A DNA stretch of 64,000 nucleotides from a virus (taxonomy: Duplodnaviria; Heunggongvirae; Uroviricota; Caudoviricetes). The notes under the pieces were generated by a model. The model ran no database searches. It was not told where the DNA came from and saw only the letters and a list, made by a program, of their open reading frames with translations. The position numbers and the translations under genes are program-made. Of this stretch, positions 1 to 64,000 are shown in pieces. Numbering within the stretch: position 1 is the stretch's first letter; every line of letters begins with the position of its first letter. Location of the stretch: IMG/VR virus record IMGVR_UViG_3300021255_002251. One strand, 5' to 3'.

Positions 1-915
1 GCTCTGTCCAATGCAGCAGGCAATCTTGCAATACACCGTCTCCCTCTCTGGATTGCTAAGAAGTTCCTTCAATGCGAAATAACGGGCAGCGATGTTCAAT
101 GTCACATCTGCCTTTGTGGCATCTTTGCCCCATGGCGAGCCGCCTCCGATTGGGCAGTTCAACCCATAGAAGTCTACCGCCAACTTCCTGCCAACAACTC
201 CAGCATCACCTACGGAAGAATGAATCACATATGCCCCCGTCCCATTGATGAGCAGTTCGTCGCAAGCATGATGATGCTCCGAAAGAACATCATGAACAAT
301 GTCGGCAACAAACTGCTTGGACACCGCCTCTTTCTCTGGGAGCATTGGAGCGGCCACAACAACCTGTTCTGCATTAAGGCCATCGGTAAGAGACACGAGA
401 ACCTTGATGTCAAGTCCAATCGGTGCCTCTCCCTTCAATGCGGCATTGTAGAGCCGTCTGCCGATTTCATGAGAGAAGTAGCGGTCTCGTGGCATATAGC
501 CGTAGTCTGCGCTTCTGCCATTCGTTGTGGCCATTCCCATGAAGCACCCCTGATCGCCCCAGCCTTCCCTATCCACTCCCTGCGCAATGTTAGGAGACTG
601 CTGCCCGATGAAGTTGTTCACGATGACATGGTCGGCATTGAGCGTGGCATCCTTAGGCCACTTCGCCGCATATTCCGCAGTGTAGCCTACCTTCCGAATC
701 GCCTCCTTCACATGGAAAGCGAGTTCGCTAGTTGTTGGCTCCCAAGTCGAAGTCACCTCACCAGCAAGGTTGCAGATATGGTCTTTCAACTGGACTTCGA
801 GCGCAAACCTCGTCTTGGGGTCGTGCTTGATGTACTCATCCAGCAGATACGATGCAATCGCATCTGAGCAACGATCGGGGTGACCGAGACTACAGTATTC
901 GCTACAACTTTTCAC
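1..915 (-). CDS. metK: S-adenosylmethionine synthetase (MetK), N-terminal ~305 aa; C-terminus lies beyond the window start
   Basis: Own translation of the minus strand from a GTG at 915 (AAGGA-like RBS upstream). It reads ..KSCSEYCSLGHPDRCSDAIASYLLDEYIKHDPKTRFALEVQ.. then ..GQQSPNIAQGVDRE.. then ..GRKLAVDFYG..GGGSPWGKDATKADVTLNIAARY.. These match MetK hallmark segments (GHPDK, GKQSPDINQGVDR, GGGAFSGKD). No stop before position 1. It was not in the ORF track because it is partial with a GTG start. Confidence 0.6.
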   Translation of the reverse strand, partial: MKSCSEYCSLGHPDRCSDAIASYLLDEYIKHDPKTRFALEVQLKDHICNLAGEVTSTWEPTTSELAFHVKEAIRKVGYTAEYAAKWPKDATLNADHVIVNNFIGQQSPNIAQGVDREGWGDQGCFMGMATTNGRSADYGYMPRDRYFSHEIGRRLYNAALKGEAPIGLDIKVLVSLTDGLNAEQVVVAAPMLPEKEAVSKQFVADIVHDVLSEHHHACDELLINGTGAYVIHSSVGDAGVVGRKLAVDFYGLNCPIGGGSPWGKDATKADVTLNIAARYFALKELLSNPERETVYCKIACCIGQS

Positions 916-941
916 TTCTTTGTTTTCCTTTTCTTTTATGA

Positions 942-1157
942 CTAGAGTTTCTTCCAAGCCTGTACCGCATCATAGAGCCATCCTACGATGCAAAGGACGA
1001 TAGCCAATGGCCAAACGGAGGCAATCAATGCGGAGTTCAGAACCCCTAGCATGACCTTCCCATGTAGAATGTCCTTCTTGTAAACCTTGCCTATGACTAG
1101 TCCTATGATGAATAGAAGTCCCGCAACGGCAAGATAGCAAATAACAGCGGTTCGCAT
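942..1157 (-). CDS. small hydrophobic protein (2 predicted TM helices)
   Basis: Internal Met of the 942..1319 ORF (MRTAVICYLAVAGLLFIIGLVIG..); strongly hydrophobic. The N-terminal part of the listed 125-aa ORF overlaps another-frame membrane ORF. Confidence 0.3.
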   Translation of the reverse strand: MRTAVICYLAVAGLLFIIGLVIGKVYKKDILHGKVMLGVLNSALIASVWPLAIVLCIVGWLYDAVQAWKKL

Positions 1158-1164
1158 TGGATTC

Positions 1165-1353
1165 TCAAAAGCTCCTGGACTTGATCCAGAGAATGATGAT
1201 GAATGGGAGCACGATAGGCCAAAGGGTGATGGCCATCTTTCTTCCCTGGGCATTCTCTCTCGTCTGGTCGGGATTGCCATACTTGGCATCCATGTAAGCA
1301 TAGATTGCGGCTGTCGCAATCGCTCCTATGATGTATACGATTATCCAAAACAT
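1165..1353 (-). CDS. small membrane protein (62 aa, 2 TM)
   Basis: MFWIIVYIIGAIATAAIYAY..LWPIVLPFIIILWI is hydrophobic. Sits immediately downstream of promoter 1389..1428. Confidence 0.35.
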   Translation of the reverse strand: MFWIIVYIIGAIATAAIYAYMDAKYGNPDQTRENAQGRKMAITLWPIVLPFIIILWIKSRSF

Positions 1354-1388
1354 TGTATTCTTTTCCTTGTTTGTCCTTGACGCCGAGT

Positions 1389-1428
1389 ATTATACTCTAC
1401 TTTGCCGTAGGCTGTAAAGGGGGTGTAG
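1389..1428 (-). promoter_or_regulatory. sigma70-type promoter, minus strand: TTTACA (1413-1418), 18 nt, extended -10 GAGTATAAT (1389-1394), preceded by GGGGGTGTAG box
   Basis: Minus strand reads CTACACCCCCTTTACAGCCTACGGCAAAGTAGAGTATAAT. It belongs to a family of seven near-identical promoters in this window. Confidence 0.55.
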
Positions 1429-1435
1429 AAGCTTC

Positions 1436-2101
1436 CTAGTTCTTTTTCTCACCACCATCTTCAATTATTGGCTTCGTCTTTGTCTTGAGTACCAAATCGG
1501 GGACTCTTAGAATCGTCCTAGCGATAATCTCCGCATGATCGAAGGCAAGTTTGGTTGCCGTATCGAACTTGATTTCCGTGGCAACCAGCCCAAGCCTATC
1601 TCTGGTGAAACTGGCTTTGAACTCTATGCCAATCTTCTTTGCTGCGCACCAGAGGCTTACGGAAAGCGCACCGTTGATTTCGCTAAAATTTCCCTTTAGC
1701 CTGAACAGGCCGATGTCCTTCGCATCGTCACCGGCCTTGATAGGTAGAGGTTCCTCCTCCCTTGACATCATCACAGTAAGATAGGCATTAGAAATCACCC
1801 GACCTCTCGGGTCTCTGTCCACCCTAGAAAACGTCCCTACTGGGGCAAGCATCTTTGCTAGAAGCCCCGTCTCTTCCTTGAGTTCCCTTACCGCACACTC
1901 CTCCAGCGTTTCGTTCTCCTCGAGAAATCCTCCTGGGAGCGCCCAGCAGTCTGGGTAGGCGTCACTATTGCTAGACCTCTTGATTAGCAGGATATTGATG
2001 AATGTCCCATCATCCCTATGCTCCGCCAGACGGCTATCAACCACCACAATGTCAGCCGTGACGGACGGCTTCCAGTATTCCTTCTTCACTTCTTCTGCCA
2101 T
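1436..2101 (-). CDS. NUDIX hydrolase
   Basis: Nudix box GGFLEENETLEECAVRELKEETGL (GX5EX7REUXEEXGU). Confidence 0.8.
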   Translation of the reverse strand: MAEEVKKEYWKPSVTADIVVVDSRLAEHRDDGTFINILLIKRSSNSDAYPDCWALPGGFLEENETLEECAVRELKEETGLLAKMLAPVGTFSRVDRDPRGRVISNAYLTVMMSREEEPLPIKAGDDAKDIGLFRLKGNFSEINGALSVSLWCAAKKIGIEFKASFTRDRLGLVATEIKFDTATKLAFDHAEIIARTILRVPDLVLKTKTKPIIEDGGEKKN

Positions 2102-2136
2102 TGTGCTTCAATCCTTTCTACGGTTAGGCAGCTGAT

Positions 2137-2166
2137 ATTATAGCACAAGTCAGATTCGGCTTTCAA
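2137..2166 (-). promoter_or_regulatory. sigma70-type promoter: TTGAAA (2161-2166), 18 nt, TGCTATAAT (2137-2142)
   Basis: Minus strand reads TTGAAAGCCGAATCTGACTTGTGCTATAAT, directly upstream of the NUDIX start at 2101. Confidence 0.55.
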
Positions 2167-2438
2167 GAGCCTCTAGGCTTTCTGGCAACTATTCTTCCGA
2201 AGAAATCCTCTAGGAAGTCTCCGAACATTACGATGAGGCACAATGGCCAAAAGAACGATGCGACAAAACCTAGAAGGAACTGCGGATTGTTCTCACCTAA
2301 GAAACTCTTAACTTCGTCATAGCAAATCCAAGCGAAGAAAATAAGGAAACCTATGCCATACAACAAGACATACCACCACATCTGTGTCACTCCAATTCCT
2401 GCTTCACATGCCAAATCCTGACACCGAACTCTCCCCAC
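2163..2438 (-). CDS. small membrane protein
   Basis: Hydrophobic segments WWYVLLYGIGFLIFFAWICY and FLLGFVASFFWPLCLIVMF. The true start may be the internal Met. Confidence 0.3.
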   Translation of the reverse strand: MGRVRCQDLACEAGIGVTQMWWYVLLYGIGFLIFFAWICYDEVKSFLGENNPQFLLGFVASFFWPLCLIVMFGDFLEDFFGRIVARKPRGS

Positions 2439-2890
2439 ACGACTTTATAGAATCCATCGGGAATCTTAACTCTTCCCATAAAATTAGTATTGCCCGGAAG
2501 AAACTCAGGGAATGTCAACACATGCACTTCTGATACCTTTGCCAGTTCGCGCACATTGTGCTCTATCTGCGCCCATTCGCCTCTGTTCAATGTCGGCAAC
2601 TGTGGACATATGTTGGAGAACCGATAAGTCTCCGAGAGTGCGCTTCTGCTAAAGTTAAAGTCGGCGGCTGGCGCCATATGCCCTCTGTCGAATCCGCTCT
2701 TGCCATAGTCGAGTGCATTGTCGCTCTCCTGAACTCTTGGGTCGGTGGAGAATCCGTGAGGGAGACGATTCGTGACAACAATGTTGGAAGGTGAAATTTC
2801 ATAATATACCCACGAAGGGCATCTCGTCGAAGTGTCGAATGCGGCAGTAAAGGCTAGGTTTGTGAGCAGCACTATACTAGTGAACAACAT
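2387..2890 (-). CDS. secreted DNA/RNA non-specific endonuclease (Serratia-nuclease / Endonuclease_NS family)
   Basis: N-terminal signal peptide MLFTSIVLLTNLAFTAAF. DRGHMAPAADF active-site motif (RGH) and a downstream N residue are typical of the family. Confidence 0.65.
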   Translation of the reverse strand: MLFTSIVLLTNLAFTAAFDTSTRCPSWVYYEISPSNIVVTNRLPHGFSTDPRVQESDNALDYGKSGFDRGHMAPAADFNFSRSALSETYRFSNICPQLPTLNRGEWAQIEHNVRELAKVSEVHVLTFPEFLPGNTNFMGRVKIPDGFYKVVWGEFGVRIWHVKQELE

Positions 2891-2972
2891 TTCGTACTCC
2901 TTTTTGTATGTTGAAAGAGCGGCATCGTATAGACACCGCCCTTCTAATAGTTATTTTTTTAGCATCAGACAG

Positions 2973-3290
2973 CTACTTGCCCCTCTGTGCCTTGAGAGCA
3001 TTCACGGCAAGTTCCCGCAGACAGTTGATGACCGATTCGCAGAGAGTTTTCCCTATTTGCTTCCCGTATTCTAGCATTTTCTCATTGAAGAGAGTTGCCT
3101 TCTCCTTGTTAGAGATGTCATCTCTCAATGCGAGTTCGCGGACAAACTTCAAGGCCTTCTCCTGCAAGTCCAAGTCGGCTATCTGTGCTGCAACGGCAGA
3201 CACCCCCGCCTTGAATAGCATAACAAAGAGGATTCCAATCTTTTCCTTGGTGAAGAGACCGACAAACCAAGCCCATAGTGCCGCCAACAT
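2973..3290 (-). CDS. hypothetical protein
   Basis: ORF only, with a hydrophobic N-terminus. Confidence 0.3.
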   Translation of the reverse strand: MLAALWAWFVGLFTKEKIGILFVMLFKAGVSAVAAQIADLDLQEKALKFVRELALRDDISNKEKATLFNEKMLEYGKQIGKTLCESVINCLRELAVNALKAQRGK

Positions 3291-3323
3291 GGTTAGCTCT
3301 CCTTTCGTGCTTGCGGATACCGA

Positions 3324-3902
3324 TTAGTTGCCCTTCATCGTCTGGTCTAGAAGCCCGATGTTAAGCAGACAGTTCTGCGAAATCTGGTCGAGTACCGCAA
3401 CCGTGCCAGACTTCAAATCAGGATAGTTGTTCTTGATAGCCTCAATCTTGTGCATTGTCTGCAGGCAGATGTTCATGAGGCCACCAATGAAATACTTGTC
3501 GTCCGAAGGATACATCACCTCAATGCCTACCGCATTTGCACATACTTCCTTCATCCGAGGAGGTGTGATTCCCCTCTCGCCCATGAAGTAGATTTCGGCT
3601 ATCTTGTCGGTCTCGTCGGCGAGCTGCCAAGTGAGATCGCCTAACTGGTGAAGCCCATAGAAAGCCTTGCCCTTGCACCGATAGTGCATATCCTTTGCGC
3701 ACATCCCGATGCACTTCAGATAAGCCATAAGGTCGGTCATCTCCGCATCGGGGAAGGCAGGAGCAGGTGGAATTGCCTCAATGGGTGGGGTAAGCCCCAC
3801 GGGTGCGACAGGCGCTTCTGGCGCAACAACTATCGTCTCCACTGCTGCGGGGGATTCTCCGAGCAGATAACCAGCCAAATCAGTCTTGATGTTGTCAGGC
3901 AT
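3324..3902 (-). CDS. hypothetical protein
   Basis: 192-aa ORF in the minus-strand gene train; Pro/Ala-rich N-terminus. Confidence 0.4.
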   Translation of the reverse strand: MPDNIKTDLAGYLLGESPAAVETIVVAPEAPVAPVGLTPPIEAIPPAPAFPDAEMTDLMAYLKCIGMCAKDMHYRCKGKAFYGLHQLGDLTWQLADETDKIAEIYFMGERGITPPRMKEVCANAVGIEVMYPSDDKYFIGGLMNICLQTMHKIEAIKNNYPDLKSGTVAVLDQISQNCLLNIGLLDQTMKGN

Positions 3903-4091
3903 TTCTTGTTACCTCACTTTTGGTTCTTTCGATTACCGTTTTCTTGATTCCTCTTTTGCAATTCCGCAGGCTATCGAGAGTGACCGGCCTTTTTGTGAGT
4001 GAGCATTTAGATTCGTCCACATTGCACAGTCCGCATTCCCTGCAGGACAATTTCTCGCTTGCCATCTGTTTCAGTCCACTTCCTTGCTTTA

Positions 4092-4712
4092 TCAGAATCT
4101 AATAATTGCCTTGCCGACAAGAGAATGTTTCTGGGGCTTTTCACCATCTTCTTTTGGCGGGGTGTCGGGGCAGAAGATTGATGGTTCGGACTTCTCTTTT
4201 ATCTTTATACCTACCCCAGAAGGAAGGTCAAGAGGTAGCATCTGCTTGTCTAAATCCTGTGCCTTTTCCACCTTTGGCTTCCTCACTTGTCTCATTGCTT
4301 TCTGTGCGATAGAGGCAAGCCGTCCGCGCTGGCTCTCATCTAGGTTTAGAACCTCTACGCACTCGCACTCCTTGTAGTTGTCGTAAGGATACCAGTCCTT
4401 CACCCCTATTACGTTGAAAATCTTACCGACATACCTAATCTGGTCTGGCGCCCACTGGATATGAGTGCCGTCTAGGGCTATGCCACGCAGCCAGATAGTA
4501 ACATGCTTCTTGGAGAAGTCAACCCCTTCCGTATGCTCGTTCTGCTCACTTCCGGGCTGCACAATGCCGTACACTTCAACCCACTCCCCGTAGGTTGCCT
4601 CCATTTGCCCATACTTGTTTACCTTCGTTCCTAGATTCTTCCGAATCTGCACGATGGTAGGCGGAATAAGACTTAATGCTATGTCGAGTATGTTGTGGTT
4701 TGCAAAGCTCAT
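4092..4712 (-). CDS. hypothetical protein
   Basis: 206-aa ORF co-oriented with its neighbours. Confidence 0.4.
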   Translation of the reverse strand: MSFANHNILDIALSLIPPTIVQIRKNLGTKVNKYGQMEATYGEWVEVYGIVQPGSEQNEHTEGVDFSKKHVTIWLRGIALDGTHIQWAPDQIRYVGKIFNVIGVKDWYPYDNYKECECVEVLNLDESQRGRLASIAQKAMRQVRKPKVEKAQDLDKQMLPLDLPSGVGIKIKEKSEPSIFCPDTPPKEDGEKPQKHSLVGKAIIRF

Positions 4713-4809
4713 GATGCAAGTCCTATGCTCTTGACAAATGCCAATGTGAACAAAAGCCGCCCCTTTTGGAAAGGAGCGGCCGCCTAGTAGGTTTTGCAGA
4801 GACCGAATA

Positions 4810-5304
4810 CTATCTCAACTTCTTGGTTTTCTTCTCTAAGAGATGAACATAATCTGAAACAACCTTTTCCGCACGGTGTAGTTCCTTCCCAATGTCCTTT
4901 ATGGTAAAGCCCTTTCCACGCAGACGTTCAACCTTGGATTTCTCTTCCACCGAAAGACCATGCCTCTTTGTTGTCACCTGCGTTGGATTCCTCTTATTCA
5001 GTTCATCCGAAGGAGACTTGCCATCATCCGCATACTTCTTCAATGCTTCTCCCCATTCCATCTGCACATCCCAAGCAATGTTTGCCATGCTTTCGAGAAT
5101 GTCAGTGAACTTGCCGATGTCGTCGAAGAATCCCTGCGGTATTCTTCCGCTCTTCTTGATAGACTTGACAGTTGAACAGAACATCCTCAATGCCATAGCA
5201 CCATTATCCTTGATGAGCGTCATCAAGTCCTTCTCTGGGACAGATACGGCATACCGCACCGCAAGCTTGATGTCGTCTTTCTTCTTGTTTTTACCTTTAG
5301 CCAT
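4810..5304 (-). CDS. putative DNA-binding protein with C-terminal helix-turn-helix
   Basis: C-terminal LSVEEKSKVERLRGKGFTIKDIGKELHRAEKVVSDYV resembles a sigma-region-4 / resolvase-type HTH. Confidence 0.4.
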   Translation of the reverse strand: MAKGKNKKKDDIKLAVRYAVSVPEKDLMTLIKDNGAMALRMFCSTVKSIKKSGRIPQGFFDDIGKFTDILESMANIAWDVQMEWGEALKKYADDGKSPSDELNKRNPTQVTTKRHGLSVEEKSKVERLRGKGFTIKDIGKELHRAEKVVSDYVHLLEKKTKKLR

Positions 5305-5338
5305 GTGCGGCCTCCTTGTTTTTGTTTGAGAAACCAGG

Positions 5339-6511
5339 TTAGAAGAATCCGGGCAAAATCCCCGTATTGTCTACCTTCTTTGACTTCTTAGGCATTCCAC
5401 CAACAAGCCTCTCGTCGGTAATGTTCAATCCTTGAGTCCCCTTTGCCTTGTGAAGTTTCTCCTTTAGCGTCTCATTCGCCTTGCGCAGCGCCATCGCCTC
5501 ATTCTCTAGCCTGCGAATCCGCTCGTCCTTCTTCTTCTCCGCATTGGCGGCGGCTCGCTTCTCCGCCTTGATGTATGCGGGAGACAGTTTGCCGTTCTGG
5601 AACTTGTCGCAAGGCTCTTCCGAATTAGGATTCAGAATGAACTTCTTGAACTTCTCCAGCGATTTCTTGTCACGATTGGAAGACACCGCAATTGACATGA
5701 ACACTGGAAACTTCTTGCAGATGTTGATCCATCGTGCATGGGCCGCCTGCTTGGTAATCGACTTGACCTTTCTTGTCTTCGGGTCTACAATCGAATATGG
5801 AAACCAGAGCATCTTGGCGAACTCCGCTATGTTCATTCCTGACATGAGGCAAGACAACAGCAGTTTATCTATGATGTCTAGCGACACGAAGTTGGCGAAC
5901 TCCTTCCGCAACCTGTCCTCTACCTCTGGGGGGAGCATTGTAGATGTCTTGTATTCGCTATTCTCAAAAGCTTCTGGCTCCTCCTTCATCATGAGGTTGA
6001 CATCTGGAGCATGACCATATGCTTTCTCATCGACATCTGGCGCTCTGTGCATCCCTATCCAGTCTGCGCGAGAGAGCACAACGTTATCGTCTGTATGCGT
6101 TGACTTCGCCCTTCCAGAATTTGCTTGACAGTTCCCGCTGTCGAGAGAAACGAACGTCTGTCCATGATTCGACGGGTTATCGTCGTTGGAGACGCTAGAA
6201 CATGTCAGGCACACGACCTGAAATGCCTGACGCAGTTCGTCAATAACCTCTTCCATCTTGTCCGCATCGCTATCTGCGGCTTTTAGAAGGTCGTCTATCC
6301 TAGTGGCCCATTCCTTGTTCAGCCTGTCGATTAAGGCAGGAGACTTGAGGTCTAGCCCCTGGCACTTCGCACAGACTGCTTTGAATACCACCTTAAGATT
6401 GTTTACTGCAGCGATAATCTCCTTTGTCTTCATTCTTCCGAGCGAATTGTCTAGGTTCGCCTGGGTGAAGGCAAATATTACGGGCTGCAGGCAGCATCTT
6501 GAACATTCCAA
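5339..6511 (-). CDS. hypothetical protein (390 aa)
   Basis: Long ORF with no recognisable motifs. Confidence 0.4.
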   Translation of the reverse strand: MECSRCCLQPVIFAFTQANLDNSLGRMKTKEIIAAVNNLKVVFKAVCAKCQGLDLKSPALIDRLNKEWATRIDDLLKAADSDADKMEEVIDELRQAFQVVCLTCSSVSNDDNPSNHGQTFVSLDSGNCQANSGRAKSTHTDDNVVLSRADWIGMHRAPDVDEKAYGHAPDVNLMMKEEPEAFENSEYKTSTMLPPEVEDRLRKEFANFVSLDIIDKLLLSCLMSGMNIAEFAKMLWFPYSIVDPKTRKVKSITKQAAHARWINICKKFPVFMSIAVSSNRDKKSLEKFKKFILNPNSEEPCDKFQNGKLSPAYIKAEKRAAANAEKKKDERIRRLENEAMALRKANETLKEKLHKAKGTQGLNITDERLVGGMPKKSKKVDNTGILPGFF

Positions 6512-6525
6512 TGTAGGTGTCCTCT

Positions 6526-7296
6526 TTACTGTGAGATTGTTTCGCCTCCGTCAGCCATCAGGTCAGAGAGAGGATTTGTCTCTTCTGGTTTTGCGACGGA
6601 AGCACTGAAAAGGGTTGGGGCATCGTGTTCTTCCGTTTCACGATACAGGGCATCGAATTTGGGCTGGAGATTTGTGATCTTTACTACTATGCAAGAAGGG
6701 CCGGTAGTGTATCTCTTGTAAATGTGATAGGTATTGATGAAACTATCGTCCTTCCAGAAACCGGCTCTGGTCATGCTATCTATCAGGCCTTTGCATACAT
6801 TGTCTCCATCTGGCTTCTTGCAATGAGGCCCAATCTTATGACGGAACTTCTTTGGCATGCTCTCTGGATAAGGAAAGAAAAGCCTGAAATCAAGATCTAT
6901 CGGCACTTCTCCCCATCGCCCTGATTTAATAGAATAAGGTTCGAGTGCCGATTGGAATGTCTGTTCTGCTTTTCTTTGCTTTGGCTTTGTGAAGAAATGT
7001 ACATGCCCACCTTTGTCTACAAATGCGCCTTTGCCCTGTGCAGTAGGAATAGCACCTGGATTGACGGACAGAATGATTTTAACCTCATTCCCATCTTCCG
7101 ACACCCTAACTGACTTCACGAGACTTGCTGCCATGTCTGGAGTGAGGGTCTTCTTCTTCGCCCTTTGTTTTGGAGATAGTTGCGGCTGGGGATTGTCATG
7201 GCAAACAACCAAATCGCCAATCTGGGATTTTACCTTCTCCAGATTGGCTCTTGTTGCCGCTGACATCAGCATCGGGTTTATTCGTGGTGCTGGCAT
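6526..7296 (-). CDS. RusA-like Holliday junction resolvase (C-terminal domain) with N-terminal extension
   Basis: KKPDGDNVCKGLIDSMTRAGFWKDDSFI matches the RusA signature [27 protein letters not shown]. Confidence 0.65.
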   Translation of the reverse strand: MPAPRINPMLMSAATRANLEKVKSQIGDLVVCHDNPQPQLSPKQRAKKKTLTPDMAASLVKSVRVSEDGNEVKIILSVNPGAIPTAQGKGAFVDKGGHVHFFTKPKQRKAEQTFQSALEPYSIKSGRWGEVPIDLDFRLFFPYPESMPKKFRHKIGPHCKKPDGDNVCKGLIDSMTRAGFWKDDSFINTYHIYKRYTTGPSCIVVKITNLQPKFDALYRETEEHDAPTLFSASVAKPEETNPLSDLMADGGETISQ

Positions 7297-7303
7297 AGTT
7301 TGA

Positions 7304-7963
7304 TTACTTTACTATCCCCTGTTCAACGTGAGCTAGTCGAGAAGCATTTGCGGAATTATACTTATCTATAGCAGTCGTTATGCAGAAAGAAATCAATGTC
7401 ACCAAAGCACCAATAGCAATGCTTCTCCATAAGAATCTCGACCTGCGAACCTTCTGCGCGGAATCATAGCAGTCTTCGAGCGTTTTTCCAGTCTCCATAA
7501 TGGTGTCCATCGCCTTCTTCAATGTTGAAAGCCCCTTTGCGCATTCGGCCTTTTCTATTGATAGACTCTTTGTCAAGGCATCTACTACATCTTCAGAATA
7601 GTAGCATAGCCCATCTATGTTGATAGACCGTGGCTTATGATAGCATACGGACTTTAGGAAATTAGTTGCAGTCCGTTCCTTCATATCCTCTAGCCGTCCC
7701 TCGAAGTCTTTGTCTGGAGGAGGAACATCATCCTTCACGATGCGAATCTTCACTGTATTCTCATCTTCCTTCTGCTTGCGGGTTCTCTTTGGCTTCTTGT
7801 CGTGAGTGCAAGTCTTGTCTGGGTTCGGAATAAAATGCCCCTTCTCATCACGAAGTCTACCTGTAGCATCTGTGCAGGTCTTACGATCTTCAGAAGACAC
7901 TTCATTTACTTTTACATCTTCCGAAGCAGTCGGTTCTTGTTTTGTCTCAATTATCTCGTCCAT
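7304..7963 (-). CDS. hypothetical protein with C-terminal TM helix
   Basis: C-terminal WRSIAIGALVTLISFCITTAI. Confidence 0.4.
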   Translation of the reverse strand: MDEIIETKQEPTASEDVKVNEVSSEDRKTCTDATGRLRDEKGHFIPNPDKTCTHDKKPKRTRKQKEDENTVKIRIVKDDVPPPDKDFEGRLEDMKERTATNFLKSVCYHKPRSINIDGLCYYSEDVVDALTKSLSIEKAECAKGLSTLKKAMDTIMETGKTLEDCYDSAQKVRRSRFLWRSIAIGALVTLISFCITTAIDKYNSANASRLAHVEQGIVK

Positions 7964-7981
7964 TGTTTTTCTCCTTTAAAG

Positions 7982-8575
7982 TCAAATCATAGACTTGCAC
8001 TTCCCGCAAGGTCTCAATTCTGGACATCTTTCTCCTGTCCACCAACATTCTGGACGGCATGCTTCTGCAACTATTGGGTCTACTTTCTTAATCGCATCTA
8101 CTATTGCATTCCACACCTTTCTGGTATCTGGATCTGCTTTTTGGCACAATCTCCTTCGGGACACAAAACGAATCGCATCTGCATTTATCAACATTCCCAT
8201 CAACACTGTGGTATCTTGTCTCGCAGCTTTCCTATCGTATTTGTCTTGTCTGTCGTTCCGTTGAGACCCACATGCAAAAGTAATTCCCTCATGATGCCGA
8301 GTAATATGTCCTTGTACAAAGTACGGACACCTAACCTGAATGAAAAATTCCAACCCTCGAATAGACGAATGAGGAGCAAACATCATTTTCCTTTTCCATT
8401 CATCAGATGGCATCTTATGAATTGGAAGTTTCCCTTGAGTTGCCCGTGCCATGTCATAAACCAGTGGCCAATCTGTCACCTTTTCGCATGTCACAACCTC
8501 TACTGGAGAGGTTTCTGGTGATTCTTCTTGCATTTTTCTCCTATTTTTCCATTCGGGAAAGATATTATCACACAA
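7982..8575 (-). CDS. thyX: flavin-dependent thymidylate synthase ThyX-like
   Basis: EFFIQVRCPYFVQGHITRHHEGITFACGSQRN aligns to the ThyX core [30 protein letters not shown] (RHR-x7-S motif). The downstream NADAIRFVSRRR...VWNAIVDAI aligns to NARSLMNFLNLR...EIQQYALAI. Confidence 0.5.
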   Translation of the reverse strand: MCDNIFPEWKNRRKMQEESPETSPVEVVTCEKVTDWPLVYDMARATQGKLPIHKMPSDEWKRKMMFAPHSSIRGLEFFIQVRCPYFVQGHITRHHEGITFACGSQRNDRQDKYDRKAARQDTTVLMGMLINADAIRFVSRRRLCQKADPDTRKVWNAIVDAIKKVDPIVAEACRPECWWTGERCPELRPCGKCKSMI

Positions 8576-8609
8576 AGATCATCTATGCAAGCGGTTTTCT
8601 ATGTTTTTT

Positions 8610-9170
8610 TTATTTTTTTTCTTGTTCTAATTCTTTGACTATCTTTGCCGTTTTGGATTTTCTGATTATCCGTACAGTTACTAATTTTCTTGTTCTGTCT
8701 CTCTTTAAGTCTGTTACTGCATTCCAGTTTCGCCATCCAAGTAGCCGTATACCAGTATACTCGATTTCCTTCCTTACCTTATCATAATCTAGCAAAGTTA
8801 GAATCTTTCTGTAAACCAAATCGCACACCAAACGAAACTTCCACTTGCAATCGTACAAGGCATCATGGACGATTGCTGCAAGAAGCCTAGGCATCTCGAA
8901 TGGAAACCCGATGAGATAGTCGAGCATCTCCTTGTAGTCCTTCCCTGGATAATGCTTTGCGATAATCTTGCAAGCATATTCCACGAACTTGCTTGATTCT
9001 AATGCTTCCTTTGGAACTGTAGCCCCATCTGTCTCATATCCCTCTTTGACATAAACCATAAGGGAATACCCTAGCCACAAGCCAACAAAAGTAAGATGGG
9101 GTTCTAGCAATGTAACAATGCCTTCTTCATTGGGACATGAGAGATTCGGTTCTTGTGGGAAGATTGTCAT
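8610..9170 (-). CDS. hypothetical protein
   Basis: ORF; contains DGATVPK...VHDALYD. Confidence 0.4.
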   Translation of the reverse strand: MTIFPQEPNLSCPNEEGIVTLLEPHLTFVGLWLGYSLMVYVKEGYETDGATVPKEALESSKFVEYACKIIAKHYPGKDYKEMLDYLIGFPFEMPRLLAAIVHDALYDCKWKFRLVCDLVYRKILTLLDYDKVRKEIEYTGIRLLGWRNWNAVTDLKRDRTRKLVTVRIIRKSKTAKIVKELEQEKK

Positions 9171-9197
9171 TTGTCAGTAATCAACCTTTTCTTATAC

Positions 9198-9599
9198 CTA
9201 AAGTTCTGCGCTAGATAGCAGGGTTTCTACTTGAGCATCTGTCCATTCTAGTTCTTGTTGCAATAGTTGCTTCCCTTGCTTGAAGAAAACATTAGTGTCT
9301 GAAAAGTCCTGTGCCGCGAGAAACAAATCGTACAAGTCCCGCTGCTCTAGAAGAGTTTTAACGGAATCCCATACATTAGCCGCCTTCAATGCAGCAACTA
9401 TACGAAGTTTAGAGAATGTTCGCCCTTGTGGCTTTGTGGACGTTGGAATGTATTCATCCGTCTCCACATATGTACGATGGGCATCTGCTGGATCATATGC
9501 CTCTTCATACAACCCTTCTGGATACCCTCCGCGAATCATTAACCCTTTATCAGAGTAAGCGCGAATTACTCCGCTAGAAACTTCTTCATAGACTACCAT
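9198..9599 (-). CDS. hypothetical protein
   Basis: ORF directly upstream of the tail-fibre genes. Confidence 0.4.
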   Translation of the reverse strand: MVVYEEVSSGVIRAYSDKGLMIRGGYPEGLYEEAYDPADAHRTYVETDEYIPTSTKPQGRTFSKLRIVAALKAANVWDSVKTLLEQRDLYDLFLAAQDFSDTNVFFKQGKQLLQQELEWTDAQVETLLSSAEL

Positions 9600-9638
9600 A
9601 CATTTTCTCCTTGTTGATAGATGATGTTGCTCGCTGAA

Positions 9639-12600
9639 TTAAGTAAGAGGCCCCAATGAAGACTCACTTGCCTTAACAATGCAATTGACAATATTGTTTG
9701 TTGTACTATTCCAGTTCGATGCCGCTTTCCATGTGTTGTAGAGTGCATCTGGCACGATTATTTCCTTCGTGCTATCTGTGTAAACGAATGCATTTACATT
9801 TCCTAATGTAGGAACAGAAGAACTTTTCCGAAAATCAAACGTACGAACTCCATGACAATTGTTAAATGCACCCGCCGCTATACTTGTTATACCAGAAGGA
9901 AATGTAATTGATTGAAGTGCAGAACAGGCTTGGAACAAATTACTGGAGATGCTGGTTATACTCTCGGGAATTGTAACAGTTTCAAACCGACACCCTGAAA
10001 AAACATATGTTCCTATTGAAGTCACAGTGGAAGGAATTGAACATGTTTTCATGGCATAACAATTAAAGAAAGTATAATTATTCAGTTTACTTACCTGAGT
10101 TAGTGATTGTAGATTGATAGGCAATGCATAGCAATTCTGAAAGGCATATGCCCCTAGACTGCTTAAAGTTGATGGTAATACAAGTGACCTCAGCCCATAA
10201 CAATAGGCGAATCCATATGATGCGATTTGTGTCAGAACAGACGACATTCGACATTCCACTAGTCCATAACAGTAATAAAACGCATAAGTTCCTATCGTTT
10301 TTACATTAGGTGGTATAACAATTGATGACAGCGCACTACAATTATAAAATATATAGCCTGCTATAAATGATATGGTATATGGCAAAGTAATAGTTGCTAA
10401 TGAACGGCAATTTCGAAATGCATAAGTTCCCAATTCATACATAGTTGCAGGTAATGAAACTATATGAAGGGAATAGCAGTTATCAAATACATAAGAAGAA
10501 AGCACTGTAATAGATGATGGTATTATTATTGATTGAAGTCTAGAACACTCATTAAATGCTTTTTGCCCTACAGATGTTATAGTGGATGGTATAGTAATAT
10601 GCTCTAGAAACTGGCACGCTAGAAATGCAGAATCACCGATTTTAATATTTGAACCAAGATGAACCTCTTTTAACATAGAAGTTTTAGCGAATAACTGGGT
10701 AGTCGCATTATTTGATTCTTCTGTTACATCTGCCAGATTCATTCTGTTGAGAGTAAGAGTTCCACTATTGACAGTTATTGCTATTGTATAAGTTGCTGGA
10801 TATGATGATGGAGAGTATGTATGTGTAAGTGTTGTCTGACTTGTTCCACTCCATGTGGTAGCTCCAGATCCATCTCCCCAATTTATTGATACACTATTAA
10901 CTACCGACTGTGTAAGAGTTAATTTTACTGTACTGAATTTAGGGTCACGAACTGTCAAGATAGCACGAGTTTTGCCATCAGATGTTGTATATATCGCCCC
11001 AACTTGACATGTTCCCATCGCCTGTAGTGTCGACTTCATCTGCGCAAGCGAAAAGTTCCACCCTTGGCAAGTAAGCCCAGAACCAGAGTGGGAGGGAAGC
11101 GCAGGAAGAGCAGTAAGCGCATTTGCCTCCGACGCTGAATATGAATGAAGTACCGTTCCATCATAATCGTAGAACACTACGGCATTAGCACTCCCGCCGC
11201 CACCACCAGAGCCTTCATAAGTACCCGTGACTCCTAATATCGGGACATCCTTCTTAATGTTGGTTGCAACAAGATTAGCATCCACCACCTGTGCGGTGGC
11301 ATAGTTCGACACATCCGTCTGTGCCGTAGTCGTGATGTTTATGTTCCCAGAAGGAACTATCCCAGGCGTAAGCGAACCAGATACACCTAGTATCTCTACC
11401 CCAGACTTGATGTTTTCCGCTACAAGGTCGGCATCCACCACCTGTGCGGTGGCATAGTTCGACACATCCGTCTGTGCCGTAGTCGTGATGTTTATGTTCC
11501 CAGAAGGAACTATCCCAGGCGTAAGCGAACCAGTCACGCCCAATATTTCTACTCCTGACTTGATGTTCTCCGCCGTAATGTCCGCATCTATTGCCGCTGT
11601 CACTGGCTTTACCGTAACGGTAGAGGCATATATAAATTCTTCTGGATAATATGCCGCCCCCCAATTGACACCTTGACCAGAGGCTATCTGCGTCCATGTC
11701 TGTCCATTAGAGGATATCCATAATCCTGAATTAGATGCAGCTACATACTTTATCGCTCTTGGAATGGCTCTATTGTTGGTAATGCTGGAAAAATATCCAT
11801 CGGTCTTATCAGATTGCGTCCATGTCATCCCATCGGTGGAATACCATAATCCAGAGTTCGCATTACTGCCAGCGATGAACCTTGAAGATCCAAAATCTAG
11901 TGCGCCAAACCCACCACTTGTTACATTCGATTGTGTCCAGTTTATGCCATCTGCGGAATACCATAGTCCTGTTGAGTCTGATCCCGCCACAAACAATCCT
12001 AGACCGTATTTTAATGAGTACCATGTATCGTTTTTCTTATTAGACTGGGTCCAATTTATTCCATCAGTAGAATACCATAACCCTACCGAACTAGAGCTGC
12101 TTCCCGCAACAAAGATTCCATCCCCATAAGTTATCGCCCTCCAACTACTATCTTGCTTGTTTGATAAAGTCCATGAAGTTACAGTGGATGAATATCGAAT
12201 ACCTATGCTTGTCCCTGCCACAATCCTATTTTGTCCATAGGCGACACAATAGAAATAAGCATTTGCAGTGCCTCCCGATACTTGATACCAAGTCTGTCCA
12301 TCTGCCGAATACCATGTACCATAAAATTGCCCCCCAGCTAAAAAGTATCCACGGGCAAAAGTTATCCAAAGAAAACTCCCATTATTTTTCCCTGTCTGCG
12401 TAATCGTAGGAGAAGATCCAGTTATATTGTACGATTGCCAGATTCCCGTGTTATTGTTCGAACCAAGCACCCACCATCTTGTACCAATACTCTGGCTCAC
12501 TGTGCTAGGCGTGATAGTTAGAGTACGAGAATTGATAGGCGCAAGTTCAAAACTATCATACCCTATATATTTGTTGGAATCATAAGAATATGTTTGTCTG

Positions 12601-13739
12601 GCAACGGTAGGCTTAAGCTCTCCCAACTCCTCCAACGGCCCCAATTTGGCCGTTACAGACTCCAAACAGTTATATTCATCTGACAGAGTCAGTTTTACCA
12701 AAACTCCTCCTGCAGAAATACCCCTATATAGATAGATTTCGCCATCGTAATACCGAAGAAAAGCATCGCCGCCACCAGTAAAGGTACGGCTATCTTTTGT
12801 CCATGTCTGACTATCCGCAGAATATAAGAACGTTCCGTCTTCTGGGCTATATAATATGGCATATCCATTGACTGTTATAATTGGCGTACAAGAAAAAGTA
12901 TATTGAATATTAGACCGCGTAGTACCGTTGAGATATTGCGATTGCCCGTATTTCAACCCTGGAGATGTAGTGTTGGAACTATAGTTAACATAATACCCTT
13001 TATTATATCCTACATGCTGTGTATTAGAAACCATATAGTTGCCGCTATAGGACTGTCCGCTAGATGAAACTGCAACAGCACCATTGGCTAGCGCAAAACA
13101 ATTGTTGTTTGCCACTTCTAACCTATAATAGTCATATCCATCGCCCGATGCATGAGTCCATGTAGCCAAATCAGTTGAGTAATAGATATAGTATTGGTAG
13201 ATGATGATAAACTTGCTATTGAAGAAAATGAGGTCTTTTATCTTCTGGTCTGTAATCTGGCTTGTCTGCGTCCATGTAATTCCGTCTGACGATGAATATA
13301 GGTGTCCCGTCTCATCCGCAGGAAGCGCGACATATAGGTTGTTCCCGTAGACAATCTTTGAGAAGCGTCCTGTGGTCTGATTCGTCTGGCTCCATGTCTC
13401 ACCGCCATCCGTAGAACGATATATGCCAGAATCCGCCCTGTCATAACATAGGAAAGAAACTCCATTGGCAATGTCAAAGTAATAAACCGACTCGTTGAAT
13501 TGAGATAGAGTAGTTGGAGCGCTAAAGATAGTACGAACAATTAGCCTTCCGTTCGCATCTACTCCATTCAGAGTCAAATCCTCTACCACCTGCCCTACCG
13601 CACCTGGGATAGAAGCGATAGACTCCGGCCACTGGCTTAAGTCGTTTGTTGGCGAGACGGTTGGGTTCTTCGCTTCTATCGCAGTCTTGATGTTCGCCTT
13701 GTTGGTAATCAACTGCTGGATTTCACTAGCGATGCTCAT
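9639..13739 (-). CDS. tail fibre / receptor-binding protein: BNR (Asp-box) repeats, tandem 51-aa modules, Gly linker, C-terminal BspA-type leucine-rich repeats
   Basis: Multiple S-x-D-G-x-T-W Asp-boxes (STDGGETWSQ, YSTDGINWTQS, YSADGQTWYQV and others). A 51-aa module ..SLTPGIVPSGNINITTTAQTDVSNYATAQVVDADLVAENIKSGVEILGV.. is repeated. GSGGGGGS linker. C-terminal Cys/Tyr-rich LRRs (IPSSITVLSSYVFDNCYSLHIVSLPATMYELGTYAFRNC...). Its ATG overlaps the upstream gene's stop by 4 nt. Confidence 0.8.
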   Translation of the reverse strand: MSIASEIQQLITNKANIKTAIEAKNPTVSPTNDLSQWPESIASIPGAVGQVVEDLTLNGVDANGRLIVRTIFSAPTTLSQFNESVYYFDIANGVSFLCYDRADSGIYRSTDGGETWSQTNQTTGRFSKIVYGNNLYVALPADETGHLYSSSDGITWTQTSQITDQKIKDLIFFNSKFIIIYQYYIYYSTDLATWTHASGDGYDYYRLEVANNNCFALANGAVAVSSSGQSYSGNYMVSNTQHVGYNKGYYVNYSSNTTSPGLKYGQSQYLNGTTRSNIQYTFSCTPIITVNGYAILYSPEDGTFLYSADSQTWTKDSRTFTGGGDAFLRYYDGEIYLYRGISAGGVLVKLTLSDEYNCLESVTAKLGPLEELGELKPTVARQTYSYDSNKYIGYDSFELAPINSRTLTITPSTVSQSIGTRWWVLGSNNNTGIWQSYNITGSSPTITQTGKNNGSFLWITFARGYFLAGGQFYGTWYSADGQTWYQVSGGTANAYFYCVAYGQNRIVAGTSIGIRYSSTVTSWTLSNKQDSSWRAITYGDGIFVAGSSSSSVGLWYSTDGINWTQSNKKNDTWYSLKYGLGLFVAGSDSTGLWYSADGINWTQSNVTSGGFGALDFGSSRFIAGSNANSGLWYSTDGMTWTQSDKTDGYFSSITNNRAIPRAIKYVAASNSGLWISSNGQTWTQIASGQGVNWGAAYYPEEFIYASTVTVKPVTAAIDADITAENIKSGVEILGVTGSLTPGIVPSGNINITTTAQTDVSNYATAQVVDADLVAENIKSGVEILGVSGSLTPGIVPSGNINITTTAQTDVSNYATAQVVDANLVATNIKKDVPILGVTGTYEGSGGGGGSANAVVFYDYDGTVLHSYSASEANALTALPALPSHSGSGLTCQGWNFSLAQMKSTLQAMGTCQVGAIYTTSDGKTRAILTVRDPKFSTVKLTLTQSVVNSVSINWGDGSGATTWSGTSQTTLTHTYSPSSYPATYTIAITVNSGTLTLNRMNLADVTEESNNATTQLFAKTSMLKEVHLGSNIKIGDSAFLACQFLEHITIPSTITSVGQKAFNECSRLQSIIIPSSITVLSSYVFDNCYSLHIVSLPATMYELGTYAFRNCRSLATITLPYTISFIAGYIFYNCSALSSIVIPPNVKTIGTYAFYYCYGLVECRMSSVLTQIASYGFAYCYGLRSLVLPSTLSSLGAYAFQNCYALPINLQSLTQVSKLNNYTFFNCYAMKTCSIPSTVTSIGTYVFSGCRFETVTIPESITSISSNLFQACSALQSITFPSGITSIAAGAFNNCHGVRTFDFRKSSSVPTLGNVNAFVYTDSTKEIIVPDALYNTWKAASNWNSTTNNIVNCIVKASESSLGPLT
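11278..11583. repeat. near-identical 153-bp tandem duplication inside the tail-fibre gene (2 full copies plus partials)
   Basis: gcatccaccacctgtgcggtggcatagttcgacacatccgtctgtgccgtagtcgtgatgtttatgttcccagaaggaactatcccaggcgtaagcgaaccag recurs at 11278 and 11431. Confidence 0.8.
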
Positions 13740-16700
13740 GGTTCTTCGTTCCCTTCATTGGCATTATTCACCAAGTTGGTCCCTGTATTAATCTCATGCA
13801 AGATGTTTTCCAGATTTGCCAACTGTGCTTCCAATGCCGCAACACGATTGGATAAAGCAACTAGTTGACTATATAAGGTGTTTGTAGCGGAATCCGTATA
13901 GTTGGTAGCACCATTCGCTACCGCATAGTCCTTTGCATCGACATAAGCCCTGACTGTAGGTATGACAATATTTATCTTGTTTTCTACATGCTGGCTCAAG
14001 TTGGTTTCCCCTATCCAAAAGTTGTCTATGCCCCCAATTGGATTGATGTTGAATGAGCCTACACCATGAGACTGGTACTTCGGCAATGCAGTTATCTCAC
14101 TTGCCGACATGGCTTGGTAGTTAGTTGGATAGTAGTTCCACACGAACGCCCCTTGATTAGTGGCAGATGCGGTCGTTCCTAGCATTATTGAATTACGGGC
14201 TTCTAGTCCAGCATTATGGCCGACTCCCATCATGTATGCTTCGTCGGAAGAAGAGTTGTTGTAAGTTCCAAAGATATAGTTTAGCCTTTTGTATTCCGCA
14301 TTGTTCGAAGACCCAAGAGAAAAAGAGTTTGTCCCGAGAATATTAGAACTGCCAAGGGCAATAGATCCTTCGCCAGCGGAATTTCCAGAACCTAGGGCTA
14401 GAGAGTGATCACCAATGAAATTATTCTGTCCTATGGAAAATGAGAAAGCTCCCATGCTTCCTGTAAAACCGATGCCAATTGACCCGAATTCGGAAACAAA
14501 GTCTTCTCCTATGACTAAAGAATATGAATCGGCTGTTATGCCTAAGCCAAACCCGGAAGAAAAACTTCCCACTGTATTCTGCTCTCCAAAAACAGAAGAA
14601 AAATCACCGGCGGAAATCCCGATTCCGAAAGCCGTGCTGTGTCTCCCTATTGAATTATCATAGCCGAAGATTGCAGCGTAGTCATCTCCAGCATTTGCTA
14701 ATCCGAAAACAGCAGAACCGAATTTTACTGAATTCGTGAATTGTTCATCTCCAAAAACGATGGAGTTGGCACACCCTTCGGATACTGCACCTATAACCAA
14801 GTTGCTAAATCCGCCATCGACGTGCCACCGTACCACATTAGATATGTTAGAACTTGTAACAAGGTGGTCTCCATTAGCAATCGGCTTGTTCGTGAGAAAA
14901 TCTCTTCTGGCGGTTATAGTTCCACCGGGGACCATAAATCCTATCTCATCATCGTTATCGCTTCCCGGCTCATCGGTTGAATACTGAACACCGTTTTCCG
15001 TATAATACAATGTCCATAAGCTGCCCGTCCTGATGATATAAAGGTCCAACATACCTTGCGGTACGTTTGAGAATTTCCAATCGGAAAATCCAACCCCGTT
15101 AGTGTATACTGCCATATCCGTCTTTTGCCGCATGTTGTTGGTTGCATACGAAATATCGGAAAGATAGGCAAGCTGGGAGACGGAAACATCACCCGTCTGT
15201 TCGTCATAAGAATGGACACTCCATCTTCCGTTATAAAAGATACCGGTGTTTCCGTCCGTAAGTTCTCGGGCGGAATCCGCATTAAGTGCTTCCTCCGCAT
15301 ATTCACTATGTCCGTTGAAAAACCATAGATTATCAATTGAACTGAAATAGAAGGGGGGCATTGCGGCCTCTCCGTTGGCCGTCATGAGGGAATTTGTTAC
15401 ACGGTCTACATAGTTTGTGGCTGGCGTGAGATCTACAGTAGGTGCGCCAGTTATGACGGAATATGGGATTGAGTTTGTTGGGTATGGAAGCCTATCCTGC
15501 TTTTGAGAATCTACTGTTGTAGGCAGCCACTCAACATTATTGCTAGAAGGGGGACTGTCTCCTGGCTCGAGCGGAGCATTCGCCTTCCATAGTTTACCAG
15601 CATATGATACTACCTCTCCACGCAGATATGACTCCGACGACGACCATTGTTGATAGGCGCTAGATGCATCTAGCTTGTTGGACACTGCCATGTCCGTGTA
15701 GTTCGTAGAGGCTGTCGCCGCATTACTCACATCCGTATGCATGGCATATACTGAAAGATTTGGTGTCCCAGATATGGAAGAGTAAGGAATGGCATTAGTT
15801 GGATACGGAAGTTTCGTCTGATAGAGCGACAGGTTCGGAGTACCGCTTATCACCGCATATGGGATTGAGTTAGTTTCATATGGCAACTTATCTTGCTTCG
15901 CTGAAATTGCCGTATCCTGCATCGAGTTTGTCTCTACGGCCCTGTCAATCGTTTCTAGTATATCTACCCCGTTGACTCTGATAGAGCCCCTACTCGCGCC
16001 CTGCGATGCCCCGCTTATTGTGATTCCACCATTAGAATCATAATTGTCGTTGACAACTAAGGAGCCTCCTGCATAGTGTCCTCCTCCTATTGAAAGTTGA
16101 GGCTCTAGGAAATCCTCATCTCCGCCGATAAGAGCAAGCCGACTATTGTTGAAACTTATACCGCCATTCTGCGAAACTGGCAAATACCCTCCAAGGTCGC
16201 TCTCCAACGCAAGCGTATCTCCCGCCGTACTAACCGACGTGACCTCCCTAGAAAACGTAAATATTGTTCCTTCTATGTCCTTGACCAAATTAGTTGCATT
16301 TGAATTGCTCGATATGATATATACCGAGCTTCCTGAATATGCATACCATCCCATGCCATCCCATCCGCTTCTCCCGCCGAGTTCTTCCTCGCTCGTCACC
16401 CATACTGGGAGACCGTCAATGTCATAATTGTCGTCAGACCTCGTATACGACCAGTCCCCGAAGGTATAGTTCGCAACCGTAACCGTTCTGTCAGAATTGA
16501 TTACATTGATGCCGTCGGTGATTCTCTTTATTGACTGAGCAATAGAATCCGTATAATTTGTCCCATCCTTGGCCGCCGCGTTCACTTCCGAATGAGTAGC
16601 ATAGCCAGAAAGAGACGGAGTTCCAGAAATGGCTGCATAAGGAATAGCATTCGTTGGATAGGGAAGCCTGTCCTGCTTCAGCGAATAGATGAATACTTCT

Positions 16701-17833
16701 TCCCATGAACTTGCCGCATCCCCATTCACGGGTTCGTACACATACCCGCTAAATGTAACAACTGAACTTAAAGGGACTCTCCATAGCCTCCCAAGATGCG
16801 ACACAGTATCCCCAGGCTCGTATTCGTCGTTGGGATTCCATGCGGGATATGTAGCCGCCCCATTCAACTTCCCGCTCACGTCGGGTATCTGGTTCGTCGT
16901 GGCGAACGGGTGGCCAGCATTCTGGTTGGTTGCGGGTGGCCCGTCGTTCGTCAGCTGCGAGGTCTTTGTCGGCGTGATGAGGCGGCGTGTCGCTGTGACT
17001 CCTTCAGCCATGAACTCAACATTCAAGTCTGATTCAGAGGTGCCACTAATCTCGAAAAAATCTCCATCAGATAGCGTCAGCGTCCACGTTCCATTTGCAA
17101 AAGTCATGCTTTCAACCGTCACGCCGTCTGGGAGAACAAGCCCGCTGAACTCCCACTCCGTGAACCCCGTGTAGAGAGCCGTTCCAGTAGCCTTGGCATC
17201 GGCAGCAGATCCCGCCGTTGCATTCGTGGACGGCGCAACGACAGCCACCGCTGGGGGTATGTCGTTCGTAAGCGCGAGCTTGCCGACATAATCTTTTACA
17301 TAGATAGAATCTCTGAAAATATAACACTCAGAGTTTCCGACTTGTGTAATATTGGTAGATGTCGCACCTCCTATTTGGTCTCCTGTTATGGCCGAATATA
17401 CATTTCCTTCCTTTTCATAATATTCGACAACTGATAGGTCCTCCCATATTCCAATGTAGTAGATGTCTCTATACGGAATATCTGATACCCATCCATTCTT
17501 GTAGCCTTCTGATGATACATAATACGTCTGGAATGTCATTCTAATATAAGGAGAATATGTAGTGCCTTCAAAACTCTTGATATACCATGGCGCAAATCCT
17601 TCTTTCAACACGTTCCTCGCCGCATCTATCGTGTTCGTGCCGTCTGAAATCTTGCTTGGCTCGACATAAGATTTCAAATCCCCTAGCGTCCCAACCCCCA
17701 TATCAATATCTCCAAGCAATGTCTGGTTAGTAGCGGCATTCCCATCCGTATCTACCAATGCGCCAATAAGCATTGGCGAGCTCACAGATGCCAATGCGAA
17801 CCAAACCAATGATTTAAGAAAAGACTTAACCAT
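13736..17833 (-). CDS. second large tail fibre / tailspike-like protein (1365 aa)
   Basis: Repeated LPYPTNxIPYxxISGTPxLS modules. A Gly/Ser-rich beta-roll-like region (SIALGSSNILGTNSFSLGSSNNA...) is reminiscent of YadA-head repeats. C-terminal coiled-coil ALEAQLANLENILHEIN. Confidence 0.7.
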   Translation of the reverse strand: MVKSFLKSLVWFALASVSSPMLIGALVDTDGNAATNQTLLGDIDMGVGTLGDLKSYVEPSKISDGTNTIDAARNVLKEGFAPWYIKSFEGTTYSPYIRMTFQTYYVSSEGYKNGWVSDIPYRDIYYIGIWEDLSVVEYYEKEGNVYSAITGDQIGGATSTNITQVGNSECYIFRDSIYVKDYVGKLALTNDIPPAVAVVAPSTNATAGSAADAKATGTALYTGFTEWEFSGLVLPDGVTVESMTFANGTWTLTLSDGDFFEISGTSESDLNVEFMAEGVTATRRLITPTKTSQLTNDGPPATNQNAGHPFATTNQIPDVSGKLNGAATYPAWNPNDEYEPGDTVSHLGRLWRVPLSSVVTFSGYVYEPVNGDAASSWEEVFIYSLKQDRLPYPTNAIPYAAISGTPSLSGYATHSEVNAAAKDGTNYTDSIAQSIKRITDGINVINSDRTVTVANYTFGDWSYTRSDDNYDIDGLPVWVTSEEELGGRSGWDGMGWYAYSGSSVYIISSNSNATNLVKDIEGTIFTFSREVTSVSTAGDTLALESDLGGYLPVSQNGGISFNNSRLALIGGDEDFLEPQLSIGGGHYAGGSLVVNDNYDSNGGITISGASQGASRGSIRVNGVDILETIDRAVETNSMQDTAISAKQDKLPYETNSIPYAVISGTPNLSLYQTKLPYPTNAIPYSSISGTPNLSVYAMHTDVSNAATASTNYTDMAVSNKLDASSAYQQWSSSESYLRGEVVSYAGKLWKANAPLEPGDSPPSSNNVEWLPTTVDSQKQDRLPYPTNSIPYSVITGAPTVDLTPATNYVDRVTNSLMTANGEAAMPPFYFSSIDNLWFFNGHSEYAEEALNADSARELTDGNTGIFYNGRWSVHSYDEQTGDVSVSQLAYLSDISYATNNMRQKTDMAVYTNGVGFSDWKFSNVPQGMLDLYIIRTGSLWTLYYTENGVQYSTDEPGSDNDDEIGFMVPGGTITARRDFLTNKPIANGDHLVTSSNISNVVRWHVDGGFSNLVIGAVSEGCANSIVFGDEQFTNSVKFGSAVFGLANAGDDYAAIFGYDNSIGRHSTAFGIGISAGDFSSVFGEQNTVGSFSSGFGLGITADSYSLVIGEDFVSEFGSIGIGFTGSMGAFSFSIGQNNFIGDHSLALGSGNSAGEGSIALGSSNILGTNSFSLGSSNNAEYKRLNYIFGTYNNSSSDEAYMMGVGHNAGLEARNSIMLGTTASATNQGAFVWNYYPTNYQAMSASEITALPKYQSHGVGSFNINPIGGIDNFWIGETNLSQHVENKINIVIPTVRAYVDAKDYAVANGATNYTDSATNTLYSQLVALSNRVAALEAQLANLENILHEINTGTNLVNNANEGNEEP

Positions 17834-17834
17834 C

Positions 17835-18044
17835 TTATGTCTCCGAAAACCCTCTTAACACATTCAGTATCGCTATCAATGTCTCTTGGCAACTCTTGAC
17901 AGAAGCCTTCGGGTTGGCTATCTGCGAGAAGTCTGCCTTTCTCAAATCTCCTAGAGAAATAGTCATGCCGTTGATCTTCAAGAAATTTGCTATGTGGACG
18001 GAATCACGCTTACTCGTTTTTTTCTTTGAGTTTTTCTTGCACAT
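17835..18044 (-). CDS. small basic protein
   Basis: 69-aa ORF between the fibre gene and a structural gene. Confidence 0.25.
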   Translation of the reverse strand: MCKKNSKKKTSKRDSVHIANFLKINGMTISLGDLRKADFSQIANPKASVKSCQETLIAILNVLRGFSET

Positions 18045-18140
18045 GACAGCCCCTGTGTGGTTCTATATTATGCCGATATGAAAAGCGAGGAATGGAAAAA
18101 ATTCCCATCCCTCGCTTCCATCGTACCATACATTTTATTT

Positions 18141-19037
18141 CTAACTTGATACCGGTGATACTGTTACCGTTATTGTCGGGTTTGTAATAGTTGCTGTTGG
18201 AGTTGTCGCCGTAACCGACAGGTCTCCCGTTAGAGATACGCTGGTGACAGAAGAAATAGAAGCCGTATTAACCTTATCATATGTCACGCTTATAGATTGA
18301 TTGGCTGTTGGCGTAACTGTCTGCCCTGCTGCCTGCGCAGATGAGTATCCAGTCCAGAACGTGTCGGAAGTTCCGTCTGTAATTGACAATGTGGCCGTTG
18401 TCGAATCATATGTGACGTTTTTGAGTGCCGTGAAAGACCCAGTAGTAGGAGTGATCGTTACCGTAGCGGCAGCAACCGTTATTGCGGCAGGTGAAAATGT
18501 TCCAGATGCTGTTGTGGCCGTAGTAGTAATGCTCGTAGAACCAGTTTCATAAGTTACAGATAGAGTGCCTTTGGAAACGCTAGGAGAAAATGGGTTAAAT
18601 GTTATTGCCGAAGATATTGGTACAACTACTGAACCAGAACCTTGACTTGCATAAGCAAAAGCCCCGAGATTACCAGTAGAACCCAATTCTGAATAAGCAC
18701 CATTGCTTACGATGAACTCAAGGTTCTTTGTACCATTGTTATATATGAAAATGTCTCCGTCTTGCTGGTCAGCGGCCGCAATCGTCTTCGTACCAGCGCC
18801 ATCTACAACAGTTAGTTCCTTCTTCGCCTCACCATCCGTTATGGAAGACCCTGAAGCAAGAACACCCCTAAAGTGTACTCCACCGGCAATTGCCTTTTCT
18901 ATTTCTTCAATTTCTTCACGAGCCCACTTGTCTTTGATGGTATAGGACGTACCCTGCATTGACAAATGTGACAGATATGGGCCTGAATCAGCAGTAACAA
19001 AAGCCATGATAACCTCCAGTTGTGTTTGTTGTTCCAA
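18141..19037 (-). CDS. Ser/Thr-rich putative virion structural protein
   Basis: The C-terminal half is a low-complexity T/S/V-rich beta-strand-like region. Confidence 0.45.
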   Translation of the reverse strand: MEQQTQLEVIMAFVTADSGPYLSHLSMQGTSYTIKDKWAREEIEEIEKAIAGGVHFRGVLASGSSITDGEAKKELTVVDGAGTKTIAAADQQDGDIFIYNNGTKNLEFIVSNGAYSELGSTGNLGAFAYASQGSGSVVVPISSAITFNPFSPSVSKGTLSVTYETGSTSITTTATTASGTFSPAAITVAAATVTITPTTGSFTALKNVTYDSTTATLSITDGTSDTFWTGYSSAQAAGQTVTPTANQSISVTYDKVNTASISSVTSVSLTGDLSVTATTPTATITNPTITVTVSPVSS

Positions 19038-19053
19038 TTATTGCCAATTGGTA

Positions 19054-19890
19054 CTATCTTTTTTTAGCCAAATACTCCTTAAGATTGCTTGCTGGCATAG
19101 TGTTATCTTTTCTATATGGTATGTTAGCCACAAAATTCTTTGCGAAGTTCCTCTTTGCGGACACACATGAATCTGGGGCCTTCCCTAGAGAATTGAATGT
19201 CCTTCCGTCTAGCCTGTCTTCCGTCTCGACTTCAGATTCGACTTCACCCATATAATCTTTCAGAAACTTCTTGCTGTCGCATTGCTGCCCATACTCAATG
19301 GAGTCCATAGCGATGGTCATTCCGTCATCTTTGCCGCCCACAACTACGACCCCATCTCCTACCGCCACATACGGCTGCATGAAGTTGTCCTCCGTGACGG
19401 GGAAAGGATAGTAGTCCTTCTCCCTCTCAACCGCCTTGTCGTTCTGGCTCCATAGAATTTCTGGCAGCAATTCTTCGTTAAGTTCGGCATCTGGCATCTG
19501 CAGGAGAACCGGCATAGATGAGAAGCCGATGGACTTGAGCAGCATTCCGCGATGTCGTCCATCATGTCCTATCACCTTCCAGATTCCGTCCTCATTCTCT
19601 TTGCATATGAGATATGGAATGTCCCACTTTGTCGGCTTGCCCGCAAGAACATCCTTCTTGAACTCTTCCTGCGGTGCATGACGTTTCTCATCATCTTCGG
19701 GTATAGGCTCTGCCAGACCTAAGAACTCTTCTATCGGCATATCAACTATCTGTGCATAGCCCTTGTAGTTGCCGCTCTTTGGCTCTAGCCCCCATAGCAT
19801 AAATCCTTCTGGCGCAAAGAACCTATGGACAGGCATCCCCTCCACCTTGAGCCTAACCTGTTCGTCTTCGCAGAATGAAAAGAAGTTCAT
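19054..19890 (-). CDS. hypothetical protein (possible ParB-like nuclease fold)
   Basis: VIGHDGRHRGMLL loosely resembles the ParB/Srx dGxHR motif; weak. Confidence 0.35.
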   Translation of the reverse strand: MNFFSFCEDEQVRLKVEGMPVHRFFAPEGFMLWGLEPKSGNYKGYAQIVDMPIEEFLGLAEPIPEDDEKRHAPQEEFKKDVLAGKPTKWDIPYLICKENEDGIWKVIGHDGRHRGMLLKSIGFSSMPVLLQMPDAELNEELLPEILWSQNDKAVEREKDYYPFPVTEDNFMQPYVAVGDGVVVVGGKDDGMTIAMDSIEYGQQCDSKKFLKDYMGEVESEVETEDRLDGRTFNSLGKAPDSCVSAKRNFAKNFVANIPYRKDNTMPASNLKEYLAKKR

Positions 19891-19897
19891 ATCCTAT

Positions 19898-20080
19898 CTA
19901 CTCCGTTGGTCTAAATTCCCAGTATGTCGCATGTGAACCGCACTTAGTGCATGGGAAGAATCCATGTGTTTCATCGGACTTTATCTTCAAGTCCTTTGTT
20001 GTCACAAAGTAAACCTCTCCACATGTATTGCATTTGATTCTTACATGCCCATAAGGTATGTCTGTCTCTGACTTGACCAT
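19898..20080 (-). CDS. zinc-ribbon protein (CxxC...CxxC)
   Basis: KCNTCGEV....CTKCGSH. Confidence 0.4.
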   Translation of the reverse strand: MVKSETDIPYGHVRIKCNTCGEVYFVTTKDLKIKSDETHGFFPCTKCGSHATYWEFRPTE

Positions 20081-20089
20081 ACATCCTCC

Positions 20090-20875
20090 TCATCGGAAGA
20101 TTTGCTTGCCGGCGAAACCATTTCCCAGCATAGTGCTCTGTGGGTTCTCATATGCCCGTAGGGTCTTGTCGCTCTTCAATTCGTTCCACAGCGCTTCATA
20201 CGACTTGCGCGAATCGTAGTGTCGAAGAAGAGCATTTGTAAACTGCCCTCCTGTTGAAGCTCCATACGAATAGGTATCGTCAGGGCATCCGCTCCAGCAC
20301 AGCATCGAGAACTTCTGCTGCTCATTCAACCTATGATCCCACGATAGAGGTGGCCGAACCTTAAACCCAGGAGCGCGATACATCGTCTGCGAATGGCAAC
20401 AATCAAAGTATAGGAACACCCTCCCCTTGCTCTTGCTTATGATGCTCCATATCTCATTGTCTCGCATGTAAGTATCGTAGAGACATAGGAACTCATCCTT
20501 CCCGTCCACCTCTTCATTTCCAGTATTGTAAAACGGCTCGCTCCCTCCGTGTCCGGAATAGCAGAATATCACAAGCCCATCCGTTGCGCTTGCAATGGCC
20601 TTGTTCAATGCAGCCGTCACATTCGCTTTCGTGGCATTGGAATCTCTAAAGAGAACAATGTTCGGAGTATATGCCGATAGAAGCTTAAACATCCTATTCG
20701 CATCGTACCCCGCCCCCGGACAATCGCCAGCGAACCTCGAATTCTCCATACCAACAACCACCACATATGTGTTGGTTGATTTCGCTTCTGGCTGTATAGT
20801 TCCATCGGACTTGCATCCGCCGAATCCTAGACACATTCCAAACGCAACTAGAAATGCCATTACATGCTTCTTCAT
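20090..20875 (-). CDS. lipoprotein with caspase-like (peptidase C14) domain
   Basis: Lipobox MKKHVMAFLVAFGMCLGFGGC. Catalytic dyad context YSGHGG (His) and FDCCHSQ (Cys), as in caspase / metacaspase / CHAT folds. Confidence 0.55.
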   Translation of the reverse strand: MKKHVMAFLVAFGMCLGFGGCKSDGTIQPEAKSTNTYVVVVGMENSRFAGDCPGAGYDANRMFKLLSAYTPNIVLFRDSNATKANVTAALNKAIASATDGLVIFCYSGHGGSEPFYNTGNEEVDGKDEFLCLYDTYMRDNEIWSIISKSKGRVFLYFDCCHSQTMYRAPGFKVRPPLSWDHRLNEQQKFSMLCWSGCPDDTYSYGASTGGQFTNALLRHYDSRKSYEALWNELKSDKTLRAYENPQSTMLGNGFAGKQIFR

Positions 20876-20897
20876 CTTTCTGCTCTCCTTGCCTTCG

Positions 20898-21338
20898 TTA
20901 TTCCTTTGGCTCTGCTATCTGGTTTCCCTTCAAGTAAATGTAGATGTCTAAGTCCGTCCCGCCTCTCTCGTTATCCCTCGTGTCGACCTCTACACCATAC
21001 CCATTAGAGGAATTGTTTTTGGCTCCAATCTTTTCCAAGAAGTCCTCAAAGTAAGTCTGAAGGTCTTCCGCCGAAACATCTTCCTGCATTCCTGGTATCG
21101 CCATGTCGTAGCGAATGTATGTCTCATCCCCCATCTTCCCCTCATCTGGACTTCTATAGAACTTCTCTTCGAGAAGGTCTTCCTTTATGTCCAGCGGAGG
21201 AGCATAATCATCCAAGTAAGATACGAATGCCCTCTGTATGCTATCGGGATTCCATAGTTCGACTACTTCAGCAAGTTCGTCGAATGCCACAACCCCCGAT
21301 TGAGCATACAGATATGAGTAGAAATTCGTCTCTCCCAT
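20898..21338 (-). CDS. hypothetical acidic protein
   Basis: 146-aa ORF, Asp/Glu-rich. Confidence 0.4.
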   Translation of the reverse strand: MGETNFYSYLYAQSGVVAFDELAEVVELWNPDSIQRAFVSYLDDYAPPLDIKEDLLEEKFYRSPDEGKMGDETYIRYDMAIPGMQEDVSAEDLQTYFEDFLEKIGAKNNSSNGYGVEVDTRDNERGGTDLDIYIYLKGNQIAEPKE

Positions 21339-21417
21339 TATGTTTCTCTCCTGCTATACTTCATCGGCATTTTTCAAACAATGCCAATTTGTTAATAGCA
21401 GGTAAAATAAGGGGAGA

Positions 21418-22317
21418 CTAGAAAAGGAAGCCTTGGCTATATGTCTGTGCTTTCTCTTTTTCGGAGATATAATTCAGATAGAGGCTTTCAAACACCTCCT
21501 CCGTCCTGCCCTTTCCTAAGTATCTCTCGAAAGACGAATTCCCCGCATTGAGATATTCGTGGCGCTTATAAAGGCTTGTAGGAAGGTCGTATGTGCAATC
21601 CGTTTCACCCCGCTTGCCATCAAATGATAGAATCCATTTGCACTTGCGAGATGTTAGCCAATCGACAAAAGCATCAATATCTATACCTCCATAGTACATC
21701 TGCCTTTTGTGTACAGAAGCATACGGAGGGTCTAGGTAGAGGAAATCTTGGCATCTTGGTTCTAATGTTTCATATGATGCGCTCCGAAACTCTACAGACT
21801 TCGCCTTGAGAACTAAACTCCAGTCTCGACATATCTCTTTCAGTCGGACAGGGTGTATTCCGGGGCGTGAGAAATGACATGAATTATTGAACTCCCCCTT
21901 GTCGTTGTACCTCGGCATCCCATTTGTTGTAGTCCGCATTATGAAAAGGAAATCAATCGGGCTATGCTCTCTATTGTACCTGTCACGAATCGTATAGAAC
22001 ACTTCCTTTCTTCGCTCATAGTCCTCCTCACATAGCCCATGACGGTTGAATGCTTCCCACAATTCTCCATATCCATTGCATAGTTCGTCTGGATAGTCCC
22101 TTATCATGTTCCACAACCCGATAAGGTCTCTATTAACGTCAGATGCGACATATCTAGCGACCTTAACGGTAGGTGTATTAAGAAGACGATATAGTACGGA
22201 GCAGCCGCCACAGAACGGCTCATAATAGGTGGCAATCTCCCGTGGCATTCTGGCTACAATCTCCGCCGCTTGGCTTCGCTTGCTCCCGCTCCATTTGACT
22301 ATTGGCTCTAGTTGCAT
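21418..22317 (-). CDS. dam: DNA adenine methyltransferase, Dam / D12 class
   Basis: N-terminal KWSGSKRS (equivalent of Dam KWAGGK) and catalytic LYLDPPY. Its ATG shares the A at 22317 with the upstream gene's TAA stop. Confidence 0.85.
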   Translation of the reverse strand: MQLEPIVKWSGSKRSQAAEIVARMPREIATYYEPFCGGCSVLYRLLNTPTVKVARYVASDVNRDLIGLWNMIRDYPDELCNGYGELWEAFNRHGLCEEDYERRKEVFYTIRDRYNREHSPIDFLFIMRTTTNGMPRYNDKGEFNNSCHFSRPGIHPVRLKEICRDWSLVLKAKSVEFRSASYETLEPRCQDFLYLDPPYASVHKRQMYYGGIDIDAFVDWLTSRKCKWILSFDGKRGETDCTYDLPTSLYKRHEYLNAGNSSFERYLGKGRTEEVFESLYLNYISEKEKAQTYSQGFLF

Positions 22318-23138
22318 TAGAAAGCAAACTCCCCTTGGACAAGCCCCCTAATATCTATTGGCTTGTCATCCTTCGGCACGAATTCTCCCTTTAGTTCCGA
22401 ACTCTTCTCCGCCATCCCTTCCGCCATCAACCTTATCGGCATCCCATGCGCAAAGTAGCACGGAGTATACCACGGCCCCTCATACACTTCTCTCGAGAGA
22501 GAATCTTGGTGTGTGACTACAGCAGCATATCCTAGAAGAGAAAACTGGACATATGAAATGTAGCTCGCCGTAGGGTCTAAGTCTTCCCCATACAGAATCA
22601 AGTCGCATTGCCGACCGCCACTATCTATGAAAGCCTCCGCCGCTTCGATGAGCAATGCGCCGGCTCCGCAAGAGCAGTCGTTCATCCTTATTATCTTTCC
22701 AACCTTCGGGGCTTCACTAGCCATGGACATTCTCGCCATCATCCTAGCAATGCAATCGGGGGTTAGATACTGTCCAAAATGTTTGTTCGTTGCACTCAAT
22801 GCTTCATACACATGTCCTAGGAAATCGCTTCTCCTCAATTCTAGGGCCTGTACCACATAGGATAGCAGCACGGCAATCTTTCCCATTCCCTCATTGCCGT
22901 ATTTAGACACGAACGACATATACTGCTTTTCGATTTCTCCCTTTTCTTTTTCGTCCAGTGTCACAGCCCCGCTAATGGAAAGAGAGAATATCCTGCAGGC
23001 GTCGCAGAAAATAGTCCGCTGGTCTATGGACTGCGAGACGGAAGACAGAAGTTTTAGGAATGCCTTAAAGTATCCGTCCCAAGTTGTAGGCTCATCTACC
23101 TTGCGGACCGTCACCCCATTCTGCTGACTCTTTCTCAA
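22317..23138 (-). CDS. HsdM / N6_Mtase-family homolog lacking the catalytic NPPF/Y motif
   Basis: GQYLTPDCIARMMARM (motif X, GQ[FY]xTP) and DCSCGAGALL (motif I) are present. No NPPF/NPPY/DPPY follows. The ORF ends at a stop/start overlap with dam. Confidence 0.5.
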   Translation of the reverse strand: MRKSQQNGVTVRKVDEPTTWDGYFKAFLKLLSSVSQSIDQRTIFCDACRIFSLSISGAVTLDEKEKGEIEKQYMSFVSKYGNEGMGKIAVLLSYVVQALELRRSDFLGHVYEALSATNKHFGQYLTPDCIARMMARMSMASEAPKVGKIIRMNDCSCGAGALLIEAAEAFIDSGGRQCDLILYGEDLDPTASYISYVQFSLLGYAAVVTHQDSLSREVYEGPWYTPCYFAHGMPIRLMAEGMAEKSSELKGEFVPKDDKPIDIRGLVQGEFAF

Positions 23139-23542
23139 AACAATGTCTCCTCTTTGGGATTGACGTCGATCTCCTCTATCGTCTGCCCTATCTTGTCACC
23201 AAGCCATCTAGAAACAATATGACGATGACAGAATTTGTCAGGGGACTCATAACACATAAGCACCACTTTGTCTGTAGAACTCCTCTCTGCATACCTCCCC
23301 AATTTGAGCATGATTTCAGGTGCAGAAGCCATTGAAAGAATCTCCTTGTTGTACTTCTCTTCGTACACACCTGGATTGTTCTTCGCTCCAATGATTTCTC
23401 CTGTTGGCGCGAGGTCGGAAAGATACCATACAAGAAGGTCTTTGGAAAGAAACCATGGCCTAGTTCTCGCAATGCTTACAAGAGCATATCCCTTATCAGA
23501 ATATGCTTTCGCTTTTGCGAAATATCCAGTCCCGATTTTCAT
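23135..23542 (-). CDS. DUF488 (YeaO-like) family protein
   Basis: Collinear similarity to E. coli YeaO: ..KGYALVSIARTRPWF..LVWYLSDLAPTGEI...VVLMCYESPDKFCHRHIVSRWL.. Confidence 0.55.
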   Translation of the reverse strand: MKIGTGYFAKAKAYSDKGYALVSIARTRPWFLSKDLLVWYLSDLAPTGEIIGAKNNPGVYEEKYNKEILSMASAPEIMLKLGRYAERSSTDKVVLMCYESPDKFCHRHIVSRWLGDKIGQTIEEIDVNPKEETLF

Positions 23543-24330
23543 TCCTCACCCCCTTTAAGAAAAACTAGCCGTGCCTGCAGCCAAACTGGGACCTCCCTTC
23601 CCATAGCCACTATCTTCTCCGTATACCCAACATAATCAAAAGGCAACTGTCTCCACGTCACCCTTGGTATGGAATCGTCTATGATTGCATAAGTGCTATA
23701 CCTGCACAGTCTCGGATAACCAACGCTACCTACATTGAATATTGCCTCGCTCCATCCGTTTAGAGGTTGTGCAAGTCTTTTCCTAATACTTTTAGGTAAT
23801 GTCCCGTGGATAAGATTGCGGTCATCAGACGTGTTCCTTGCATACAACTCCGCTCCGTGAGTATGCCCTATGAAGAGAGCATCTATCCCGTTCTTGCGAA
23901 TCAAGTCCAGCTCCACTATTGCAGAGTAAATGGAGCCAATGTACCCGAACTGCTCCGGTATGGCATAGGTTCCGTGGCTAAATGCAACCTTTGTATCTCC
24001 AAACTGCTTCTCAATCTTGTACGGAAGGTTAGCTAGCCATTTCTTGTTCTCTTCCGTTACAAGTGGGCGATTAGATACAATGCCCTGTGCGGCATAGTGG
24101 TTGAACCAGTCAAGCGACAACTCACCTACAAGAGCAGCATCGTGGTTTCCCTTGATGCACTCTATGTCGTTCCGCTTGCAGATTTCGATGCACTCGTTCG
24201 GGTCGTATCCGTACCCAACGATGTCACCGCAGCAGATGATGTTCTTGCACCCTAGCCGCCTAGCGGAGTTGATTGCTCTCCGAAAGGCGGCAGGGTTTGC
24301 ATGAATGTCGCTAAAAACGGCTGTCTTCAC
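23539..24330 (-). CDS. calcineurin-like metallophosphoesterase (Ser/Thr phosphatase-like)
   Basis: Motifs FSDIHAN, GDIVGYG, GNHD, GHTH. Confidence 0.8.
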   Translation of the reverse strand: MKTAVFSDIHANPAAFRRAINSARRLGCKNIICCGDIVGYGYDPNECIEICKRNDIECIKGNHDAALVGELSLDWFNHYAAQGIVSNRPLVTEENKKWLANLPYKIEKQFGDTKVAFSHGTYAIPEQFGYIGSIYSAIVELDLIRKNGIDALFIGHTHGAELYARNTSDDRNLIHGTLPKSIRKRLAQPLNGWSEAIFNVGSVGYPRLCRYSTYAIIDDSIPRVTWRQLPFDYVGYTEKIVAMGREVPVWLQARLVFLKGGEE

Positions 24331-24641
24331 TTTGCTGGTTCTCCGTCCTCTAGTTCCTCATGCTGCCGCCACATATATGCCTCTTCAAGGAGCGACTTCA
24401 CCTCATCGTCAACGATAGACTCATCAACACCACGACACTTTGCCTCGAACTTGATGTAGTGTTCCGCTTTCTTTAAATCCTTCTCTTCGGATTCTCCGTC
24501 CTTGCATCCTGCTCGCCAAAGGTACTTCAAAGCAGAACCTTTGTTAAAGTTAAGCCCCTTCTCATATATGAAGTCCTCGAGGTACTTCCCGCAAGGAAGC
24601 AAATAATACGTTGTATTGTTTATTTGGGCTGCCGATGCCAT
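24327..24641 (-). CDS. DUF3310-like phage protein
   Basis: KYLWRAGCKDGE...DLKKAEHYI resembles the DUF3310 consensus. Confidence 0.45.
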   Translation of the reverse strand: MASAAQINNTTYYLLPCGKYLEDFIYEKGLNFNKGSALKYLWRAGCKDGESEEKDLKKAEHYIKFEAKCRGVDESIVDDEVKSLLEEAYMWRQHEELEDGEPAK

Positions 24642-24825
24642 TTTACTTTTCTCCTTGTTTGATTGCAGAAATCACATCCCTTATGCACCTATGCACAACA
24701 TCCTTTGCCCACTGACAGTTGAAGATATAGCACAACAGTACAAAAGACACAACCGCTGTCAAGCATCCAAAGCAACTGCATCCGCAGTTTATGGTAGAAG
24801 GCTTTCTCATCTCTTCTTCCATCTG

Positions 24826-26136
24826 TCAAGCTCCAACTCTTTCTGTTACCAAGTTCCCGTTATGGCAGAGCAACTTGCACTTGCTCATGGCTTTCACAAT
24901 TGTCTTCCCCTCATCGCTACGGCTAAGACACACTCTGTTATCTGACCCTTTTACTGACGATACTATATATATAACTCCGTTGAACTTGACAGTATCCCAA
25001 AGAGAGAATCCACGAATCCTTCCGCTCATCTTTTGAGGTCTCCTATATCCGCACTTTAGTTCTTTAGCGGTCATCTTACTTTTGTCCTTGATTGACTTTG
25101 GAGACAAAATCGTGTTGTCATGCAGATTCCTCCTATGCCTTCTTCTCTGATACAGACGATAGACATTATATGAATTGAGAAGTGCATTAAAATTCCCTGC
25201 TATGCAGAAAGAATCGTTTCTGTGGCTTTTCTCGACATTGTGTTCCCTCCGTGCCATCGCAGTCTCATACCCATAGGTGAACTCTACTGGAGTCTTCCAA
25301 GAATTATGCACAAGTTTATCAATCAGATATTTTCGCATGGAATTCATATGTGCCTCATTTTTGTGTATAGGCGGTCTCTTAAACTTCAACACCTTCTTCT
25401 TCTGGTGATGGGATTCGTGGCATTCGTGGCACAAAGTCACCACATTGTCTGGAGAATTGCTACCGCCATCCGCCCTACGGCGGATATGATGCACCTCTAA
25501 CCTTACGGACTTGTCCTTATATGGACTTGCACCGCACACTCGGCATTTGTTCCCGTCCCGCCACTTGGCATAGGATTTCAAATTCTCCCATCCTTCCAAT
25601 GCGCCTTGCTGATACTCTTCTCCTTTGATTGATGGATTCTGTATCTTTTGAGTATCAAACTTTCCAATCTCCACACGTAATCTGCTTACTGGCAGAATCT
25701 TTCTTACGAACTCTATTGCTCGTATGTGAGAATCAGCCTTATGCTTCACAGACGGCGGGAGAGAAGCATTTCTTTCTTCGTTCGCCCTGTTCGCCCACCT
25801 CGCAGGCCTATACCAGTTGTGCTTTCTTCCTCGTCTCCCCCTCCGCATTTCCCTACGGGCAGTCAATAGATTAGACACATCATCCCGTATCTCAACTTGC
25901 GCAGAGTATAGTTCCTTCTTTTCTGTTGATGCAGTCATCCCGATGTGCTTGCTTCCAACATCGACGCCAAGAGTAACTTCTTGACGATGATGGAAACTAT
26001 CGCAAAGAAGTCGAATGGTAAAAGGCTCTCGCCGTACTACCTTCGCCCTCTTATGCTTTAGAGAATATGCAACCCACCCGAACCGTTTGGTCGGCATTAG
26101 AGGTTTGCCCTCTTTATCCTGTACGTATACTAGCAT
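24826..26136 (-). CDS. iscB: IscB-like RNA-guided nuclease (PLMP-RuvC-HNH; OMEGA / Cas9-ancestor family), 436 aa
   Basis: N-terminal VYVQDKEGKPLMPTKRFGWVAYSLK (PLMP domain). RuvC-I TLGVDVGSKHIGMTAS. Arginine-rich bridge helix ARREMRRGRRGRKHNWYR. RuvC-II-like RLRVEIGKFD. HNH CRVCGAS...LEVHHIRRRADGGSNSPDNVVTLCHECHESHH. RuvC-III KSHRNDSFCIAGN. A C-terminal beta-rich domain follows. Confidence 0.8.
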   Translation of the reverse strand: MLVYVQDKEGKPLMPTKRFGWVAYSLKHKRAKVVRREPFTIRLLCDSFHHRQEVTLGVDVGSKHIGMTASTEKKELYSAQVEIRDDVSNLLTARREMRRGRRGRKHNWYRPARWANRANEERNASLPPSVKHKADSHIRAIEFVRKILPVSRLRVEIGKFDTQKIQNPSIKGEEYQQGALEGWENLKSYAKWRDGNKCRVCGASPYKDKSVRLEVHHIRRRADGGSNSPDNVVTLCHECHESHHQKKKVLKFKRPPIHKNEAHMNSMRKYLIDKLVHNSWKTPVEFTYGYETAMARREHNVEKSHRNDSFCIAGNFNALLNSYNVYRLYQRRRHRRNLHDNTILSPKSIKDKSKMTAKELKCGYRRPQKMSGRIRGFSLWDTVKFNGVIYIVSSVKGSDNRVCLSRSDEGKTIVKAMSKCKLLCHNGNLVTERVGA

Positions 26137-26460
26137 TCTTTTTTCTGTGTCTTACTTTTTTTGTTAACCGATTTCTCGGTAAGTCACCAGTCAGATTACT
26201 CCTTCTGGTGTTTGGTGCCCATCGGAGGGTTGCAGAGAGTTTCCTTTGTTCGATGCACACACTGTTCCTCTACCACAGAACTGTTTAATGTACATCCGCA
26301 GTGCGGCAAACTTGGACAACTATTCGCCGGTGCCTATGCATTTCCCTGTAACTTCTACTAGGTTTTCTGTTTCTTTCGTTTCCTTTCTAGTCTCCTAGTT
26401 GAACTATCCTTGCGGATTCCCGAAAAAATTAGTTGAAATAAAGCCTCTTGCAGGTTCTAG
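26137..26460 (-). ncRNA. putative omegaRNA / tracrRNA-like scaffold between the CRISPR array and iscB
   Basis: 324-nt region with no credible ORF, located where IscB omegaRNAs sit (5' of the ORF). It contains an imperfect anti-repeat at about 26397-26430: the minus-strand RNA AAUUUUUUCGGGAAUCCGCAAGGAUAGUUCAAC is complementary to the first ~20 nt of the minus-sense repeat GUUGGAACUACCUCCCGAAA. Confidence 0.45.
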
Positions 26461-26760
26461 GTTGTAAATGGTGTGATTTCGGGAGGTAGTTCCAACTTGG
26501 ATTCGGGCGGACGATTCCTCCTTCCGGTTGTAAATGGTGTGATTTCGGGAGGTAGTTCCAACTTGGCCCTCCTGAACGGCGGGCGGCTCCGCGTTGTAAA
26601 TGGTGTGATTTCGGGAGGTAGTTCCAACATAGACCGCCTTATAATATTCCTGCTCGTTGTTGTAAATGGTGTGATTTCGGGAGGTAGTTCCAACCGTGTG
26701 CCCTAGCGGACGGTTGTATTGGTCGTTGTAAATGGTGTGATTTCGGGAGACATCTCCAAC
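26461..26760 (-). CRISPR. mini CRISPR array: 5 x 36-bp repeats (GTTGTAAATGGTGTGATTTCGGGAGGTAGTTCCAAC on the plus strand), 4 x 30-bp spacers; the repeat at 26725-26760 is degenerate
   Basis: Repeats at 26461-26496, 26527-26562, 26593-26628, 26659-26694 are identical; 26725-26760 differs in its last 11 nt (gggagacatctccaac). Spacers at 26497-26526, 26563-26592, 26629-26658, 26695-26724. The strand is assigned to match iscB and the anti-repeat. Confidence 0.85.
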
Positions 26761-26766
26761 GAACAA

Positions 26767-27270
26767 CTATCTCCCTGTACTTCCAAAACCTCCTTCCCCA
26801 CGCTCTGTTTGGGATACTGCTTCTATCTCCACGGGAACGCATAGTGTCACAGGAGCAAGAACCAACTGTGCTATGCGGTCTCCCTTGTGGATTGTCTTAT
26901 GAAACTCTTCATCATTAGACTTCGGCAAATACTCAAAAATTCTAGTTCTCCCATCAAGATGCGAGTTATACACCACTGTCTGCGGAGACCACATCAGAAT
27001 TATACCAATTTCCCCTGTATATCCGCTATCAACTGTCCCTGGGGCATTGAATACCGTGATTCCTTCCTTCAAGGCAAGTCCGCTCCGTGGTCTTACCTGA
27101 ATCTCATACCCAGTTGGAATTTCAGCAATCAAGCCAGTCTTTACAAGTGTCGGAGTGAAAGGATTAAGTTTCACATCCTCCACCGCACAAACATCCATTC
27201 CAGAATCCCCAATATGGGCATATAATGGGAGTTTAGCATCAGGGTGTACCTTCTTGAATCCTAGTTTCAT
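26767..27270 (-). CDS. dut: dUTP diphosphatase
   Basis: GDSGMDVCAV and GTVDSGYTGEIGIIL dUTPase motifs. SD AAGGAG 8 nt upstream. Confidence 0.85.
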   Translation of the reverse strand: MKLGFKKVHPDAKLPLYAHIGDSGMDVCAVEDVKLNPFTPTLVKTGLIAEIPTGYEIQVRPRSGLALKEGITVFNAPGTVDSGYTGEIGIILMWSPQTVVYNSHLDGRTRIFEYLPKSNDEEFHKTIHKGDRIAQLVLAPVTLCVPVEIEAVSQTERGEGGFGSTGR

Positions 27271-27276
27271 TTTATT

Positions 27277-27477
27277 TCACTCCTTCTCCAGATATTCTCT
27301 CAATTCATCTGCGGTATCCTTTGCAGAGCCGGTAGTCTTTCCAGTCTCCCAGAAATCCTCAAACTTCCCCTTGGCCCCGTTCTTCTGCCAAATACCATAG
27401 ACTACCTTTACGAGTTCACCCTTCGTGTCTCGCTCGATATTACCCCATTTCCATCCGCCTTCAACTTTATGTGGCAT
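27277..27477 (-). CDS. small hypothetical protein
   Basis: 66-aa ORF. Confidence 0.3.
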   Translation of the reverse strand: MPHKVEGGWKWGNIERDTKGELVKVVYGIWQKNGAKGKFEDFWETGKTTGSAKDTADELREYLEKE

Positions 27478-27501
27478 TGTTAGTTTCCTTTCTTTGTGTG
27501 T

Positions 27502-27999
27502 TTAACCTAAAATGTACTTCTCATACTTGCTTCTCTCATAAATGCCGTCTCCCTTTATCGGCAACCAGCACCACTCATCTAGGTCCATCTTAATGGCCAT
27601 GTTCACTCCATCATCGTACACCCATCTAGGATTCTCTAGATTGAATGCCAAGAAAGCCTCATGGCGATTCTCGAACCTTTCGAAGTTACGCATGACCTTT
27701 CCGCATGAATCTTTTTCTTTTATAAGTTTCTCCCCGTCATCCCAATTGATGTAGCTCACATAGTCGCTCGATATGCGAGCAACCATGACCTTGTCAGCAA
27801 AAACATCTATTTCTGCACGTATCCTGTCACTTAACGTGGCACATGTGTAGTCTTGATTGTCTGGTAGTAATTTCATCACAAATACATAAGGAGTATCTGA
27901 ATCCTCCTCTACAACTTTCCCAAGCTCTTGTAGGGTCTGCCTAACCCTAACTCGGCTATTTGGTTTTTTTGTAATCAGTATCACATTGAATGCTTTCAT
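27502..27999 (-). CDS. hypothetical protein
   Basis: 165-aa ORF. Confidence 0.4.
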   Translation of the reverse strand: MKAFNVILITKKPNSRVRVRQTLQELGKVVEEDSDTPYVFVMKLLPDNQDYTCATLSDRIRAEIDVFADKVMVARISSDYVSYINWDDGEKLIKEKDSCGKVMRNFERFENRHEAFLAFNLENPRWVYDDGVNMAIKMDLDEWCWLPIKGDGIYERSKYEKYILG

Positions 28000-28002
28000 T
28001 AC

Positions 28003-28359
28003 TTACTTCTCCTCCAACTGGAAAAAACAACCTCTTTCGTTTATGCCAATTCTAGCCTGCTTTTCTTTTGGCTTAAACATGAATCTCATCCCAGTCCGAC
28101 AGTCGTATTCCGTAGCCTCGAGCCACCATTCTCCCCCGCTTAGCAGCCACATAGGATAGTGTGGCCCAGACGCCCAAACATCATTGTCCCATTCTGTTTC
28201 ATCTGCATATTTCCAAAAAGATGGCACATCTATGGAGAGCGCAGTATCAGGATCATTCCCAATGTCATCATCTCCCCATAGTACACAAACTATTTCTTCT
28301 CTAGAATGTCCATTGTTTTTCAACAAGTTGTCAATTTCACGTCCAAGATTTACTAGCAT
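28003..28359 (-). CDS. hypothetical protein
   Basis: 118-aa ORF. Confidence 0.4.
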   Translation of the reverse strand: MLVNLGREIDNLLKNNGHSREEIVCVLWGDDDIGNDPDTALSIDVPSFWKYADETEWDNDVWASGPHYPMWLLSGGEWWLEATEYDCRTGMRFMFKPKEKQARIGINERGCFFQLEEK

Positions 28360-28377
28360 TTGTCATTTCCTCCTTTT

Positions 28378-29160
28378 CTAAATTGTTGCGGGTGCATATA
28401 GCAAAGCCATTGCATCAGTCTTTATCCAGTCGGCTGATGGGCACCCTACCCCAAAATACTTTTCCATCGCCTTTGGTTCACGATTGAACGGAGGCGTGAC
28501 AATATGGAATCCATGCGGAGTCTTAAGAAAAGTCACATCCTCTGACACATACTTCGCGCTGACCTTCGGCATGAATTCCTTTTCTTCATCTGTTCTATTT
28601 CCAAACTTCAACACTAGAGCACGTCGAATCTTGTAGGAAATCCAAGAAGCATACTCCCTTACGACAAAGTTATCTGATGTGGGATTGAAATATTGTTCTC
28701 TCCAAGCGATAGATTTCTTGAATGTTGAATCATCATCTTCATCAATATCTATAACCCACCGCTTATGCCATTTTTCTTCAGTATCATGCATCCCAGCCAC
28801 ACAGGTGCGAATCAGGTGGTCAAAATGGACATTCATAGATCCTTTTTGTAACGTATCTGAAACCTTGCCGTGCAAATTCCAAAGCACCAGTCTGCAAGAC
28901 CTTCTTTGCGGGAGAATATATGCCCTTGCATTATTCTGTTCGCAAAGCGCCATGATTGCCTTTTTTTTCTTATCAAAATATTCCTTGTCATAAACAAAAT
29001 AGTGCTTGATAAGGCGATTGTCCTCATCCACACCTTCAATCATCTTGCCTTTCGTGTCCTTTCTCCTCTTAAGGACAAGAACCATATAGAATTCTCCGTC
29101 TCCATCAAACCGAAGAATGTTGTCTTTTACTTCATTGAAATTGTCTATCGGGTAAACCAT
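28378..29160 (-). CDS. hypothetical protein (260 aa)
   Basis: ORF; a single H-x-T-x-like element HIVT but no second one, so no family assigned. Confidence 0.4.
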   Translation of the reverse strand: MVYPIDNFNEVKDNILRFDGDGEFYMVLVLKRRKDTKGKMIEGVDEDNRLIKHYFVYDKEYFDKKKKAIMALCEQNNARAYILPQRRSCRLVLWNLHGKVSDTLQKGSMNVHFDHLIRTCVAGMHDTEEKWHKRWVIDIDEDDDSTFKKSIAWREQYFNPTSDNFVVREYASWISYKIRRALVLKFGNRTDEEKEFMPKVSAKYVSEDVTFLKTPHGFHIVTPPFNREPKAMEKYFGVGCPSADWIKTDAMALLYAPATI

Positions 29161-29477
29161 TACACGACACTCCCATCTGGAACGACTTCCTTAACAATCA
29201 TATCCGCCTCTATCTTTGAAACAATTGTCCTTACTATCGTTACAATCTCTTCACGGACGATGTTCCCTCGCCTAGCAAGGCTATCAATATACCAGTTACA
29301 GGCTTTCATAAACTGCTCCTGCTTAGCAGGGTCTATCTCCAACCTCGCCTTGTATCTGCACTTGACGGCAGCGAAGATGCATCCTCCTAGACCAAAACCA
29401 GCATCGAAGATGTAGTCTATTACCTGCCGTCCGTTCTTCAGAAGAAACTTCTTGTTCGTATTGTCATTCTCGCCCAT
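29160..29477 (-). CDS. hypothetical protein
   Basis: 105-aa ORF. Confidence 0.35.
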   Translation of the reverse strand: MGENDNTNKKFLLKNGRQVIDYIFDAGFGLGGCIFAAVKCRYKARLEIDPAKQEQFMKACNWYIDSLARRGNIVREEIVTIVRTIVSKIEADMIVKEVVPDGSVV

Positions 29478-29481
29478 AAGC

Positions 29482-30045
29482 CTATTTTCCTTTCTCCACC
29501 AGTTCTGCTTGCATCCTCTTGCCGAAATCCTCTATGAACTCCGCAAAAGACATATGAAGTCTCTTCTCTTTGATCTCCGCACTGTCTGGATTCTCTTCCT
29601 TCGCCAGTTCCTCTTCTGGTGAAACCTCTCTGGCATTTCTGCAGGCTGCATTCCCTCTATATCTTGCCTTGAACTGGTCTGGAAGTTTCTCTAATAGCCG
29701 CTGCTCCTTCTCCGAATCTGTCAACCTAGAGAACTCCTCCATCTGAAGCCAATGTAGATACAAGGTAAGCGTTATCGGTGATATAACGCAAGTTTGCCTC
29801 TTTATCTGTTCCAATTCCTCTTCCGAGAAACACCCAGAATCTCTCAATGGCGCAATCTGCTCTTCAGCGAAATTGATTATCCAAGTCTGAAGTTTAAGAA
29901 GCGCATCGTGGTATAGTTCATCCACATTGTCGGTATGGACAAACAAGGCTCCTAGAACATCCGTCTTGTCGATATTGACAAGAGGAAGGTCTATAGCCGT
30001 ATCCTCTACCAACGGCAAGTCCTTCTTGTCCGCATCCGCACTCAT
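29482..30045 (-). CDS. hypothetical acidic protein
   Basis: 187-aa ORF. Confidence 0.4.
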   Translation of the reverse strand: MSADADKKDLPLVEDTAIDLPLVNIDKTDVLGALFVHTDNVDELYHDALLKLQTWIINFAEEQIAPLRDSGCFSEEELEQIKRQTCVISPITLTLYLHWLQMEEFSRLTDSEKEQRLLEKLPDQFKARYRGNAACRNAREVSPEEELAKEENPDSAEIKEKRLHMSFAEFIEDFGKRMQAELVEKGK

Positions 30046-30046
30046 G

Positions 30047-30232
30047 TTAATCCATAACCTGTGCAGCCAAGAACGTGACGAACGATATTATCGCACATGC
30101 TACCGTCAAGACCATAAGATTGTGGTAGTAAGTGCTAACATTAGATGATGCTACCGCTCCGCAAAGAAGAATCGGCGACAGCGGCACCTCTAGTGCCGTA
30201 ATCTTCGAGATTGACAATAATAACTTTCTCAT
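30047..30232 (-). CDS. small membrane protein (internal start of the listed 120-aa ORF)
   Basis: MRKLLLSISKITALEVPLSPILLCGAVASSNVSTYYHNLMVLTVACAIISFVTFLAAQV with a GGAGGA SD 6 nt upstream. The upstream part of the listed ORF overlaps promoter 30284-30323. Confidence 0.4.
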   Translation of the reverse strand: MRKLLLSISKITALEVPLSPILLCGAVASSNVSTYYHNLMVLTVACAIISFVTFLAAQVMD

Positions 30233-30283
30233 GGTTTCCTCCGCTTGTTGTCTTTGTTGTCTTGTTTTGTCCTTGCGGAGTGT

Positions 30284-30323
30284 ATTATACCACACTCTTG
30301 ACTCGGCTTTCAAGGGGGTGTAG
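30284..30323 (-). promoter_or_regulatory. sigma70-type promoter: GGGGGTGTAG box, TTGAAA (30308-30313), 18 nt, TGTGGTATAAT (30284-30289)
   Basis: Minus strand reads CTACACCCCCTTGAAAGCCGAGTCAAGAGTGTGGTATAAT. Confidence 0.6.
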
Positions 30324-30332
30324 TTTTTTTTC

Positions 30333-30884
30333 TCACTCTTTGGTGAGGAAGTTGAAGAGTTCCCAACAGGCCTTTGCATCGTCAAGGGCATCATGTGAAT
30401 TCTTCGCATCCAACTGAAACACCCTAATGCAGTTGCTAAGATGATTGCCGGGGAGAATCGACTTAGGCAATTGAAGAGATTTCACGAATTCCTTTGTGCA
30501 ACATCCCATCGCCCTTTCCGGCAAATCGTCTGCAATGCCGTACTTCCTCATCATGTTCACAATCATCCGATAGTCGAAAGACAGATTGTGAGCAACAAGC
30601 AATGCCATACCCTCTTCGGATATTGTCTTCTCTATGAGTGCGAGGAAGTCCGACAGCACATCAACTGGATCAAGACCAGACTTCCGTAAAAGTTCATCAG
30701 TTATGCCATTTACTTTCTGTGCCTCAGTCCCATCAATCGGCACTTGATTTTTTAGGTAAACTGCCTTAGAGAAGAGTTCTTTTCTCTTCCTCATTGCAAC
30801 AACAGCCAACTGCACCACGTCGTCGTTATCGGTTAGTCCAGTAGTCTCTGTGTCGAACACAATGACAGTACCATTGTCAGCCAT
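30333..30884 (-). CDS. DEDDh 3'-5' exonuclease (DnaQ/epsilon-like)
   Basis: Exo I VIVFDTETTG, Exo II LLVAHNLSFD, Exo III HDALDDA. The start was chosen at the internal Met (MADNG..), just ahead of motif I. Confidence 0.75.
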   Translation of the reverse strand: MADNGTVIVFDTETTGLTDNDDVVQLAVVAMRKRKELFSKAVYLKNQVPIDGTEAQKVNGITDELLRKSGLDPVDVLSDFLALIEKTISEEGMALLVAHNLSFDYRMIVNMMRKYGIADDLPERAMGCCTKEFVKSLQLPKSILPGNHLSNCIRVFQLDAKNSHDALDDAKACWELFNFLTKE

Positions 30885-30922
30885 AACCGAATAAAGCGGC
30901 ACTCTTGCTAAATCGAACAGGT

Positions 30923-31108
30923 TCAATGCAATAGTCTCCAGATGATTCTTACAATCCCTTTTGTGATGAAAATAATGCCAATGGCTATCCAAATAACCGA
31001 CCAATATACATTGGGCGCATTAGGGTATTTGTTAGGCTTTAGTCTCCGAAACCGATTCATCGCATCGGTTTCTGACTTTGCCAACTTCTTGTACTTTGGG
31101 TTGTTCAT
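30923..31108 (-). CDS. small membrane protein
   Basis: WSVIWIAIGIIFITKGIVRIIW. Confidence 0.3.
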   Translation of the reverse strand: MNNPKYKKLAKSETDAMNRFRRLKPNKYPNAPNVYWSVIWIAIGIIFITKGIVRIIWRLLH

Positions 31109-31168
31109 TGTGAGAGAAAGCCCCTATCGGTCGCTCTCCTCATTCTCGACCGATAGGGGCTGGGGCGG

Positions 31169-32797
31169 TTAAGCCTTCTTCTTGGAATCGCCGCCGTTGC
31201 TCCCAAGCAACTTGGTTGCGAGAACTCCTCCGATTGCGGATTTCACATCAAAGCCAAGAGACTTGGAAAGTCCATCGAACAACTGCGTGGTGTGGTCGAT
31301 GACCCCTGCGGCAATCTTCCCTGACTGATCGCCATACATCGTGATGTTTCCGACCTTCGTGTAAGCGGAAGCCACTCCAGTTGCGATTGCGGGGAGAACA
31401 TTGACGAACTCCTTTACTACCTGCAACTGCAAGTCCATCTTTGCCGCTTCTCCGTACTTCGCCATGGCATCGGCTTTCTTTTCCAGGCCCTCTGCCTCTG
31501 CGATTGCCTTTGCGCGGATAGCCTCTGCCTCCGCATCGCCCTTCGCCTTGATGACATAAGCCTCATTCTCACCCTGCACCTTGTTGGCATCTGCGATTGC
31601 CTTGATTGCGGCGGCTTCGCGCTCTGCTGCAATCTGCTTCGCCTCTGCTTCCTTCGCCTGCTGGAAAAGTGCGGCATCCGCAGCGGCCTTTGTAGCATCA
31701 GCCTCACGCTCAGCCTCTATCTGGACGGCTTCAGCCTTGCGGGTTCGCTCAGCAAGTTCCGCCTCCGCATTCTTCTGTGTGGTGTAGAGACGAGCATCGG
31801 CCTCCTGCTGTGCGGCGAACTTCTCCGCTTCCGCCTTCTTGCGGATTTCGGCATCGAGTTCCTTTTCGGTGATTGCCACCTTCCTCTGAGAGAGTTCGGT
31901 CTTCTTCTCGAGTTCTATGATGCTCGCATCACCCTTCGTTGCTTCGAGAATCTTACGCTGCTCTTCCGCCTGGATCCCCTTTGCGGCTTCTGCTATCGCA
32001 ATCTGAATGTCGGCCTGCTTCTTAAGGTCGGCTTTCTTGATTTCGAGTTCGTTGTTGCGAATCGCAATCTCCGTCTCAGCCGCTACGCGGGCATCGTTGG
32101 CTTCCTTTGCAGCCTTTGCCTTGGCCTGTTCCACCTGAGCCTCCGCATTCGCACGAGCGATTGCCGCATCCTTGGAGATGGTTGCAATGTTGTCAATACC
32201 AAGGTTCTCGATCGCCTTGTCATCGTCCGTGAAGTTCTGGACATTGAACGAGACGATTTCCAAACCCATCCTCTCCAAGTCGGGTGCGGCATTCTTCTTT
32301 ACCGCCTCCGCAAACTGCTGGCGATTGAGAACCATCTCCTTGGTTGTCATTTCACCAACAATCTCGCGCATGTTGCCTTCGAGGACTTCTTTGGCATTTT
32401 CGCTGATGTATTCTGGTGAGGCATTGAGGAAGTTCATCGCCGCAAGTGCGAGCATCTGCTCTTCACGGCTCACCTTGATGTTCACGACTGCATCCACATT
32501 GACGTTGATGAAGTCCTTGTTGGGGACCTTCTGCTTCGTCTTCACGTCAACCTGAATGAGTTCGAGCGTCACCACGTCAAGGCGCTCGAAGAACGGAATC
32601 CTAAAGCCTGCCCTGCCGATAAGAGTCCGCTTTCGGAGACCGGATATGATATAGGCTTTGTCGGGCGGTGCCTTGCAATACCCGAGCGCGAACACTCCAA
32701 TGAAGAATAGAACACCAACGGCGATACCAACGATTCCCCAAGGGAAACCGCCTATTGACGATGCCGCAAAAGCGGCGGTGACTACCTGTGTGTGCAT
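31169..32797 (-). CDS. flotillin-like SPFH / Band-7 membrane protein
   Basis: N-terminal TM segment. SPFH core ISGLRKRTLIGRAGFRIPFFERLDVVTLELIQVDV. Long Ala/Glu/Lys-rich flotillin-type coiled-coil repeats follow. Confidence 0.8.
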   Translation of the reverse strand: MHTQVVTAAFAASSIGGFPWGIVGIAVGVLFFIGVFALGYCKAPPDKAYIISGLRKRTLIGRAGFRIPFFERLDVVTLELIQVDVKTKQKVPNKDFINVNVDAVVNIKVSREEQMLALAAMNFLNASPEYISENAKEVLEGNMREIVGEMTTKEMVLNRQQFAEAVKKNAAPDLERMGLEIVSFNVQNFTDDDKAIENLGIDNIATISKDAAIARANAEAQVEQAKAKAAKEANDARVAAETEIAIRNNELEIKKADLKKQADIQIAIAEAAKGIQAEEQRKILEATKGDASIIELEKKTELSQRKVAITEKELDAEIRKKAEAEKFAAQQEADARLYTTQKNAEAELAERTRKAEAVQIEAEREADATKAAADAALFQQAKEAEAKQIAAEREAAAIKAIADANKVQGENEAYVIKAKGDAEAEAIRAKAIAEAEGLEKKADAMAKYGEAAKMDLQLQVVKEFVNVLPAIATGVASAYTKVGNITMYGDQSGKIAAGVIDHTTQLFDGLSKSLGFDVKSAIGGVLATKLLGSNGGDSKKKA

Positions 32798-32838
32798 TTT
32801 TGTTTTTTCCTTTCTTGTTTGATTTTTTAATCAAATCG

Positions 32839-33135
32839 TCATTCTACAACATACCAGTCTTCAGAGAGCATGTCAGTCTGTGAAGCCAGCCAGCCTGTGA
32901 GAACCTTGAAGTCTGTGGTGAACATGCGGATTGAGCCGAGACATTCAATCTCTCCGCCTTTTGATTCAGCGAGCGCTTTCAGATGCGGATCTCTGCACCA
33001 TTCAGCCTTCACGGAAGAGGCTGGAAGAAGCCAGAGTGACATACCTTTGCCATTCCATCCTTCTCGTGCAACTCTCTTCCCTTGCTTCAGAGCACGAATT
33101 GCATCTCCAAAATCCATTAAGTTATTCTCGTTCAT
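32839..33135 (-). CDS. DUF2829 family protein (Tad2-like), copy 1
   Basis: MNENNLMDFGDAIRALKQGKRVAREGWNGKGM..EDWYVVE. The start was chosen at the internal Met of the listed ORF. Confidence 0.6.
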   Translation of the reverse strand: MNENNLMDFGDAIRALKQGKRVAREGWNGKGMSLWLLPASSVKAEWCRDPHLKALAESKGGEIECLGSIRMFTTDFKVLTGWLASQTDMLSEDWYVVE

Positions 33136-33146
33136 GTCCTTCGCTC

Positions 33147-33455
33147 CTATTCCACCACTACCCAGTCTTCGGCCAAAAGGTCGGAGTTTGTAGCAAGCCA
33201 CCCAACCATCAACTTGTTGTCGCGGGTCTTCATTACGAAAGTCCCCAACTTCTCAATTGAGGCATTTCGCCCAAATGCAAATTTTAGGTTTTCGCTCATG
33301 GCATCCATCCTTGGCAGTTTGCAGGACGGTTCTAGCCAGATGTACATGTTGGGATCGAAAGACACGATGTTGCCGTTCCATCCCTTCCTAGTCATCTTCT
33401 TCCCGACCTTGAGCAGTTTCAGGGCTTCAGAAAAGTCCATCGATCTCTCAAACAT
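33147..33455 (-). CDS. DUF2829 family protein (Tad2-like), copy 2
   Basis: MDFSEALKLLKVGKKMTRKGWNGN...EDWVVVE; a paralog of the adjacent gene. Confidence 0.65.
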   Translation of the reverse strand: MFERSMDFSEALKLLKVGKKMTRKGWNGNIVSFDPNMYIWLEPSCKLPRMDAMSENLKFAFGRNASIEKLGTFVMKTRDNKLMVGWLATNSDLLAEDWVVVE

Positions 33456-33471
33456 TAGTATTCCTTTCTCT

Positions 33472-34656
33472 TTAGTCTTCCTGCTTCATCAAATAGCGGT
33501 TGCTTACCGCCTTGAATGAAAGATTATGGATTGTATTGCTCTTGAAAACAATCCCCTCACGCTCATTCCCCCTAGCCGTCTTGCCCTCTGCGAACATAAG
33601 GACTGCATCCATGGTAGGATATTCCGTGAATACCTTTATAGACGGGCTAATGAGCTGAACATGTTGCAACCCAAGTTTCTCACACACTTCGCGCCGGTTA
33701 TTGGGAAGCAAATACATCTGGTTCTTGATGTCGTAAATCTTGAATACATGCCATTCATGTTCCTGATACTTGTCTCTATCGGCATTTATGCCTGGTCCAA
33801 CCAGTTCTCCTTGAATCGCATATTCAAGTCCTTCGGACTCAAATAGGTTCTTCAACTTCTTCTCGACATCATACTTCTCTGCCATCTGATACCCGAGAGG
33901 AATCCCGCCTTTTGCAAGTTCCGACTTGATTCGAAGATTCCTAGTGCAAACGCCAAAAGGTATTTCAGCATCAATGGTAGGAGAGTAAAACATCGTAAGA
34001 GAAGCCCCGTCATCTTTGGCAGTTGCTTCCCAGTCCATGTCTTTGTACTTCTCAAACCAGTCACTGAGATTCTGAACCCTTTCCTCATCAGTCTTAGGGC
34101 AATAGTCAGATGGGAACCTACCAATTGCATCTGCACTAATCGGATTACTGCCAGTTATCGGTTGTAACTGCTCTTTCACCTCATCATAATGTTCTACCTT
34201 AAGCAGCCTTGTAACATCTGCCCCCAACAATGGCTGTAGAACAAATTGTCCGTTATCAGTCTCCAAGGCTATCGTATCCGTGCCGTCTCCTTTAATCCCT
34301 CCCCCCTGACAACAATAGGCGATTTCGGGAAAGTCTGATATCGGCATGACAAGTCCCTGCGACACAACTCCACGCAACTTGCATGTCTTTATCCTTATGC
34401 CTTGGCGAATAACGTTCCCGCTCTTGCTAACGAACTTCTTTAAGCATCTGTCTTTTAGGAATGCATATCGGGCATCAGAATCATCAAGAAACGAATCTAT
34501 CTCAAAATACACGGCTAAGTCGCCAACATGAAACTCTCCTTTCTGGGTAACAACCTTCCAGCCCTTACCTTTCATCTCGACCCCCTCTAGGCGGTCGGCA
34601 TTTTCTATTGGCGAAACCTTACTGATTTCAACTATGCTCGCTAGTTTTCTAGACAT
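33472..34656 (-). CDS. ATP-dependent RNA ligase with N-terminal OB-fold tRNA-binding-like domain
   Basis: N-terminal KLASIVEISKVSPIENADRLEGVEM...VGDLAVYFEIDSFL (Myf/EMAP-like). Nucleotidyltransferase motif I KDDGAS (KxDG). Motif IV/V EGIVFK. Confidence 0.6.
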   Translation of the reverse strand: MSRKLASIVEISKVSPIENADRLEGVEMKGKGWKVVTQKGEFHVGDLAVYFEIDSFLDDSDARYAFLKDRCLKKFVSKSGNVIRQGIRIKTCKLRGVVSQGLVMPISDFPEIAYCCQGGGIKGDGTDTIALETDNGQFVLQPLLGADVTRLLKVEHYDEVKEQLQPITGSNPISADAIGRFPSDYCPKTDEERVQNLSDWFEKYKDMDWEATAKDDGASLTMFYSPTIDAEIPFGVCTRNLRIKSELAKGGIPLGYQMAEKYDVEKKLKNLFESEGLEYAIQGELVGPGINADRDKYQEHEWHVFKIYDIKNQMYLLPNNRREVCEKLGLQHVQLISPSIKVFTEYPTMDAVLMFAEGKTARGNEREGIVFKSNTIHNLSFKAVSNRYLMKQED

Positions 34657-34668
34657 TCGTTTTCTCCT

Positions 34669-34854
34669 TTACAGTACAATTCTCTTTTGTTTCCCGAAAT
34701 CGTCTGAAAATCCTTCGAGGCTCCATCGCGCACCATCAATTAGCCATGACGGATTAGGTGGTGCAAACTCACCATGTTGCAATGTGACAACTTCAACATT
34801 GCCATACTTTTCCTTTATTTCCCGAAGTCTTCTGATTAACCCTTGGATTCGCAT
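34669..34854 (-). CDS. small hypothetical protein
   Basis: 61-aa ORF. Confidence 0.25.
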   Translation of the reverse strand: MRIQGLIRRLREIKEKYGNVEVVTLQHGEFAPPNPSWLIDGARWSLEGFSDDFGKQKRIVL

Positions 34855-35195
34855 CCCGCTTTTTCCTTCTTGATATCCTCAAAAACCTTCAAAGCCTCTG
34901 TTGCCACTTCACAAGTCTCATTCTCCAAACCCAATGCATCTATGCAGATTATTCCGCTTTTAGCATCTGGGCTATCGTGGCAGAAATCATCAATGCGGCA
35001 AATAGGACAGCATGTCATGTTTGGGCAAATCCTGTTTGTGATATGCCAAACCTCTCCTCCAAACCGCAATGCTAGTACATTTAGAAGTAAGGCCACCTGC
35101 TTGTTCTCACTAGCTTCGCACTCATTGCAGTTTTTATCACATAAGTATTTTGTTATCCTCATTGCGCTCCTTCTTTGCAATCTCTTCTTGAACAA
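34836..35195 (-). CDS. Cys-rich hypothetical protein
   Basis: Multiple CxxC pairs: CDKNCNEC and CCPIC. Confidence 0.3.
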   Translation of the reverse strand: MFKKRLQRRSAMRITKYLCDKNCNECEASENKQVALLLNVLALRFGGEVWHITNRICPNMTCCPICRIDDFCHDSPDAKSGIICIDALGLENETCEVATEALKVFEDIKKEKAGCESKG

Positions 35196-35484
35196 ACCAT
35201 TTTAGTTCGTTCCACCCTGTGAGAACAATCCCAAAACAAACCTTTGTTCTAGGCATTAGAGCAAAGTAAACCTTTCCAGCAACAGAATAATGTCCAAGCC
35301 AAGGAGTCTGCCACTCTTGTGTACAATCTCCAAATCGAACGAACCTTTGTCGGCCAAGATTGTCAATCTTACCATGTAACGACTTCCCTTGCCCATTCCA
35401 CACATGGGCAATATAGTAGTCAGTCTTCTTAACTAACTTGTTTAGAAGTTCAATGTGTCTCTTGTGTCTGCTCTTCTTCTTCAT
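35137..35484 (-). CDS. hypothetical protein
   Basis: 115-aa ORF downstream of promoter 35509-35538. Confidence 0.4.
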   Translation of the reverse strand: MKKKSRHKRHIELLNKLVKKTDYYIAHVWNGQGKSLHGKIDNLGRQRFVRFGDCTQEWQTPWLGHYSVAGKVYFALMPRTKVCFGIVLTGWNELKWFVQEEIAKKERNEDNKILM

Positions 35485-35508
35485 CGCCTATTGTCCTTGA
35501 CGAGGGAT

Positions 35509-35538
35509 ATTATACCACACCCTCGTTCCGGGTTTCAA
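35509..35538 (-). promoter_or_regulatory. sigma70-type promoter: TTGAAA (35533-35538), 18 nt, TGTGGTATAAT (35509-35514)
   Basis: Minus strand reads TTGAAACCCGGAACGAGGGTGTGGTATAAT. Confidence 0.55.
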
Positions 35539-35555
35539 TAGGTGATAGAAAAAGT

Positions 35556-37478
35556 TTAGCGAATAAACATGACAAATTGGTAGAACACTGCTGCCTGATA
35601 GGCTCCTATGTCTAGTCCGCCACCATATGTCCTTGGAGAACCACGTAAATCTTTTGAGTTTAGCATCCAATTATCAATTGGTATCTGCTCTATTAAGCCG
35701 CCAAAACTCAAGTGGCAAGCAGGAGAAGATTTGTCGATTGCATAAGGGTTGCTAGCATCAAGACTCAATGCGAACTTCGGTTTGAAGATTGCTCGATCAT
35801 ACACATAGGTGTTAACCAAAGTCGCATCAACTCCATCCTCTATTCCTGCTATGCTATTTGCTATTTTCAGATATTGGAGGTCTTTCTTGCTTATGTCATA
35901 ATTGAGAGAACCTATATAATCACTGGTAGCATCCCATCCGTTGTTTGTATAATATTCGTACCAGGTCAAGTCGCTACTCACATAATCATTCAAAGAACTC
36001 AAAGAACCAGCAGATAAGGGGGATAGTTGGGCTTCTCGATATTTTGCCTTAAAAGTCATTGGACTAGCACCATCCCATCCCATCGCATAATAATATTCTC
36101 GATATGTTAAAGAGTATGAGGCCGGTTGATATCCATCAGTAATTTGTGCTATGACCATCCGATATACCTTATCCATTTCACCATAATCTATAGTGATTTC
36201 ATATCCATCTGGGTAGCCCTCTGGGTCATAGGATTTATAATAGTTCGTTGTTCCTCTTTCAGGGAAATATCCGTCCCACCCAAATGCTACAAGCCGCTGC
36301 CCTTTTGTCAATGCGATAGTCTTATATGTTCCATTCGTAGCCACTTCCTTATTCACTTTCGTCCCCAATATGCTGTTTCCATAGAACAGGCTATTGGAAA
36401 TGTTCATGTGTGCACTCATCCCAGGACTCCAATTTGCCGGCGGAACAAAAACCCTATACCCGCTATTGCTAACAATTGTAGAGCAAAGAATCTGCGGCAC
36501 AAATCGAGACAATATCACTGAACCGCTCTGATCCATCTCATAACTAAATTCCGCTTGTTTAGATAAATCAAAATCCTCCCCATTTGATATAAGTGAATTC
36601 CGAACATCAAAGAACCCCATGAAGATTACACCATTCGTTGCAGTAATCCGGCCTCTGTCAATCTCGCAATTGTAGAACCTGCTGATATTCGGTTCCCCAA
36701 CATCAGACAATACATATCTATATGCCTTACATTCAGACAGGTCGCTCCCTTTTCTGGCCTTATTCCCCTTGCTAACACTGTCTTCTACATATCCGTTTGC
36801 AATAGCGCCGCCGTTTGTCTGTGCCACATTCCCAGAGAATAGGGAGCTATAGACTCTGCTCCCATTGTAGATAGCTCCGCCATGAGACATGGCTTTGTTC
36901 CCAAAAAACTTGCACCCTACTATAGTAGAAGTGCTGTCAGAAGATTTGAGCGCTGCAATTGCTCCGCCTCTAAAAGCCGTGTTGTTAGTAAATATGCAGT
37001 TGGCAATCCTACATTCGTTTGATGCTAGTCCTAAATATATTCCTCCTCCACTCAATGTATCTTTTGGCTTGTTAGTTGTATTCATGTTATTGATGCAGTT
37101 CCCTCCAATAAGCATCATGCTACTAATCTTGCATCCGGGAGCATTTATGTATATGAGCCTATTCGTAGAACCTACTAATACAACATCTTCCGGTCTCCCA
37201 GTCCTCCCTCTAAGGCTTAGTCCGTTTGTAATATATAAATGTCCAACCCTACTCATGCAAGGTTGCTCATCGAGATGATAAGGCGAACCTACCTCACTTA
37301 CAATTATAGTATCACCCTGCCGTCCAGTAGCAACAGCATCTATTAGTTCTAACACATTGCTAACAGTAATGATGCCAGTATCTCTTCCCCTCAATACTGC
37401 GACAGTAACTGCTGTGCCAGCGGCAAGAGCAGCAACTCCGCCAGCCATCAGTACGGCTCGAACCCATTTCTTCTTCAT
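35556..37478 (-). CDS. signal-peptide protein with right-handed parallel beta-helix (pectate-lyase / Pmp-like repeats); possible depolymerase or surface-binding protein
   Basis: N-terminal MKKKWVRAVLMAGGVAALAAGTAVTVAVL. Repeated GGAI(Y/A) beta-helix rungs: GGGIYLG, RGGAIAA, HGGAIYNG, NGGAIANG. Confidence 0.55.
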   Translation of the reverse strand: MKKKWVRAVLMAGGVAALAAGTAVTVAVLRGRDTGIITVSNVLELIDAVATGRQGDTIIVSEVGSPYHLDEQPCMSRVGHLYITNGLSLRGRTGRPEDVVLVGSTNRLIYINAPGCKISSMMLIGGNCINNMNTTNKPKDTLSGGGIYLGLASNECRIANCIFTNNTAFRGGAIAALKSSDSTSTIVGCKFFGNKAMSHGGAIYNGSRVYSSLFSGNVAQTNGGAIANGYVEDSVSKGNKARKGSDLSECKAYRYVLSDVGEPNISRFYNCEIDRGRITATNGVIFMGFFDVRNSLISNGEDFDLSKQAEFSYEMDQSGSVILSRFVPQILCSTIVSNSGYRVFVPPANWSPGMSAHMNISNSLFYGNSILGTKVNKEVATNGTYKTIALTKGQRLVAFGWDGYFPERGTTNYYKSYDPEGYPDGYEITIDYGEMDKVYRMVIAQITDGYQPASYSLTYREYYYAMGWDGASPMTFKAKYREAQLSPLSAGSLSSLNDYVSSDLTWYEYYTNNGWDATSDYIGSLNYDISKKDLQYLKIANSIAGIEDGVDATLVNTYVYDRAIFKPKFALSLDASNPYAIDKSSPACHLSFGGLIEQIPIDNWMLNSKDLRGSPRTYGGGLDIGAYQAAVFYQFVMFIR

Positions 37479-37527
37479 CTAAATCTCCTCTTCCATATCT
37501 AGGAAATGCCGAGGAGACACATTGATG

Positions 37528-38028
37528 CTAATTATGGTTTGGAAGTTCTTCCACAATAGGGTGCAACTTCAAAATCCTCTGGTTGCTACTCCCACAGAAC
37601 CGTAGCGACAAGTCCTTCTTCTCCTCTACGAAAGGCCCATCTACTACATAGTCTATGTAAGTAAAGATGTCTTTTGCCGTGCCATCATTAAGAAGTTCGT
37701 CGTATGTGTAGCCAGTCCACATCCAAATGTCCTTCTCTGGATACTTCTCCTTTACCTCTTTGCATAGTGATATGACAACTTTGCGGTTGTCTGACAAGAC
37801 AGACATAGGATCACCACCAAGAAGAGATAGCCCCTTGCAATAGGGCTTGTCTAGTTCAGCAAATATTTTCTGCTTCGCCTTGTCGTCAAATGGCTTTCCA
37901 TATTCTGGATTCTGTGCTTCTGGATTGAAGCAGTTCGGACACTTTCTGCCACAACCACTAACAAAGAGGGAGACGCGAAATCCCGTTCCATTGGCGGTAT
38001 CGCACTTGATGATAGAAGCATATCGCAT
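37528..38028 (-). CDS. nrdG: anaerobic ribonucleotide reductase activating protein (radical SAM)
   Basis: SLFVSGCGRKCPNCFN Cys cluster; size and position next to nrdD. Confidence 0.85.
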   Translation of the reverse strand: MRYASIIKCDTANGTGFRVSLFVSGCGRKCPNCFNPEAQNPEYGKPFDDKAKQKIFAELDKPYCKGLSLLGGDPMSVLSDNRKVVISLCKEVKEKYPEKDIWMWTGYTYDELLNDGTAKDIFTYIDYVVDGPFVEEKKDLSLRFCGSSNQRILKLHPIVEELPNHN

Positions 38029-38048
38029 GGCTAGAAGTCCTTTCCGTC

Positions 38049-40352
38049 TTATGCCTCTACACCAACATGCTTTGCCCTATCTATTGTCTCCGCCTGCTTG
38101 CCAAGATTGAAAGCGGTCTTGAAATCGCCAGTTAGGTATCCCGTGACCCTCCTAAGTCGCTGGATCTTGGCACTCCCGCACCTTGGACATTTCTCACCAA
38201 TGTCTCCCGTGAAACCGCAGTCATCACAAGAGTCATTAGGAACATTTATCGCAAAGTATGGGATATCTTTGTCCATCGCATAGTTTACTACCTCTTCTAG
38301 CGCCTCAATGTTATTCTGCGTCGAAGAATCCATCTCGACATAGGTGATGCACCCAGCGCTAGAATAGCCAGTCAACTGCGATTCTATGTCAATCTTCTCA
38401 AATGGAGTCATCTTGTGCCACACGGGCACGTGAATACTATTCGTGAAGTAATCCCTATCCGACACGTTCGGAATCTCACCGAACTTCGCCTTGAACTTCT
38501 TCATCGCAGTATAGCACAAGTTCTCTGCTGGAGTATAGTAGACTCCAAAGTTCAACTTGTACTCATTCTTGAATGAAGAACACTTGTCCTTGAACAACTG
38601 CTCTATTCTCTTTGCGAGCTTCATTCCTTTTGCTACGGTATGGTCGCATCCGATTAGCAACTGCAATGTCTCCGCCATTCCCAACTGCCCTATGGCGAGA
38701 GTCCCATGCTTCAATGCGGAACGAATCCCCTCTTCTGGCTTGTAGCCGTACATCGTCCCATTCTCATACATGAACCTTGCTGACTTCGGAGACTGCGAAC
38801 ATATCCACTCAAAACGCTCGAGCAGCATATCCTTCGCCTCTGCTATCTTCTTGTCAAGAATCTCAAAGAATATCTCGATGCGCCTCTTCTCTTTCTGTGA
38901 ATCATCCCATTCAATTCCATTCTTCTTTTCTTTTGCGGCTTCGGCATCGGCTTTCTTCTTAGCTTTCATCGCATAAGTAGGAAGTATGCAGGTGACTGGG
39001 CAGATGTTTCCACGACCATCCTTCAACTGCAGCAACTTCGGATTGTCTGCATTGATGTCTGCTAGATTTGCAGTACGGCATCCCATCGTGCTAAAGTATG
39101 TGCATGGGTTGTCTCTATCAAACCCAGCATTTGAACTCCAGTCTACATTCGCATAGTTTGGGTATAACCTCAATGCCGTTGACTTCAAAGCGAGCTTGAA
39201 CAAATCGTAGTTAGGGTCTCCGAATTTACGATTCACGCCCTTCATGCACTGGAAAATCCCGCATGGGAATATCGGTGTCTTGTGGAACTTACCGACACCC
39301 TTAATGCTACCCTCTATGAGGGCCTTTATCACCATTCTCCCTTCTGGAAGTGTACATGTCCCGTAGTTGATGCTTGTGAATGGGAGCTGGCAGCCGCTAC
39401 GCGATTGGAGGGTATTGAGATTGTGATACATACCTTCAACCGCCTGTTCAAGTTCCTTCTGTGTTTGTTTCATGGCATATTCATGAACCCTGCCATTCCA
39501 CATTTCGTATGCTTGACAAAGGATTCCTGAATCTTCTGGAATTTCCTCAAATTTCTTTAGCCAAGATTCTACTGTAGGGTATTGTTTTCTCATCGGTTCA
39601 AGAAAACTAGGATACTCAATCCATTTTATTCCATCAATGAAATGCTTTCTAAATGACTTTCGAACATACGGCACCATCGTCCAGTCAAGATGCGTTGCCG
39701 ACACTCCTCCAAACTGCTGCAAGCTCTGCAACTGAAAGATTACTGCCACCAATTGCATCGCCGTGTTGATAGAGCCTGCAGGACGCACATCGCATTGCCT
39801 TGTGTTGAATCCCTCCGCTAGAAGTTTGTCAAATGGAATGCTCAAGCAGTTGTGCATCCCCACGGCATATGAATCTAAGTCGTGTATGTATATCTCATTG
39901 TTATTGTGATTCCTTGCGGACTTCTTAGACACGATATGCTCTAGCGCATACTTCTTTGCCACAAGAGATAATGTCTCCCCCATCCTACCGCCAAATGAAT
40001 GTTCATCCACATTCGCATTCTGGTTTTGCACATTGCTGGCGGTCAGTTTCTCCATCAGAGCCTTTTCGTTACGAGCCATCTCCCTTTCGTAACGATACTT
40101 GATGTAGTGCTTCGCTACATGGTATGCACCAGCCTCCTGAATCTTGGTTTCTACCATGTTCTGAATGTCTTCAACCGAAAGAGGCTTCTCCTGGGAAACG
40201 GCGAAATGCTCTATCGCTTCCGCTATCGTTTCTATCTTCTCCTTGGTCAGTTGCTCTTCTGCCTTGACGGTCTTGTTTGCCTTTGTGACCGCACTGACAA
40301 TCTTTGCCTTATCGAACGGCATCTCATCGCCGTTTCTCTTGATGATGTTCAT
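38049..40352 (-). CDS. nrdD: anaerobic ribonucleoside-triphosphate reductase (class III)
   Basis: N-terminal ATP cone. C-terminal zinc ribbon CDDCGFTG...CPRCGS. Glycyl-radical motif RVTGYLTG. Confidence 0.9.
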   Translation of the reverse strand: MNIIKRNGDEMPFDKAKIVSAVTKANKTVKAEEQLTKEKIETIAEAIEHFAVSQEKPLSVEDIQNMVETKIQEAGAYHVAKHYIKYRYEREMARNEKALMEKLTASNVQNQNANVDEHSFGGRMGETLSLVAKKYALEHIVSKKSARNHNNNEIYIHDLDSYAVGMHNCLSIPFDKLLAEGFNTRQCDVRPAGSINTAMQLVAVIFQLQSLQQFGGVSATHLDWTMVPYVRKSFRKHFIDGIKWIEYPSFLEPMRKQYPTVESWLKKFEEIPEDSGILCQAYEMWNGRVHEYAMKQTQKELEQAVEGMYHNLNTLQSRSGCQLPFTSINYGTCTLPEGRMVIKALIEGSIKGVGKFHKTPIFPCGIFQCMKGVNRKFGDPNYDLFKLALKSTALRLYPNYANVDWSSNAGFDRDNPCTYFSTMGCRTANLADINADNPKLLQLKDGRGNICPVTCILPTYAMKAKKKADAEAAKEKKNGIEWDDSQKEKRRIEIFFEILDKKIAEAKDMLLERFEWICSQSPKSARFMYENGTMYGYKPEEGIRSALKHGTLAIGQLGMAETLQLLIGCDHTVAKGMKLAKRIEQLFKDKCSSFKNEYKLNFGVYYTPAENLCYTAMKKFKAKFGEIPNVSDRDYFTNSIHVPVWHKMTPFEKIDIESQLTGYSSAGCITYVEMDSSTQNNIEALEEVVNYAMDKDIPYFAINVPNDSCDDCGFTGDIGEKCPRCGSAKIQRLRRVTGYLTGDFKTAFNLGKQAETIDRAKHVGVEA

Positions 40353-40448
40353 TTGTCTAAAACCTTTCTGGACATAGTGGGGGACACCGTTGCTCCGCTT
40401 TTGCGGGACAAAGGCAAGCTCCGAGACTAAAAGTTCCCGGAGCTTATT

Positions 40449-40736
40449 CTATTCGTTGGAAGGGGCGTCGTCCGCCTTAGATCCGGTCTTGTCGGCAGGA
40501 GCGCTTTCGGTTTCCTTTGCTTTCTCATAGACCGCAACAACGCACTCATTCTGCTTCAGCCCATCAAGGAAATCCTTTGATGGATTTGCACAGTAAATAG
40601 TAATGCGGTGCGTCCACGGCTTGCCGATAGCCTCATCCTGCGCCACAGTATCGGGTGTAGTCGGCTTCTCATCCGCCACGGCTTTCTCCTCTTTGCCGTT
40701 TATGCCATATAGGTAATCAAAGTAATTGTCTGCCAT
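40449..40736 (-). CDS. hypothetical protein
   Basis: 95-aa ORF starting MADNYFDY; shares its first 4 residues with the next gene. Confidence 0.35.
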   Translation of the reverse strand: MADNYFDYLYGINGKEEKAVADEKPTTPDTVAQDEAIGKPWTHRITIYCANPSKDFLDGLKQNECVVAVYEKAKETESAPADKTGSKADDAPSNE

Positions 40737-40762
40737 AGTCTTTCTCCTATTTGAAAATTCTA

Positions 40763-41380
40763 TTAATACCGATTGTCTGGGTTGTCCAAATCAAATCTGC
40801 GAGACAGAGGGATAACCCTACCCTCATTATCTCTGGTTACTTCTGCCCTCTTCATCTGCTTTGCATCGAAAATGCACCACTCTTCTCGCATGTCGCCAGC
40901 CCAGAACACTCCATCCATCTTCAACTTCCCTCCACCTAGGTATGCGGTAAGTCTCGCAGATACCTTTCCGTCATTAGCATGAATGACTGCATCATGCAGG
41001 TCTCTGTCCATAATGAATGGGGCTGTCACATTGATGTAGAAGCCCTGCATCCAATATCCGTATTCTACGGCCTTCCATGCTTCCTCTTCTGCTCCGTAGA
41101 AATAGACTCCCTCTCCAAGCCAACCTGCATCAGACTTGTTCTTTCGGTGAATCTGGTATACCCAGATGTCCCTTTTGTTGTCTCTACGCCATACTACCTT
41201 TTTAGCCCTTGTGTCAGGCATCTTCTGCCTGAAATACTTGTCTAGGAGGGTTGAAGTAGTTTCGTAGTCATGCCTAGCGGCCGCCTCAAGATATGTTATG
41301 TCGTCATCTGTAAGGTCTTTGTAGAACCTCTCGGTTCTTGCTCTCTCATCGAACACGAAACTATAGTAGTTGTCCGCCAT
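40763..41380 (-). CDS. hypothetical protein (205 aa)
   Basis: ORF; no family assigned. Confidence 0.4.
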   Translation of the reverse strand: MADNYYSFVFDERARTERFYKDLTDDDITYLEAAARHDYETTSTLLDKYFRQKMPDTRAKKVVWRRDNKRDIWVYQIHRKNKSDAGWLGEGVYFYGAEEEAWKAVEYGYWMQGFYINVTAPFIMDRDLHDAVIHANDGKVSARLTAYLGGGKLKMDGVFWAGDMREEWCIFDAKQMKRAEVTRDNEGRVIPLSRRFDLDNPDNRY

Positions 41381-41429
41381 ATCCTTTTGCAGCTCCTTGC
41401 CTTGCCAATATTTGCCTTGCAGTGAAACC

Positions 41430-42647
41430 TCATCTTTTGTGCTTCTTTAGCATATACCCAGAGTTTAACATATTCAACAAATAGACAATGATAAGCATAC
41501 TTATGACGGCCTTATACCCTCCGAGATGGCTTCCTACATAAAGTGCCGCCTGATTCCCGACAAGTCCTGCCACTCCCCATGCAGATAGAACCGCTCCGTG
41601 AATCTTAGATATGTCCGACATGCCATAATGGTCTGCCAAAATACCCGGTATGACGGAAAATCCAGCACCATAGCAGGCATTGATGATAAGTAGGGCTATC
41701 CCTATTATCACTGCGCACTTAAGGCTAACCGCCATCGTCAAGAATGAGATAAGAGATATATAAATTAGGATATGCTTCCTAATAGCAAGGCGGTCGCTCC
41801 ACCATGCAAAGAAGAACCTTCCTCCGCCATTCATTAGTCCACATAACCCTATCACAAAGGTGATAGTAGATGCACGATAACCTATGTCAGGGGCATCCAT
41901 CATCTGCTTTGCCAATGGGATTAGACAGAGACCAGCAGAGATGTTAAGAAACATAAAAAGCCAAGACTGCAGAAAGAACCTATCACCTAGCAAGCGAACA
42001 TAAGAGAAAGAACTGATTGCCGAATTAACAATGTCTGCATTATTGGCTGCATCTGGCTTCCGAAGCATCGTAGATGCAATGCCCATCATGACAAGGTAGA
42101 TGACGGCGAAAGCCATCATCACGAAATACATTCCCTTGCTGTCGGTTGCTACATTGAACAAGTCATAAAGTCCTCCGATTCCGCAACACCCTTTGTATAT
42201 AATTGTCGAAAGAGTAGAACCCAACCCAAATGAAATGATTGGGACTGCAGCGGCGATAGCCTTATTGTCTGGGAACCATAGCATCATCGTCTTCACTGGG
42301 GTTATATAGATAACTCCAGTCCCTAGCCCTAGAAGAAAACCATAGCCAAGATAGATAGACCAGAGTGACTTGAAGTATATTCCGGCAGAGGTTACGGCTA
42401 GTCCCATTATGAATAGAGCCATTCCTATCATGGTGGAACGATGAATGTTCTTCTCCACAATCTTACCGAAGAATGCAGCCCCCATCCCCAAAAAGAAAAT
42501 CCCCAATGAGAATGCGAACTGCACCGCCTGCTGCGTCTCACCTATGTAAGATGCTATCTCAGAAGAGAAGTTAGTGAAAGCATAAATCTGCCCGACAGAA
42601 ACGGCGAGCAGAAATGCAGGGAGCACTGAATGAAAGAACCTTTGCAT
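41430..42647 (-). CDS. major facilitator superfamily (MFS) transporter, 12 TM
   Basis: Twelve hydrophobic segments in a 6+6 arrangement; typical MFS length of 405 aa. Confidence 0.7.
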   Translation of the reverse strand: MQRFFHSVLPAFLLAVSVGQIYAFTNFSSEIASYIGETQQAVQFAFSLGIFFLGMGAAFFGKIVEKNIHRSTMIGMALFIMGLAVTSAGIYFKSLWSIYLGYGFLLGLGTGVIYITPVKTMMLWFPDNKAIAAAVPIISFGLGSTLSTIIYKGCCGIGGLYDLFNVATDSKGMYFVMMAFAVIYLVMMGIASTMLRKPDAANNADIVNSAISSFSYVRLLGDRFFLQSWLFMFLNISAGLCLIPLAKQMMDAPDIGYRASTITFVIGLCGLMNGGGRFFFAWWSDRLAIRKHILIYISLISFLTMAVSLKCAVIIGIALLIINACYGAGFSVIPGILADHYGMSDISKIHGAVLSAWGVAGLVGNQAALYVGSHLGGYKAVISMLIIVYLLNMLNSGYMLKKHKR

Positions 42648-42650
42648 AGA

Positions 42651-44507
42651 CTATGCCACCTTTTCAAACTTGTTTATTGGGAACGATCGAATAAGATTCA
42701 CTATGCCCTTTGCCGTTGCAGTATGCAGAACCTTTATCGCATTGACAACAATTGCGACATCTTCCCCATCCTTCCCTATCCTTATGAGAAGCCGTATCAG
42801 ATAGTCATGCCATAGCTGTCTCGCAAAATACAACATCCGTATTTTGTCTGAGACAGTAGAGAAGTCTGACGAGTCGAAGTTAGACATTATCGTTATGAAT
42901 GCCTTGTATTCATCTGTAGACAACGATTCTACGGATTCCCTAATGCTATCAGTCTCACCTTCCTTATAGGACAATATGCTCTTTACAATCTTCCTAGAAG
43001 TGTTGGAACCGATGATTTCGATTGGAATCAATTTGTCCAAGCAAGACTTGATGGTTGCATCACCCTTCTTATTGAGAAGGAAGTTTATCAAAGCCCCTTC
43101 GGTTACAGAAGGAGGGGCATTCACATCGGCGGCATTACCAGCGACAATCGGCTCTATGAGCTGTTCCGCCGATTTGCTCTGGTCTTCCTCTTCTGCCTTC
43201 GTTGTCTTGGCTATCTCACTAGCCAAGGTAGAATACTCTACTCCTAATCGTTTTGCCGCCTCCTTAAGAAGCAATGAACGATGTACCTTGTCTTTGCATT
43301 TCGCTATAGTCTCTAGTACGGCTCTAGTAATCCTCACAGCGGCATTTGTCTCATCTGGATTCTGCTCCGCTGCTCTCGCCGCTCTTATCTGGAACTGAAC
43401 GATAGATTCAGCATTGGAAGCAATGAGGTTTGAAAAGGAGTCCTTCCCATGTTTCAAGATATAGGAATCTGGATCGTCTCCATCTGGAAGGGCCAACACT
43501 CTGATTGGCATACCCTCGGCAAGAAGCAACTGTGCGGCTTTTATCGTTGCCTTGTGCCCTGCTCCATCGTCGTCGAAACATAGAAGGGCATTGTCGGCAA
43601 CCCTATGGAGCATAACGGCATGGTCTTCCGTGAATGCCGTTCCCAATGGAGCAATAGCCGTATTGAACCCATTTGCATGAAGCCGTATGCAATCTATCTG
43701 CCCCTCACATATTATCGCTTCTCTGTTCGGAGCCTTCACGATGTTCTTGCGGGCTTCGTCGAATGCAAAGAATGTTCTTGATTTTTTGAATATCATCGTC
43801 TCTGGCGAGTTGACGTACTTCCCGCTTTTCTTGTCTTCAACCAACTGGCGTCCAGAAAAAGCTACCACCTGCCCATTCTTATCCTTGATTGCGAACACGA
43901 GACGATTTGCGAAATAGAAATATGGTGGACGGATTGCAGAGCCGCTAACCTTTATAATTCCTGCTGCCGCGAGGTCTTTATATGAGTATCCGTGTCTCCC
44001 AGCCCATGCTAGAATTTTATCTACCTCTTTTGGGGCATATCCTATGAGGAACTTGTCAACAATGGTTGCATCTAGTTCCCGCCCCTTAATATATTCTCTA
44101 GCCAGGTCTGCATCTTTGCATCGTGTAGACTTGAGCATCTTGTTAAAGTCTAAGGCCAGCTCCGACATGATTGCATAGAGCCGTTTTCTAGTCTTCACTG
44201 CTGGATTTTCTGCTGCATGAAGTTCTATCCCGACAGATGATGCGAGCTTCCGTATCGCATCTCCAAAAGAAAGCCCCTCCTGCTTCATCACAAAAGAGAA
44301 CACATCTCCACTCTCACCGCAGCCGAAGCAGTGGTATGTGCCACGTGTCACATCTACCTTGAAACTAGGGGTCTTTTCGTTGTGAAATGGGCAGCAGCAC
44401 CAAAGTTCGCTTCCTCTTGGCTTTAAAGAGAATCCATAAGAGGATATGAGGTCGGCTATGTCAACCTTTGCTTTTACCTCTTCCTTCTGTTCTTCTGAAA
44501 TAGCCAT
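42651..44507 (-). CDS. DNA primase (DnaG-like: CHC2 zinc finger plus TOPRIM)
   Basis: CCCPFHNEKTPSF...YHCFGCGESGD zinc-binding domain. TOPRIM ICEGQIDCIRL...LCFDDDGAGHKATIKA. Confidence 0.85.
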   Translation of the reverse strand: MAISEEQKEEVKAKVDIADLISSYGFSLKPRGSELWCCCPFHNEKTPSFKVDVTRGTYHCFGCGESGDVFSFVMKQEGLSFGDAIRKLASSVGIELHAAENPAVKTRKRLYAIMSELALDFNKMLKSTRCKDADLAREYIKGRELDATIVDKFLIGYAPKEVDKILAWAGRHGYSYKDLAAAGIIKVSGSAIRPPYFYFANRLVFAIKDKNGQVVAFSGRQLVEDKKSGKYVNSPETMIFKKSRTFFAFDEARKNIVKAPNREAIICEGQIDCIRLHANGFNTAIAPLGTAFTEDHAVMLHRVADNALLCFDDDGAGHKATIKAAQLLLAEGMPIRVLALPDGDDPDSYILKHGKDSFSNLIASNAESIVQFQIRAARAAEQNPDETNAAVRITRAVLETIAKCKDKVHRSLLLKEAAKRLGVEYSTLASEIAKTTKAEEEDQSKSAEQLIEPIVAGNAADVNAPPSVTEGALINFLLNKKGDATIKSCLDKLIPIEIIGSNTSRKIVKSILSYKEGETDSIRESVESLSTDEYKAFITIMSNFDSSDFSTVSDKIRMLYFARQLWHDYLIRLLIRIGKDGEDVAIVVNAIKVLHTATAKGIVNLIRSFPINKFEKVA

Positions 44508-45355
44508 TACCCCGCCACCTTGTCCTTTCCTGTCGGGAAGGGCTCATTAAACGACATCTCCCTTATGCAGCCTGGGTTCAGTTCTAGCAATTTTATCTTA
44601 TATGCGATATTGTATTCTTCGTTCACTCGGGACACGTTCCACATATTGACTATTGAGTTTTCAAGACTCGTATGTAGCGTGGTGCATCTATGGTCTCCGC
44701 TATGAATGTGTCCGAAAATAACCATTCTTGGAGCTCTCGCATCTATCACCCTAGCTAGGCTATTGCTCCCGAAGTGGCGGCGATATTTAGTAGGATAGTC
44801 TAGACTCATGTCAGCCTCATGATACTTCATTAGAGGCGGAGAATGTGTTATGAGAACATCAACTCTTGCTGGCATCTGCAAGAACCTGTCTGCAAGGTCT
44901 TCATCATCAGCTTCAAAGCACCATCTTCCGTTTATGTATGGCACCCACGGAGTCCCATAGAACCTAATGCCTTTTATCGTCACTTCCTCATCAATCAGAA
45001 GATGGAAGTTCTTTGGAACACGCGAGTATTCTCCTCTCTTGATTGCTTCATACTTGCTAGACAGATAGAAGTCGTGATTGCCAGGAATCGCTACCACTTC
45101 ACAATTTAGTTTCGATATAAGCGGAAAGAACTTGCGCTCAAACCAGTATGGCTTGCTTGTGAAAAGGTCTGCGGGTTCTATGTCACCAGCTATTACAAGT
45201 ATGTCAACATTTCTCGAAAAGCATACTTCTTGTATGCCCTCTACGTGACCATGGATATCGCTAGTTGCAGCGAGTACAAGCGGCTTTCCTATTCTTTCAA
45301 ACATGATCCTTGAATCTCCCCATTGCCAAGTCTCCACCAATCTTAAGACGGGCAA
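44507..45355 (-). CDS. calcineurin-like metallophosphoesterase (second copy)
   Basis: TSDIHGH, GDI, GNHD, GHIHSGDH motifs. Confidence 0.8.
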   Translation of the reverse strand: MPVLRLVETWQWGDSRIMFERIGKPLVLAATSDIHGHVEGIQEVCFSRNVDILVIAGDIEPADLFTSKPYWFERKFFPLISKLNCEVVAIPGNHDFYLSSKYEAIKRGEYSRVPKNFHLLIDEEVTIKGIRFYGTPWVPYINGRWCFEADDEDLADRFLQMPARVDVLITHSPPLMKYHEADMSLDYPTKYRRHFGSNSLARVIDARAPRMVIFGHIHSGDHRCTTLHTSLENSIVNMWNVSRVNEEYNIAYKIKLLELNPGCIREMSFNEPFPTGKDKVAG

Positions 45356-45632
45356 TCGTCTCCATAGTCAGATTGGATAGGATAGCAGGAGAGAATGGAG
45401 CATCAGTCTCCGCCTTCTCCTTAATGGGGTCATCTTTCCAGAAGTATTTCCCTTCCCCTCTTCGCCACTCCTGAAGCTCTTCTAGTGCCTTTGCAAGTTC
45501 TGCATTCGTCATCAAAGATGGGTTGGAAAGAAGTTTGCTTTCAAAGAGAGTGTCAGTCCATTTCTTCCTGTTCTTCCGCCATGGATATGCCTTTTTTGAT
45601 ATAGGATTTTTTGTCTTTTTCGCTCGTTGCAT
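45297..45632 (-). CDS. hypothetical basic protein
   Basis: ORF immediately downstream of promoter 45665-45700 with a GGAAGGA RBS. Its 3' end overlaps the next gene by about 59 nt. Confidence 0.3.
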   Translation of the reverse strand: MQRAKKTKNPISKKAYPWRKNRKKWTDTLFESKLLSNPSLMTNAELAKALEELQEWRRGEGKYFWKDDPIKEKAETDAPFSPAILSNLTMETIARLKIGGDLAMGRFKDHV

Positions 45633-45664
45633 CGTCTTGTCCTTCCTATCCGAAAGCGAAGGAA

Positions 45665-45700
45665 ATTATACCACAGAATTGGTATAGCTGTAAAGGGGGG
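45665..45700 (-). promoter_or_regulatory. sigma70-type promoter: GGGGGG, TTTACA (45689-45694), 18 nt, TGTGGTATAAT (45665-45670)
   Basis: Minus strand reads CCCCCCCTTTACAGCTATACCAATTCTGTGGTATAAT. Confidence 0.55.
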
Positions 45701-46440
45701 TGACAATAATTGGACGTTGAATTTTTTAGATGTGAGGCGGTATCCTTCCTATTAGACGAGGCTACCCTTTCGGGTAGCATGGTGGGACTCGAACCCACAT
45801 CTCCGCCTATAAATTGAATCGGCCGCCGTAGGTGCAATTAGACGATAGCAAGCCGAAAAACCATCATCCGTCTCCGAAAAGGAATCAACATATTTATTCA
45901 CCGATTAAAACGGTTGCACCGATGAATGGAAAAAGAAATGGAGCGGGGCTACCGATACGGTTTCGGGTGAGCTCACCCTACCTCCGCAGCCTATGACAGG
46001 GTCGGCTAGTTTTTTTTCCGAATACCGCCTCCCGCTCGGAAACCCCAGAACTCAACACTCTGGATTAAGTGGTAGTCTGGCACCCCACAATGGACACGGG
46101 AGTGTGTGTAGAAAAGGTGTTTTACCATTGTTAAACTATGGGATCGATACTATCTAGCCCCACGGGAGACCTCGAACCTCCATCTCCTTATCTACACGAA
46201 AAAACCTTCTGCCAAGACTCTTGATTCATGTCAATTAATAGTCCATCGCTCACTTGGCAGAAAAAGATTTCGCTAGTCTGCCTAACATCTGCAGCACCAG
46301 AGTAGAGTTGTGTAGACTAGGAGTTTTGCTCTCCGCATCCTAGCGAAAAATGGTAGCGGAAGTGGGAAGTGCGCCCAACGTGCCTTTCGGCTCTGGCTTA
46401 TGAGACCAGTGACTTTGACTTCTAGTCTATTCCGCAATCT
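45701..46440. other. 740-nt ORF-free region with a tRNA-like T-arm (45781-45798), a GCTACCC-GAAA-GGGTAGC hairpin (45761-45778) and a TTCCTATTA motif (45745-45753)
   Basis: No ORF of 60 aa or more on either strand. GGTGGGACTCGAACCCAC is the reverse complement of a canonical T-arm, but no cloverleaf could be completed. Confidence 0.3.
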
Positions 46441-46443
46441 AAA

Positions 46444-46824
46444 TCAACTAAACACTAAAAAGAGACAGTGCATCAACGAAGCGATATGTCCCCTCAATAC
46501 CTTCTCCTGCGACAAGGTTGCATTGTTGTTGTCTTTCTGCACTTCCTTGAACTTGTTCTGAACGCATCTATGAAACACGGGACTTGCGATGCACTCTTCT
46601 ATCGCCTTTGGAGACAGAACCTTTTCCATCCGTTTTCTAAATGCTTCCTTGACCTTATGCTCAAAAACCTCTTCCGTGACATTAACCTTCGAGAAACTAG
46701 ACGGCTTCACAACGGCTGCAGCCGTGTAGTCCTCATCCTCAAGTCCAGGCATGTAAGGCTCATCTGCAAGGAAAAGTTCAAGTTCACTCTTGTCTTCTTT
46801 GTTCGCCATAGCAAAAAATGCCAT
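46444..46824 (-). CDS. hypothetical protein
   Basis: 126-aa ORF. Confidence 0.3.
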   Translation of the reverse strand: MAFFAMANKEDKSELELFLADEPYMPGLEDEDYTAAAVVKPSSFSKVNVTEEVFEHKVKEAFRKRMEKVLSPKAIEECIASPVFHRCVQNKFKEVQKDNNNATLSQEKVLRGHIASLMHCLFLVFS

Positions 46825-46859
46825 AACGGAAATATGGCCACTGGGGAAAGGATTTGAGC

Positions 46860-47845
46860 TCTTCCTTCTCCCTTATTGCCGTGACATTTGCAATGACCGC
46901 CGCATGCGAAGGTTGCCCCCGCTCTAAATCGGGTTACTGTTCGATTTACATGCTTATCGTAGGCTCTTATCCTCCTGCTGCGCTGACAGAGGAAAGGAAG
47001 TTCGCCAATTGTGCTCATGAGCGGAAATCAAGAAATCTTCCGTGCATCCGACTGGACTACCGGCAGGTGCCATGTTTCAGGGCTAGCCAATAGCTACGAG
47101 GACTTCCCCAGTCTATTCCTAGAAGTGCGCTCTCTCCTAGATTATCACATTGATTGTTTCGGAACGGACGCTGGTCTTCTAAACTCGGGCCGAACTGAAA
47201 TGGGTTTTCGCCATGGCAAGTCACCCACTATGGCCGTATTAACAGCCTCGTCATCCAGTCCTATCCGCCAAGGTTTTACTCCCTCTCTGCACGGAAGAAA
47301 AAGGTTAAGTCTATCCCTCTTGCGGAGAGCTTTAGCAGCCGTATTTTCCCGATGCCTCGGTACTGCTACTCACGGTCAAAGACAGTGACAGTGGCCTCTT
47401 TTGGGGTCGCATGATTTCGCCTTTCAAGGCTACCCTTTGGCTATCAGCATCTTTTATGGTTTCCCAATCCTGTGTGCTGACTTAGGAGGTTCTCCGGAAC
47501 CACGAGAGCCCATTCCTTTCCTTTGCCGAGGAGGTCGATGGGAACGACCTAGCAAGGTGAATAAGTCTATGTCAACGAAGATTTTCGCATTAGCTACTCT
47601 ACTCTTCGCCAACTCTTGCCTCATGGGATTCTTTGTGAACACGGACTCCCAATCACCGACATTCCGTAAGACAGACGGAACACCCTTCGCATCCTGGGTT
47701 TACTCCGAGGAAGGATTTTCTTCGCCTCGGTCGATTCACAGTCAAATAGCACATGTCGGGAATCGAACCCAATCAAGCACCGTCGTGCGAGCCCATCGGC
47801 CCCGTGGAACCTACCACGCCTATGTGCTAAAAACTTTCAGTACCT
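46860..47845 (-). other. about 1 kb without credible ORFs; candidate structured RNA region
   Basis: Only short, unsupported ORFs in any frame. Contains a tRNA-like element (47749-47828) and RNase-P-like sequence strings; see findings. Confidence 0.3.
47749..47828 (-). ncRNA. tRNA-like element with canonical acceptor, D and T arms but a non-canonical anticodon region
   Basis: Acceptor GCACATA / CATGTGC, D-arm CGTGG-TAGGTT-CCACG, T-arm TTGGG-TTCGATT-CCCGA. A 31-nt segment replaces the anticodon arm. Confidence 0.3.
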
Positions 47846-47847
47846 TC

Positions 47848-49773
47848 CTACTTCGCAAGCAGGTTGATGAGAGTATCCTTCTCAAGATTCGTGAAGTCAA
47901 TGTCTGGCTTCTCTTCAGAATCCTTGTCCAGAACCTCAAACCCCGCACGATAGAGGATTTCCTTCAGCCCGATGAAGCACTTTGCTTTCTTCTTTAGACC
48001 TTCAATGATGACTGGGGCATACTTGCCGGTTGAAACACGGCGATTGCCAGTCCCCATCTGCATCAAGTAGAAGCGATTATCGAGCATCATACCGATAGTC
48101 ATCTGCCGCCCAGTCTCATCAGCCTCATGTTCCATCATGGTATCAAACCGAATGTTGTTCGGGTCTACCATGTGGTTCTTCATGTGTTTAACATCAAGGC
48201 ACTCATTGGCGAAGAAGAAGCGGAACTTAGACTTAGGCTCACCCCAATACTGGTTCACCATCACAATTCCGTCAGGAGCATCGTTCCTCATGAAGAGGAG
48301 TTCGACAGCCTCTGGATTCGCATTGGTGATGTCACCAGAGTAGATTACAGAGTTGTTGTCTCCGTTCCTATCCCCATTGTACCATGACGAGTTCCATCCG
48401 ATACGATTTCCGCGCAGGTCGGTCATCGAGAGATCGTAGTCCCTCGTTCCCCATTCATTCCGCCAGTAGATACCAACAACGTTGTTCTTCGTCATCCCAA
48501 AAGAAGTCCCGTAGGGGAAGTTCCCAACGAAATTCTTCTCCGATGTCGGAAGGACAAGTTCGTAATGCTCCGGCAGACGCACCTTGCAAGCCTTGACCTT
48601 GATGGACTCACAAAGAGATTCCTCAAGGAGGAAGTAGAGCCTAGCAATCCAGTTCTTGTCGTACTTCGGGGAATACTGCTCACGGACGAACTGCTTACCA
48701 TTCCTGATGGTGAACACACCTGTTGTTGTCGGGAAGCCCATCCGCTCCTTGCATAGCATCATAAGACGAACCTTGCGGAAGTTGTCAAGTTCGCCAAGGC
48801 GCTTCTTGACATCTTCCACCGGCTGCGGTTCCTTAATGATGTTCTCCCAGAACCCAATCTTGAAAGGCTTGTGATTCTTATCCGCAAGACGGCGGAGACG
48901 ATTCACGATTCCAGAGACCTTCCTATCTTTCTTCTCTCCTCCCTTCATGGCGAGGAAGATTGGCTTGAAGCGCAGGAATATACGCGATAGCCGCTCAATC
49001 TGCTTGTCGGAGAGATTGAGAAGAGGAGACCGAAATCCGCTCTCTTCTGCCTTCTTCTTGATTGTCGCAATCGTAGCACGGCTCTTGATGAGCGCAGGCT
49101 TCCCAACGTAAGCAAGTGCAATGCAACGAAGCATGCCGAACTCATCTGCAGGAAGAATGTTCATCTTCTGAGAGAGGTAAGCCATAGCTTCCTTGTTCTT
49201 CACAAGCGAAAGGGCCTCCGACAAATCACTCTTCTTCCAATCAATGCCATGTACTCTGGTCTCATACCAGAAGTCGCACATGACCTTCATCGTGCCCTCC
49301 TTGAGGGCGATGCCTGCCTTGAGAACTTCAAAACACTTGCCAGCCATCTCATCGTTCGTGATAGGCTCAATGACCTTGAGGTCTTCAAAGCGAGGAACCA
49401 TGCCTCCGTCGTTCGGAGTCCATCCGTTACCATCAATCTCCTTCCCATCCAGCATCTTACCGTATGTGGAGGCATAGTGCCTAATCTGGTCGAGGAAAAT
49501 CTCAAACCGAGACTTTGAAATCACATCATTCCACTCCTTGTAGAATGTTGCATTGTAGTTTGCGGTAAGGGTGTCAAGCCACTCATCCACAAACCTGTTG
49601 CAGCATTCCGGGCTGATGATATAGCCCAACTTAACCGCCTTCTTGTTGATTGCGGCAAAGTCACGATTGTCGTTCTTGTCCGATGCGACCAACCCCTTCT
49701 TGAAGTAGTCGATCAGTGCAGTGTGCATTTGCATTGTCGTTTTCCTTTTGGTTGTTTTTGTTGTTTTTAACAT
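47848..49773 (-). CDS. hypothetical protein (641 aa)
   Basis: Long ORF immediately downstream (in transcript order) of the tRNA array. No Walker motifs, so it is not called a terminase. Confidence 0.5.
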   Translation of the reverse strand: MLKTTKTTKRKTTMQMHTALIDYFKKGLVASDKNDNRDFAAINKKAVKLGYIISPECCNRFVDEWLDTLTANYNATFYKEWNDVISKSRFEIFLDQIRHYASTYGKMLDGKEIDGNGWTPNDGGMVPRFEDLKVIEPITNDEMAGKCFEVLKAGIALKEGTMKVMCDFWYETRVHGIDWKKSDLSEALSLVKNKEAMAYLSQKMNILPADEFGMLRCIALAYVGKPALIKSRATIATIKKKAEESGFRSPLLNLSDKQIERLSRIFLRFKPIFLAMKGGEKKDRKVSGIVNRLRRLADKNHKPFKIGFWENIIKEPQPVEDVKKRLGELDNFRKVRLMMLCKERMGFPTTTGVFTIRNGKQFVREQYSPKYDKNWIARLYFLLEESLCESIKVKACKVRLPEHYELVLPTSEKNFVGNFPYGTSFGMTKNNVVGIYWRNEWGTRDYDLSMTDLRGNRIGWNSSWYNGDRNGDNNSVIYSGDITNANPEAVELLFMRNDAPDGIVMVNQYWGEPKSKFRFFFANECLDVKHMKNHMVDPNNIRFDTMMEHEADETGRQMTIGMMLDNRFYLMQMGTGNRRVSTGKYAPVIIEGLKKKAKCFIGLKEILYRAGFEVLDKDSEEKPDIDFTNLEKDTLINLLAK

Positions 49774-49944
49774 AGGCGGGGTGTACTAGCATCTCCCAAG
49801 AAGGTGGAAGAGACATAGGAACACCGGCTGCCCAAAGAAGAGAAAAGGAGCGGGAAGTATTTTCATTGATTAACAGTCAAGTGCCCAAAGGGCTTAATAG
49901 GAACTTCCTATGCTCAAAAAACCGTGTGCGATGTGTATGTCTAG

Positions 49945-50018
49945 TCAATCGCTCTACCACCTGAGCTACACGAACAGCTAAGCCGTCCATGGCAGGACTC
50001 GAACCCGCGACTAATTGA
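49945..50018 (-). ncRNA. permuted tRNA-like unit 1: 3' half (T-arm 49992-50008, acceptor-3' 49985-49991), 9-nt linker, 5' half (acceptor-5' 49969-49975, D-arm 49950-49968)
   Basis: In the minus-strand RNA the order is TCAAT-TAGTC-GCGGGTTCGAGTCCTGC-CATGGAC-G-GCTTAGCT-GTTCGTG-TA-GCTCAGGTGGTAGAGC-G-ATTGA. The acceptor strands pair 7/7 (GTTCGTG with CATGGAC, including G-U pairs) and the anticodon-stem halves pair 5/5 (ATTGA with TCAAT), but only in permuted order. Confidence 0.35.
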
Positions 50019-50264
50019 TTTCAGAAATAGGAACACAATATGCACACCTATGGTAAACGGCGAGAAGTATCTGAACCGAAAGAAGCCTGTGGCTTCTTGA
50101 TGGAGTCGAACCATCAAGTAATAGGAACTTCCTATGCCGTAAAATCAACAGAGACGGAGAGTAAATGACACATGGTTGTTGCCACGTGCTTCGTTCGCAG
50201 CGAATGATAGGAACTCTCGATGTCTCTAAAATGAACATGAAAACGAAAAGCGGCGGAATGTATT

Positions 50265-50338
50265 ATAAGGCGCTCTACCACTGAGCTAAATGGAGGCATA
50301 AGCCATCCACTACGGGATTCGAACCCGCGACCTCCTGC
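50265..50338 (-). ncRNA. permuted tRNA-like unit 2 (same 3' half, 9-nt linker, 5' half architecture)
   Basis: CCCGT-AGTGGAT-GGCTTATGC-CTCCATT-TA-GCTCAGTGGTAGAGCG. The acceptor pairs 6/7; the linker has the same length and the same GGCTTA start as unit 1. Confidence 0.3.
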
Positions 50339-50568
50339 TTACCAGGCATTAATAGGAACATTCTTTGCCGCAAAAAGAGATTTGTGCGAGTAGTATGGAT
50401 TTCATGGTGGAGGCTTATGCCGCGCCCCCAAGCGGTTAATAGGAACTACCTCTGCACAAAGAAATAAAAAGGGCGGAGAGTATCTTTCATCCAAAGAAAA
50501 ATAGGAACCCTCTTTGCCCAAAAATAGTTTTCAATTCATACGCCCCACTCGAGGGACGACCTAAACGA

Positions 50569-50641
50569 TGAAACCAGATGGACTCGAACCACCTCCTTCC
50601 AACGATTAATTGGAAATGCTTTCCTGTTACACCATGGTTTC
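50569..50641 (-). ncRNA. tRNA-like gene with an unusual anticodon loop (UUAAUCG) and no encoded CCA
   Basis: Acceptor GAAACCA / TGGTTTC pairs 7/7. T-arm GGTGG-TTCGAGT-CCATC. The anticodon stem TCCAA/TTGGA encloses TTAATCG, which has a pyrimidine at position 37; the anticodon assignment is ambiguous. Confidence 0.35.
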
Positions 50642-50867
50642 ACGTGGGAACTTTCCGAGTACCCAAAACTCCTGTTCCTTTGCGATACATGCGGTCTCTG
50701 ATATCTCCCAAGCCGAGCTTCCAGAAACAACTTGTAAACACCCATCGCATGAACAGCCTATCTCTTCAGTGGACCGTCACCGGATTAGCACCGTGCTGCC
50801 AGACCTATCGTTGCATGCTTGATTAGCACCCCTTGTACTTCGGGGCCGAACAGCCTGACTCTAAAGA

Positions 50868-50942
50868 TGGAGCAAGATGCCGAACTCGCATCGGCGTAAA
50901 CTACCTTGGAAGGGTAGCGCATAACTTCTCTGCCAATCTTGC
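50868..50942 (-). tRNA. tRNA-Gly(TCC)
   Basis: Cloverleaf by hand. Acceptor GCAAGAT/ATCTTGC, anticodon arm CTACC-CTTCCAA-GGTAG, T-arm GCCGA-TGCGAGT-TCGGC, CCA encoded. Confidence 0.7.
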
Positions 50943-50947
50943 AAAAA

Positions 50948-51022
50948 TGGAGCGAACTACGGGATTCGAACCCATGACCTCATCCTTGGCAAGGATACGT
51001 ACTACCACTGTACTAAGTCCGC
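50948..51022 (-). tRNA. tRNA-Gly(GCC)
   Basis: Acceptor GCGGACT/AGTTCGC (G4-U69), anticodon loop TTGCCAA, T-arm ATGGG-TTCGAAT-CCCGT, CCA encoded. Confidence 0.8.
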
Positions 51023-51113
51023 ATTTGCCCCTTATCCCACCACTTTCAGCGGGGGCTACCTCGTTTCCTCATATAGACCGACAGAGCGGGACTCCGGCGG
51101 AGAGGCTTCTAAA

Positions 51114-51189
51114 TGGAGCGACAGATGGGTTACGATCCCACGACATCAACCTTGGGAAGGTTGCACTCTACCAACTGAGTTACTGTCGC
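51114..51189 (-). tRNA. tRNA-Gly(CCC)
   Basis: Acceptor GCGACAG/CTGTCGC, anticodon arm CAACC-TTCCCAA-GGTTG, CCA encoded. Confidence 0.8.
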
Positions 51190-51196
51190 ATGAAAT

Positions 51197-51276
51197 TGGT
51201 GGAACCGATGGGAGTCGAACCCACTATTTGTCTGCTTGCAAAGCAGATGCCTTTACCACACTCGAGCCACGGCCCC
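51197..51276 (-). tRNA. tRNA-Ala(TGC)
   Basis: Acceptor GGGGCCG/CGGTTCC with G3-U70, anticodon arm TCTGC-TTTGCAA-GCAGA, CCA encoded. Confidence 0.75.
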
Positions 51277-51587
51277 ATTGAAAATGTTTACCAGCGGTTC
51301 TCAGATGCTTTTAGTTTTGTGGTATCGCATCCACAAACTTCAACCGCAGTCATAGCATCATTAGGCTCTTGGATTCGATAGGCATACATCCCATTCGGGC
51401 ATCGCTACCGTTCATGCCTAAAGTTTGGTTCTGCCTTACACGTTTCCTGCAAGGTGGAATCCAATGGTATGCAGAATTTAGCCTTTTGAGCCTATCTGCG
51501 TCTCGCCGCAATGTGAAATCCATCACTACAATGAGGAGCGACATCAAGGTCGGGACTCTTGTTGTTTGAACTAATACCATCAGAAAT

Positions 51588-51661
51588 TGGTGGACACGTT
51601 GAGAATCGAACTCAAGTCTTCTCGTTGCGAACGAGATGTTCTACCACTGAACTAGCGGCCC
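51588..51661 (-). tRNA. tRNA-Ala(CGC)-like; acceptor stem imperfect
   Basis: D-arm, anticodon arm TCTCG-TTCGCAA-CGAGA and T-arm TTGAG-TTCGATT-CTCAA are canonical. G3-U70 is present, but the 5' GGGCCGC versus 3' CGTGTCC strands leave three mismatches at positions 5-7. Confidence 0.45.
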
Positions 51662-51804
51662 ATGAAAATAAAGGACGATTGTCAAGAAGGACATCGTATT
51701 TCCATTAATGCCCATCACGTTTTCTTTCCCCAACTATTCACCCCAACGAAATCATTGGAATTGGGAAATGATAAACACTGATTTTGTCACAACCGCCATG
51801 GAAA

Positions 51805-51878
51805 TGGTGGACACGGCAGGAATTGAACCTGCATCTCTTCTCTGCCAGAGAAGCATTCTACCGTTGAACTATCGGCCC
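51805..51878 (-). tRNA. tRNA-Ala(GGC)-like; acceptor stem imperfect
   Basis: Anticodon arm CTTCT-CTGGCAG-AGAAG, T-arm GCAGG-TTCAATT-CCTGC, G3-U70 present. 5' GGGCCGA versus 3' CGTGTCC gives the same mismatch pattern as the Ala(CGC) gene. Confidence 0.45.
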
Positions 51879-51891
51879 ATTGAAATCGTTT

Positions 51892-51968
51892 TGGTGGACC
51901 CTGTAGGGAACGATCCTACAACCGTCTGGGTATGGGCCAGATGCTCTAACCAATTGAGCTAAGGGTCC
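51892..51968 (-). tRNA. tRNA-Met/Ile2(CAT), elongator type
   Basis: Acceptor GGACCCT/AGGGTCC (G1-C72 paired), anticodon loop CCCATAC, CCA encoded. Confidence 0.8.
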
Positions 51969-51973
51969 GAAAT

Positions 51974-52051
51974 TGGTCGGAGTGGAGGGATTCGAACCCC
52001 CGACGTTCTGCTCCCAAAGCAGACGCTCTGGCCAGGCTGAGCTACACTCCG
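51974..52051 (-). tRNA. tRNA-Pro(TGG)
   Basis: Acceptor CGGAGTG/CACTCCG, anticodon arm TCTGC-TTTGGGA-GCAGA, CCA encoded. Confidence 0.8.
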
Positions 52052-52056
52052 CTTGA

Positions 52057-52128
52057 AGCCCCCTGTCGGAAACGAACCGACGACCTCCATCTTACCAAGA
52101 TGGCATTCTACCACTGAACTAAGGGGGC
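52057..52128 (-). tRNA. tRNA-Thr(GGT)
   Basis: Acceptor GCCCCCT/AGGGGGC, anticodon arm CCATC-TTGGTAA-GATGG, no encoded CCA. Confidence 0.8.
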
Positions 52129-52131
52129 GTC

Positions 52132-52206
52132 TGGAGCCCCCGCCTAGACTCGAACTAGGAAATCCACTGTACGAAAGTGGCGGTTTTCCATTACACCTAC
52201 GGAGGC
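52132..52206 (-). tRNA. tRNA-Thr(CGT)
   Basis: Acceptor GCCTCCG/CGGGGGC (one G-U pair), anticodon arm CCACT-TTCGTAC-AGTGG, CCA encoded. Confidence 0.75.
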
Positions 52207-52214
52207 AAGTCTCA

Positions 52215-52302
52215 TGGAGCCAAGGAGCGGATTTGAACCGCTGTGTCCTTTCGGAGCGGGTGTACAAAACCCGTGCAATCAGCCAGACTATGCGACCTTG
52301 GC
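52215..52302 (-). tRNA. 88-nt tRNA with long variable arm (type-II-like) and apparent anticodon TGT (Thr)
   Basis: Acceptor GCCAAGG/CCTTGGC. A perfect anticodon stem CGGGT/ACCCG encloses TTTGTAC. A 14-nt extra arm CTCCGAAAGGACAC follows. T-arm AGCGG-TTCAAAT-CCGCT, CCA encoded. Confidence 0.5.
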
Positions 52303-52307
52303 AAAAT

Positions 52308-52382
52308 TGGCGGGGCTAGCGGTAATCGAAACCACATCAGTAGCTTAGAAGGCAACTGCTCTATCCGTTGAGCTATAGCCCC
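52308..52382 (-). tRNA. tRNA-Arg(TCT)
   Basis: Acceptor GGGGCTA/TAGCCCC, anticodon loop CTTCTAA, CCA encoded. Confidence 0.75.
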
Positions 52383-52391
52383 TCTTTGAAA

Positions 52392-52468
52392 TGGTGCGGG
52401 AGACTGGAATCGAACCAGCAACCTACAGTTTAGGAAACTGCCGCTCTGTCCGATTGAGCTACACCCGC
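52392..52468 (-). tRNA. tRNA-Arg(CCT)
   Basis: Acceptor GCGGGTG/CTCCCGC (one U-U mismatch), anticodon arm GCAGT-TTCCTAA-ACTGT, CCA encoded. Confidence 0.75.
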
Positions 52469-52470
52469 AT

Positions 52471-52548
52471 TGGTGAGGCTAGTGAGAATCGAACTCACAC
52501 AAGTCCTACCTTCGGAGGGTAGCGCTCTCTCCATTGAGCTATAGCCTC
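52471..52548 (-). tRNA. tRNA-Arg(CCG)
   Basis: Acceptor GAGGCTA/TAGCCTC, anticodon arm CTACC-CTCCGAA-GGTAG, CCA encoded. Confidence 0.8.
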
Positions 52549-52551
52549 TTC

Positions 52552-52627
52552 TGGTAGGGACGGACGGAATCGAACCGCCGACATATTCCGTGTAAAGGAA
52601 TCGCTCTGCCACCTGAGCTACATCCCC
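52552..52627 (-). tRNA. tRNA-Val(TAC)
   Basis: Acceptor GGGGATG/CGTCCCT (two G-U pairs), anticodon arm ATTCC-TTTACAC-GGAAT, CCA encoded. First gene of the array downstream of promoter 53101-53139. Confidence 0.8.
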
Positions 52628-53100
52628 GATTTAAAACACTTGTGGGCTTCCTCCGCCAAGATTCACCTCACAATCATGGGAGGCTACTTCCCAGCAGACT
52701 CACACCCACTCTACCCGTTAGACTGATTAGGAATCGGGCAGCAAACAGAATAGAGCGGTAGTACGGTTGGCTCTTTTCCAGAGTATCACTCTGGCAGTCT
52801 GCGCTTCACACACCGCTCCCCCAACCTAACTGATTAGGTAAGATTGGGAAATCGAAGTCTTTTGCCACTATTCTTGGCCCCTGGTTAAACTCCTTCAAAG
52901 ACATAGAAGGAAGGTCTTTATGTGGTACGGCCGATGTTACTCTGCCGATTGCTCCACAGAAACTTGTGGTAGCCGTGGGGACTCAAACCAACCCCATTCG
53001 GCGGCTACAGAAATTCAACGTCCAATTGTCAAAGAACCATTAGGAGGAATCTCTTTCTTGCCCATCTAGGTTCATGGCCTTGTTCCTCGAAACGCAGTAT

Positions 53101-53139
53101 AGTATACCATACAGTCAGTTGGCTTTCAATGGGGTGTAG
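53101..53139 (-). promoter_or_regulatory. sigma70-type promoter of the tRNA array: GGGGTGTAG box, TTGAAA (53124-53129), 17 nt, TGGTATACT (53101-53106)
   Basis: Minus strand reads CTACACCCCATTGAAAGCCAACTGACTGTATGGTATACT. About 470 nt of ORF-free leader precede tRNA-Val. Confidence 0.55.
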
Positions 53140-53157
53140 AATAAAAAGAAAAATTTT

Positions 53158-53901
53158 TTAGTCTTTCTCGAAAATGGACTTGATGCCGTATTCTGCCTTG
53201 AAGAATGACATCATAGCCTTTCCTACGAATGCCGAATCCCCTATGCTAAAGCAATCTCTATCCCCAATCTGTTCCCAGATGTCCGCTAGGCTCTTCGCTT
53301 GAAGTATCTTCACGTCTTCTCTTTTTGTGACCTTGGGAGCATTAGGAAATGTCTGCCAAGCATTCATCACGATCGAAGTAGGTTCTACCCCAAATGGAAG
53401 TCCATAGGATTCACGGAGTATGGGCTTTATTCTCCTTATCACTTCTGCGTGCATATGTGTGTTGCAGTGCTGTGAATAGTTTCTAGTAGGGAATCCATGC
53501 TTCTCGCAAAGCATTCTCGTGTCATAGAGTGACTTGTGATAGTTGTAGAAAGGGTCTAGTTCGTTTACACTCTTGCGGAGTGGCCCCTTTAGATAATATG
53601 GATAGTTATTGAAATCAACATACCTACAATAGAAATGATCGTCCGAGGAATATAGAAAATCACCATCTACTAATCCAAGGTCAACCACTTTCTCGATGCA
53701 CATCAATATATTAGAGTGCTTGTAGACATACTTATCCGCGACAGGTACTTTTATGACTTCATCAGAAAGCCATCTCGGGGGAGTACCTACAACAATCACC
53801 TTCCCGATGTTATTTCCATACATTGCTATGGAACGGAGAGACATCCTCAGTTCAAGGTTGCCATGTCTGCTTTCCGTTCCTATGACATAAACAATATCCA
53901 T
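53158..53901 (-). CDS. hypothetical protein (possible glycosyltransferase-like fold, weak)
   Basis: 247-aa ORF; YSSDDHFY might be a DXD-like motif; no firm assignment. Confidence 0.4.
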   Translation of the reverse strand: MDIVYVIGTESRHGNLELRMSLRSIAMYGNNIGKVIVVGTPPRWLSDEVIKVPVADKYVYKHSNILMCIEKVVDLGLVDGDFLYSSDDHFYCRYVDFNNYPYYLKGPLRKSVNELDPFYNYHKSLYDTRMLCEKHGFPTRNYSQHCNTHMHAEVIRRIKPILRESYGLPFGVEPTSIVMNAWQTFPNAPKVTKREDVKILQAKSLADIWEQIGDRDCFSIGDSAFVGKAMMSFFKAEYGIKSIFEKD

Positions 53902-53904
53902 GTT

Positions 53905-54138
53905 TTAGAATGAGAATTTTAATCCTATTTCCACTCCTTGATGGGGCTTCCTATCCTTGCCCTTCAACTCCACTATTTTGACGTATGGTTCTGGATTGAG
54001 TTCTGGAACGAGAGGCTCCCTTTTGAATGCCTCTTTGATTATGTCTTCTGACACTGGCTTCCCAAACGAGGAATAGAGAGCATCTTCTATCGTACTCTCA
54101 TCCTTCTTCTTGCCTGTAAGGACTTCATCCGCATCCAT
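53905..54138 (-). CDS. small hypothetical protein
   Basis: 77-aa ORF, co-oriented and tightly packed with its neighbours. Confidence 0.3.
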   Translation of the reverse strand: MDADEVLTGKKKDESTIEDALYSSFGKPVSEDIIKEAFKREPLVPELNPEPYVKIVELKGKDRKPHQGVEIGLKFSF

Positions 54139-54140
54139 CG

Positions 54141-56243
54141 CTACCCTCTAGGAGGAAGTTGTGGTTGTGCCTGAGGAACTTGTTGCGGCTGCTGGGCCTG
54201 TGCTTGAGGTTGTTGCCCCTGCTGTACCTGTGGCTGCTGCTCGGCTGGTGCTGGTACTTCCTGCCCAGTCTTCTTAAGGAAGTCCCTCATCACGCTCTTG
54301 AAAATTTCGTCGTTCTTCTGGACTTCTGGCGGCAGTTCTGGTGGAGGCTGTTCTCCTCCCTGACCAGGGATCCCGCCTCCCATGCCGCCGTCCATCCCTC
54401 CCGGCATTCCGGGCATTCCTCCTTGTTGGGCTGATGGGTCTTTTGCTTCCTCTATCTTGGTGAGGATTTCTGGAATGTCTGTCGGAATCGTCTGGAAAGC
54501 TGGGAGATTCGTCTTGCGGAGCATCGCACGACCTTCCGCAATGTCAATGAGTCCGGTATTGATAAGGTGAGCAACATACTGTGCCGTCTGCGAACTCATC
54601 TGTGCAACTTCGGACTCCTTCGGAACGTCGATAGGATTCCATTCTATGTCTAACTTCATGTCATCCTTGTCTGGATAGTTCGACGCACAATAAAGTTCGT
54701 AGAACATCTTGCACAAAGGAGTATAGTCGTTATTCTGGATAGCCTTTAGAGATTGGGCATAGTCGTCCCATTCGTATTGTCCTGTTGCCTGCAAGCCAGA
54801 AGGAACGTTTTTCAGCAACTTAGTGACAGGAATCTGTGCAATGGCAGCAACCAACTGATACTGCGACATCGTAAGAGGTGTGAGTTCCGACAGGTTCGTA
54901 TCCAACTGCGTCACGTTCGAAGACGGCTTCTTCACGAATATGGAGAAGTTGTCGCGGAAGAAGTTTATGGCATTGAAGAACTTGTTTGTACGGGCTGGGT
55001 CTGACTGCAACTGCTCAAGGTTTCCGTCTGCAATCAAAAGCCTCTTTGTCATTGCTAGGAGCGGTGCTTCATTAGCCAGTTTGTCCGCGGCCCACACTCT
55101 TTCATAAATCATCTGCGTCAAAGACAGTCCGCCATAGAGATACACCGGCTTGAAGATGTCAGGCAACTCGGAGTTTATTTTCCTTATAACCCAAGAGCGG
55201 TGGACTCTCTCTTCTCCTACCTTTATCCATGTAGGCTCTAGGAAGTGCGGTGAGAGTGGATTGGTTCGGCTGTCCTTGTCCCACTGGTAAGTAAGCCAGT
55301 GAGGGTCTATGACTGCAAAACCTTTGAACGAACCTGGTTTTATGGCTTTAGGATCGTAAGGGTCTGCATAGCTATATGGGGTTTTACCTGACTTGTCTGA
55401 TGGAGATCTATAATCATCCCTAAACTTCACCCATGGGATTGCGACACCAACGCCAAACACCTTCTTCTTGTAGTTTAGACGAATACATGCTTCGTTCAAC
55501 CCCATCCTATCGGCGGCTTTCTTAATCTCCGTCAGGAAATCTGCTTCCGCAGCATCATGCTCGTTGCTATGTTCATGCTTTGTAGATGAGCAGACGACCT
55601 TGTAACCATGTGCCATGGCATCTTCTGCAGGAATCATGCAGGCACGATTCACAAACTCATGTGTTGCTATGATTGCGCATCCCGTATATGTAATCCAAAT
55701 ACGAGATTGGAAGTGCTTGAGAACTCTTGGATTTATCGGGAAGCGTAGAAGAGGGTCTGGAAGCATCGCAAATCCGCCACCCTCTAACCCAGCATGAAGC
55801 CCCTGCCGTGGCGGATAACATCTCTGAGAACTTCTCGGAACGGCTCCCGGAAGATTTCCGCTTATGTTTCTCGGAAGAACGGACGGCTTTCCCGTAGGCA
55901 CACCATCTCCCTTTCCTCCAGTAACATCGTCCATCGTTGGGACGCTCATATCAACCATGTCGGTTTTTATGGGGAATGGGTCAACACCATCCTGTACCGC
56001 CTTGAAGAAGTCTGTAAGTCTGACTGGAAACAACTTGTCGATTGCCTCGGTGTACTCCTCATCCGTCATGGCGGATTCATCCATTACAGGGAACTCTCCA
56101 GAACCAGAATCAGGAGAGAACCCTATGCCGTCCTCGATAGCCTTCCTCATCTTCTGGATAGCAGATGGCTCACCCTCCGACCTCCCATGCTTCTTGTATT
56201 TCGGCTGGTCTTTCTTGCTACCTTTATGGAATAATCCGAACAT
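54141..56243 (-). CDS. large virion-type protein, possibly the portal; C-terminal Gly/Pro/Gln-rich low-complexity tail
   Basis: 700 aa. The central region is of portal-like size and composition. The C-terminal GGMPGMPGGMDGGMGGG...QQPQAQAQQPQQ tail is low-complexity. The assignment is tentative. Confidence 0.4.
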   Translation of the reverse strand: MFGLFHKGSKKDQPKYKKHGRSEGEPSAIQKMRKAIEDGIGFSPDSGSGEFPVMDESAMTDEEYTEAIDKLFPVRLTDFFKAVQDGVDPFPIKTDMVDMSVPTMDDVTGGKGDGVPTGKPSVLPRNISGNLPGAVPRSSQRCYPPRQGLHAGLEGGGFAMLPDPLLRFPINPRVLKHFQSRIWITYTGCAIIATHEFVNRACMIPAEDAMAHGYKVVCSSTKHEHSNEHDAAEADFLTEIKKAADRMGLNEACIRLNYKKKVFGVGVAIPWVKFRDDYRSPSDKSGKTPYSYADPYDPKAIKPGSFKGFAVIDPHWLTYQWDKDSRTNPLSPHFLEPTWIKVGEERVHRSWVIRKINSELPDIFKPVYLYGGLSLTQMIYERVWAADKLANEAPLLAMTKRLLIADGNLEQLQSDPARTNKFFNAINFFRDNFSIFVKKPSSNVTQLDTNLSELTPLTMSQYQLVAAIAQIPVTKLLKNVPSGLQATGQYEWDDYAQSLKAIQNNDYTPLCKMFYELYCASNYPDKDDMKLDIEWNPIDVPKESEVAQMSSQTAQYVAHLINTGLIDIAEGRAMLRKTNLPAFQTIPTDIPEILTKIEEAKDPSAQQGGMPGMPGGMDGGMGGGIPGQGGEQPPPELPPEVQKNDEIFKSVMRDFLKKTGQEVPAPAEQQPQVQQGQQPQAQAQQPQQVPQAQPQLPPRG

Positions 56244-56279
56244 CCTATCCGTCTCCTTGAACTATGCCGAAACCAACAA

Positions 56280-57089
56280 CTAGCAAGATGCCTTTAGTCG
56301 TGTAAATTCAGACTTAGAGATTAGCCCAGTTGCTACTAGGGTAGCGAGTCCACCTACGTACTGACTCTTGTTTATCTTCCCACCTCGAAGAAGGTTGCGG
56401 AGGTTTAGTACGCTTGCATTGTCGTCCTCTGTAGACTTCTCTTCCCCTTCCCTCATTTGTAATATTCCAGACGGAGGGATTGCTTTATCATCTTCGATGC
56501 TTGGGGCTTTGTCTTCTGTAGGCGATTGAGGGGTTTCTTCAGCCTCTGCTAGGTCAGGGTATTTTTCAAAAACCCCTTTGAACTCTACTGGGTCGAGAAG
56601 CCCCTTCTCGAATAGGTATTTCAGCCCGCTATCTTTCACTATGTCCTGTTTCACGCTTTTAATGTATTGTTCCTTCGGCTGCCTGTTGTTGGACAGACAA
56701 TCTAGGAAAGTGTACTTCCCGCTTGTACGGATTTCATCAAATCCCATTATCGGGCCTGGTGGAGGAGGGACGTATATCTGCGGTTGGTAAGCAAGAGCCT
56801 GACTATTCAAGATGGAAGCCATGCTTTTCTCCATCTCTGTGAGATACCACTTCTGCACCTTGTCATCCATAGCCAGTCCGAACGACACTCCCTGCATATA
56901 TGCTAGTGCTAGTTCGGCCTTTCTAAGGAGGGCATTGTCTATGCAGCACTGGGCATTTTCGCTGATGCACGTTGCTATCTGGTTCGCCGCTTCATAGAAC
57001 AACTGCGACGCCTCGCACATGGCATCTCCGATGGCCGTGTCTTGGTCAAGTGCTACCTTTTCCGTTTTCTGCTCGGTATTCTCTTGCAT
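56280..57089 (-). CDS. hypothetical protein (possible scaffold-like)
   Basis: 269-aa acidic ORF next to the portal-like gene. Confidence 0.4.
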   Translation of the reverse strand: MQENTEQKTEKVALDQDTAIGDAMCEASQLFYEAANQIATCISENAQCCIDNALLRKAELALAYMQGVSFGLAMDDKVQKWYLTEMEKSMASILNSQALAYQPQIYVPPPPGPIMGFDEIRTSGKYTFLDCLSNNRQPKEQYIKSVKQDIVKDSGLKYLFEKGLLDPVEFKGVFEKYPDLAEAEETPQSPTEDKAPSIEDDKAIPPSGILQMREGEEKSTEDDNASVLNLRNLLRGGKINKSQYVGGLATLVATGLISKSEFTRLKASC

Positions 57090-57333
57090 AATGCACCTTA
57101 ATCTATTGCCCTATATGCAAAAAATGCCGTGCAGACAACCGCACGGCTCTTATTTTTGACTGAGACTCAACCTTTTTCTCCGATAGACAATCATACCACC
57201 TCCTGCATTCCTTATTGGATTCTGTGTAGAGGTGTCCAGACATTGAGACACCTCCTCCCAGTGAAATCCGCTATGAGGGTTCTTGGACTTCATTGAATTA
57301 CTCTTCAATGGATCCATAACAATGTATCTTACA

Positions 57334-58044
57334 TTACCCAAACACAGCCTCCATCTGTATCTCAATATCCTGCTTGGAATATATCTCGTCTGGAATCAAG
57401 AATCCATTGCTTGTAGGCTTGAAGCTATCAGCTTTTCTTGCCTCTTCGAGCGAATGATATGGCTTGTCTCCATCTCCCTTCAATGCTACTAGTTCATATC
57501 CTTTGCATAGAGTGCCATTCATTATCGCAGCATGAACCGACTGTTTTGTACACCCTATGGCTCTACCTGTTTCTCCACATCCAATATATTCTCCAATCTT
57601 CTTTCCGTTAGAGATAACTAAAATCTTATAGATTGCAAGATTGCCCCTTGCCATCAAATTTCTATCCCTCCTGCAACCCCATTCGAGATTTGATGCCTTG
57701 CAGTTTTCCACATCCCCATCCTTGAAGAATACCATGTCGTACTCTTTTGGCTTTGGATTTGGAACAAAGCATTCGGCTACTAGCCGATGGACCAAGAATC
57801 CCTTCCCATATAGAGACTTCTTTAGGGTTCCTCCGCCGATGAATCTCCTCCCTCTAGAATCCTTTCCGCACTTGAAGATTTTTCCATTACACTTATATGT
57901 TACGGGAACACCAAGACGAATGAAACTCCTATAATAAGGGAGTGTCCTTACTCTCCCTAAATTAGAAACCTCCACCCTCTGACAATTGAGAGAGGGAGGA
58001 GATTTCCAGATTTCCTTATGATTTGTCTCATTAGCAGTAGCCAT
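57334..58044 (-). CDS. HNH homing endonuclease (NUMOD4 plus HNH_3 plus C-terminal HTH)
   Basis: VSNLGRVRT (NUMOD4-like), ...VHRLVAECF (HNH_3 core), C-terminal GCTKQSVHAAIMNGTLCKGY HTH-like. Confidence 0.6.
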   Translation of the reverse strand: MATANETNHKEIWKSPPSLNCQRVEVSNLGRVRTLPYYRSFIRLGVPVTYKCNGKIFKCGKDSRGRRFIGGGTLKKSLYGKGFLVHRLVAECFVPNPKPKEYDMVFFKDGDVENCKASNLEWGCRRDRNLMARGNLAIYKILVISNGKKIGEYIGCGETGRAIGCTKQSVHAAIMNGTLCKGYELVALKGDGDKPYHSLEEARKADSFKPTSNGFLIPDEIYSKQDIEIQMEAVFG

Positions 58045-58321
58045 TCACAAACTCCATAAATGGAATCTTCAAGCGCATCCAAGTACCATCCTTGAATAGG
58101 ATTTTCGTGCCAGATTCGCACGAACTTCCGTTATCCCCAACCATAACGGTTATTCGCTTTCCTGTCACGAACCGATACGTCCAATCGGCTATCCGCTGGA
58201 ACACGTTTCTGATAGGAGGCTTGCAGAACACATAGGGCTCCACTGCCTTGACCTCAGTCTGGTCAAGGCAGCAGAGAACTTCCCCATGGTACTTTATCTG
58301 TACCGAATTCGCCATAGACAA
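58031..58321 (-). CDS. hypothetical protein
   Basis: 96-aa ORF. Confidence 0.3.
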   Translation of the reverse strand: MSMANSVQIKYHGEVLCCLDQTEVKAVEPYVFCKPPIRNVFQRIADWTYRFVTGKRITVMVGDNGSSCESGTKILFKDGTWMRLKIPFMEFVNGYC

Positions 58322-58324
58322 GGA

Positions 58325-59293
58325 TTACTCCTCTCCACCTTCGGACTCGGGGCTATCTTCCCCTTCTCCGTCGTTCTCTTCGACGACATCCGCTTCTATT
58401 GCTCCATCCGCTGGATTTGCTGCGAAGATTCCCTCCGTCTTGATTGTAGAGGCATCCTTCTCTATGCCATCTCGCACGGTATTATCCATCGTAAAGGCAT
58501 TTGCGAACATCGCATCCTCAGAAGCCTTCGGAGCATACTTCAATGCCTGTAGAAGAACAGTTTTCTTCGCCATACTATCGAAGTCCGAAGCCCAAGGGCC
58601 AGAGAACGTACCAGTCTTCTTGTTGTACGACTTGGAGAACTTCTTTGCATGCTCTATGACACGGAACTTAGGCATGTATGCGGTGATTACCGCTCCTTCC
58701 GTCTTGCTTCCGTCTGGATTGATTGTATCCTTCATGTGAATTACGGCATAGTACCCAACCGCTTCACCAGGGTCGCCCTCATCGTAAGGAATGTGCTTCA
58801 ACTTCTCATTGATGCCCTTCTCATACTCCCAGAAGTCCTTTGCATAGCGGACTTCCGCCGTAATCGACTTCACTTTCCCAGAACGGAATGCGAGGTCGAT
58901 ATATCCCAGATAGCCAATCTGAAACTGAACCATCGGGACTTTCTTCCCGGTATTCTTGTCGATGTTGTTGTATGGGAGAAGGTATGCCTTGCCCATCGGA
59001 GTGTTAGGCTCAAGACCCAACTGGGCCGCATTCATCATAGAACCGAGGAACGTTGCGGGGGATAGAGCGCATGCCTGTGCGAGCTTCGGGTTGGAGGAGA
59101 TTGCAGTCAGTGCAATTCTGACGAATCTCTTTTCGTCCCAACCTTTAGGAAGCGCATTGGCGATTTCTCCAATCCTCTTCTCTAGCATCCCCTTCACTCG
59201 CTGTGCTGGAGTTAGGGCTTTCTGCTGTGTCTGCGTCGCGACAGCAGTTGTCTGCTTTGCGGCCGCTTTCAATGAACTTGTATCCATTGCCAT
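58325..59293 (-). CDS. recT: RecT-family single-strand annealing protein
   Basis: QFQIGYLGYIDLAFRSGKV matches the RecT signature (F-x-I-G-Y-x-G-x-I-x-L-A-x-R-S-G). Acidic C-terminal tail. Confidence 0.75.
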   Translation of the reverse strand: MAMDTSSLKAAAKQTTAVATQTQQKALTPAQRVKGMLEKRIGEIANALPKGWDEKRFVRIALTAISSNPKLAQACALSPATFLGSMMNAAQLGLEPNTPMGKAYLLPYNNIDKNTGKKVPMVQFQIGYLGYIDLAFRSGKVKSITAEVRYAKDFWEYEKGINEKLKHIPYDEGDPGEAVGYYAVIHMKDTINPDGSKTEGAVITAYMPKFRVIEHAKKFSKSYNKKTGTFSGPWASDFDSMAKKTVLLQALKYAPKASEDAMFANAFTMDNTVRDGIEKDASTIKTEGIFAANPADGAIEADVVEENDGEGEDSPESEGGEE

Positions 59294-59335
59294 TTTGTTT
59301 TTCCTTTCGTCTTTCTTTGTTTACTGAAACAAATC

Positions 59336-60526
59336 CTATGCTTTCTTGCGGGAAGGATAGAAGCGAATTCCTCTATAATCATCACTCTTCGTAATCATCC
59401 CATCTGGAATCTTCTCGCCCTTCGCCTCAAAATAAGCCTTCACCGCCTGTACGCTAGCAGTCTCTCTACCGGATACCATCTTGTAGGTTACGGAACACCC
59501 TGGGACGACGAACTTCTCCTTGTCTTTCATGATGGCAGCGAGCTTATTGTCACATTCGTCCTTTTCCTTCTCGCGCATCTTGATTGTCTTGTCGCACTCT
59601 ATCCTTTGCGCAACGAGACGGCAAACTTCGTCACCTTTCGCATCTACAAACGCATTCCCATCGTCCTGCACACCATAAATCTCTGCGCTGTCAAACGTCA
59701 CGACAGAAGACGGCTTTGGTCTAGGATTAGAGTAAGCGAGAGCCCTTGCCGTGGATTCCGAGCCGTCGATTTCCTCTATGGGCCAGACATCCATGTTGCC
59801 TTTCTTGCCCTCATTCACCCTATGAACGAAGTTTGCCGCCGCTAGTTCTACTGCATCGAGTGCTTCCTTATCAACATAGTATGCTGCAACTAGCCAGTTC
59901 TGTTTCTGCCATTCCTCACTCTCTTCTGGTGTAAGGATTTCTCCTCCGTCTACTTTCGTCTTTAGATAGTTGAATCTGTCTGCCTCTTCCTTGATGGTAG
60001 TCATCATGTATATGTTGAAGGCAACTCCGTAGATGAGGATTGCGATATACCACCGTTTGCGCTCAGTCACCTTGAGATAGCAACAGCACTGGTCAAAATA
60101 CTGCTGCGGGAAGTCTCCTCTTGGGAACTTCTTCATTACAATCTCTTTAGCCGTCTTGCACTCCAATCCAGATTCTCCATCAAGGCAAAGTCGGTCTGGC
60201 GTTGCGAAAAGATGCGGTGCATCAGAGTTGGTAAAGATGTAAGGTACTTCCTCAACTCCAATTCCCGACTCTTTTGCAAATCGTTCCGCAACTGCCGCCT
60301 CAAACATCACACCCTGCTTGATAGCCTCCTTGTCGGAGATGTCCTCTGGCTCATATAATCCAACCATCTCACACCATAGCGCATAAGGAGACTTGTAAGG
60401 GTTATCACCTACGGCCGCTCCAATGTCTGAACCGCCAAGTCTTCCTTGGTTAGCTAGTTCTGTTCTAATCTTCAACCATCCAGGCTTGTCGTTCAGGTCG
60501 AACTTGTGTCTTATGATCTCACCCAT
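59336..60526 (-). CDS. YqaJ / lambda-Exo-like viral recombinase exonuclease (PD-(D/E)xK)
   Basis: LGGSDIGAAVGDNPYKSPYALWCEM is the YqaJ N-terminal motif; paired with the downstream recT. Confidence 0.75.
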   Translation of the reverse strand: MGEIIRHKFDLNDKPGWLKIRTELANQGRLGGSDIGAAVGDNPYKSPYALWCEMVGLYEPEDISDKEAIKQGVMFEAAVAERFAKESGIGVEEVPYIFTNSDAPHLFATPDRLCLDGESGLECKTAKEIVMKKFPRGDFPQQYFDQCCCYLKVTERKRWYIAILIYGVAFNIYMMTTIKEEADRFNYLKTKVDGGEILTPEESEEWQKQNWLVAAYYVDKEALDAVELAAANFVHRVNEGKKGNMDVWPIEEIDGSESTARALAYSNPRPKPSSVVTFDSAEIYGVQDDGNAFVDAKGDEVCRLVAQRIECDKTIKMREKEKDECDNKLAAIMKDKEKFVVPGCSVTYKMVSGRETASVQAVKAYFEAKGEKIPDGMITKSDDYRGIRFYPSRKKA

Positions 60527-60564
60527 TTTGCTTTAGCCTTCCTTGCTTCTCGTTTGCGAAACTG

Positions 60565-60594
60565 ATTATACCACACTTGCATGTGGAAGTCTAT
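60565..60594 (-). promoter_or_regulatory. promoter with extended -10 TGTGGTATAAT (60565-60570); weak -35
   Basis: Minus strand reads ...CATGCAAGTGTGGTATAAT upstream of the exonuclease gene. Confidence 0.45.
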
Positions 60595-60768
60595 CTGAAA
60601 TCATTTTCTTTTTCCGAATCATTACCACTAGAGTTTCCTGTGGCTGCATTGCGGCTATGGTTAAGCTAACCGTCCCTTCTCCAATGTACATACCTCCATT
60701 TGGACGGTCTTTGCGTCGGTGATTCCCCGCATCGCAAGTTTGAACAACATATGGAATGTTTTCCCACA

Positions 60769-61416
60769 TCAGTTGAACCACTTAAGAATAGTATCGCCCT
60801 TATATCCCTTCTCAAAGATGAACCATGAGTAAGATTGAGCTGCACCAGTTGTACTCTCAAAGTCTCCATTCTTTGCGCACACTATACGTTTGCTTGTCAC
60901 CCATACCCTCTTTGGAGGATTCTCATCAAACAATTTTCTCCTTGCCTGCCCTTCGAGGAAAAGAGTCCGTAGAAACATCGCTACCTTCTGACCTTCTGGA
61001 ATGATAGATAAGGCTTTCTCTATAATCTCCTGTGCAAAAGCAAAAGGAGGATTCGTAACGATAGCTCCATTCCATTCCGTGATGCTTTGGTCTAGAAAGT
61101 TGATACCTCCTTGCCCATAACCTCTATCTATGAGGTCGGTAGACTTTACTTGGTATCCATGAGATTCAAACACCTTTGACAAGTGCCCGGCGCCGCAACA
61201 GCACTCCCATATCGGTCCGTCGAACTTCTCCAATTGCATTAGCCATTCACCAGCCACTGGGTGAGAGGCATAGAAGTCTTCGTTTTGCCGTTCGCCCTTG
61301 CTATGGTTGGAAGCTCCAACAGTTACAAACACGGAATGTGTGTCGCCACTCCAGTCCTTTTTGGTCTTGTCTTCTATCGGATTACCAAAGAGGTCGTATT
61401 GAACAATGTCACTCAC
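60769..61416 (-). CDS. DNA N6-adenine methyltransferase (NPPF class)
   Basis: SAM motif I ECCCGAGHL and catalytic motif IV VTNPPFAFAQE. Confidence 0.7.
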   Translation of the reverse strand: MSDIVQYDLFGNPIEDKTKKDWSGDTHSVFVTVGASNHSKGERQNEDFYASHPVAGEWLMQLEKFDGPIWECCCGAGHLSKVFESHGYQVKSTDLIDRGYGQGGINFLDQSITEWNGAIVTNPPFAFAQEIIEKALSIIPEGQKVAMFLRTLFLEGQARRKLFDENPPKRVWVTSKRIVCAKNGDFESTTGAAQSYSWFIFEKGYKGDTILKWFN

Positions 61417-61419
61417 CTA

Positions 61420-62211
61420 TTAATCCTCCAGTGGAATTCCTAGGTATTCGTGGCAATAAGCCAATCCATTCTCTCTTCGTAGCATATCTGCCGTTAGGTA
61501 GAAACTGTCTCCTAGCATTTCTCTCTCCATGTCGAGATAGCACGGCTTGAAGAAGTGCTTTCCGTTGTATGGACTCTTTTTCCTATTCTCCTCTACGAAC
61601 TTGTTAATCCAATGGCTTTTCCGAAGAGGGGGGTTGAATGTGCTTATGACAATTGGATTCTCTTTCAAAGGCAACGCCAGAAGAAGTCTTTTGTACTCCT
61701 CTTCAGATTCGAGCTGGTCCGCTTCTTCTATCCAGACTATCCGTGCCGGTATTGCAACAGTCTTCTCATGAAGCCAGTCCAATCCTGTCTCCAACCCATA
61801 GAACCGTATCGCCCTGCCGCCATAGTTTATCTGCATAGGGTTAGATAGACTATAGCAAAGCTCATCCTCTATCCCAAGTTGTTTTGCAGTAAACTCCAAC
61901 TGGGCAAAGCATGAATCCTTCAAGTCTCTCCCATGCTTGCGAATGCAGATCCCCCATGCATCGAGTTCTTTGATGTCTTTCAGCATCATACCTGCGGCAA
62001 TAGAGGACTTGCAACATCCCCTTCCGCCATAGATGAACATCTCGCATCTTTCGGCACAGTTAGTATGCGGCTCTTCTATGAACCGATTGAAGCACGAAAC
62101 AGCATTCTTGATTTCAGTTGCTCTTGGAGGAATGATTTTGGTTAGCAACATTTCTTTCTCCTTCGCCATGAGTTGTTGAAAGTAATACAAAAGGCTGGAA
62201 CATCGTAGCAA
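61420..62211 (-). CDS. P-loop NTPase (Walker A GGRGCCKS, Walker B IVWIEEAD), terminase-ATPase-like fold
   Basis: Motifs as quoted. Only 263 aa with no nuclease domain, so it is not called a terminase. Confidence 0.45.
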   Translation of the reverse strand: MLRCSSLLYYFQQLMAKEKEMLLTKIIPPRATEIKNAVSCFNRFIEEPHTNCAERCEMFIYGGRGCCKSSIAAGMMLKDIKELDAWGICIRKHGRDLKDSCFAQLEFTAKQLGIEDELCYSLSNPMQINYGGRAIRFYGLETGLDWLHEKTVAIPARIVWIEEADQLESEEEYKRLLLALPLKENPIVISTFNPPLRKSHWINKFVEENRKKSPYNGKHFFKPCYLDMEREMLGDSFYLTADMLRRENGLAYCHEYLGIPLED

Positions 62212-62521
62212 GACACGGAGTTGATTCTTCGTTCAACATGATTCCGCAGCCACCCTTGCCATTCTTCCAGTTGTTTCCGCACCTATCGAGAACAGCAGTT
62301 GCTTTTTTCCTCATGCTTTCGCTCACTACTATTTTCTTATGCTTCTTCACTTGAATCAAAGTTGGAAGGTTGTCTCCCCCACAAGCTCCCGCTAGGAGAG
62401 AACCTGAACACTCATGCCAGAAGTGATTTCCAAAGCGAATAGTAATACCTATTTGCCCATAGTAAGAACCTTCCTTTAGTCTTCTTACCTCTTCTCTCTC
62501 TTTGTCTGTAAGAAGATTCAT
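62114..62521 (-). CDS. hypothetical protein
   Basis: 135-aa ORF overlapping the 3' end of the ATPase gene. Confidence 0.3.
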   Translation of the reverse strand: MNLLTDKEREEVRRLKEGSYYGQIGITIRFGNHFWHECSGSLLAGACGGDNLPTLIQVKKHKKIVVSESMRKKATAVLDRCGNNWKNGKGGCGIMLNEESTPCLATMFQPFVLLSTTHGEGERNVANQNHSSKSN

Positions 62522-63282
62522 GCGGTTCTCCTACTTATAGCAACAGCATGATGATGTGCCGCCTGCAGTGTAGGGCTAGGGTCTCCATCTTCTCCTATGC
62601 CAAATGTCTGCCTATCGCCTTTCCCGCCATCTTTACCTATAACCATTGAATTGATGGGGACACACACAACATGAACATCATGACCATGCATCGAGTTTAT
62701 TGTCGGACATGAGCCGTCTTGTGAAACAACATTATTCCCCTTGCTCCCTTGAAAGTTTAGTACAATAGGAGTGCTAGGCTTTATCTTTTTTATCGTAAGA
62801 GCACCTGCGCAATTTCTCCCATGGGAGCAGGTAAGCGTCTTGCTGACTTCCTTATCCAATGCCATGTCATAAGAGGCCACAGGATCCATCCCATAAGACT
62901 TCACGATGAATGGGCGATTGTTGCCGCTCATCCCAGCAGCGGCATTTATCGTTGGGGCGCACTCCTCCATGAACCCCCTAGTAACGCAATGGTCTTGCGG
63001 ACTAGAAAAGCAGGTAACTACAAGAGGGTTGTTGTTTGACGGACCAAGATTGTGTGTAGCTCCCATACAAGGTGCTACATCCACCTCTCTAATGTCGGAA
63101 GTCGTCTGATGGTTGCTATAGAACTTCCTCTTCTTCCGCTTCATCTTCATCACAACTAGTTTGCGGTCGTAAGCATCTTCGCCATTTGGCGTGCTAGGCC
63201 CTGTCTTGATTCCGTCCCTTGCACATAGTGTACCTGCAAAATCAAGAGGGAAAAGCAATGAGTATTTGCCCTTGTCAATCAT
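62518..63282 (-). CDS. hypothetical protein (254 aa)
   Basis: ORF; weak MTase-like fragments, not assigned. Confidence 0.4.
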   Translation of the reverse strand: MIDKGKYSLLFPLDFAGTLCARDGIKTGPSTPNGEDAYDRKLVVMKMKRKKRKFYSNHQTTSDIREVDVAPCMGATHNLGPSNNNPLVVTCFSSPQDHCVTRGFMEECAPTINAAAGMSGNNRPFIVKSYGMDPVASYDMALDKEVSKTLTCSHGRNCAGALTIKKIKPSTPIVLNFQGSKGNNVVSQDGSCPTINSMHGHDVHVVCVPINSMVIGKDGGKGDRQTFGIGEDGDPSPTLQAAHHHAVAISRRTA

Positions 63283-63506
63283 CCGTAGAAGTCCTCATCC
63301 GCTTTTTTCTTCTTCGCAGCCGCATCCTCTTCATCGACATCTTCCATCTCATCGTATGCGCACTGCATAATCAAATCCCCAACTTCTTTACGAGCTTTTA
63401 CCGCCCATGCATGAACCTTCTTATCCCTTTGTGCCCGAGAAAGTTTCTCCACAGTTGAAAGAGAGTTTCGATACAGATCCAGAATTACTAGTCTTGGGAT
63501 TTCCAT
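63279..63506 (-). CDS. small acidic hypothetical protein
   Basis: 75-aa ORF with a stop/start overlap with its neighbour. Confidence 0.3.
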   Translation of the reverse strand: MEIPRLVILDLYRNSLSTVEKLSRAQRDKKVHAWAVKARKEVGDLIMQCAYDEMEDVDEEDAAAKKKKADEDFYG

Positions 63507-63507
63507 T

Positions 63508-63771
63508 CTACCTCTTCCTCCTCTTATTTATGCAGACGTATGTTGTCTGGTGAGTCCCAGGCTCTGCGGAGACGCATCCTGCAACATCTCCTAGCATTCT
63601 AACCTCTTCCCTAGTGTTCTGTGCAAAAGCATTAACCTTCTTTCTCGGCTCACACACAATCAAAGCATGTGCTTTCCCCGCATTCTGCATAATCGTAGGT
63701 GCCACATCCTTTGATAGAACCTGCATCACCTGCCCCCCCTGATCATCAAGAAATATGCGCTCACCATTCAT
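63508..63771 (-). CDS. small hypothetical protein
   Basis: 87-aa ORF. Confidence 0.3.
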   Translation of the reverse strand: MNGERIFLDDQGGQVMQVLSKDVAPTIMQNAGKAHALIVCEPRKKVNAFAQNTREEVRMLGDVAGCVSAEPGTHQTTYVCINKRRKR

Positions 63772-64000
63772 GGTCTATGCTTCCCCATAACAATGCATAC
63801 AGAAGCATCGTGGCATCCAGCAGACAATGCTTGCGCTATGTCCTTGCTCCAAGGCTTTGAACTTTTATCGCTCTGTTTATACTTGAATCCAAATACGATG
63901 GTAGCAACCTGATGGCATACGGCTACAGTCTGTGCAACCTCCTTTGTGCATGGGTACATAGACCTATTCTGGGTGTTTATGCCGTATGCTACAACTCGTT
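63768..64000 (-). CDS. hypothetical protein, probably partial (reading frame stays open upstream to the window end)
   Basis: The frame of the 63-aa ORF remains open through 64000 (..RVVAYGINTQNRSMYPC..). Confidence 0.3.
   Translation of the reverse strand, partial: RVVAYGINTQNRSMYPCTKEVAQTVAVCHQVATIVFGFKYKQSDKSSKPWSKDIAQALSAGCHDASVCIVMGKHRP

Follow-up and report, generated by a model that had tools for sequence, protein, structure and literature searches.

To our knowledge, the caspase homologues of bacteria and their viruses have been discussed almost entirely as intracellular effectors of cell death or immunity. Orthocaspases have been reported to be Ca2+-independent, and the four-aspartate Ca2+ site is not universal in the metacaspase/orthocaspase subgroup (C14B). 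Extracytoplasmic cysteine proteases are familiar from Bacteroidales, which have gingipains (C25), PmC11/fragipain (C11) and Bfp (C10), several of them lipid-anchored. Phages, for their part, encode superinfection-blocking lipoproteins (Llp of T5, Cor of phi80 and N15, and Ltp of TP-J34), which use the lipoprotein export route and work at the infected cell's envelope; these are small binding proteins without enzymatic domains. The closest described relative of the protein reported here, by both sequence and structure, is GSU0716 from Geobacter sulfurreducens (PDB entry 3BIJ), an uncharacterised bacterial single-domain C14 protein. Among the metacaspases, TbMCA2 has an acidic S1 pocket (Asp95 and Asp211, with Ser156) that gives it specificity for Arg and Lys (PMC4357240, PMC6426788).

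Here, we describe a predicted C14 protease with a lipoprotein signal that is encoded in a 64,000-nucleotide stretch of viral DNA, referred to throughout as the window. The original prediction was built on three motifs, all of which are present in the protein: LGFGGC (residues 16-21), YSGHGG (residues 106-111) and FDCCHSQ (residues 157-163).

Gene and lipoprotein signal

The gene and the elements of its N-terminal region are as follows.

20090..20875, minus strand: protease gene, encoding a 261-residue C14 metacaspase-like lipoprotein (from the open reading frame list, stop codon included)
20885..20890, minus strand: Shine-Dalgarno-like AAGGAG, 9 nt 5' of the ATG, read from the sequence
20816..20875, minus strand: signal peptide (residues 1-20), made up of the n-region MKKH, 14 residues of hydrophobic core and the lipobox residues G-F-G-G
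20813..20815, minus strand: TGC, encoding Cys21, which is predicted to be the lipidated +1 residue; the pair G20-C21 does not vary in alignment A1 (31 homologues, 51-87% identity)
20774..20812, minus strand: flexible tether (residues 22-34, KSDGTIQPEAKST), in which position +2 is Lys and position +4 is acidic

The protease gene is on the same strand as nearly all of the other genes in the window, and is spaced 22 and 9 nt from its neighbours. Shine-Dalgarno-like motifs stand ahead of 40 of the 60 genes of the window (background 16%); a sigma-70 and terminator scan did no better than shuffled sequences. The gene comes after a DNA-methylase and anti-restriction-like block, i.e. early-type DNA-modification genes. 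Between the window and a 252-kb relative, the protease gene has diverged far more (75%) than its flanks (92-97%). Diversifying selection on the gene was considered and set aside: the difference fits better with recombination, the breakpoint lying close to codon 148, plus a homing-endonuclease-like insertion immediately downstream.

The N-terminus, MKKH-VMAFLVAFGMCLGF-GG-C21, fits the PROSITE-type lipobox rule, and the protease is the single genuine lipobox ORF of the window. The claim that it is a lipoprotein extends to the family: an SPII-type signal is present in 119 of the 126 full-length relatives, with Gly at -1 in 119/119. The N-termini of the homologues are 24-95% identical, yet their properties (positive n-region, hydrophobic core and G-C) are kept. 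The tether varies in length and sequence among homologues, and the pLDDT is below 50 for residues 19-28. The protein is thus predicted to be exported and to carry lipid on Cys21. In Bacteroidota the export signal of surface lipoproteins is K-(D/E)2 or similar immediately after the +1 Cys (PMC5080379), which the C-K-S-D-G of the window protein matches in part; the homologue tethers have Lys at +2 in 66%, Asp or Glu at +4 in 39% and at least one Asp or Glu in +2 to +6 in 77%. With such an export signal, the probable site of action of the enzyme is the host envelope and not the cell interior.

This signal bears directly on an intracellular role, in which the protease would cut host immune proteins to counter defence, or would serve the phage in abortive infection or in competition with other phages. 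Several bacterial defence systems use caspase-like proteases as effectors, the generic 'caspase' model of PADLOC gives a partial match (E 1.6e-10) and anti-restriction-type genes (methylases and a Lar-like zinc ribbon) lie beside the protease gene. However, the PADLOC match spans only 130 of the 453 profile positions, the protease has a catalytic domain but no regulatory one, and no sensor, TIR, CHAT-TPR, gasdermin or NTPase partner occurs in any locus. The conserved type II signal peptide, with its G-C, points instead to export, and we regard an intracellular caspase-like effector as very unlikely.

Predicted fold and active site

The Pfam profile Peptidase_C14 (PF00656) scores 60.9 bits over residues 39-234, where the cut-off is 21.4 (E 2e-16); NCBIfam returned sub-threshold matches only. 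In a sequence search of the PDB the best match was entry 3BIJ (GSU0716; E 1e-15), followed by metacaspases. The AF2 model (pLDDT 78.8, pTM 0.77) gave the same ranking in Foldseek, with 3BIJ at the top (E 5e-14, TM 0.67) and then fungal, trypanosome and plant metacaspases, MALT1 and caspases, at a probability of 1.00. The profile search, the PDB matches and an intact His-Cys dyad bear out the original assignment to the caspase/metacaspase family, and the predicted fold is caspase-like. In the model, His109 and Cys160 lie at the C-terminal ends of strands 101-108 and 152-159, which correspond to the neighbouring parallel, dyad-bearing strands of the caspase fold; neither the fold nor this placement of the dyad refutes the original prediction.

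The features of the catalytic domain are as follows.

20702..20704, minus strand: Asp58 codon, aligned with the metacaspase S1-pocket Asp (TbMCA2 Asp95); invariant in A1
20540..20560, minus strand: YSGHGGS, residues 106-112, with the predicted catalytic His109 (codon 20549-20551) and Ser107; invariant in A1
20390..20404, minus strand: D-C-C-H-S, residues 158-162, with the predicted catalytic Cys160 (codon 20396-20398) and the S1-pocket Asp158
20339..20386, minus strand: low-confidence loop, residues 164-179 (pLDDT below 50), equivalent to the p20/p10 linker and holding the nearly invariant Arg167 at the place of a metacaspase Ca2+-ligand Asp
20279..20299, minus strand: CWSGCPD, residues 193-199, in the p10-like half; invariant in A1

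The YSGHGG of the protease aligns with the same motif in GSU0716, Yca1 and AtMC4, the D-C-C-H-S with the DSCHS of metacaspases, and the CWSGCPD with the ISGCQD of GSU0716, matching the SGC(Q)D motif of GSU0716 and metacaspases. His109, Cys160, Asp58, Ser107 and Asp158 are all invariant in A1, as are His161 and Ser162, while residue 159 is Cys, Ser or Ala. The dyad, the pocket residues, YSGHGGS, DxCHS and CWSGCPD are also kept in relatives at 40-45% identity. The protein has neither the N-terminal prodomain of type I metacaspases nor the long p20-p10 linker of type II; it has a signal peptide, a 13-residue tether and a linker of ~16 residues, an architecture resembling that of single-domain bacterial forms such as GSU0716. 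Its identity as a C14 homologue is well supported, and the agreement goes well past coincidence. Invariance of the dyad, pocket and motifs across homologues is the pattern expected of an active enzyme, and we predict an active cysteine endopeptidase (clan CD, family C14) of metacaspase/orthocaspase type.

The same conservation weighs on the proposal that the protein is a catalytically dead structural lipoprotein, blocking a receptor or channel by binding in the manner of Llp of T5. The known phage exclusion lipoproteins act by binding and not by catalysis. Pseudo-orthocaspases are common in bacteria (PMC6426788). With the dyad, pocket and motifs invariant down to 51% identity, and retained below that, a dead enzyme is scarcely credible here.

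The pocket residues Asp58, Ser107 and Asp158 align with Asp95, Ser156 and Asp211 of TbMCA2; in Yca1 and AtMC4 the counterpart of Asp58 is the CIND/CVND aspartate. An acidic S1 pocket of this metacaspase/orthocaspase-like kind predicts cleavage after Arg or Lys, not Asp, and the protein is probably an Arg/Lys-directed protease, a P1 preference that we read from the aligned pocket. The metacaspase pocket Cys aligns with Ala55, and an invariant Cys52 lies three residues earlier. The four-Asp Ca2+ site (Asp173, Asp189, Asp190 and Asp220 in TbMCA2) is incomplete, with two of the four ligands replaced: Asp190 by Asn140 and Asp220 by Arg167, each at least 90% conserved. Among the other aligned ligands, Asp139 is clear and Asp124 is tentative, placed by its offset from the catalytic His. 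Arg167 aligns with an Asp of Yca1 (in 'TVLDLP') and with a Lys of GSU0716. With two ligands replaced, regulation may differ from that of known enzymes, and the protease is probably independent of the canonical metacaspase Ca2+ site.

Phage origin, host and distribution

The window carries portal, primase, NrdD and RNA ligase genes and 15 tRNAs, its genes run in one direction, and a 271,425-bp contig encodes a protein identical to the NrdD of the window. The portal, primase, NrdD and tRNAs, with the NrdD identity, uphold the phage origin claimed for the gene; the window belongs to a large rumen phage of roughly 270 kb. No evidence of lysogeny was seen.

The host is probably a member of the Bacteroidales. 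The 'Prevotella sp.' and 'Bacteroidales' labels of related sequences derive from metagenome binning. NrdD homologues lie mostly on contigs of huge-phage size, with one 'Bacteroidales' MAG label only, and searches with the portal and primase against phage records gave distant matches with uninformative hosts. The strong Shine-Dalgarno motifs of the window are atypical for Bacteroidota and count against a Bacteroidales host; the Bacteroidota promoter pattern TTTG-N17-23-TAnnTTTG has 0 matches in the window against 1.3 expected. In a monoderm host the protein would face the wall on the cytoplasmic membrane and the likely substrates would change.

Homologues of the protease number 475, and E values below 1e-30 were obtained for 94 clusters formed at 50% identity. 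All of the wider contexts that were sampled looked phage-like, mostly on contigs of 88-432 kb; some homologues are on contigs of 250-287 kb, one of which is an IMG/VR UViG. Several lineages of huge phages from rumen and gut have kept this C14 lipoprotein family. No match was found in a reference phage collection of 50,697 records, either by megablast with the 12 kb around the gene or by tblastn with the protein. The sole PHROG match is marginal and N-terminal (phrog_542, E 0.019, a family of unknown function), and the best of the BFVD phage entries (E 6e-3, TM 0.40) leaves no caspase-fold match among them; the only strong caspase-fold matches among predicted viral structures are from giant eukaryotic viruses (E 2e-13 to 1e-6). 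A family-motif scan of GTDB species genomes gave no confirmed relative and, as its patterns were narrow, excludes close relatives only. The large multidomain relatives with C-terminal caspase domains have no PHROG match and lie on short, uninformative contigs. The description of such proteins as unusual in phages therefore stands for INPHARED, PHROGs and the phage entries of BFVD, and fails for rumen and gut metagenomes, in which the family is widespread in huge phages. Our literature search turned up neither a phage lipoprotein caspase nor a phage-encoded LpxR; a compact C14 protease of active appearance, predicted to sit behind a lipoprotein signal in phages, was encountered neither in the reference collections nor in the literature searched.

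Genomic neighbourhood

The immediate neighbours of the gene are as follows.

20898..21338, minus strand: upstream neighbour, a 146-residue acidic protein (pI 4.05) without a signal peptide
19898..20080, minus strand: downstream neighbour, a 60-residue zinc-ribbon protein weakly similar to Lar-like restriction-alleviation proteins
19054..19890, minus strand: downstream neighbour, a 278-residue protein that contains the motif GHDGRHRG and whose gene shows synteny within the closer lineage

The gene for the 146-residue protein is syntenic with the protease gene in loci L001, L005, L010, L013, L024, L028 and others, all of the closer lineage. The protein has no Pfam, PHROG, PADLOC or PDB sequence match. 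Its AF2 model has a pLDDT of 81 and the best PDB fold match is not significant (E 4.7e-3, TM 0.36), and on this result the idea that it is a staphostatin-like cytoplasmic inhibitor was dropped. The zinc ribbon matches phrog_6422 (E 4e-4) and phrog_1315 (E 2e-5), with a marginal match to PADLOC PDC-M14A (E 1.3e-3), and is conserved in L005, L009, L023 and L028. Homologues of the 278-residue protein, for which there is no Pfam, PHROG, PADLOC or PDB match, adjoin the protease gene in L001, L005, L010, L012, L013 and L028. We considered the 146- and 278-residue proteins as a functional module with the protease and rejected this: synteny is lost in lineages below ~55% identity, so we treat it as lineage synteny. 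Neither protein has a signal peptide, and they say nothing on the envelope. In L005, genes for an NAD synthase, a nicotinamidase-like protein and a NUDIX protein lie near the protease homologue.

In diverged lineages the protease gene is associated with other envelope-directed genes. A gene for LpxR, an outer-membrane lipid A deacylase, lies within ~1 kb of it in the diverged loci L039, L045, L053 and L065, and a second lipoprotein is encoded one or two genes downstream in L015/L016, L035 and L036. The window itself has neither an LpxR gene nor a second lipoprotein gene. These arrangements could be explained by a processing or nutrient enzyme, which would mature an exported phage protein (for example LpxR or the second lipoprotein) or degrade external proteins as food, like the C10, C11 and C25 proteases of Bacteroidales. 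Adjacency to other exported-protein genes in several lineages is in its favour. Lipid-anchored or secreted cysteine proteases are moreover common in Bacteroidales, and some C10 protease genes travel on mobile elements. Huge phages carry many auxiliary metabolic genes (PMC11662467). The partner genes, however, vary by lineage and are absent from the window while the protease is kept, which makes a dedicated maturation role for one partner unlikely; as no lysogeny was seen, long-term benefit to the host is doubtful. Overall, we judge a processing or nutrient function to be unlikely.

The neighbourhood also bears on a role as a lysis or egress accessory that would cut outer membrane-wall ties or other envelope scaffolds late in infection, helping or replacing spanins. 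The protease is a lipoprotein like the o-spanins and is predicted to lie outside the cytoplasm, and among the ORFs of the window scanned against PHROGs or Pfam none was recognised as a spanin, holin or endolysin. In L035, the gene overlapping the start of the protease gene encodes a 79-residue protein predicted to span the membrane twice, and a second lipoprotein gene comes after the protease gene; this arrangement is absent from the close relative L036, where an isochorismatase-like gene is upstream. No endolysin or holin gene is adjacent in any sampled locus, and no lysis gene was recognised in the related loci or within ~6 kb in the window, where the neighbours are methylases, the zinc ribbon and unknowns and the protease gene follows early-type DNA-modification genes. 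The protein is also four to five times the typical size of an o-spanin and has no partner i-spanin. Taken together, a lysis accessory is improbable. Of the roles raised in the original prediction, an abortive-infection module is disfavoured by the context, and a classical lysis cassette finds no support in it.

Proposed role

The best explanation, to which we assign a probability of roughly 45%, is that the protein is an exported, lipid-anchored Arg/Lys protease that remodels the envelope of the infected cell, a role assigned by guilt by association. The protease would be made by the phage during infection and exported via the Sec pathway, whereupon signal peptidase II would cleave the precursor and Cys21 would be lipid-modified. 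The short flexible tether would then anchor the 27-kDa catalytic domain on an extracytoplasmic membrane surface, which in a host of the Bacteroidales would be the outer membrane, possibly its outer face. There, envelope or surface proteins would be cut after Arg or Lys by His109 and Cys160, with Asp58 and Asp158 forming the acidic S1 pocket. Protein receptors may thereby be destroyed or masked, so that superinfection would be blocked and progeny kept off debris. In some related phages the protease may act alongside the phage-encoded lipid A deacylase. We infer the substrates and the biological role from these predicted properties and the gene context, and on that footing the protease most likely serves to destroy receptors or to exclude superinfecting phages.

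A bolder generalisation is that huge gut and rumen phages deploy a receptor-destroying, lipid-anchored Arg/Lys metacaspase, some of them together with an LpxR that deacylates lipid A, excluding competitors and freeing progeny; this we consider rather doubtful. If envelope remodelling is the true role, it would be a new enzymatic route by which phages edit the host envelope, and an exported prokaryotic caspase homologue (metacaspase) would have been given a function for the first time. Superinfection exclusion by a protease would be a form not described for any phage. The protein would also provide a small, probably Ca2+-independent Arg/Lys protease scaffold. For uncultured huge phages, most of whose accessory genes lack an explanation, the C14 lipoprotein family is a tractable single-gene handle.

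Comparison with known systems

GSU0716 matches the phage protease with E 1e-15 as a single sequence and 3.6e-26 as a profile, with only about 23% identity. The two proteins are similar in size, are single chains with p20-like and p10-like halves and share YSGHGG, DSCHS and SGCxD; the position of the fourth metacaspase Ca2+ ligand is basic in both. GSU0716 differs in being encoded on a bacterial chromosome and in having no lipoprotein signal visible in the crystallised chain. Being uncharacterised, it gives no functional guidance for the phage protease.

Metacaspases share with the phage protease the caspase-hemoglobinase fold, the His-Cys dyad in the same motifs and the acidic S1 pocket, and an acidic cluster follows the catalytic His (Glu122, Asp124, Asp127, Glu128 and Asp139), as in the Ca2+-dependent metacaspases. 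They are cytoplasmic, however, and often have prodomains, long linkers or extra domains, whereas the phage protein is a bare domain behind a lipoprotein signal. The metacaspases and caspases of giant eukaryotic viruses (Fadolivirus, Megaviridae, Medusavirus and others) are likewise virus-encoded C14 proteins, but are intracellular in eukaryotic hosts, larger (230-450 residues) and without a lipobox. Caspase-like effectors in defence (CHAT/Craspase, the type IV Thoeris caspase and gasdermin-activating proteases) are cytoplasmic and have a partner gene in the operon, while the phage protease has a signal peptide and no partner domains in any locus.

Among extracytoplasmic proteases, the C25 and C11 enzymes have the same clan CD fold as the phage protease and often prefer Arg or Lys. 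The C25, C11 and C10 proteases of Bacteroidales are chromosomal, serve nutrition or virulence and are not known to be carried by huge phages without signs of lysogeny; Pfam assigns the phage protease to C14, and an extra precomputed C25 match occurs in one homologue only (P0056). Of the phage lipoproteins, o-spanins are small outer-membrane proteins encoded with or within the i-spanin gene beside the endolysin and holin genes, in contrast to the 261 residues and enzyme domain of the phage protease. Finally, the protease has no sequence similarity to Llp, Cor or Ltp, and the destruction of a receptor by catalysis would be a different mechanism from theirs.

Protease gene, family and fold

The protease is encoded, together with a putative ribosome-binding site, at the following positions.

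20090..20875, minus strand: ORF of 261 aa (ORF listing), the lipoprotein C14 protease
20885-20890: Shine-Dalgarno-like AAGGAG, 9 nt upstream of the protease ATG

The product begins with MKKHVMAFLVAFGMCLGFGGC. The original prediction, a lipoprotein with a caspase-like His-Cys dyad, was built on three motifs, and this ORF contains them all: LGFGGC, YSGHGG (residues 106-111) and FDCCHSQ (residues 157-163). The C14 assignment is borne out by Pfam, in which Peptidase_C14 covers residues 39-234 with 60.9 bits (E = 2e-16) against a curated cut-off of 21.4 bits. The nearest solved structure by sequence is GSU0716, a C14 protein of Geobacter sulfurreducens (PDB entry 3BIJ; single-sequence E = 1.3e-15, family-profile E = 3.6e-26), after which rank plant and fungal metacaspases.

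An AlphaFold2 model using 31 homologues as input has a mean pLDDT of 78.8 and a pTM of 0.77, with low confidence only at the tether (residues 19-28) and in the loop 164-179. Foldseek against the PDB places 3BIJ on top (E = 5.5e-14, TM 0.67), followed by Candida, yeast, Trypanosoma and Arabidopsis metacaspases, MALT1 and animal caspases, all with a probability of 1.00. In the model, strand 101-108 runs directly into H109 and strand 152-159 directly into C160; in the caspase fold their counterparts are the two adjacent parallel strands bearing the dyad. On this fold match and strand placement, neither the proposed caspase-like fold nor the expected adjacency of His and Cys is refuted. The protein is a member of family C14 and is predicted to act as metacaspases and orthocaspases do.

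Active site

Across 31 aligned homologues (51-87% identity) there is no variation at H109 and C160 (the dyad), in the YSGHGGS and D158-x-C-H-S motifs around them, at D58 and S107, or in CWSGCPD (residues 193-199). The C14 domain is conserved and active-looking, and the invariance of the catalytic residues makes a catalytically dead binding protein the least credible explanation of the gene. In the profile alignment D58 matches the Asp of the metacaspase CIND/CVND motif, S107 the Ser preceding the catalytic His and D158 the Asp of DSCHS. The S1 pocket of Trypanosoma brucei metacaspase 2 (TbMCA2) is formed by Asp95, Ser156 and Asp211 and accommodates basic P1 residues (PMC4357240, PMC6426788). 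The alignment of D58, S107 and D158 with these residues gives the phage protein an acidic pocket and suggests cleavage after basic residues (Arg or Lys) rather than after Asp.

Export signal

With MKKH as its positive n-region, a hydrophobic core of 14 residues and then G-F-G-G-C21, the N-terminus satisfies a PROSITE-type lipobox rule. The lipoprotein signal is conserved: it is found in 119 of the 126 full-length close homologues, always with Gly at −1 (119/119). The sequence identity of the signal drops to 24%, as expected where its physical properties are what is kept. No second credible lipobox ORF was found within the 64-kb window. An intracellular anti-defence or abortive-infection caspase is very improbable, as the signal peptide speaks against it and partner genes are absent.

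The tether after C21 varies from 11 to 30 residues across the homologues; Lys occupies +2 in 66% of them, and 77% have one or more acidic residues in +2..+6. The surface-export signal of Bacteroidota lipoproteins is K-(D/E)2 (PMC5080379); the tether is similar to it but is not an actual match.

Distribution of relatives

A search of 5.8 billion proteins gave 475 relatives; the best 120 are nearly all of 255-271 aa, and several of these lie on 220-285-kb contigs. An exhaustive search of representatives gave 94 clusters (50% identity) at E < 1e-30. The protease is of phage origin: every sampled locus with usable flanks is phage-like in appearance, with neighbours including dUTPase, methylases, RNA ligase, NrdD, RtcB, PolIII-alpha, RecA, Acb1-like and Tad2-like genes, and one locus is a 251,769-bp IMG/VR viral genome. 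No relative was found in 50,697 reference phage records, in PHROGs or, by a family-motif scan that detects close relatives only, in 185,579 GTDB species genomes. Of the predicted viral structures, only those from giant eukaryotic viruses matched the caspase fold (best phage entry E = 6e-3). Apart from generic labels, the only name among the homologues is ‘caspase family protein [Prevotella sp.]’, from a binned 274-kb contig.

Several relatives have features of their own. A different 287-kb phage (L015) has a second C14 gene of 352 aa (12346-13404, minus) 4 kb from its lipoprotein caspase. Among the distant relatives (P0182 and P0186) are one of 1500 aa with four caspase domains and one of 622 aa with a C-terminal caspase domain and a weak, sub-threshold match to BspA-type leucine-rich repeats. 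Three caspase ORFs (L039:7224-7889, L059:10001-10564 and L065:10001-10732, on contigs of 88, 432 and 184 kb) are broken only by one or two in-frame TAG codons each and keep all motifs, which suggests TAG-recoded huge phages. Near the homologue of locus L005 are NAD synthase (1-374), isochorismatase-type, nicotinamidase-like (6495-7043) and NUDIX (19417-20142) genes, which match the NAD+ salvage modules reported in gastrointestinal jumbo phages (PMC11662467).

Genomic context

Nearly all genes of the window are on the minus strand. Recognisable phage genes include those for portal, DNA primase, RNA ligase, a RecE-like exonuclease and NrdD, the last 100% identical to a protein of a 271,425-bp metagenome contig, which is presumably where the window comes from. 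Features discussed here are as follows.

50567-52627, minus: array of 15 tRNA genes (Ile, 3 Gly, 2 Ala, Met, Pro, 3 Thr, 3 Arg, Val)
21418-26136 and 19898-20080, minus: apparent DNA-modification block (Dam-type and N6 methylases, DUF488, metallophosphatase, RRXRR-HNH, Lar-like zinc ribbon)
20898-21338, minus: conserved acidic protein of 146 aa, pI 4.05, directly upstream of the caspase gene
9639-13739 and 13736-17833, minus: adjacent tail-fibre-like pair, ~1365 aa each
2387-2890, minus: nuclease-like protein of 167 aa with a hydrophobic N-terminus and a DRGH motif

The protease gene is spaced 22 nt and 9 nt from its flanking genes. On its 5′ side, in transcription order, are the RRXRR-HNH endonuclease, metallophosphatase, DUF488 protein, N6 methylase, Dam-type methylase and 146-aa protein; on its 3′ side are a 60-aa zinc ribbon (weak Lar-like similarity), proteins of 278 and 298 aa and the two 1365-aa tail-fibre-like proteins. 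The modification block is anti-restriction in appearance. The 146-aa protein is modelled confidently (pLDDT 81) as helical in its N-terminal part and alpha/beta in its C-terminal part. Nothing in the PDB matches it significantly, and the fold appears to be an orphan limited to this phage group (48 homologues). The 9639-13739 protein has, judged by eye, SxDGxTW (BNR-like) repeats and C-terminal BspA-type leucine-rich repeats, and the 13736-17833 protein has a CBM5/12 module (Pfam). The 2387-2890 protein matches EndoG, EXOG and Serratia-type non-specific nucleases (PDB sequences, best E = 9e-17); it may be a phage nuclease that is secreted or associated with the membrane.

Homologues of at least ~55% identity share the gene order 146-aa protein, protease, (zinc ribbon), 278-aa protein; below this identity the neighbours are entirely different. 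In four diverged loci on phage-like metagenome contigs, a gene for an LpxR-family outer-membrane lipid A 3′-O-deacylase lies within about 50-1000 bp of the protease gene.

L045:9001-9912, minus
L053:105-992, minus
L065:8267-8989, plus
L039:7988-8674, plus

Three have Pfam E-values of 1.4e-54, 2.9e-50 and 1.3e-15; a tblastn match, 60% identical to the LpxR of L045, revealed the fourth. LpxR and protease genes are divergently paired in L045 and L053. No account of a phage-encoded LpxR turned up in a limited search of the literature. In three other lineages (L015/L016, L035 and L036) a 270-282-aa protein is encoded one or two genes 3′ of the protease gene, with its own lipobox in L035 and L036. 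The protease gene is therefore repeatedly accompanied by other envelope-directed proteins, and the LpxR neighbours show that at least these relatives infect outer-membrane bacteria.

In the 251,769-bp relative (L009) a 404-aa ORF (8786-10000), not present in the window, is inserted between the caspase and zinc-ribbon genes. It contains several CxxC modules in succession and ends, judged by eye, in a Vsr/DUF559-like region (no Pfam match); a homing endonuclease is thus probable. The L009 caspase is 87% identical to that of the window in its N-terminal half and 58% in the C-terminal half beside the insertion; the flanking genes are 92-97% identical.

Host and proposed role

Binned relatives are labelled Prevotella or Bacteroidales. 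These labels, the tether resembling the lipoprotein export signal and the BspA-type repeats of the tail-fibre-like proteins point to a probable Bacteroidales host. Shine-Dalgarno-led initiation is largely unused in the phylum of the Bacteroidales; the frequent, strong AGGAG-type motifs before 40 of 60 predicted window genes (16% background) are not typical of it.

We consider surface remodelling of the infected cell the most likely role, with an overall confidence of 0.45. The protease would be exported via Sec, cleaved by Lsp and lipidated at C21, and so anchored outside the cytoplasm, where it would cleave envelope proteins after Arg or Lys. Protein receptors would be destroyed or masked, keeping other phages out and sparing progeny from being wasted on debris. 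The gene follows early-type DNA-modification genes and lies away from any recognised lysis gene, which agrees weakly with surface remodelling; neither a holin nor an endolysin nor a spanin could be recognised near it in the window, and a helper of lysis or egress is an unlikely reading. A maturation or nutrient-type accessory protease is just as doubtful.

Comparison with known systems

The literature searched contained no description of a phage-encoded lipoprotein caspase. One survey of caspase homologues in prokaryotes mentions forms that may have an N-terminal signal peptide, and some Clostridium botulinum metacaspase operons of phage-related appearance; it pursued neither (PMC3501461). GSU0716, the closest structural relative, is itself uncharacterised. 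Of the four Asp ligands of the metacaspase Ca2+ site (173, 189, 190 and 220), half appear conserved in the phage protease: D139 aligns with one ligand, and D124, placed by its spacing from the catalytic His, is tentatively another. The remaining two positions align with N140 and R167, both with a conservation of 90% or more; at the last of the four, where the phage protease has R167, GSU0716 carries Lys. We infer that a basic side chain stands in for the cation, so that the phage protease would lack the canonical Ca2+ dependence of metacaspases.

Follow-up and report, generated by a model that had tools for sequence, protein, structure and literature searches.

A putative CRISPR-array-associated IscB system encoded in a tailed-phage operon

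Introduction

CRISPR-associated IscBs were reportedly described by Altae-Tran et al. 2021 (Science 374:57), and are said to be generally without adaptation genes. One of them, DelIscB (457 aa), has been both characterised and engineered; DNA cleavage by it uses a guide of 16 nt and the TAM NAC (PMC12660989). Here we analyse a locus of this kind in a stretch of phage DNA of 64,000 nt, referred to below as the window. Since CRISPR-associated IscB is already known, the locus is a further case of a known system type, of which the phage setting and the fast-changing spacers are the noteworthy part. Compared by description only, it resembles the known systems in having an IscB-size protein (436 aa, against 457 aa in DelIscB) and an upstream non-coding RNA in which repeats, spacers and an anti-repeat are joined to an omegaRNA-like scaffold, and adaptation genes were not detected in the window. 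It differs from them in that it lies inside a phage operon, that the nearest relatives of its lineage are single-guide phage cassettes, and that its spacers turn over between near-identical loci. No phage setting for a CRISPR-associated IscB was found in our literature search, which did not reach the text of Altae-Tran et al. 2021.

Other described systems share parts of this arrangement. Stand-alone IscB-omegaRNA systems (OgeuIscB, PDB 7utn/7xht; HEARO, RF02033) have the same protein family, catalytic residues and scaffold RNA core, with the guide directly 5' of the scaffold; in the window, however, repeat and anti-repeat each supply one part of the scaffold's first stem-loop, the guides number four and bear no relation to the flank where stand-alone systems have one flank-copied guide, and the locus has neither TnpA nor a recognisable IS200/IS605 context. 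Type II CRISPR-Cas9 (compact II-D/Cas9d, II-C) likewise relies on pairing between a spacer-repeat crRNA and an anti-repeat at the scaffold's 5' end, and has an HNH domain within RuvC, repeats of 36 nt and spacers of 30 nt, whereas the window IscB has no REC lobe, is a third to half the size, and carries an N-terminal PLMP domain beside a large omegaRNA-type scaffold, with no cas1, cas2 or csn2 detected in the window. Phage CRISPR systems and mini-arrays (Cas-phi/Cas12j, Cas-lambda, ICP1 type I-F; PMC11656645) also combine a compact effector with a short phage-borne array, without adaptation genes and with a presumed role in mobile-element conflicts; the effector here is IscB, which is not mentioned in that review of phage-encoded CRISPR systems. 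Finally, free-standing phage homing endonuclease genes (T4 Seg/Mob; PMC13565253) resemble two array-less relatives of the locus, L095 and L096, in being clean insertions between conserved genes that target the uninterrupted allele, with a diverged target copy beside the element. They differ from the IscB cassettes in that recognition by the latter would be RNA-guided, and the guides of the window cassette no longer match its insertion site.

Results

All parts of the cassette (dut, array, anti-repeat, scaffold and iscB) lie on the minus strand (Table 1). The 436-aa protein matches the Pfam profiles RRXRR (E 1.9e-53, residues 3-178) and HNH (E 6e-10), and its best PDB matches by phmmer are the IscB chains 11hr, 7xht and 7utn (E ~1e-38), in alignments that span the PLMP/RuvC-I region through to RuvC-III and place residues 2-121 on the N-termini of these IscB chains. 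The top Foldseek matches are all IscB (best 8csz, 1e-22); the AlphaFold model itself is of low confidence (pLDDT 61.7), so the RuvC and HNH assignment is mainly sequence-based. The RuvC residues D59, E156, H305 and D308 and the HNH residues H216/H217, N231 and H240 are invariant across 34 homologues and align with the OgeuIscB residues, and the iscB reading frame is intact in every locus examined. Among Cas9-named PDB chains the best match is YnpsCas9, over the HNH region only (1.2e-14), and at 436 aa the protein is well below the size of a Cas9, which has a REC lobe and at least about 700 aa. The initial annotation had called the protein an IscB with intact catalytic motifs in a phage setting; the profile, PDB and Foldseek matches confirm an IscB with intact RuvC and HNH catalytic residues, for which cleavage is predicted.

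Table 1 Parts of the cassette in the window (nucleotide positions) and motifs of its IscB protein (residue positions).
Feature	Position	Strand	Details
dut (dUTPase), upstream boundary of cassette	26767..27270	(-)	Pfam 1.4e-22; PHROG 3.3e-52
CRISPR array	26760-26461	(-)	5 repeats of 36 nt, 4 spacers of 30 nt
Repeat 1, degenerate	26725..26760	(-)	GTTGGAGATGTCTCCCGAAATCACACCATTTACAAC
Exact repeats R2-R5	26659-26694, 26593-26628, 26527-26562, 26461-26496	(-)	GTTGGAACTACCTCCCGAAATCACACCATTTACAAC
Spacer S1	26695-26724	(-)	GACCAATACAACCGTCCGCTAGGGCACACG
Spacer S2	26629-26658	(-)	AACGAGCAGGAATATTATAAGGCGGTCTAT
Spacer S3	26563-26592	(-)	GCGGAGCCGCCCGCCGTTCAGGAGGGCCAA
Spacer S4	26497-26526	(-)	CGGAAGGAGGAATCGTCCGCCCGAATCCAA
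Gap, last repeat to iscB ATG	26137-26460	(-)	324 nt
Linker, last repeat to anti-repeat	26426..26460	(-)	conserved 29/30 in siblings L003, L103
Anti-repeat	26398..26425	(-)	TTTCGGGAATCCGCAAGGATAGTTCAAC
OmegaRNA (HEARO)-type scaffold	26210..26404	(-)	Rfam RF02033, 66.9 bits, E 1.7e-12
3' extension of non-coding RNA and iscB 5' UTR	26137..26209	(-)	two short hairpins, no T-run terminator
iscB	24826..26136	(-)	436 aa; Pfam, PDB, Foldseek, homologue alignment
IscB PLMP motif	residues 10-16		GKPLMPT
IscB RuvC-I	D59		
IscB Arg-rich bridge helix	residues 94-104		
IscB RuvC-II	E156		
IscB HNH	C198/C201, H216-H217, N231, C236/C239, H240		
IscB RuvC-III	H305/D308		

The phage setting holds as well: the window encodes portal, terminase, primase, NrdD, RecT and Tad2-like proteins and 15 tRNA genes, of which portal, terminase, primase and the tRNA genes show it to be a tailed phage. 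A megablast of positions 20000-32000 against GenBank phages gave no match. No Y1 transposase (TnpA) is among the best 25 Pfam families listed for the window, and the locus shows no recognisable IS200/IS605 context, its neighbours being dut and a 59-aa membrane-type gene and its spacers being without a match to the flank. TnpA is absent beside many IscBs, so the missing IS200/IS605 context is compatible with membership of the family. No promoter-like or terminator-like site was found between dut and iscB; read-through from dut probably accounts for transcription of the array. A clean empty site between dut and the 59-aa gene was sought in sibling phages and not found; in the sibling L105 this slot holds an unrelated 181-aa gene.

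The array begins 6 nt past the dut stop codon and ends 324 nt upstream of iscB, as initially annotated, and its repeat period of 66 nt yields four spacers of 30 nt each. The 36-nt repeat occurs in four exact copies in the window, where none is expected in 100 shuffles. The description of a perfect-repeat array applies to these copies and their spacers but not to the fifth copy, repeat 1, in which the 5' half is degenerate, with the helix-1 part changed and the helix-2 part intact; the first repeat is degenerate in all related arrays too. Identical direct repeats with unique spacers thus stand beside iscB on the same strand, as in CRISPR-associated IscBs. The initial annotation had seen no open reading frame logic across the repeats, which proved incorrect: a 120-aa ORF (26404-26766) is open across the whole window array in one sense frame, since the period, 66 nt, is divisible by 3. 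We rejected the reading that the repeats encode a repetitive protein, which is vanishingly improbable given that every frame across the array is stopped in L103, the closest sibling, and in L005, L092 and L097, that L004 has no open sense frame and one open antisense frame only, that unit lengths of 55 and 62 nt exist, and that the spacer segments show no similarity to one another.

A covariance search of the gap placed a HEARO match directly upstream of iscB on the same strand, as expected of a cognate omegaRNA. The match bears out the omega-like scaffold of the initial annotation, which would serve as tracrRNA body. It falls short of the Rfam gathering score (83) owing to the absence of a single part of the HEARO model, stem-loop 1 (46 nt). 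The anti-repeat that had been proposed in the gap was found fused to the 5' end of this scaffold, and in cofolds it forms two helices with nt 1-20 of the repeat and contains a small internal hairpin with a closing GCAA tetraloop. In 5/5 distinct loci, repeat nt 1-20 sit on the anti-repeat directly 5' of the scaffold. Differences between two clades of related loci hit both sides of pairs (helix 2, G:C to A:T; helix 1, A:T to C:G and C:G to G:C), and a repeat pairs more stably with its cognate anti-repeat than with one from the other clade. Judged by duplex energy alone, the repeat pairs with the 324-nt RNA no better than shuffled repeats do. Helix 1 of the two clades has no common register in MAFFT because the bulges differ, and pairing was therefore assessed by per-locus cofolds and not by a formal pair count. 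HEARO scores are 65-81 bits in six array-bearing loci (window, L003-L006); array-less relatives at 37-66% identity have full-length HEARO matches of 94-146 bits and no IscB-type array. This difference in stem-loop 1 supports the distinction, drawn in the initial annotation, of a CRISPR-associated IscB from a stand-alone omegaRNA.

Eight related arrays with a common architecture fall into two IscB clades, clade A (L003/L103/L104, L004, L005, L097) and clade B (L006, L092, L093/L094). They are short, with 2-4 spacers each, and hold 26 distinct spacers, a few of odd length (19, 22 and 26 nt). Such lengths are unusual for Cas1-Cas2 integration. Spacer content varies between closely related loci, as it does in adaptive immunity. 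Between the window and L103, the scaffold RNA stretch 26137-26460 is 97.2% identical and iscB 91.5%, a higher conservation of the non-coding RNA than of the protein gene, and the two loci have no spacer in common; the same holds for L004 and L097, whose scaffold RNAs are 99.7% identical. Identical arrays were found in different samples (L093 = L094, L103 = L104). No cas1, cas2, cas4 or csn2 is among the best 25 families listed for the 64-kb window (72 ORFs; PADLOC, Pfam), nor is cas1 or cas2 among the called genes of related loci; spacer turnover is thus seen with no adaptation genes detected, which leaves the gain of spacers without an explanation. Scans with a degenerate repeat pattern detected no array in IMG/VR and, in JGI metagenomes, one real array (L097) and five single-copy chance matches.

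Turnover with no adaptation genes detected in the window could also point to a counter-defence decoy or hijack, in which the phage array and scaffold RNA would engage a type II system of the host: they might titrate its Cas9, recruit its Cas1-Cas2 for adaptation or imitate the repeats of the host. The repeat termini (GTTG...TACAAC) presumably recall type II-C repeats, which would count in its favour. A phage strategy of Cas9/tracrRNA mimicry has been reported (PMC10910872) and provides a precedent. We nevertheless consider this quite improbable, as the scaffold to which the anti-repeat is joined is that of IscB itself, the anti-repeat co-varies with the repeats of the phage array, all IscB catalytic residues are kept, and one metagenome scan returned no host array with these repeats, its sole multi-copy match being a phage-type locus.

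More distant phage relatives have ordinary single-guide omegaRNAs. The L095 cassette is inserted cleanly at a site corresponding to position 58316/58320 of the window, and its guide-side flank, GGTGGAGAGGAGTAATCCTTGTCT, is identical to the uninterrupted site in the window; this exact match of the guide suggests that the single-guide relatives move by RNA-guided homing. The L096 cassette interrupts one copy of a 66-aa gene, and a second copy, complete but diverged, comes after the cassette. In L095 the 5' end of the omegaRNA is duplicated, in two 37-nt copies 67 nt apart.

Turning to the spacers themselves, the search proposed in the initial annotation returned no target for any of them in GenBank phages, PLSDB plasmids, IMG/VR or the other loci examined. 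With blastn-short, the 26 spacers gave self matches only in the window and 105 further loci, apart from L092 spacer 3, which has 20 nt in common with the scaffold-RNA region of IscB loci. The window array gave chance matches only (E at least 1) against GenBank phages and PLSDB plasmids, the 22 other spacers had no match in GenBank phages, and exact scans of IMG/VR, run with the last 20 nt (3') of each window spacer and of one spacer from L097, found none. As no protospacer was found, the target class is a guess, and so is the use against competitors or host defence loci put forward in the initial annotation.

These results bear on two further readings. It is very improbable that the array is an inactive relic, a decaying duplication of the omegaRNA 5' end that is functionless at present: its four repeats are identical, the non-coding RNA is better conserved than the protein gene, compensatory changes keep the pairing in two diverged clades, iscB is intact in all loci examined and whole arrays recur unchanged across samples, although the missing targets in the collections searched, the shortness of the arrays and the duplicated 5' end in L095 are what such a relic would show. 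The other reading, which we hold to be rather unlikely, is a multi-guide homing element, an RNA-guided version of free-standing homing endonucleases whose spacers target allelic sites in sibling phages and not unrelated invaders, such that at co-infection the cassette and its flanks would be copied into siblings, or siblings excluded. It overlaps with our preferred explanation and differs only in target class. The homing signatures of the single-guide relatives and the L092 spacer 3 match speak for it, as does the comparison of the window with L103, in which cassette and dut are 91-97% identical and the genes either side 82-84%, fitting a co-conversion tract; yet 0/26 spacers match the 64-kb window or the sibling fragments examined, own loci aside, and the 181-aa gene that takes the slot beside dut in L105 is matched by no spacer.

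Discussion

We consider it likely that the locus is a phage-encoded CRISPR-array-associated IscB system that works by an RNA-guided mechanism. Its parts would be a compact RuvC and HNH RNA-guided DNA endonuclease, an omegaRNA-type scaffold minus its first stem-loop and a four-spacer array, with the 5' part of each repeat supplying the missing 5' strand of the first stem by pairing with the scaffold-fused anti-repeat. The cassette would probably be transcribed by read-through from the dut operon, and each spacer-repeat unit, once processed, may pair with the anti-repeat, repeat 5 in cis and the others in trans. Cofolding suggests that the linker forms the loop of the repeat 5/anti-repeat hairpin, in which case spacer 4 would be a naturally occurring single guide. 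Judging from characterised IscBs, some 16-20 nt in the 3' part of the spacer, next to the repeat, would act as the guide, and IscB is predicted to cut double-stranded DNA bearing a guide match followed by a 3' TAM. The system most likely originated from single-guide IscB-omegaRNA cassettes moving between sibling phages as RNA-guided homing elements. Its array may now direct the nuclease to several sequences that are unrelated to the insertion site, with rival phages or other mobile elements as the most plausible targets; this choice of target class is tentative, and we place it at about an even call or slightly under.

The lineage may even document how a CRISPR system emerged from an omegaRNA homing element, which we hold to be unlikely. 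The array would then have arisen by tandem duplication of the guide and the 5' strand of the first omegaRNA stem, with L095 representing a two-copy stage of nearly the same period (67 nt). Fast gain and loss of spacers without Cas1-Cas2 of its own would imply that host adaptation enzymes are borrowed or that an undescribed route exists, at which the odd 19-26-nt spacers may hint. If this were true, the step from OMEGA to type II CRISPR would be directly testable in phage.

Within one phage group there is a graded series from single-guide homing cassette through duplicated 5' stem to full array, which bears on how OMEGA elements gave rise to type II CRISPR, and complete spacer turnover at 97-99.7% scaffold RNA identity, with no adaptation genes detected, is a testable puzzle. 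For phage biology, IscB would join the effectors that phages carry with mini-arrays. The protein, 436 aa long and with both the RuvC and the HNH site intact, ranks with the smallest nucleases guided by an array; DelIscB (457 aa) and OgeuIscB (496 aa) are both larger. It is therefore a candidate for a compact editor whose dual-RNA or single-guide design would be of natural origin.

An IscB cassette with a CRISPR array in a tailed phage

Sequence and structure searches identify the 436-aa protein as an IscB with predicted intact RuvC and HNH sites, in agreement with the initial annotation. Pfam RRXRR, which covers the PLMP/RuvC-I/bridge-helix/RuvC-II region of IscB, matches residues 3–178 (1.9e-53), and Pfam HNH matches residues 198–245 (6e-10). 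The top five hits of a phmmer search against all PDB chains are IscB chains (E 7e-39 to 2e-37), with IsrB and small Cas9s scoring far lower. Homologues number 2646 at E <= 1e-20, and residues D59, E156, H216/H217, N231, H240, H305 and D308 are invariant across the 34 that were aligned. Despite the moderate confidence of the AlphaFold model (pLDDT 61.7), its best Foldseek matches in the PDB are all IscB (8csz, E 1.3e-22); IsrB and Cas9 rank next.

All genes of the cassette region sit on the minus strand, and the coordinates and counts first proposed for the array, the 324-nt gap, the distance from the dut stop and the ORF are correct. The mini CRISPR array is likewise real, as its exact 36-mer repeat occurs four times in the window against none in shuffled sequences. 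A reading of the repeats as coding sequence was refuted, with sibling arrays carrying stop codons in all frames.

Features of the window and their positions
Feature	Position	Strand	Remarks
dut	27270-26767	minus	Pfam dUTPase 1.4e-22
Gap, dut to array			6 nt
Repeat 1	26760-26725	minus	5' half degenerate
Four spacers of 30 nt, interleaved with four identical 36-nt repeats	26724-26461	minus	period 66
Non-coding stretch	26460-26137	minus	324 nt
Anti-repeat	26425-26398		TTTCGGGAATCCGCAAGGATAGTTCAAC; directly 5' of GTTCAAC
HEARO match	26404-26210		E 1.7e-12
iscB	26136-24826	minus	436 aa
tRNA cluster	50567-52627	minus	15 genes

The repeat termini, GTTG...TACAAC (26461-26760), presumably resemble those of type II-C CRISPR repeats, a likeness that could bear on recognition of the repeats by host Cas1-Cas2. 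Repeat 1 of the window (26725-26760) contains the palindrome GGAGATGTCTCC, where the sibling phage contig L103 (6511-6546) has its exact reverse complement, GGAGACATCTCC; this difference reflects either a change of the two central bases or an inversion of the 12-mer.

The tailed-phage context is borne out by genes for a portal, terminase and primase and by the tRNA cluster, alongside NrdD, YqaJ/RecT, RusA and two Tad2-like proteins, Tad2 being a Thoeris anti-defence protein. Portals of PB1/E217-like myoviruses share 35% identity with the one in the window. The 72 window ORFs also include a BspA-type leucine-rich-repeat protein, and a 1366-aa ORF (9639-13739) contains a 153-nt tandem repeat (1.9 copies, 93% match, 11278-11573). 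Between dut and iscB we found neither a sigma-70-like promoter nor an intrinsic terminator, making read-through transcription the simplest assumption. The slot of the cassette is variable: in L105, another sibling contig, dut and the 59-aa membrane-type gene are separated by an unrelated Cys-rich 181-aa gene (6525-7070).

The array repeat is predicted to complete the guide RNA

The scaffold RNA needs a repeat to complete its first stem. An omega-like scaffold had been proposed for the gap, and the Rfam model HEARO (the omegaRNA of IscB) does match there; its 66.9 bits remain under the gathering score of 83 because 46 nt within the model's first stem are absent, the match starting in GTTCAAC. 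Co-folding of a crRNA-like spacer-repeat with the 324-nt RNA paired repeat nucleotides 1–20 with the anti-repeat as two helices, GUUG(G)AACUA:UAGUUCAAC and UCCCGAAA:UUUCGGGA, between which the scaffold strand forms a small hairpin with a GCAA tetraloop. The repeat therefore provides in trans the 5' strand of a stem formed in cis by ordinary omegaRNAs, and the spacer falls exactly at the guide position of an omegaRNA. Repeat 5 would share a transcript with the anti-repeat, so spacer 4 can also serve as a natural single guide. In duplex energy the true repeat did not outdo shuffled repeats set against the full 324 nt, so the case for pairing draws on position and on locus comparisons, which together with the co-fold uphold the anti-repeat originally noted.

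Repeats and anti-repeats co-vary between loci

We gathered array loci from the DNA around the closest IscB homologues and around dut homologues, and by scanning JGI metagenomes with a degenerate repeat pattern. This yielded eight independent arrays of common architecture, with 36-nt repeats and mostly 29–30-nt spacers, in two IscB clades: A (the window; L103/L104 with L003; L004; L005; L097) and B (L006; L092; L093/L094). The first repeat is degenerate in all eight and abuts or overlaps the stop codon of the upstream gene. Between clades, helix 1 changes from A6:U to C:G and from C8:G to G:C, and in helix 2 clade B has A:U in place of G17:C; one pair is kept as G:U in L006. Folding energies are -15 to -22 kcal/mol for cognate repeat/anti-repeat pairs and -10 to -16 for cross-clade ones. 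Repeat and anti-repeat are co-evolving.

The six array loci scanned with Rfam (given as the window and L003–L006) gave truncated HEARO matches of 65–81 bits. Array-less relatives (37–66% identity) comprise L001, L002, L007, L095, L096 and about 80 IMG/VR viral loci; none of those fetched has an IscB-type array, and those scanned carry full-length HEARO (94–146 bits). Within this lineage of phage-borne IscBs the array form is therefore derived, and this division supports the initial assignment to CRISPR-associated IscB rather than a stand-alone omegaRNA. The array form is also rare, the repeat pattern being absent from 2.9 million IMG/VR contigs.

Two viral loci carry other repeats near iscB. 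In L019, a five-copy array (period 63–65) precedes a full-length HEARO/IscB by about 800 nt, and two RAGATH-30 RNA matches exceeding the gathering score border the array (L019:2398-2700, 1022-1084, 2717-2779). In L064, two CRISPR-like arrays (1162-1433, 7167-7507) lie either side of iscB; their repeat, GTTGCACCCCGCATGGGGTGCATTAGATTGAAAT, is palindromic and not related to those of the IscB type.

Spacer turnover and candidate targets

The spacers of these arrays turn over fast. The window and L103 are 91–97% identical across dut (92.5%), the scaffold RNA (97.2%) and iscB (91.5%), while their four and three spacers (the latter 30, 19 and 26 nt) are unrelated. As the 66-aa, 59-aa and DUF3310 genes on either side are only 82–84% identical, the pattern would also fit a recently exchanged block. 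Similarly, all four spacers differ between L004 and L097, whose scaffold RNAs are 99.7% and iscB genes 98.8% identical (first 257 nt only). Identical arrays were recovered from different samples (L093 and L094; L103 and L104), which shows that the arrays are real and, over short times, stable. Neither cas1, cas2, cas4 nor csn2 was detected among the best 25 families listed for the 72 window ORFs or in the gene lists of related loci. The array as an inactive relic is a weakly supported reading.

The cassette RNAs would be made and processed, and IscB would cut TAM-adjacent DNA that matches each spacer's 3' part. The four window spacers, singled out initially for target searches, had no target among GenBank phages or PLSDB plasmids, nor did the 22 from other loci among GenBank phages. 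All 26 distinct spacers (mean G+C 50%) lacked a protospacer in the window and fetched loci, and an exact IMG/VR scan with the 3' 20 nt of the window spacers and one L097 spacer gave no match. By analogy with other phage-borne arrays (PMC11656645), we favour competing mobile elements as the probable targets; a decoy or hijack role is weakly supported. Spacer 3 of L092 (4644-4672) shares 20 identical nucleotides with the scaffold-RNA region of its own locus (4780-4799) and of sibling IscB loci (also L093 and L094), with mismatches at the spacer 3' end; a rival IscB cassette may be its source or its target.

Homing signatures in single-guide relatives

The main alternative to mobile-element targets is that spacers are aimed at alleles of sibling phages. 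L095, from a sibling phage (77–89% identity over YqaJ, RecT and portal), carries a single-guide IscB cassette (4622-6176). Its insertion point maps exactly between 58316 and 58320 of the window, in the minus-strand interval that separates the RecT stop codon from the start (ATG) of a 236-aa gene. The 24 nt 5' of its omegaRNA are identical to the uninterrupted window site, which goes on ATGGCGA; this is the layout that a guide aimed at the empty allele should give. In L096, a 5' fragment (32 codons) of the 66-aa gene at window 27477-27277 precedes an IscB cassette, and a complete but diverged copy of that gene comes after it (L096:287-384 and 1919-2114 for the two pieces). The copy has mismatches at the guide's 3' end, and the arrangement resembles the footprint of intronless homing. 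Judged from sequence, both suggest RNA-guided homing between phages, only a theoretical possibility in a 2026 review (PMC13565253).

The initial interpretation is thus supported overall, for a class already known. CRISPR-associated IscB was reportedly described by Altae-Tran et al. 2021. DelIscB, a CRISPR-associated IscB of 457 aa (TAM NAC, 16-nt guide) engineered for editing, has a non-coding RNA of repeats, spacers and anti-repeat (PMC12660989); compared by description only, and with overlap with published loci possible, the window locus has the same defining anatomy and so belongs to this class. Outside the text of Altae-Tran et al. 2021, our literature search found no description of a phage genome as its carrier, of array-IscB nested among homing-type phage cassettes, or of rapid spacer turnover in it.

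In L095 (4621-4724), the 5' stem segment of the omegaRNA is present in two 37-nt copies, 86% identical and 67 nt apart. This period, close to the 66 nt of the arrays, suggests how an array could start, and the duplicated segment may be a proto-array.

Follow-up and report, generated by a model that had tools for sequence, protein, structure and literature searches.

CRISPR-associated IscBs with a repeat/anti-repeat ncRNA are already known and have been experimentally validated. As far as the summary in PMC11610941 conveys, Altae-Tran et al. 2021 (Science 374:57) found that a few IscBs are CRISPR-associated and traced the tracrRNA to the omegaRNA; several small IscB branches were reported to have gained CRISPR association independently (PMC10734277). 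For DelIscB (457 aa), the ncRNA was described as containing spacers, repeats, and an anti-repeat; the hairpin formed by its DR and anti-repeat could be replaced by GAAA with activity retained, and processing of the ncRNA into two RNAs was stated to be an open question (PMC12660989). It was also reported that more than 16% of HEARO/IscB-bearing fragments are classed as viral or prophage-derived (PMC9755519).

Here, a locus of this type was analysed in a 64,000-nt stretch of phage DNA (IMG/VR record IMGVR_UViG_3300021255_002251; the whole stretch is called the window below), and it is a new phage-borne case. It has the layout of a CRISPR-associated IscB: array, anti-repeat, and omegaRNA-like ncRNA share the strand of iscB and lie immediately 5' of it. 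As in the systems of Altae-Tran 2021 and DelIscB, a short array with no adaptation genes beside it is followed directly by a compact IscB gene, the intervening ncRNA is composed of an anti-repeat followed by an omegaRNA-like scaffold with a pseudoknot, and the DR/anti-repeat duplex forms a long hairpin that is shortenable to a tetraloop. Compared by description, DelIscB differs in its length (457 aa versus 436 aa here), in its loop (~100 nt were removed from it, versus a 52-nt loop here), and in its source, which was an aquatic sample, whereas the present locus resides in a large phage (contig up to 271 kb) and has array-bearing relatives that include cattle-rumen assemblies.

The locus was also compared with two better-known kinds of guide RNA. 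With HEARO (RF02033) and OgeuIscB (7UTN, 7XHT) it shares its strand, its position 5' of iscB, the core fold, the pseudoknot, the 3' hairpins, and a guide expected immediately 5' of P1; however, P1 is split here: the 5' strands of its closing stem and helix A lie apart from the scaffold and recur in each of the five array repeats. Like type II crRNA:tracrRNA systems, it combines 36-nt unstructured repeats and ~30-nt spacers with an anti-repeat predicted to pair with the 5' portion of the repeat after a spacer, and with a RuvC/HNH nuclease that would bind the scaffold. In contrast to type II Cas9 systems, the effector is IscB-sized and without a REC lobe, the duplex consists of two 8-9 bp helices around a three-way junction where Cas9 systems have a single long helix, the ~260-nt scaffold is a complete omegaRNA, and neither cas1, cas2, nor csn2 was found among the ORFs scanned.

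The IscB gene and its phage context

The iscB ORF (24826..26136, minus strand) encodes a protein of 436 aa with PLMP, RRXRR/RuvC-I, HNH, and RuvC-III regions. Pfam matches were obtained for RRXRR (PF14239, 1.9e-53, residues 3-178) and HNH (6e-10, residues 198-245), the GKPLMPT motif was present in the translation, and residues D59, E156, H216/H217, H305, and D308 were invariant across 30 homologues. The best relatives of solved structure were IscB chains (E ~1e-38), and OgeuIscB structures matched at E ~4e-38. The protein displays the features by which IscBs are recognised, namely PLMP/RRXRR with RuvC-I and a bridge helix, an HNH domain within a split RuvC, the catalytic residues, a length of about 400-500 aa, and no REC lobe. 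A Cas9 would be expected to possess a REC lobe and at least ~700 aa, and Cas9-like chains gave only weak, incomplete matches (YnpsCas9, 1e-14). The predicted protein is an intact IscB.

Portal, primase, NrdD, RecE-like, RecT, RusA, and terminase genes, together with at least 15 tRNA genes, mark the window as phage DNA, and an identical IscB was found on contigs of up to 271,425 bp. When the locus was compared by blastn with INPHARED, no match was obtained. Genes flanking the array and iscB are all on the same strand; the dUTPase ORF upstream of the array lies at 27270..26767 (minus strand; Pfam 1.4e-22). Within 24700-27400, neither an intrinsic terminator nor a promoter matching the sigma-70 consensus, which may not be that of the host, was predicted. 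Termination between the array and iscB, which the preliminary description had named as an outcome that would count against a continuous guide RNA, was thus not predicted, and the absence of both elements fits transcription that reads through from phage genes lying upstream. Array, scaffold, and iscB probably share such a transcript.

Several other features of this phage and its relatives were recorded. Downstream of iscB (19054-24641, minus strand) are genes for a DUF3310 protein, a metallophosphatase, a DUF488 protein, two DNA N6-adenine methyltransferases, and a caspase-domain (Peptidase_C14) protein; the related contig L003 has the same gene order downstream of iscB through the D12 methyltransferase, where the contig ends. 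An RNA ligase (PF09414) is encoded at 33472-34656. On the minus strand, 49920-50048 and 50265-50336 gave sub-threshold matches to YrlA (Y RNA-like; 40.4 and 33.8 bits, against a gathering score of 69) and adjoin a cluster of at least 16 tRNA genes at 50569-52627. Some huge-phage IMG/VR contigs carry two to four IscB genes each, such as IMGVR_UViG_3300045988_158001 (248 kb; L093, L095, L102, L111); these are 36-40% identical to the window IscB, and all are without arrays.

The repeat-spacer array and related loci

The CRISPR-like array occupies 26461..26760 (minus strand). It contains five 36-nt repeats (GTTGGAACTACCTCCCGAAATCACACCATTTACAAC) starting at 26760, 26694, 26628, 26562, and 26496, and four unique 30-nt spacers (26724..26695, 26658..26629, 26592..26563, and 26526..26497). 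Repeats 2-5 are identical, and only the first (26725..26760) deviates; its four mismatches at nt 7-12 fall inside the strand that would pair with the anti-repeat. Because no spacer lies 5' of this first repeat, guide function is not needed there. When folded as RNA, a lone repeat was practically unstructured (-1.6 kcal/mol). The element has the hallmarks of a CRISPR array, in that at least three near-identical direct repeats alternate with unique spacers of uniform length whose content varies between related loci.

For comparison, ~135 related loci were retrieved. Among these, the array-bearing clade was narrow, comprising the window, L003/L123 (IscB 90-100% identical to that of the window), L004 (74%), L005 (73%), L132, and L133/L134; the L003/L123 contigs break inside the last repeat, and L133/L134 are cluster mates of L005. 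Array-less relatives with IscB identities of 56-78% were L001, L002, L006, L007, L009, L052, L120, L121, and L129-L131, and IscB relatives at 66-68% identity were without arrays. Five other array loci, with IscBs 73-90% identical to that of the window, share a common layout of array, linker, anti-repeat, scaffold, and iscB, with 36-nt repeats and 29-31-nt spacers. As a separate observation, L121:3001-5649 and L122 encode a truncated IscB of 342 aa (72% identical) with a full omegaRNA in a 75-kb phage-like contig, directly upstream of Y1 TnpA and TnpB (IS200/IS605 genes).

Spacer content was then considered across the array loci, which have 4-6 spacers per array. The 22 spacers are 29-31 nt long, with one of 22 nt, and nearly all differ between loci; the sole shared one (L005:2379-2408 versus L132:1990-2019) is 27/30 identical, with three mismatches, and occupies different array positions. 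The GC content of the spacers showed no consistent departure from the phage background. A fixed four-spacer array, as suggested by the first three loci, was dropped as a candidate feature because L132 has six spacers. Protospacers for the 22 spacers were found neither in the window nor in the ~135 retrieved loci when up to 6 mismatches were allowed, nor in INPHARED, and a search of IMG/VR with three spacer patterns also found none. No Pfam match to cas1 or cas2 was obtained in the 25 window ORFs scanned, which included all those of >100 aa within 5 kb.

The array begins 6 nt past the dUTPase stop codon, and in 3/3 arrays examined the degenerate first repeat abuts or overlaps the stop codon of the upstream ORF (window 26725-26770, L004:2389-2424, L005:2343-2378). 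The upstream gene differs per array locus, being the dUTPase in the window and unknown ORFs elsewhere, and no leader is seen. The block of array, scaffold, and iscB behaves as a movable module with its left edge inside repeat 1. A search for an empty site by dUTPase synteny found none.

An omegaRNA-like scaffold upstream of iscB

Non-coding sequence of ~260 nt runs from the anti-repeat to the iscB ORF. The preliminary description had placed a guide scaffold on the iscB strand, continuous with the 5' region of iscB, and a covariance search bore this out: the omegaRNA/HEARO core scaffold (Rfam RF02033) was matched at 26210..26404 (minus strand) with 66.9 bits and an E value of 4e-13, under the gathering score of 83, and it was the only HEARO match in an Rfam scan of the window. 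The conserved core fold includes a pseudoknot between GGAG (26395..26392) and CUCC (26227..26224). Past the end of the Rfam model, two 3' hairpins (26210..26185 and 26180..26167, minus strand) lie directly upstream of the iscB start. In an alignment of 13 loci (the window and 12 relatives) that extended from the 3' strand of the closing stem to the start codon, compensatory changes were detected in 25 of 59 consensus pairs, including GGAG/CUCC and the two 3' hairpins (columns 199-224 and 229-242). These data support a scaffold with conserved fold and pseudoknot, on the iscB strand and upstream of iscB.

The relatively low score was instructive. All seven array-less relatives scanned (L001, L002, L006, L007, L009, L120, and L121) contained a full HEARO of 97-117 bits, whereas the array loci scored 67-71 bits. 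According to the Rfam structure line, P1 of the array-less RNAs is a three-way junction of a closing stem (GUCAacua...uaguUGAC), hairpin A, and hairpin B. In the window, the match aligned model positions 53-211, and positions 1-52 shrank to GUU[1]AAC; scores in the array loci are low because the 5' strands of the closing stem and of hairpin A are absent in cis. These missing P1 5' strands were found in every CRISPR repeat, both in the window and in five array-bearing relatives. Moreover, the repeat is similar over its first 16 nt to the consensus at the HEARO 5' end (AACUACC.CCC versus GUCAacuaCCCC). In the last repeat (26461..26496, minus strand), nt 1-9 (26496..26488) would form the 5' strand of the P1 closing stem and nt 13-20 (26484..26477) that of helix A. 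Taken together with the pairing described below, these data lead us to conclude, with a probability of roughly 0.85, that the IscB guide RNA has its body encoded at 26425..~26167 (minus strand), as an omegaRNA with a split P1 whose 5' strands come from the repeats.

Predicted pairing between repeat and anti-repeat

Both the sequence and the positions given in the preliminary description proved accurate. On the minus strand, the last full repeat (26496..26461) is followed by 30 nt at 26460..26431 and then by AAUUUUUUCGGGAAUCCGCAAGGAUAGUUCAAC at 26430..26398. The anti-repeat (26398..26425, minus strand) reads UUUCGGGA-AUCCGCAAGGAU-AGUUCAAC. Its first part, UUUCGGGA (26425..26418), is complementary to repeat nt 13-20 (UCCCGAAA) and would be the 3' strand of helix A; its last part, AGUUCAAC (26405..26398), is complementary to repeat nt 1-9, GUUG(G)AACU, and would be the 3' strand of the closing stem. 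The intervening 12 nt (26417..26406) are self-folding and form hairpin B, AUCC-GCAA-GGAU, with a GCAA cap. Thus, of the crRNA:tracr-like duplex with bulges envisaged previously, the pairing with the first ~20 nt of the repeat was upheld, and what had appeared to be bulges corresponds to the conserved hairpin B of a three-way junction.

Folding predicted the repeat/anti-repeat duplex and its junction, as the preliminary description had proposed to check. The dimer of repeat and anti-repeat had an MFE of -20.2 kcal/mol, compared with -9.5 +/- 2.6 kcal/mol for shuffled anti-repeats, 2 of 1000 of which were as low, and the MFE fold of 26526..26137 made the same pairs in cis. When a single guide was designed from repeat nt 1-20, GAAA, and the anti-repeat, it folded to the same junction as the P1 of the array-less L121. 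In alignment with the reverse complement of the repeat, the anti-repeat performed better than shuffles (about 2%), whereas in direct orientation the same segment was not better than shuffles (17%). The segment therefore follows the reverse complement of the repeat and is not a copy of it, in contrast to the earlier suggestion that 26397-26430 represents a decayed sixth repeat.

Energy alone could not decide the matter. In a plain duplex scan of the 64-kb window, two unrelated sites (~-22 kcal/mol) matched the score of the anti-repeat; these complements of the repeat 5' end, taken to be chance matches, lie at 54850-54912 (plus strand) and 20381-20437 (minus strand), one of them antisense within the portal gene. 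Whole-window duplex energy was dropped as a stand-alone test, as the inserted hairpin is penalised and chance sites score alike. Significance accordingly rests on position, since the anti-repeat sits where the 3' strand of the omegaRNA P1 belongs, on conservation in five related array loci, and on limited co-variation. The anti-repeat was placed homologously to HEARO model positions ~30-63. By sequence and folding, it has the organisation of a tracrRNA, in which complementarity to the repeat is followed by an effector-binding scaffold, and it would be the 3' half of a split omegaRNA P1 used like the anti-repeat of a tracrRNA.

Co-variation was examined among the array loci. Between the window type and the L004 type, a U21->C change in the repeat is paired with U->G in the anti-repeat, and where the repeat has G5->U, the anti-repeat has gained an A at the facing position. 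Repeats of the same array differ at just two positions, nt 13 (junction) and nt 15 (C->U, with a G.U pair kept). Cross-combinations of repeat and anti-repeat folded nearly as well as cognate ones, and the intermolecular covariation is thin because there are only two distinct anti-repeat versions. The repeat and anti-repeat thus appear to change together to a modest and limited extent. A MAFFT alignment of the joined repeat and anti-repeat with cis P1s gave an alternative homology, in which CGGGAAUCCG of the anti-repeat was placed against the inner hairpin B, so base-by-base compensatory evolution between the cis hairpin A and the split helix A is not claimed.

These observations bear on two explanations in which the repeats would have no functional tie to the adjacent scaffold. 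The first holds that the complementarity arose by chance and that the array is either a relic or part of a different CRISPR system, of host or phage. The two sites of similar duplex energy, the absence of cas genes among the 25 window ORFs scanned, and the lack of protospacers in the collections searched are what it would predict. It is nonetheless very improbable, given that five further loci, with other genes upstream, carry the module, that repeat and anti-repeat change together, that the anti-repeat takes the place of the HEARO P1 3' strand, and that the cis 5' strand is missing in array loci only. The second is that the array is an RNA decoy (RNA anti-CRISPR), in which phage repeats mimic a host repeat and sequester host Cas9/tracrRNA. 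A phage context and type II-like geometry (36-nt unstructured repeat, 30-nt spacers) would suit a decoy; however, unique, turning-over spacers would be unneeded, and the neighbouring IscB scaffold is complementary to the repeats and varies together with them, so this explanation too seems highly unlikely. Both are further weakened by the searches for the repeat itself: no array with the repeat pattern GTTGNAACTACCNCCCGAAA was found in GTDB (185,579 species genomes) or in IMG/VR; in both, only single matches occurred, at about the number expected by chance. The exact anti-repeat pattern was likewise not found in IMG/VR.

The linker and the position of the guide

The linker between the last repeat and the anti-repeat (26426..26460, minus strand) is made up of the 30 nt of 26460..26431 plus AAUUU, and would be the helix A loop in the cis form, where the loop between the paired part of the repeat and the anti-repeat measures 52 nt. 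It is near-identical in L004, L005, L132, and L133 although their spacers all differ, and 26/37 positions are identical between the window and L004. Since the linker is kept where spacers turn over, it is not a spacer.

In its second reading, the preliminary description had taken 26431-26460 as a spacer-like segment in front of a decayed sixth repeat (26397-26430). On that reading, 26460..26431 would act as guide in an ordinary single-guide omegaRNA. Two features make such a reading attractive: the anti-repeat ends 63 nt past the last repeat in the window and 66 nt past it in L004, close to the 66-nt period of the array, and CAAC ends both repeat and anti-repeat. The same spacing, however, also fits the split-P1 model, with the last repeat as the original omegaRNA 5' end and the linker as an expanded helix A loop. 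In addition to the orientation result given above and the conservation of the 30-nt segment between loci whose spacers are all different, the geometry argues against a guide at this position. In an omegaRNA, the guide must lie 5' of the repeat-derived P1 strand, so that 26460..26431 cannot serve as guide; here the segment is followed by the 3' strand of helix A, and no P1 5' strand stands between the supposed guide and the scaffold. We consider the sixth-repeat reading to have a very small chance of being correct. In the predicted structure, 26460..26431 is a conserved loop or linker and not a guide, and the guide of the cis form would be spacer 4 (26526..26497).

Proposed guide use in cis and in trans

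With the split-P1 omegaRNA as the preferred reading, a working mechanism can be outlined. A spacer together with the 5' part of its repeat would pair with the anti-repeat and thereby rebuild the P1 junction. The predicted fold indicates that the last repeat can also close P1 in cis, so the last unit would pair across the 52-nt loop with spacer 4 as guide, and the other units may pair in trans, as in crRNA:tracrRNA. The 3'-terminal ~16-20 nt of the spacer, a length that we infer, would be positioned as the IscB guide, and IscB would cut matching DNA adjoining a TAM.

How many units are used is the point on which another reading has some force. It may be that the last unit alone is functional as a cis-only single guide, and that the upstream units are either a reservoir that is drawn on through repeat-repeat recombination or inert. 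RNase III substrates in type II systems are ~20 bp or longer. The repeat/anti-repeat helices are short, 8-9 bp each and split by the junction, which counts against RNase III-type processing of the putative transcript. The MFE fold closes P1 in cis, each transcript would have one scaffold for four spacers, and in the case of DelIscB the native ncRNA was both described and engineered as a single molecule carrying a long DR/anti-repeat hairpin (PMC12660989). On the other side, the four full repeats are identical over the paired 20 nt, and the sole spacerless repeat is the degenerate one, with its changes exactly in the pairing strand, which points to selection for pairing in each unit that carries a spacer; five loci, moreover, maintain arrays of 4-6 unique spacers. 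We regard cis-only function as unlikely, albeit with appreciable weight, and favour use of every spacer-bearing unit of the split-P1 RNA.

A related locus presents a natural juxtaposition of the two forms. L132:1755-5747 (cattle-rumen STEW19-1_SAMEA5384001 scaffold_439, 56 kb) contains tandem IscB genes; the first is associated with an array of seven repeats and six spacers plus an anti-repeat, and the second, ~600 nt downstream, with a complete cis omegaRNA whose core scaffold is near-identical to that of the first. Cross-use of RNA between the two IscBs is conceivable.

Origin and significance of the array-bearing clade

In the literature reached, neither a large-phage carrier nor an array clade nested among array-less phage IscBs was found. 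Such nesting suggests a separate origin, and the clade may have arisen independently of the published cases.

One array-less relative displays a suggestive duplication. At L120:2622-2760 (ENA ERZ28018712 k141_2623515; a 21-kb phage contig with portal, RecT, and YqaJ), an ordinary omegaRNA is accompanied by an extra copy of its own first 36 nt. The extra copy, 31/36 identical, starts 67 nt upstream and so creates one 'repeat' and one 31-nt 'spacer'; the locus resembles a proto-array with a single spacer and a 36/30 geometry like that of type II. Such a duplication was present in 1 of 11 distinct array-less loci tested.

It is tempting to suppose that, in this clade and independently of the published cases, an ordinary omegaRNA recently gave rise to an array and to a tracrRNA-like anti-repeat. 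On this account, the repeat would be the first 36 nt of the omegaRNA, copied with each ~30-nt spacer insertion in the 36/30 geometry of a type II Cas1-Cas2, with Cas1-Cas2 acting in trans from the host. The account is supported by a series that runs from array-less sisters (66-78% IscB identity), through the L120 locus with its extra 36-nt copy 67 nt upstream, to arrays whose 4-6 spacers turn over. We put it forward tentatively, at somewhat less than even odds.

For practical purposes, the locus offers a 436-aa nuclease and a single-guide design composed of a guide (16-20 nt), repeat nt 1-20 (GUUGGAACUACCUCCCGAAA), GAAA, and 26425..~26150. CRISPR-associated IscBs are the few systems in nature that stand between transposon OMEGA systems and Cas9, and the present locus bears on how a single omegaRNA became a crRNA/tracrRNA pair. 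It maps, nucleotide by nucleotide, which parts of P1 went to the repeat and which to the anti-repeat, with array-less relatives and the one-spacer L120 available for comparison. In its large-phage setting, the system could serve in competition between phages or in attack on the host.
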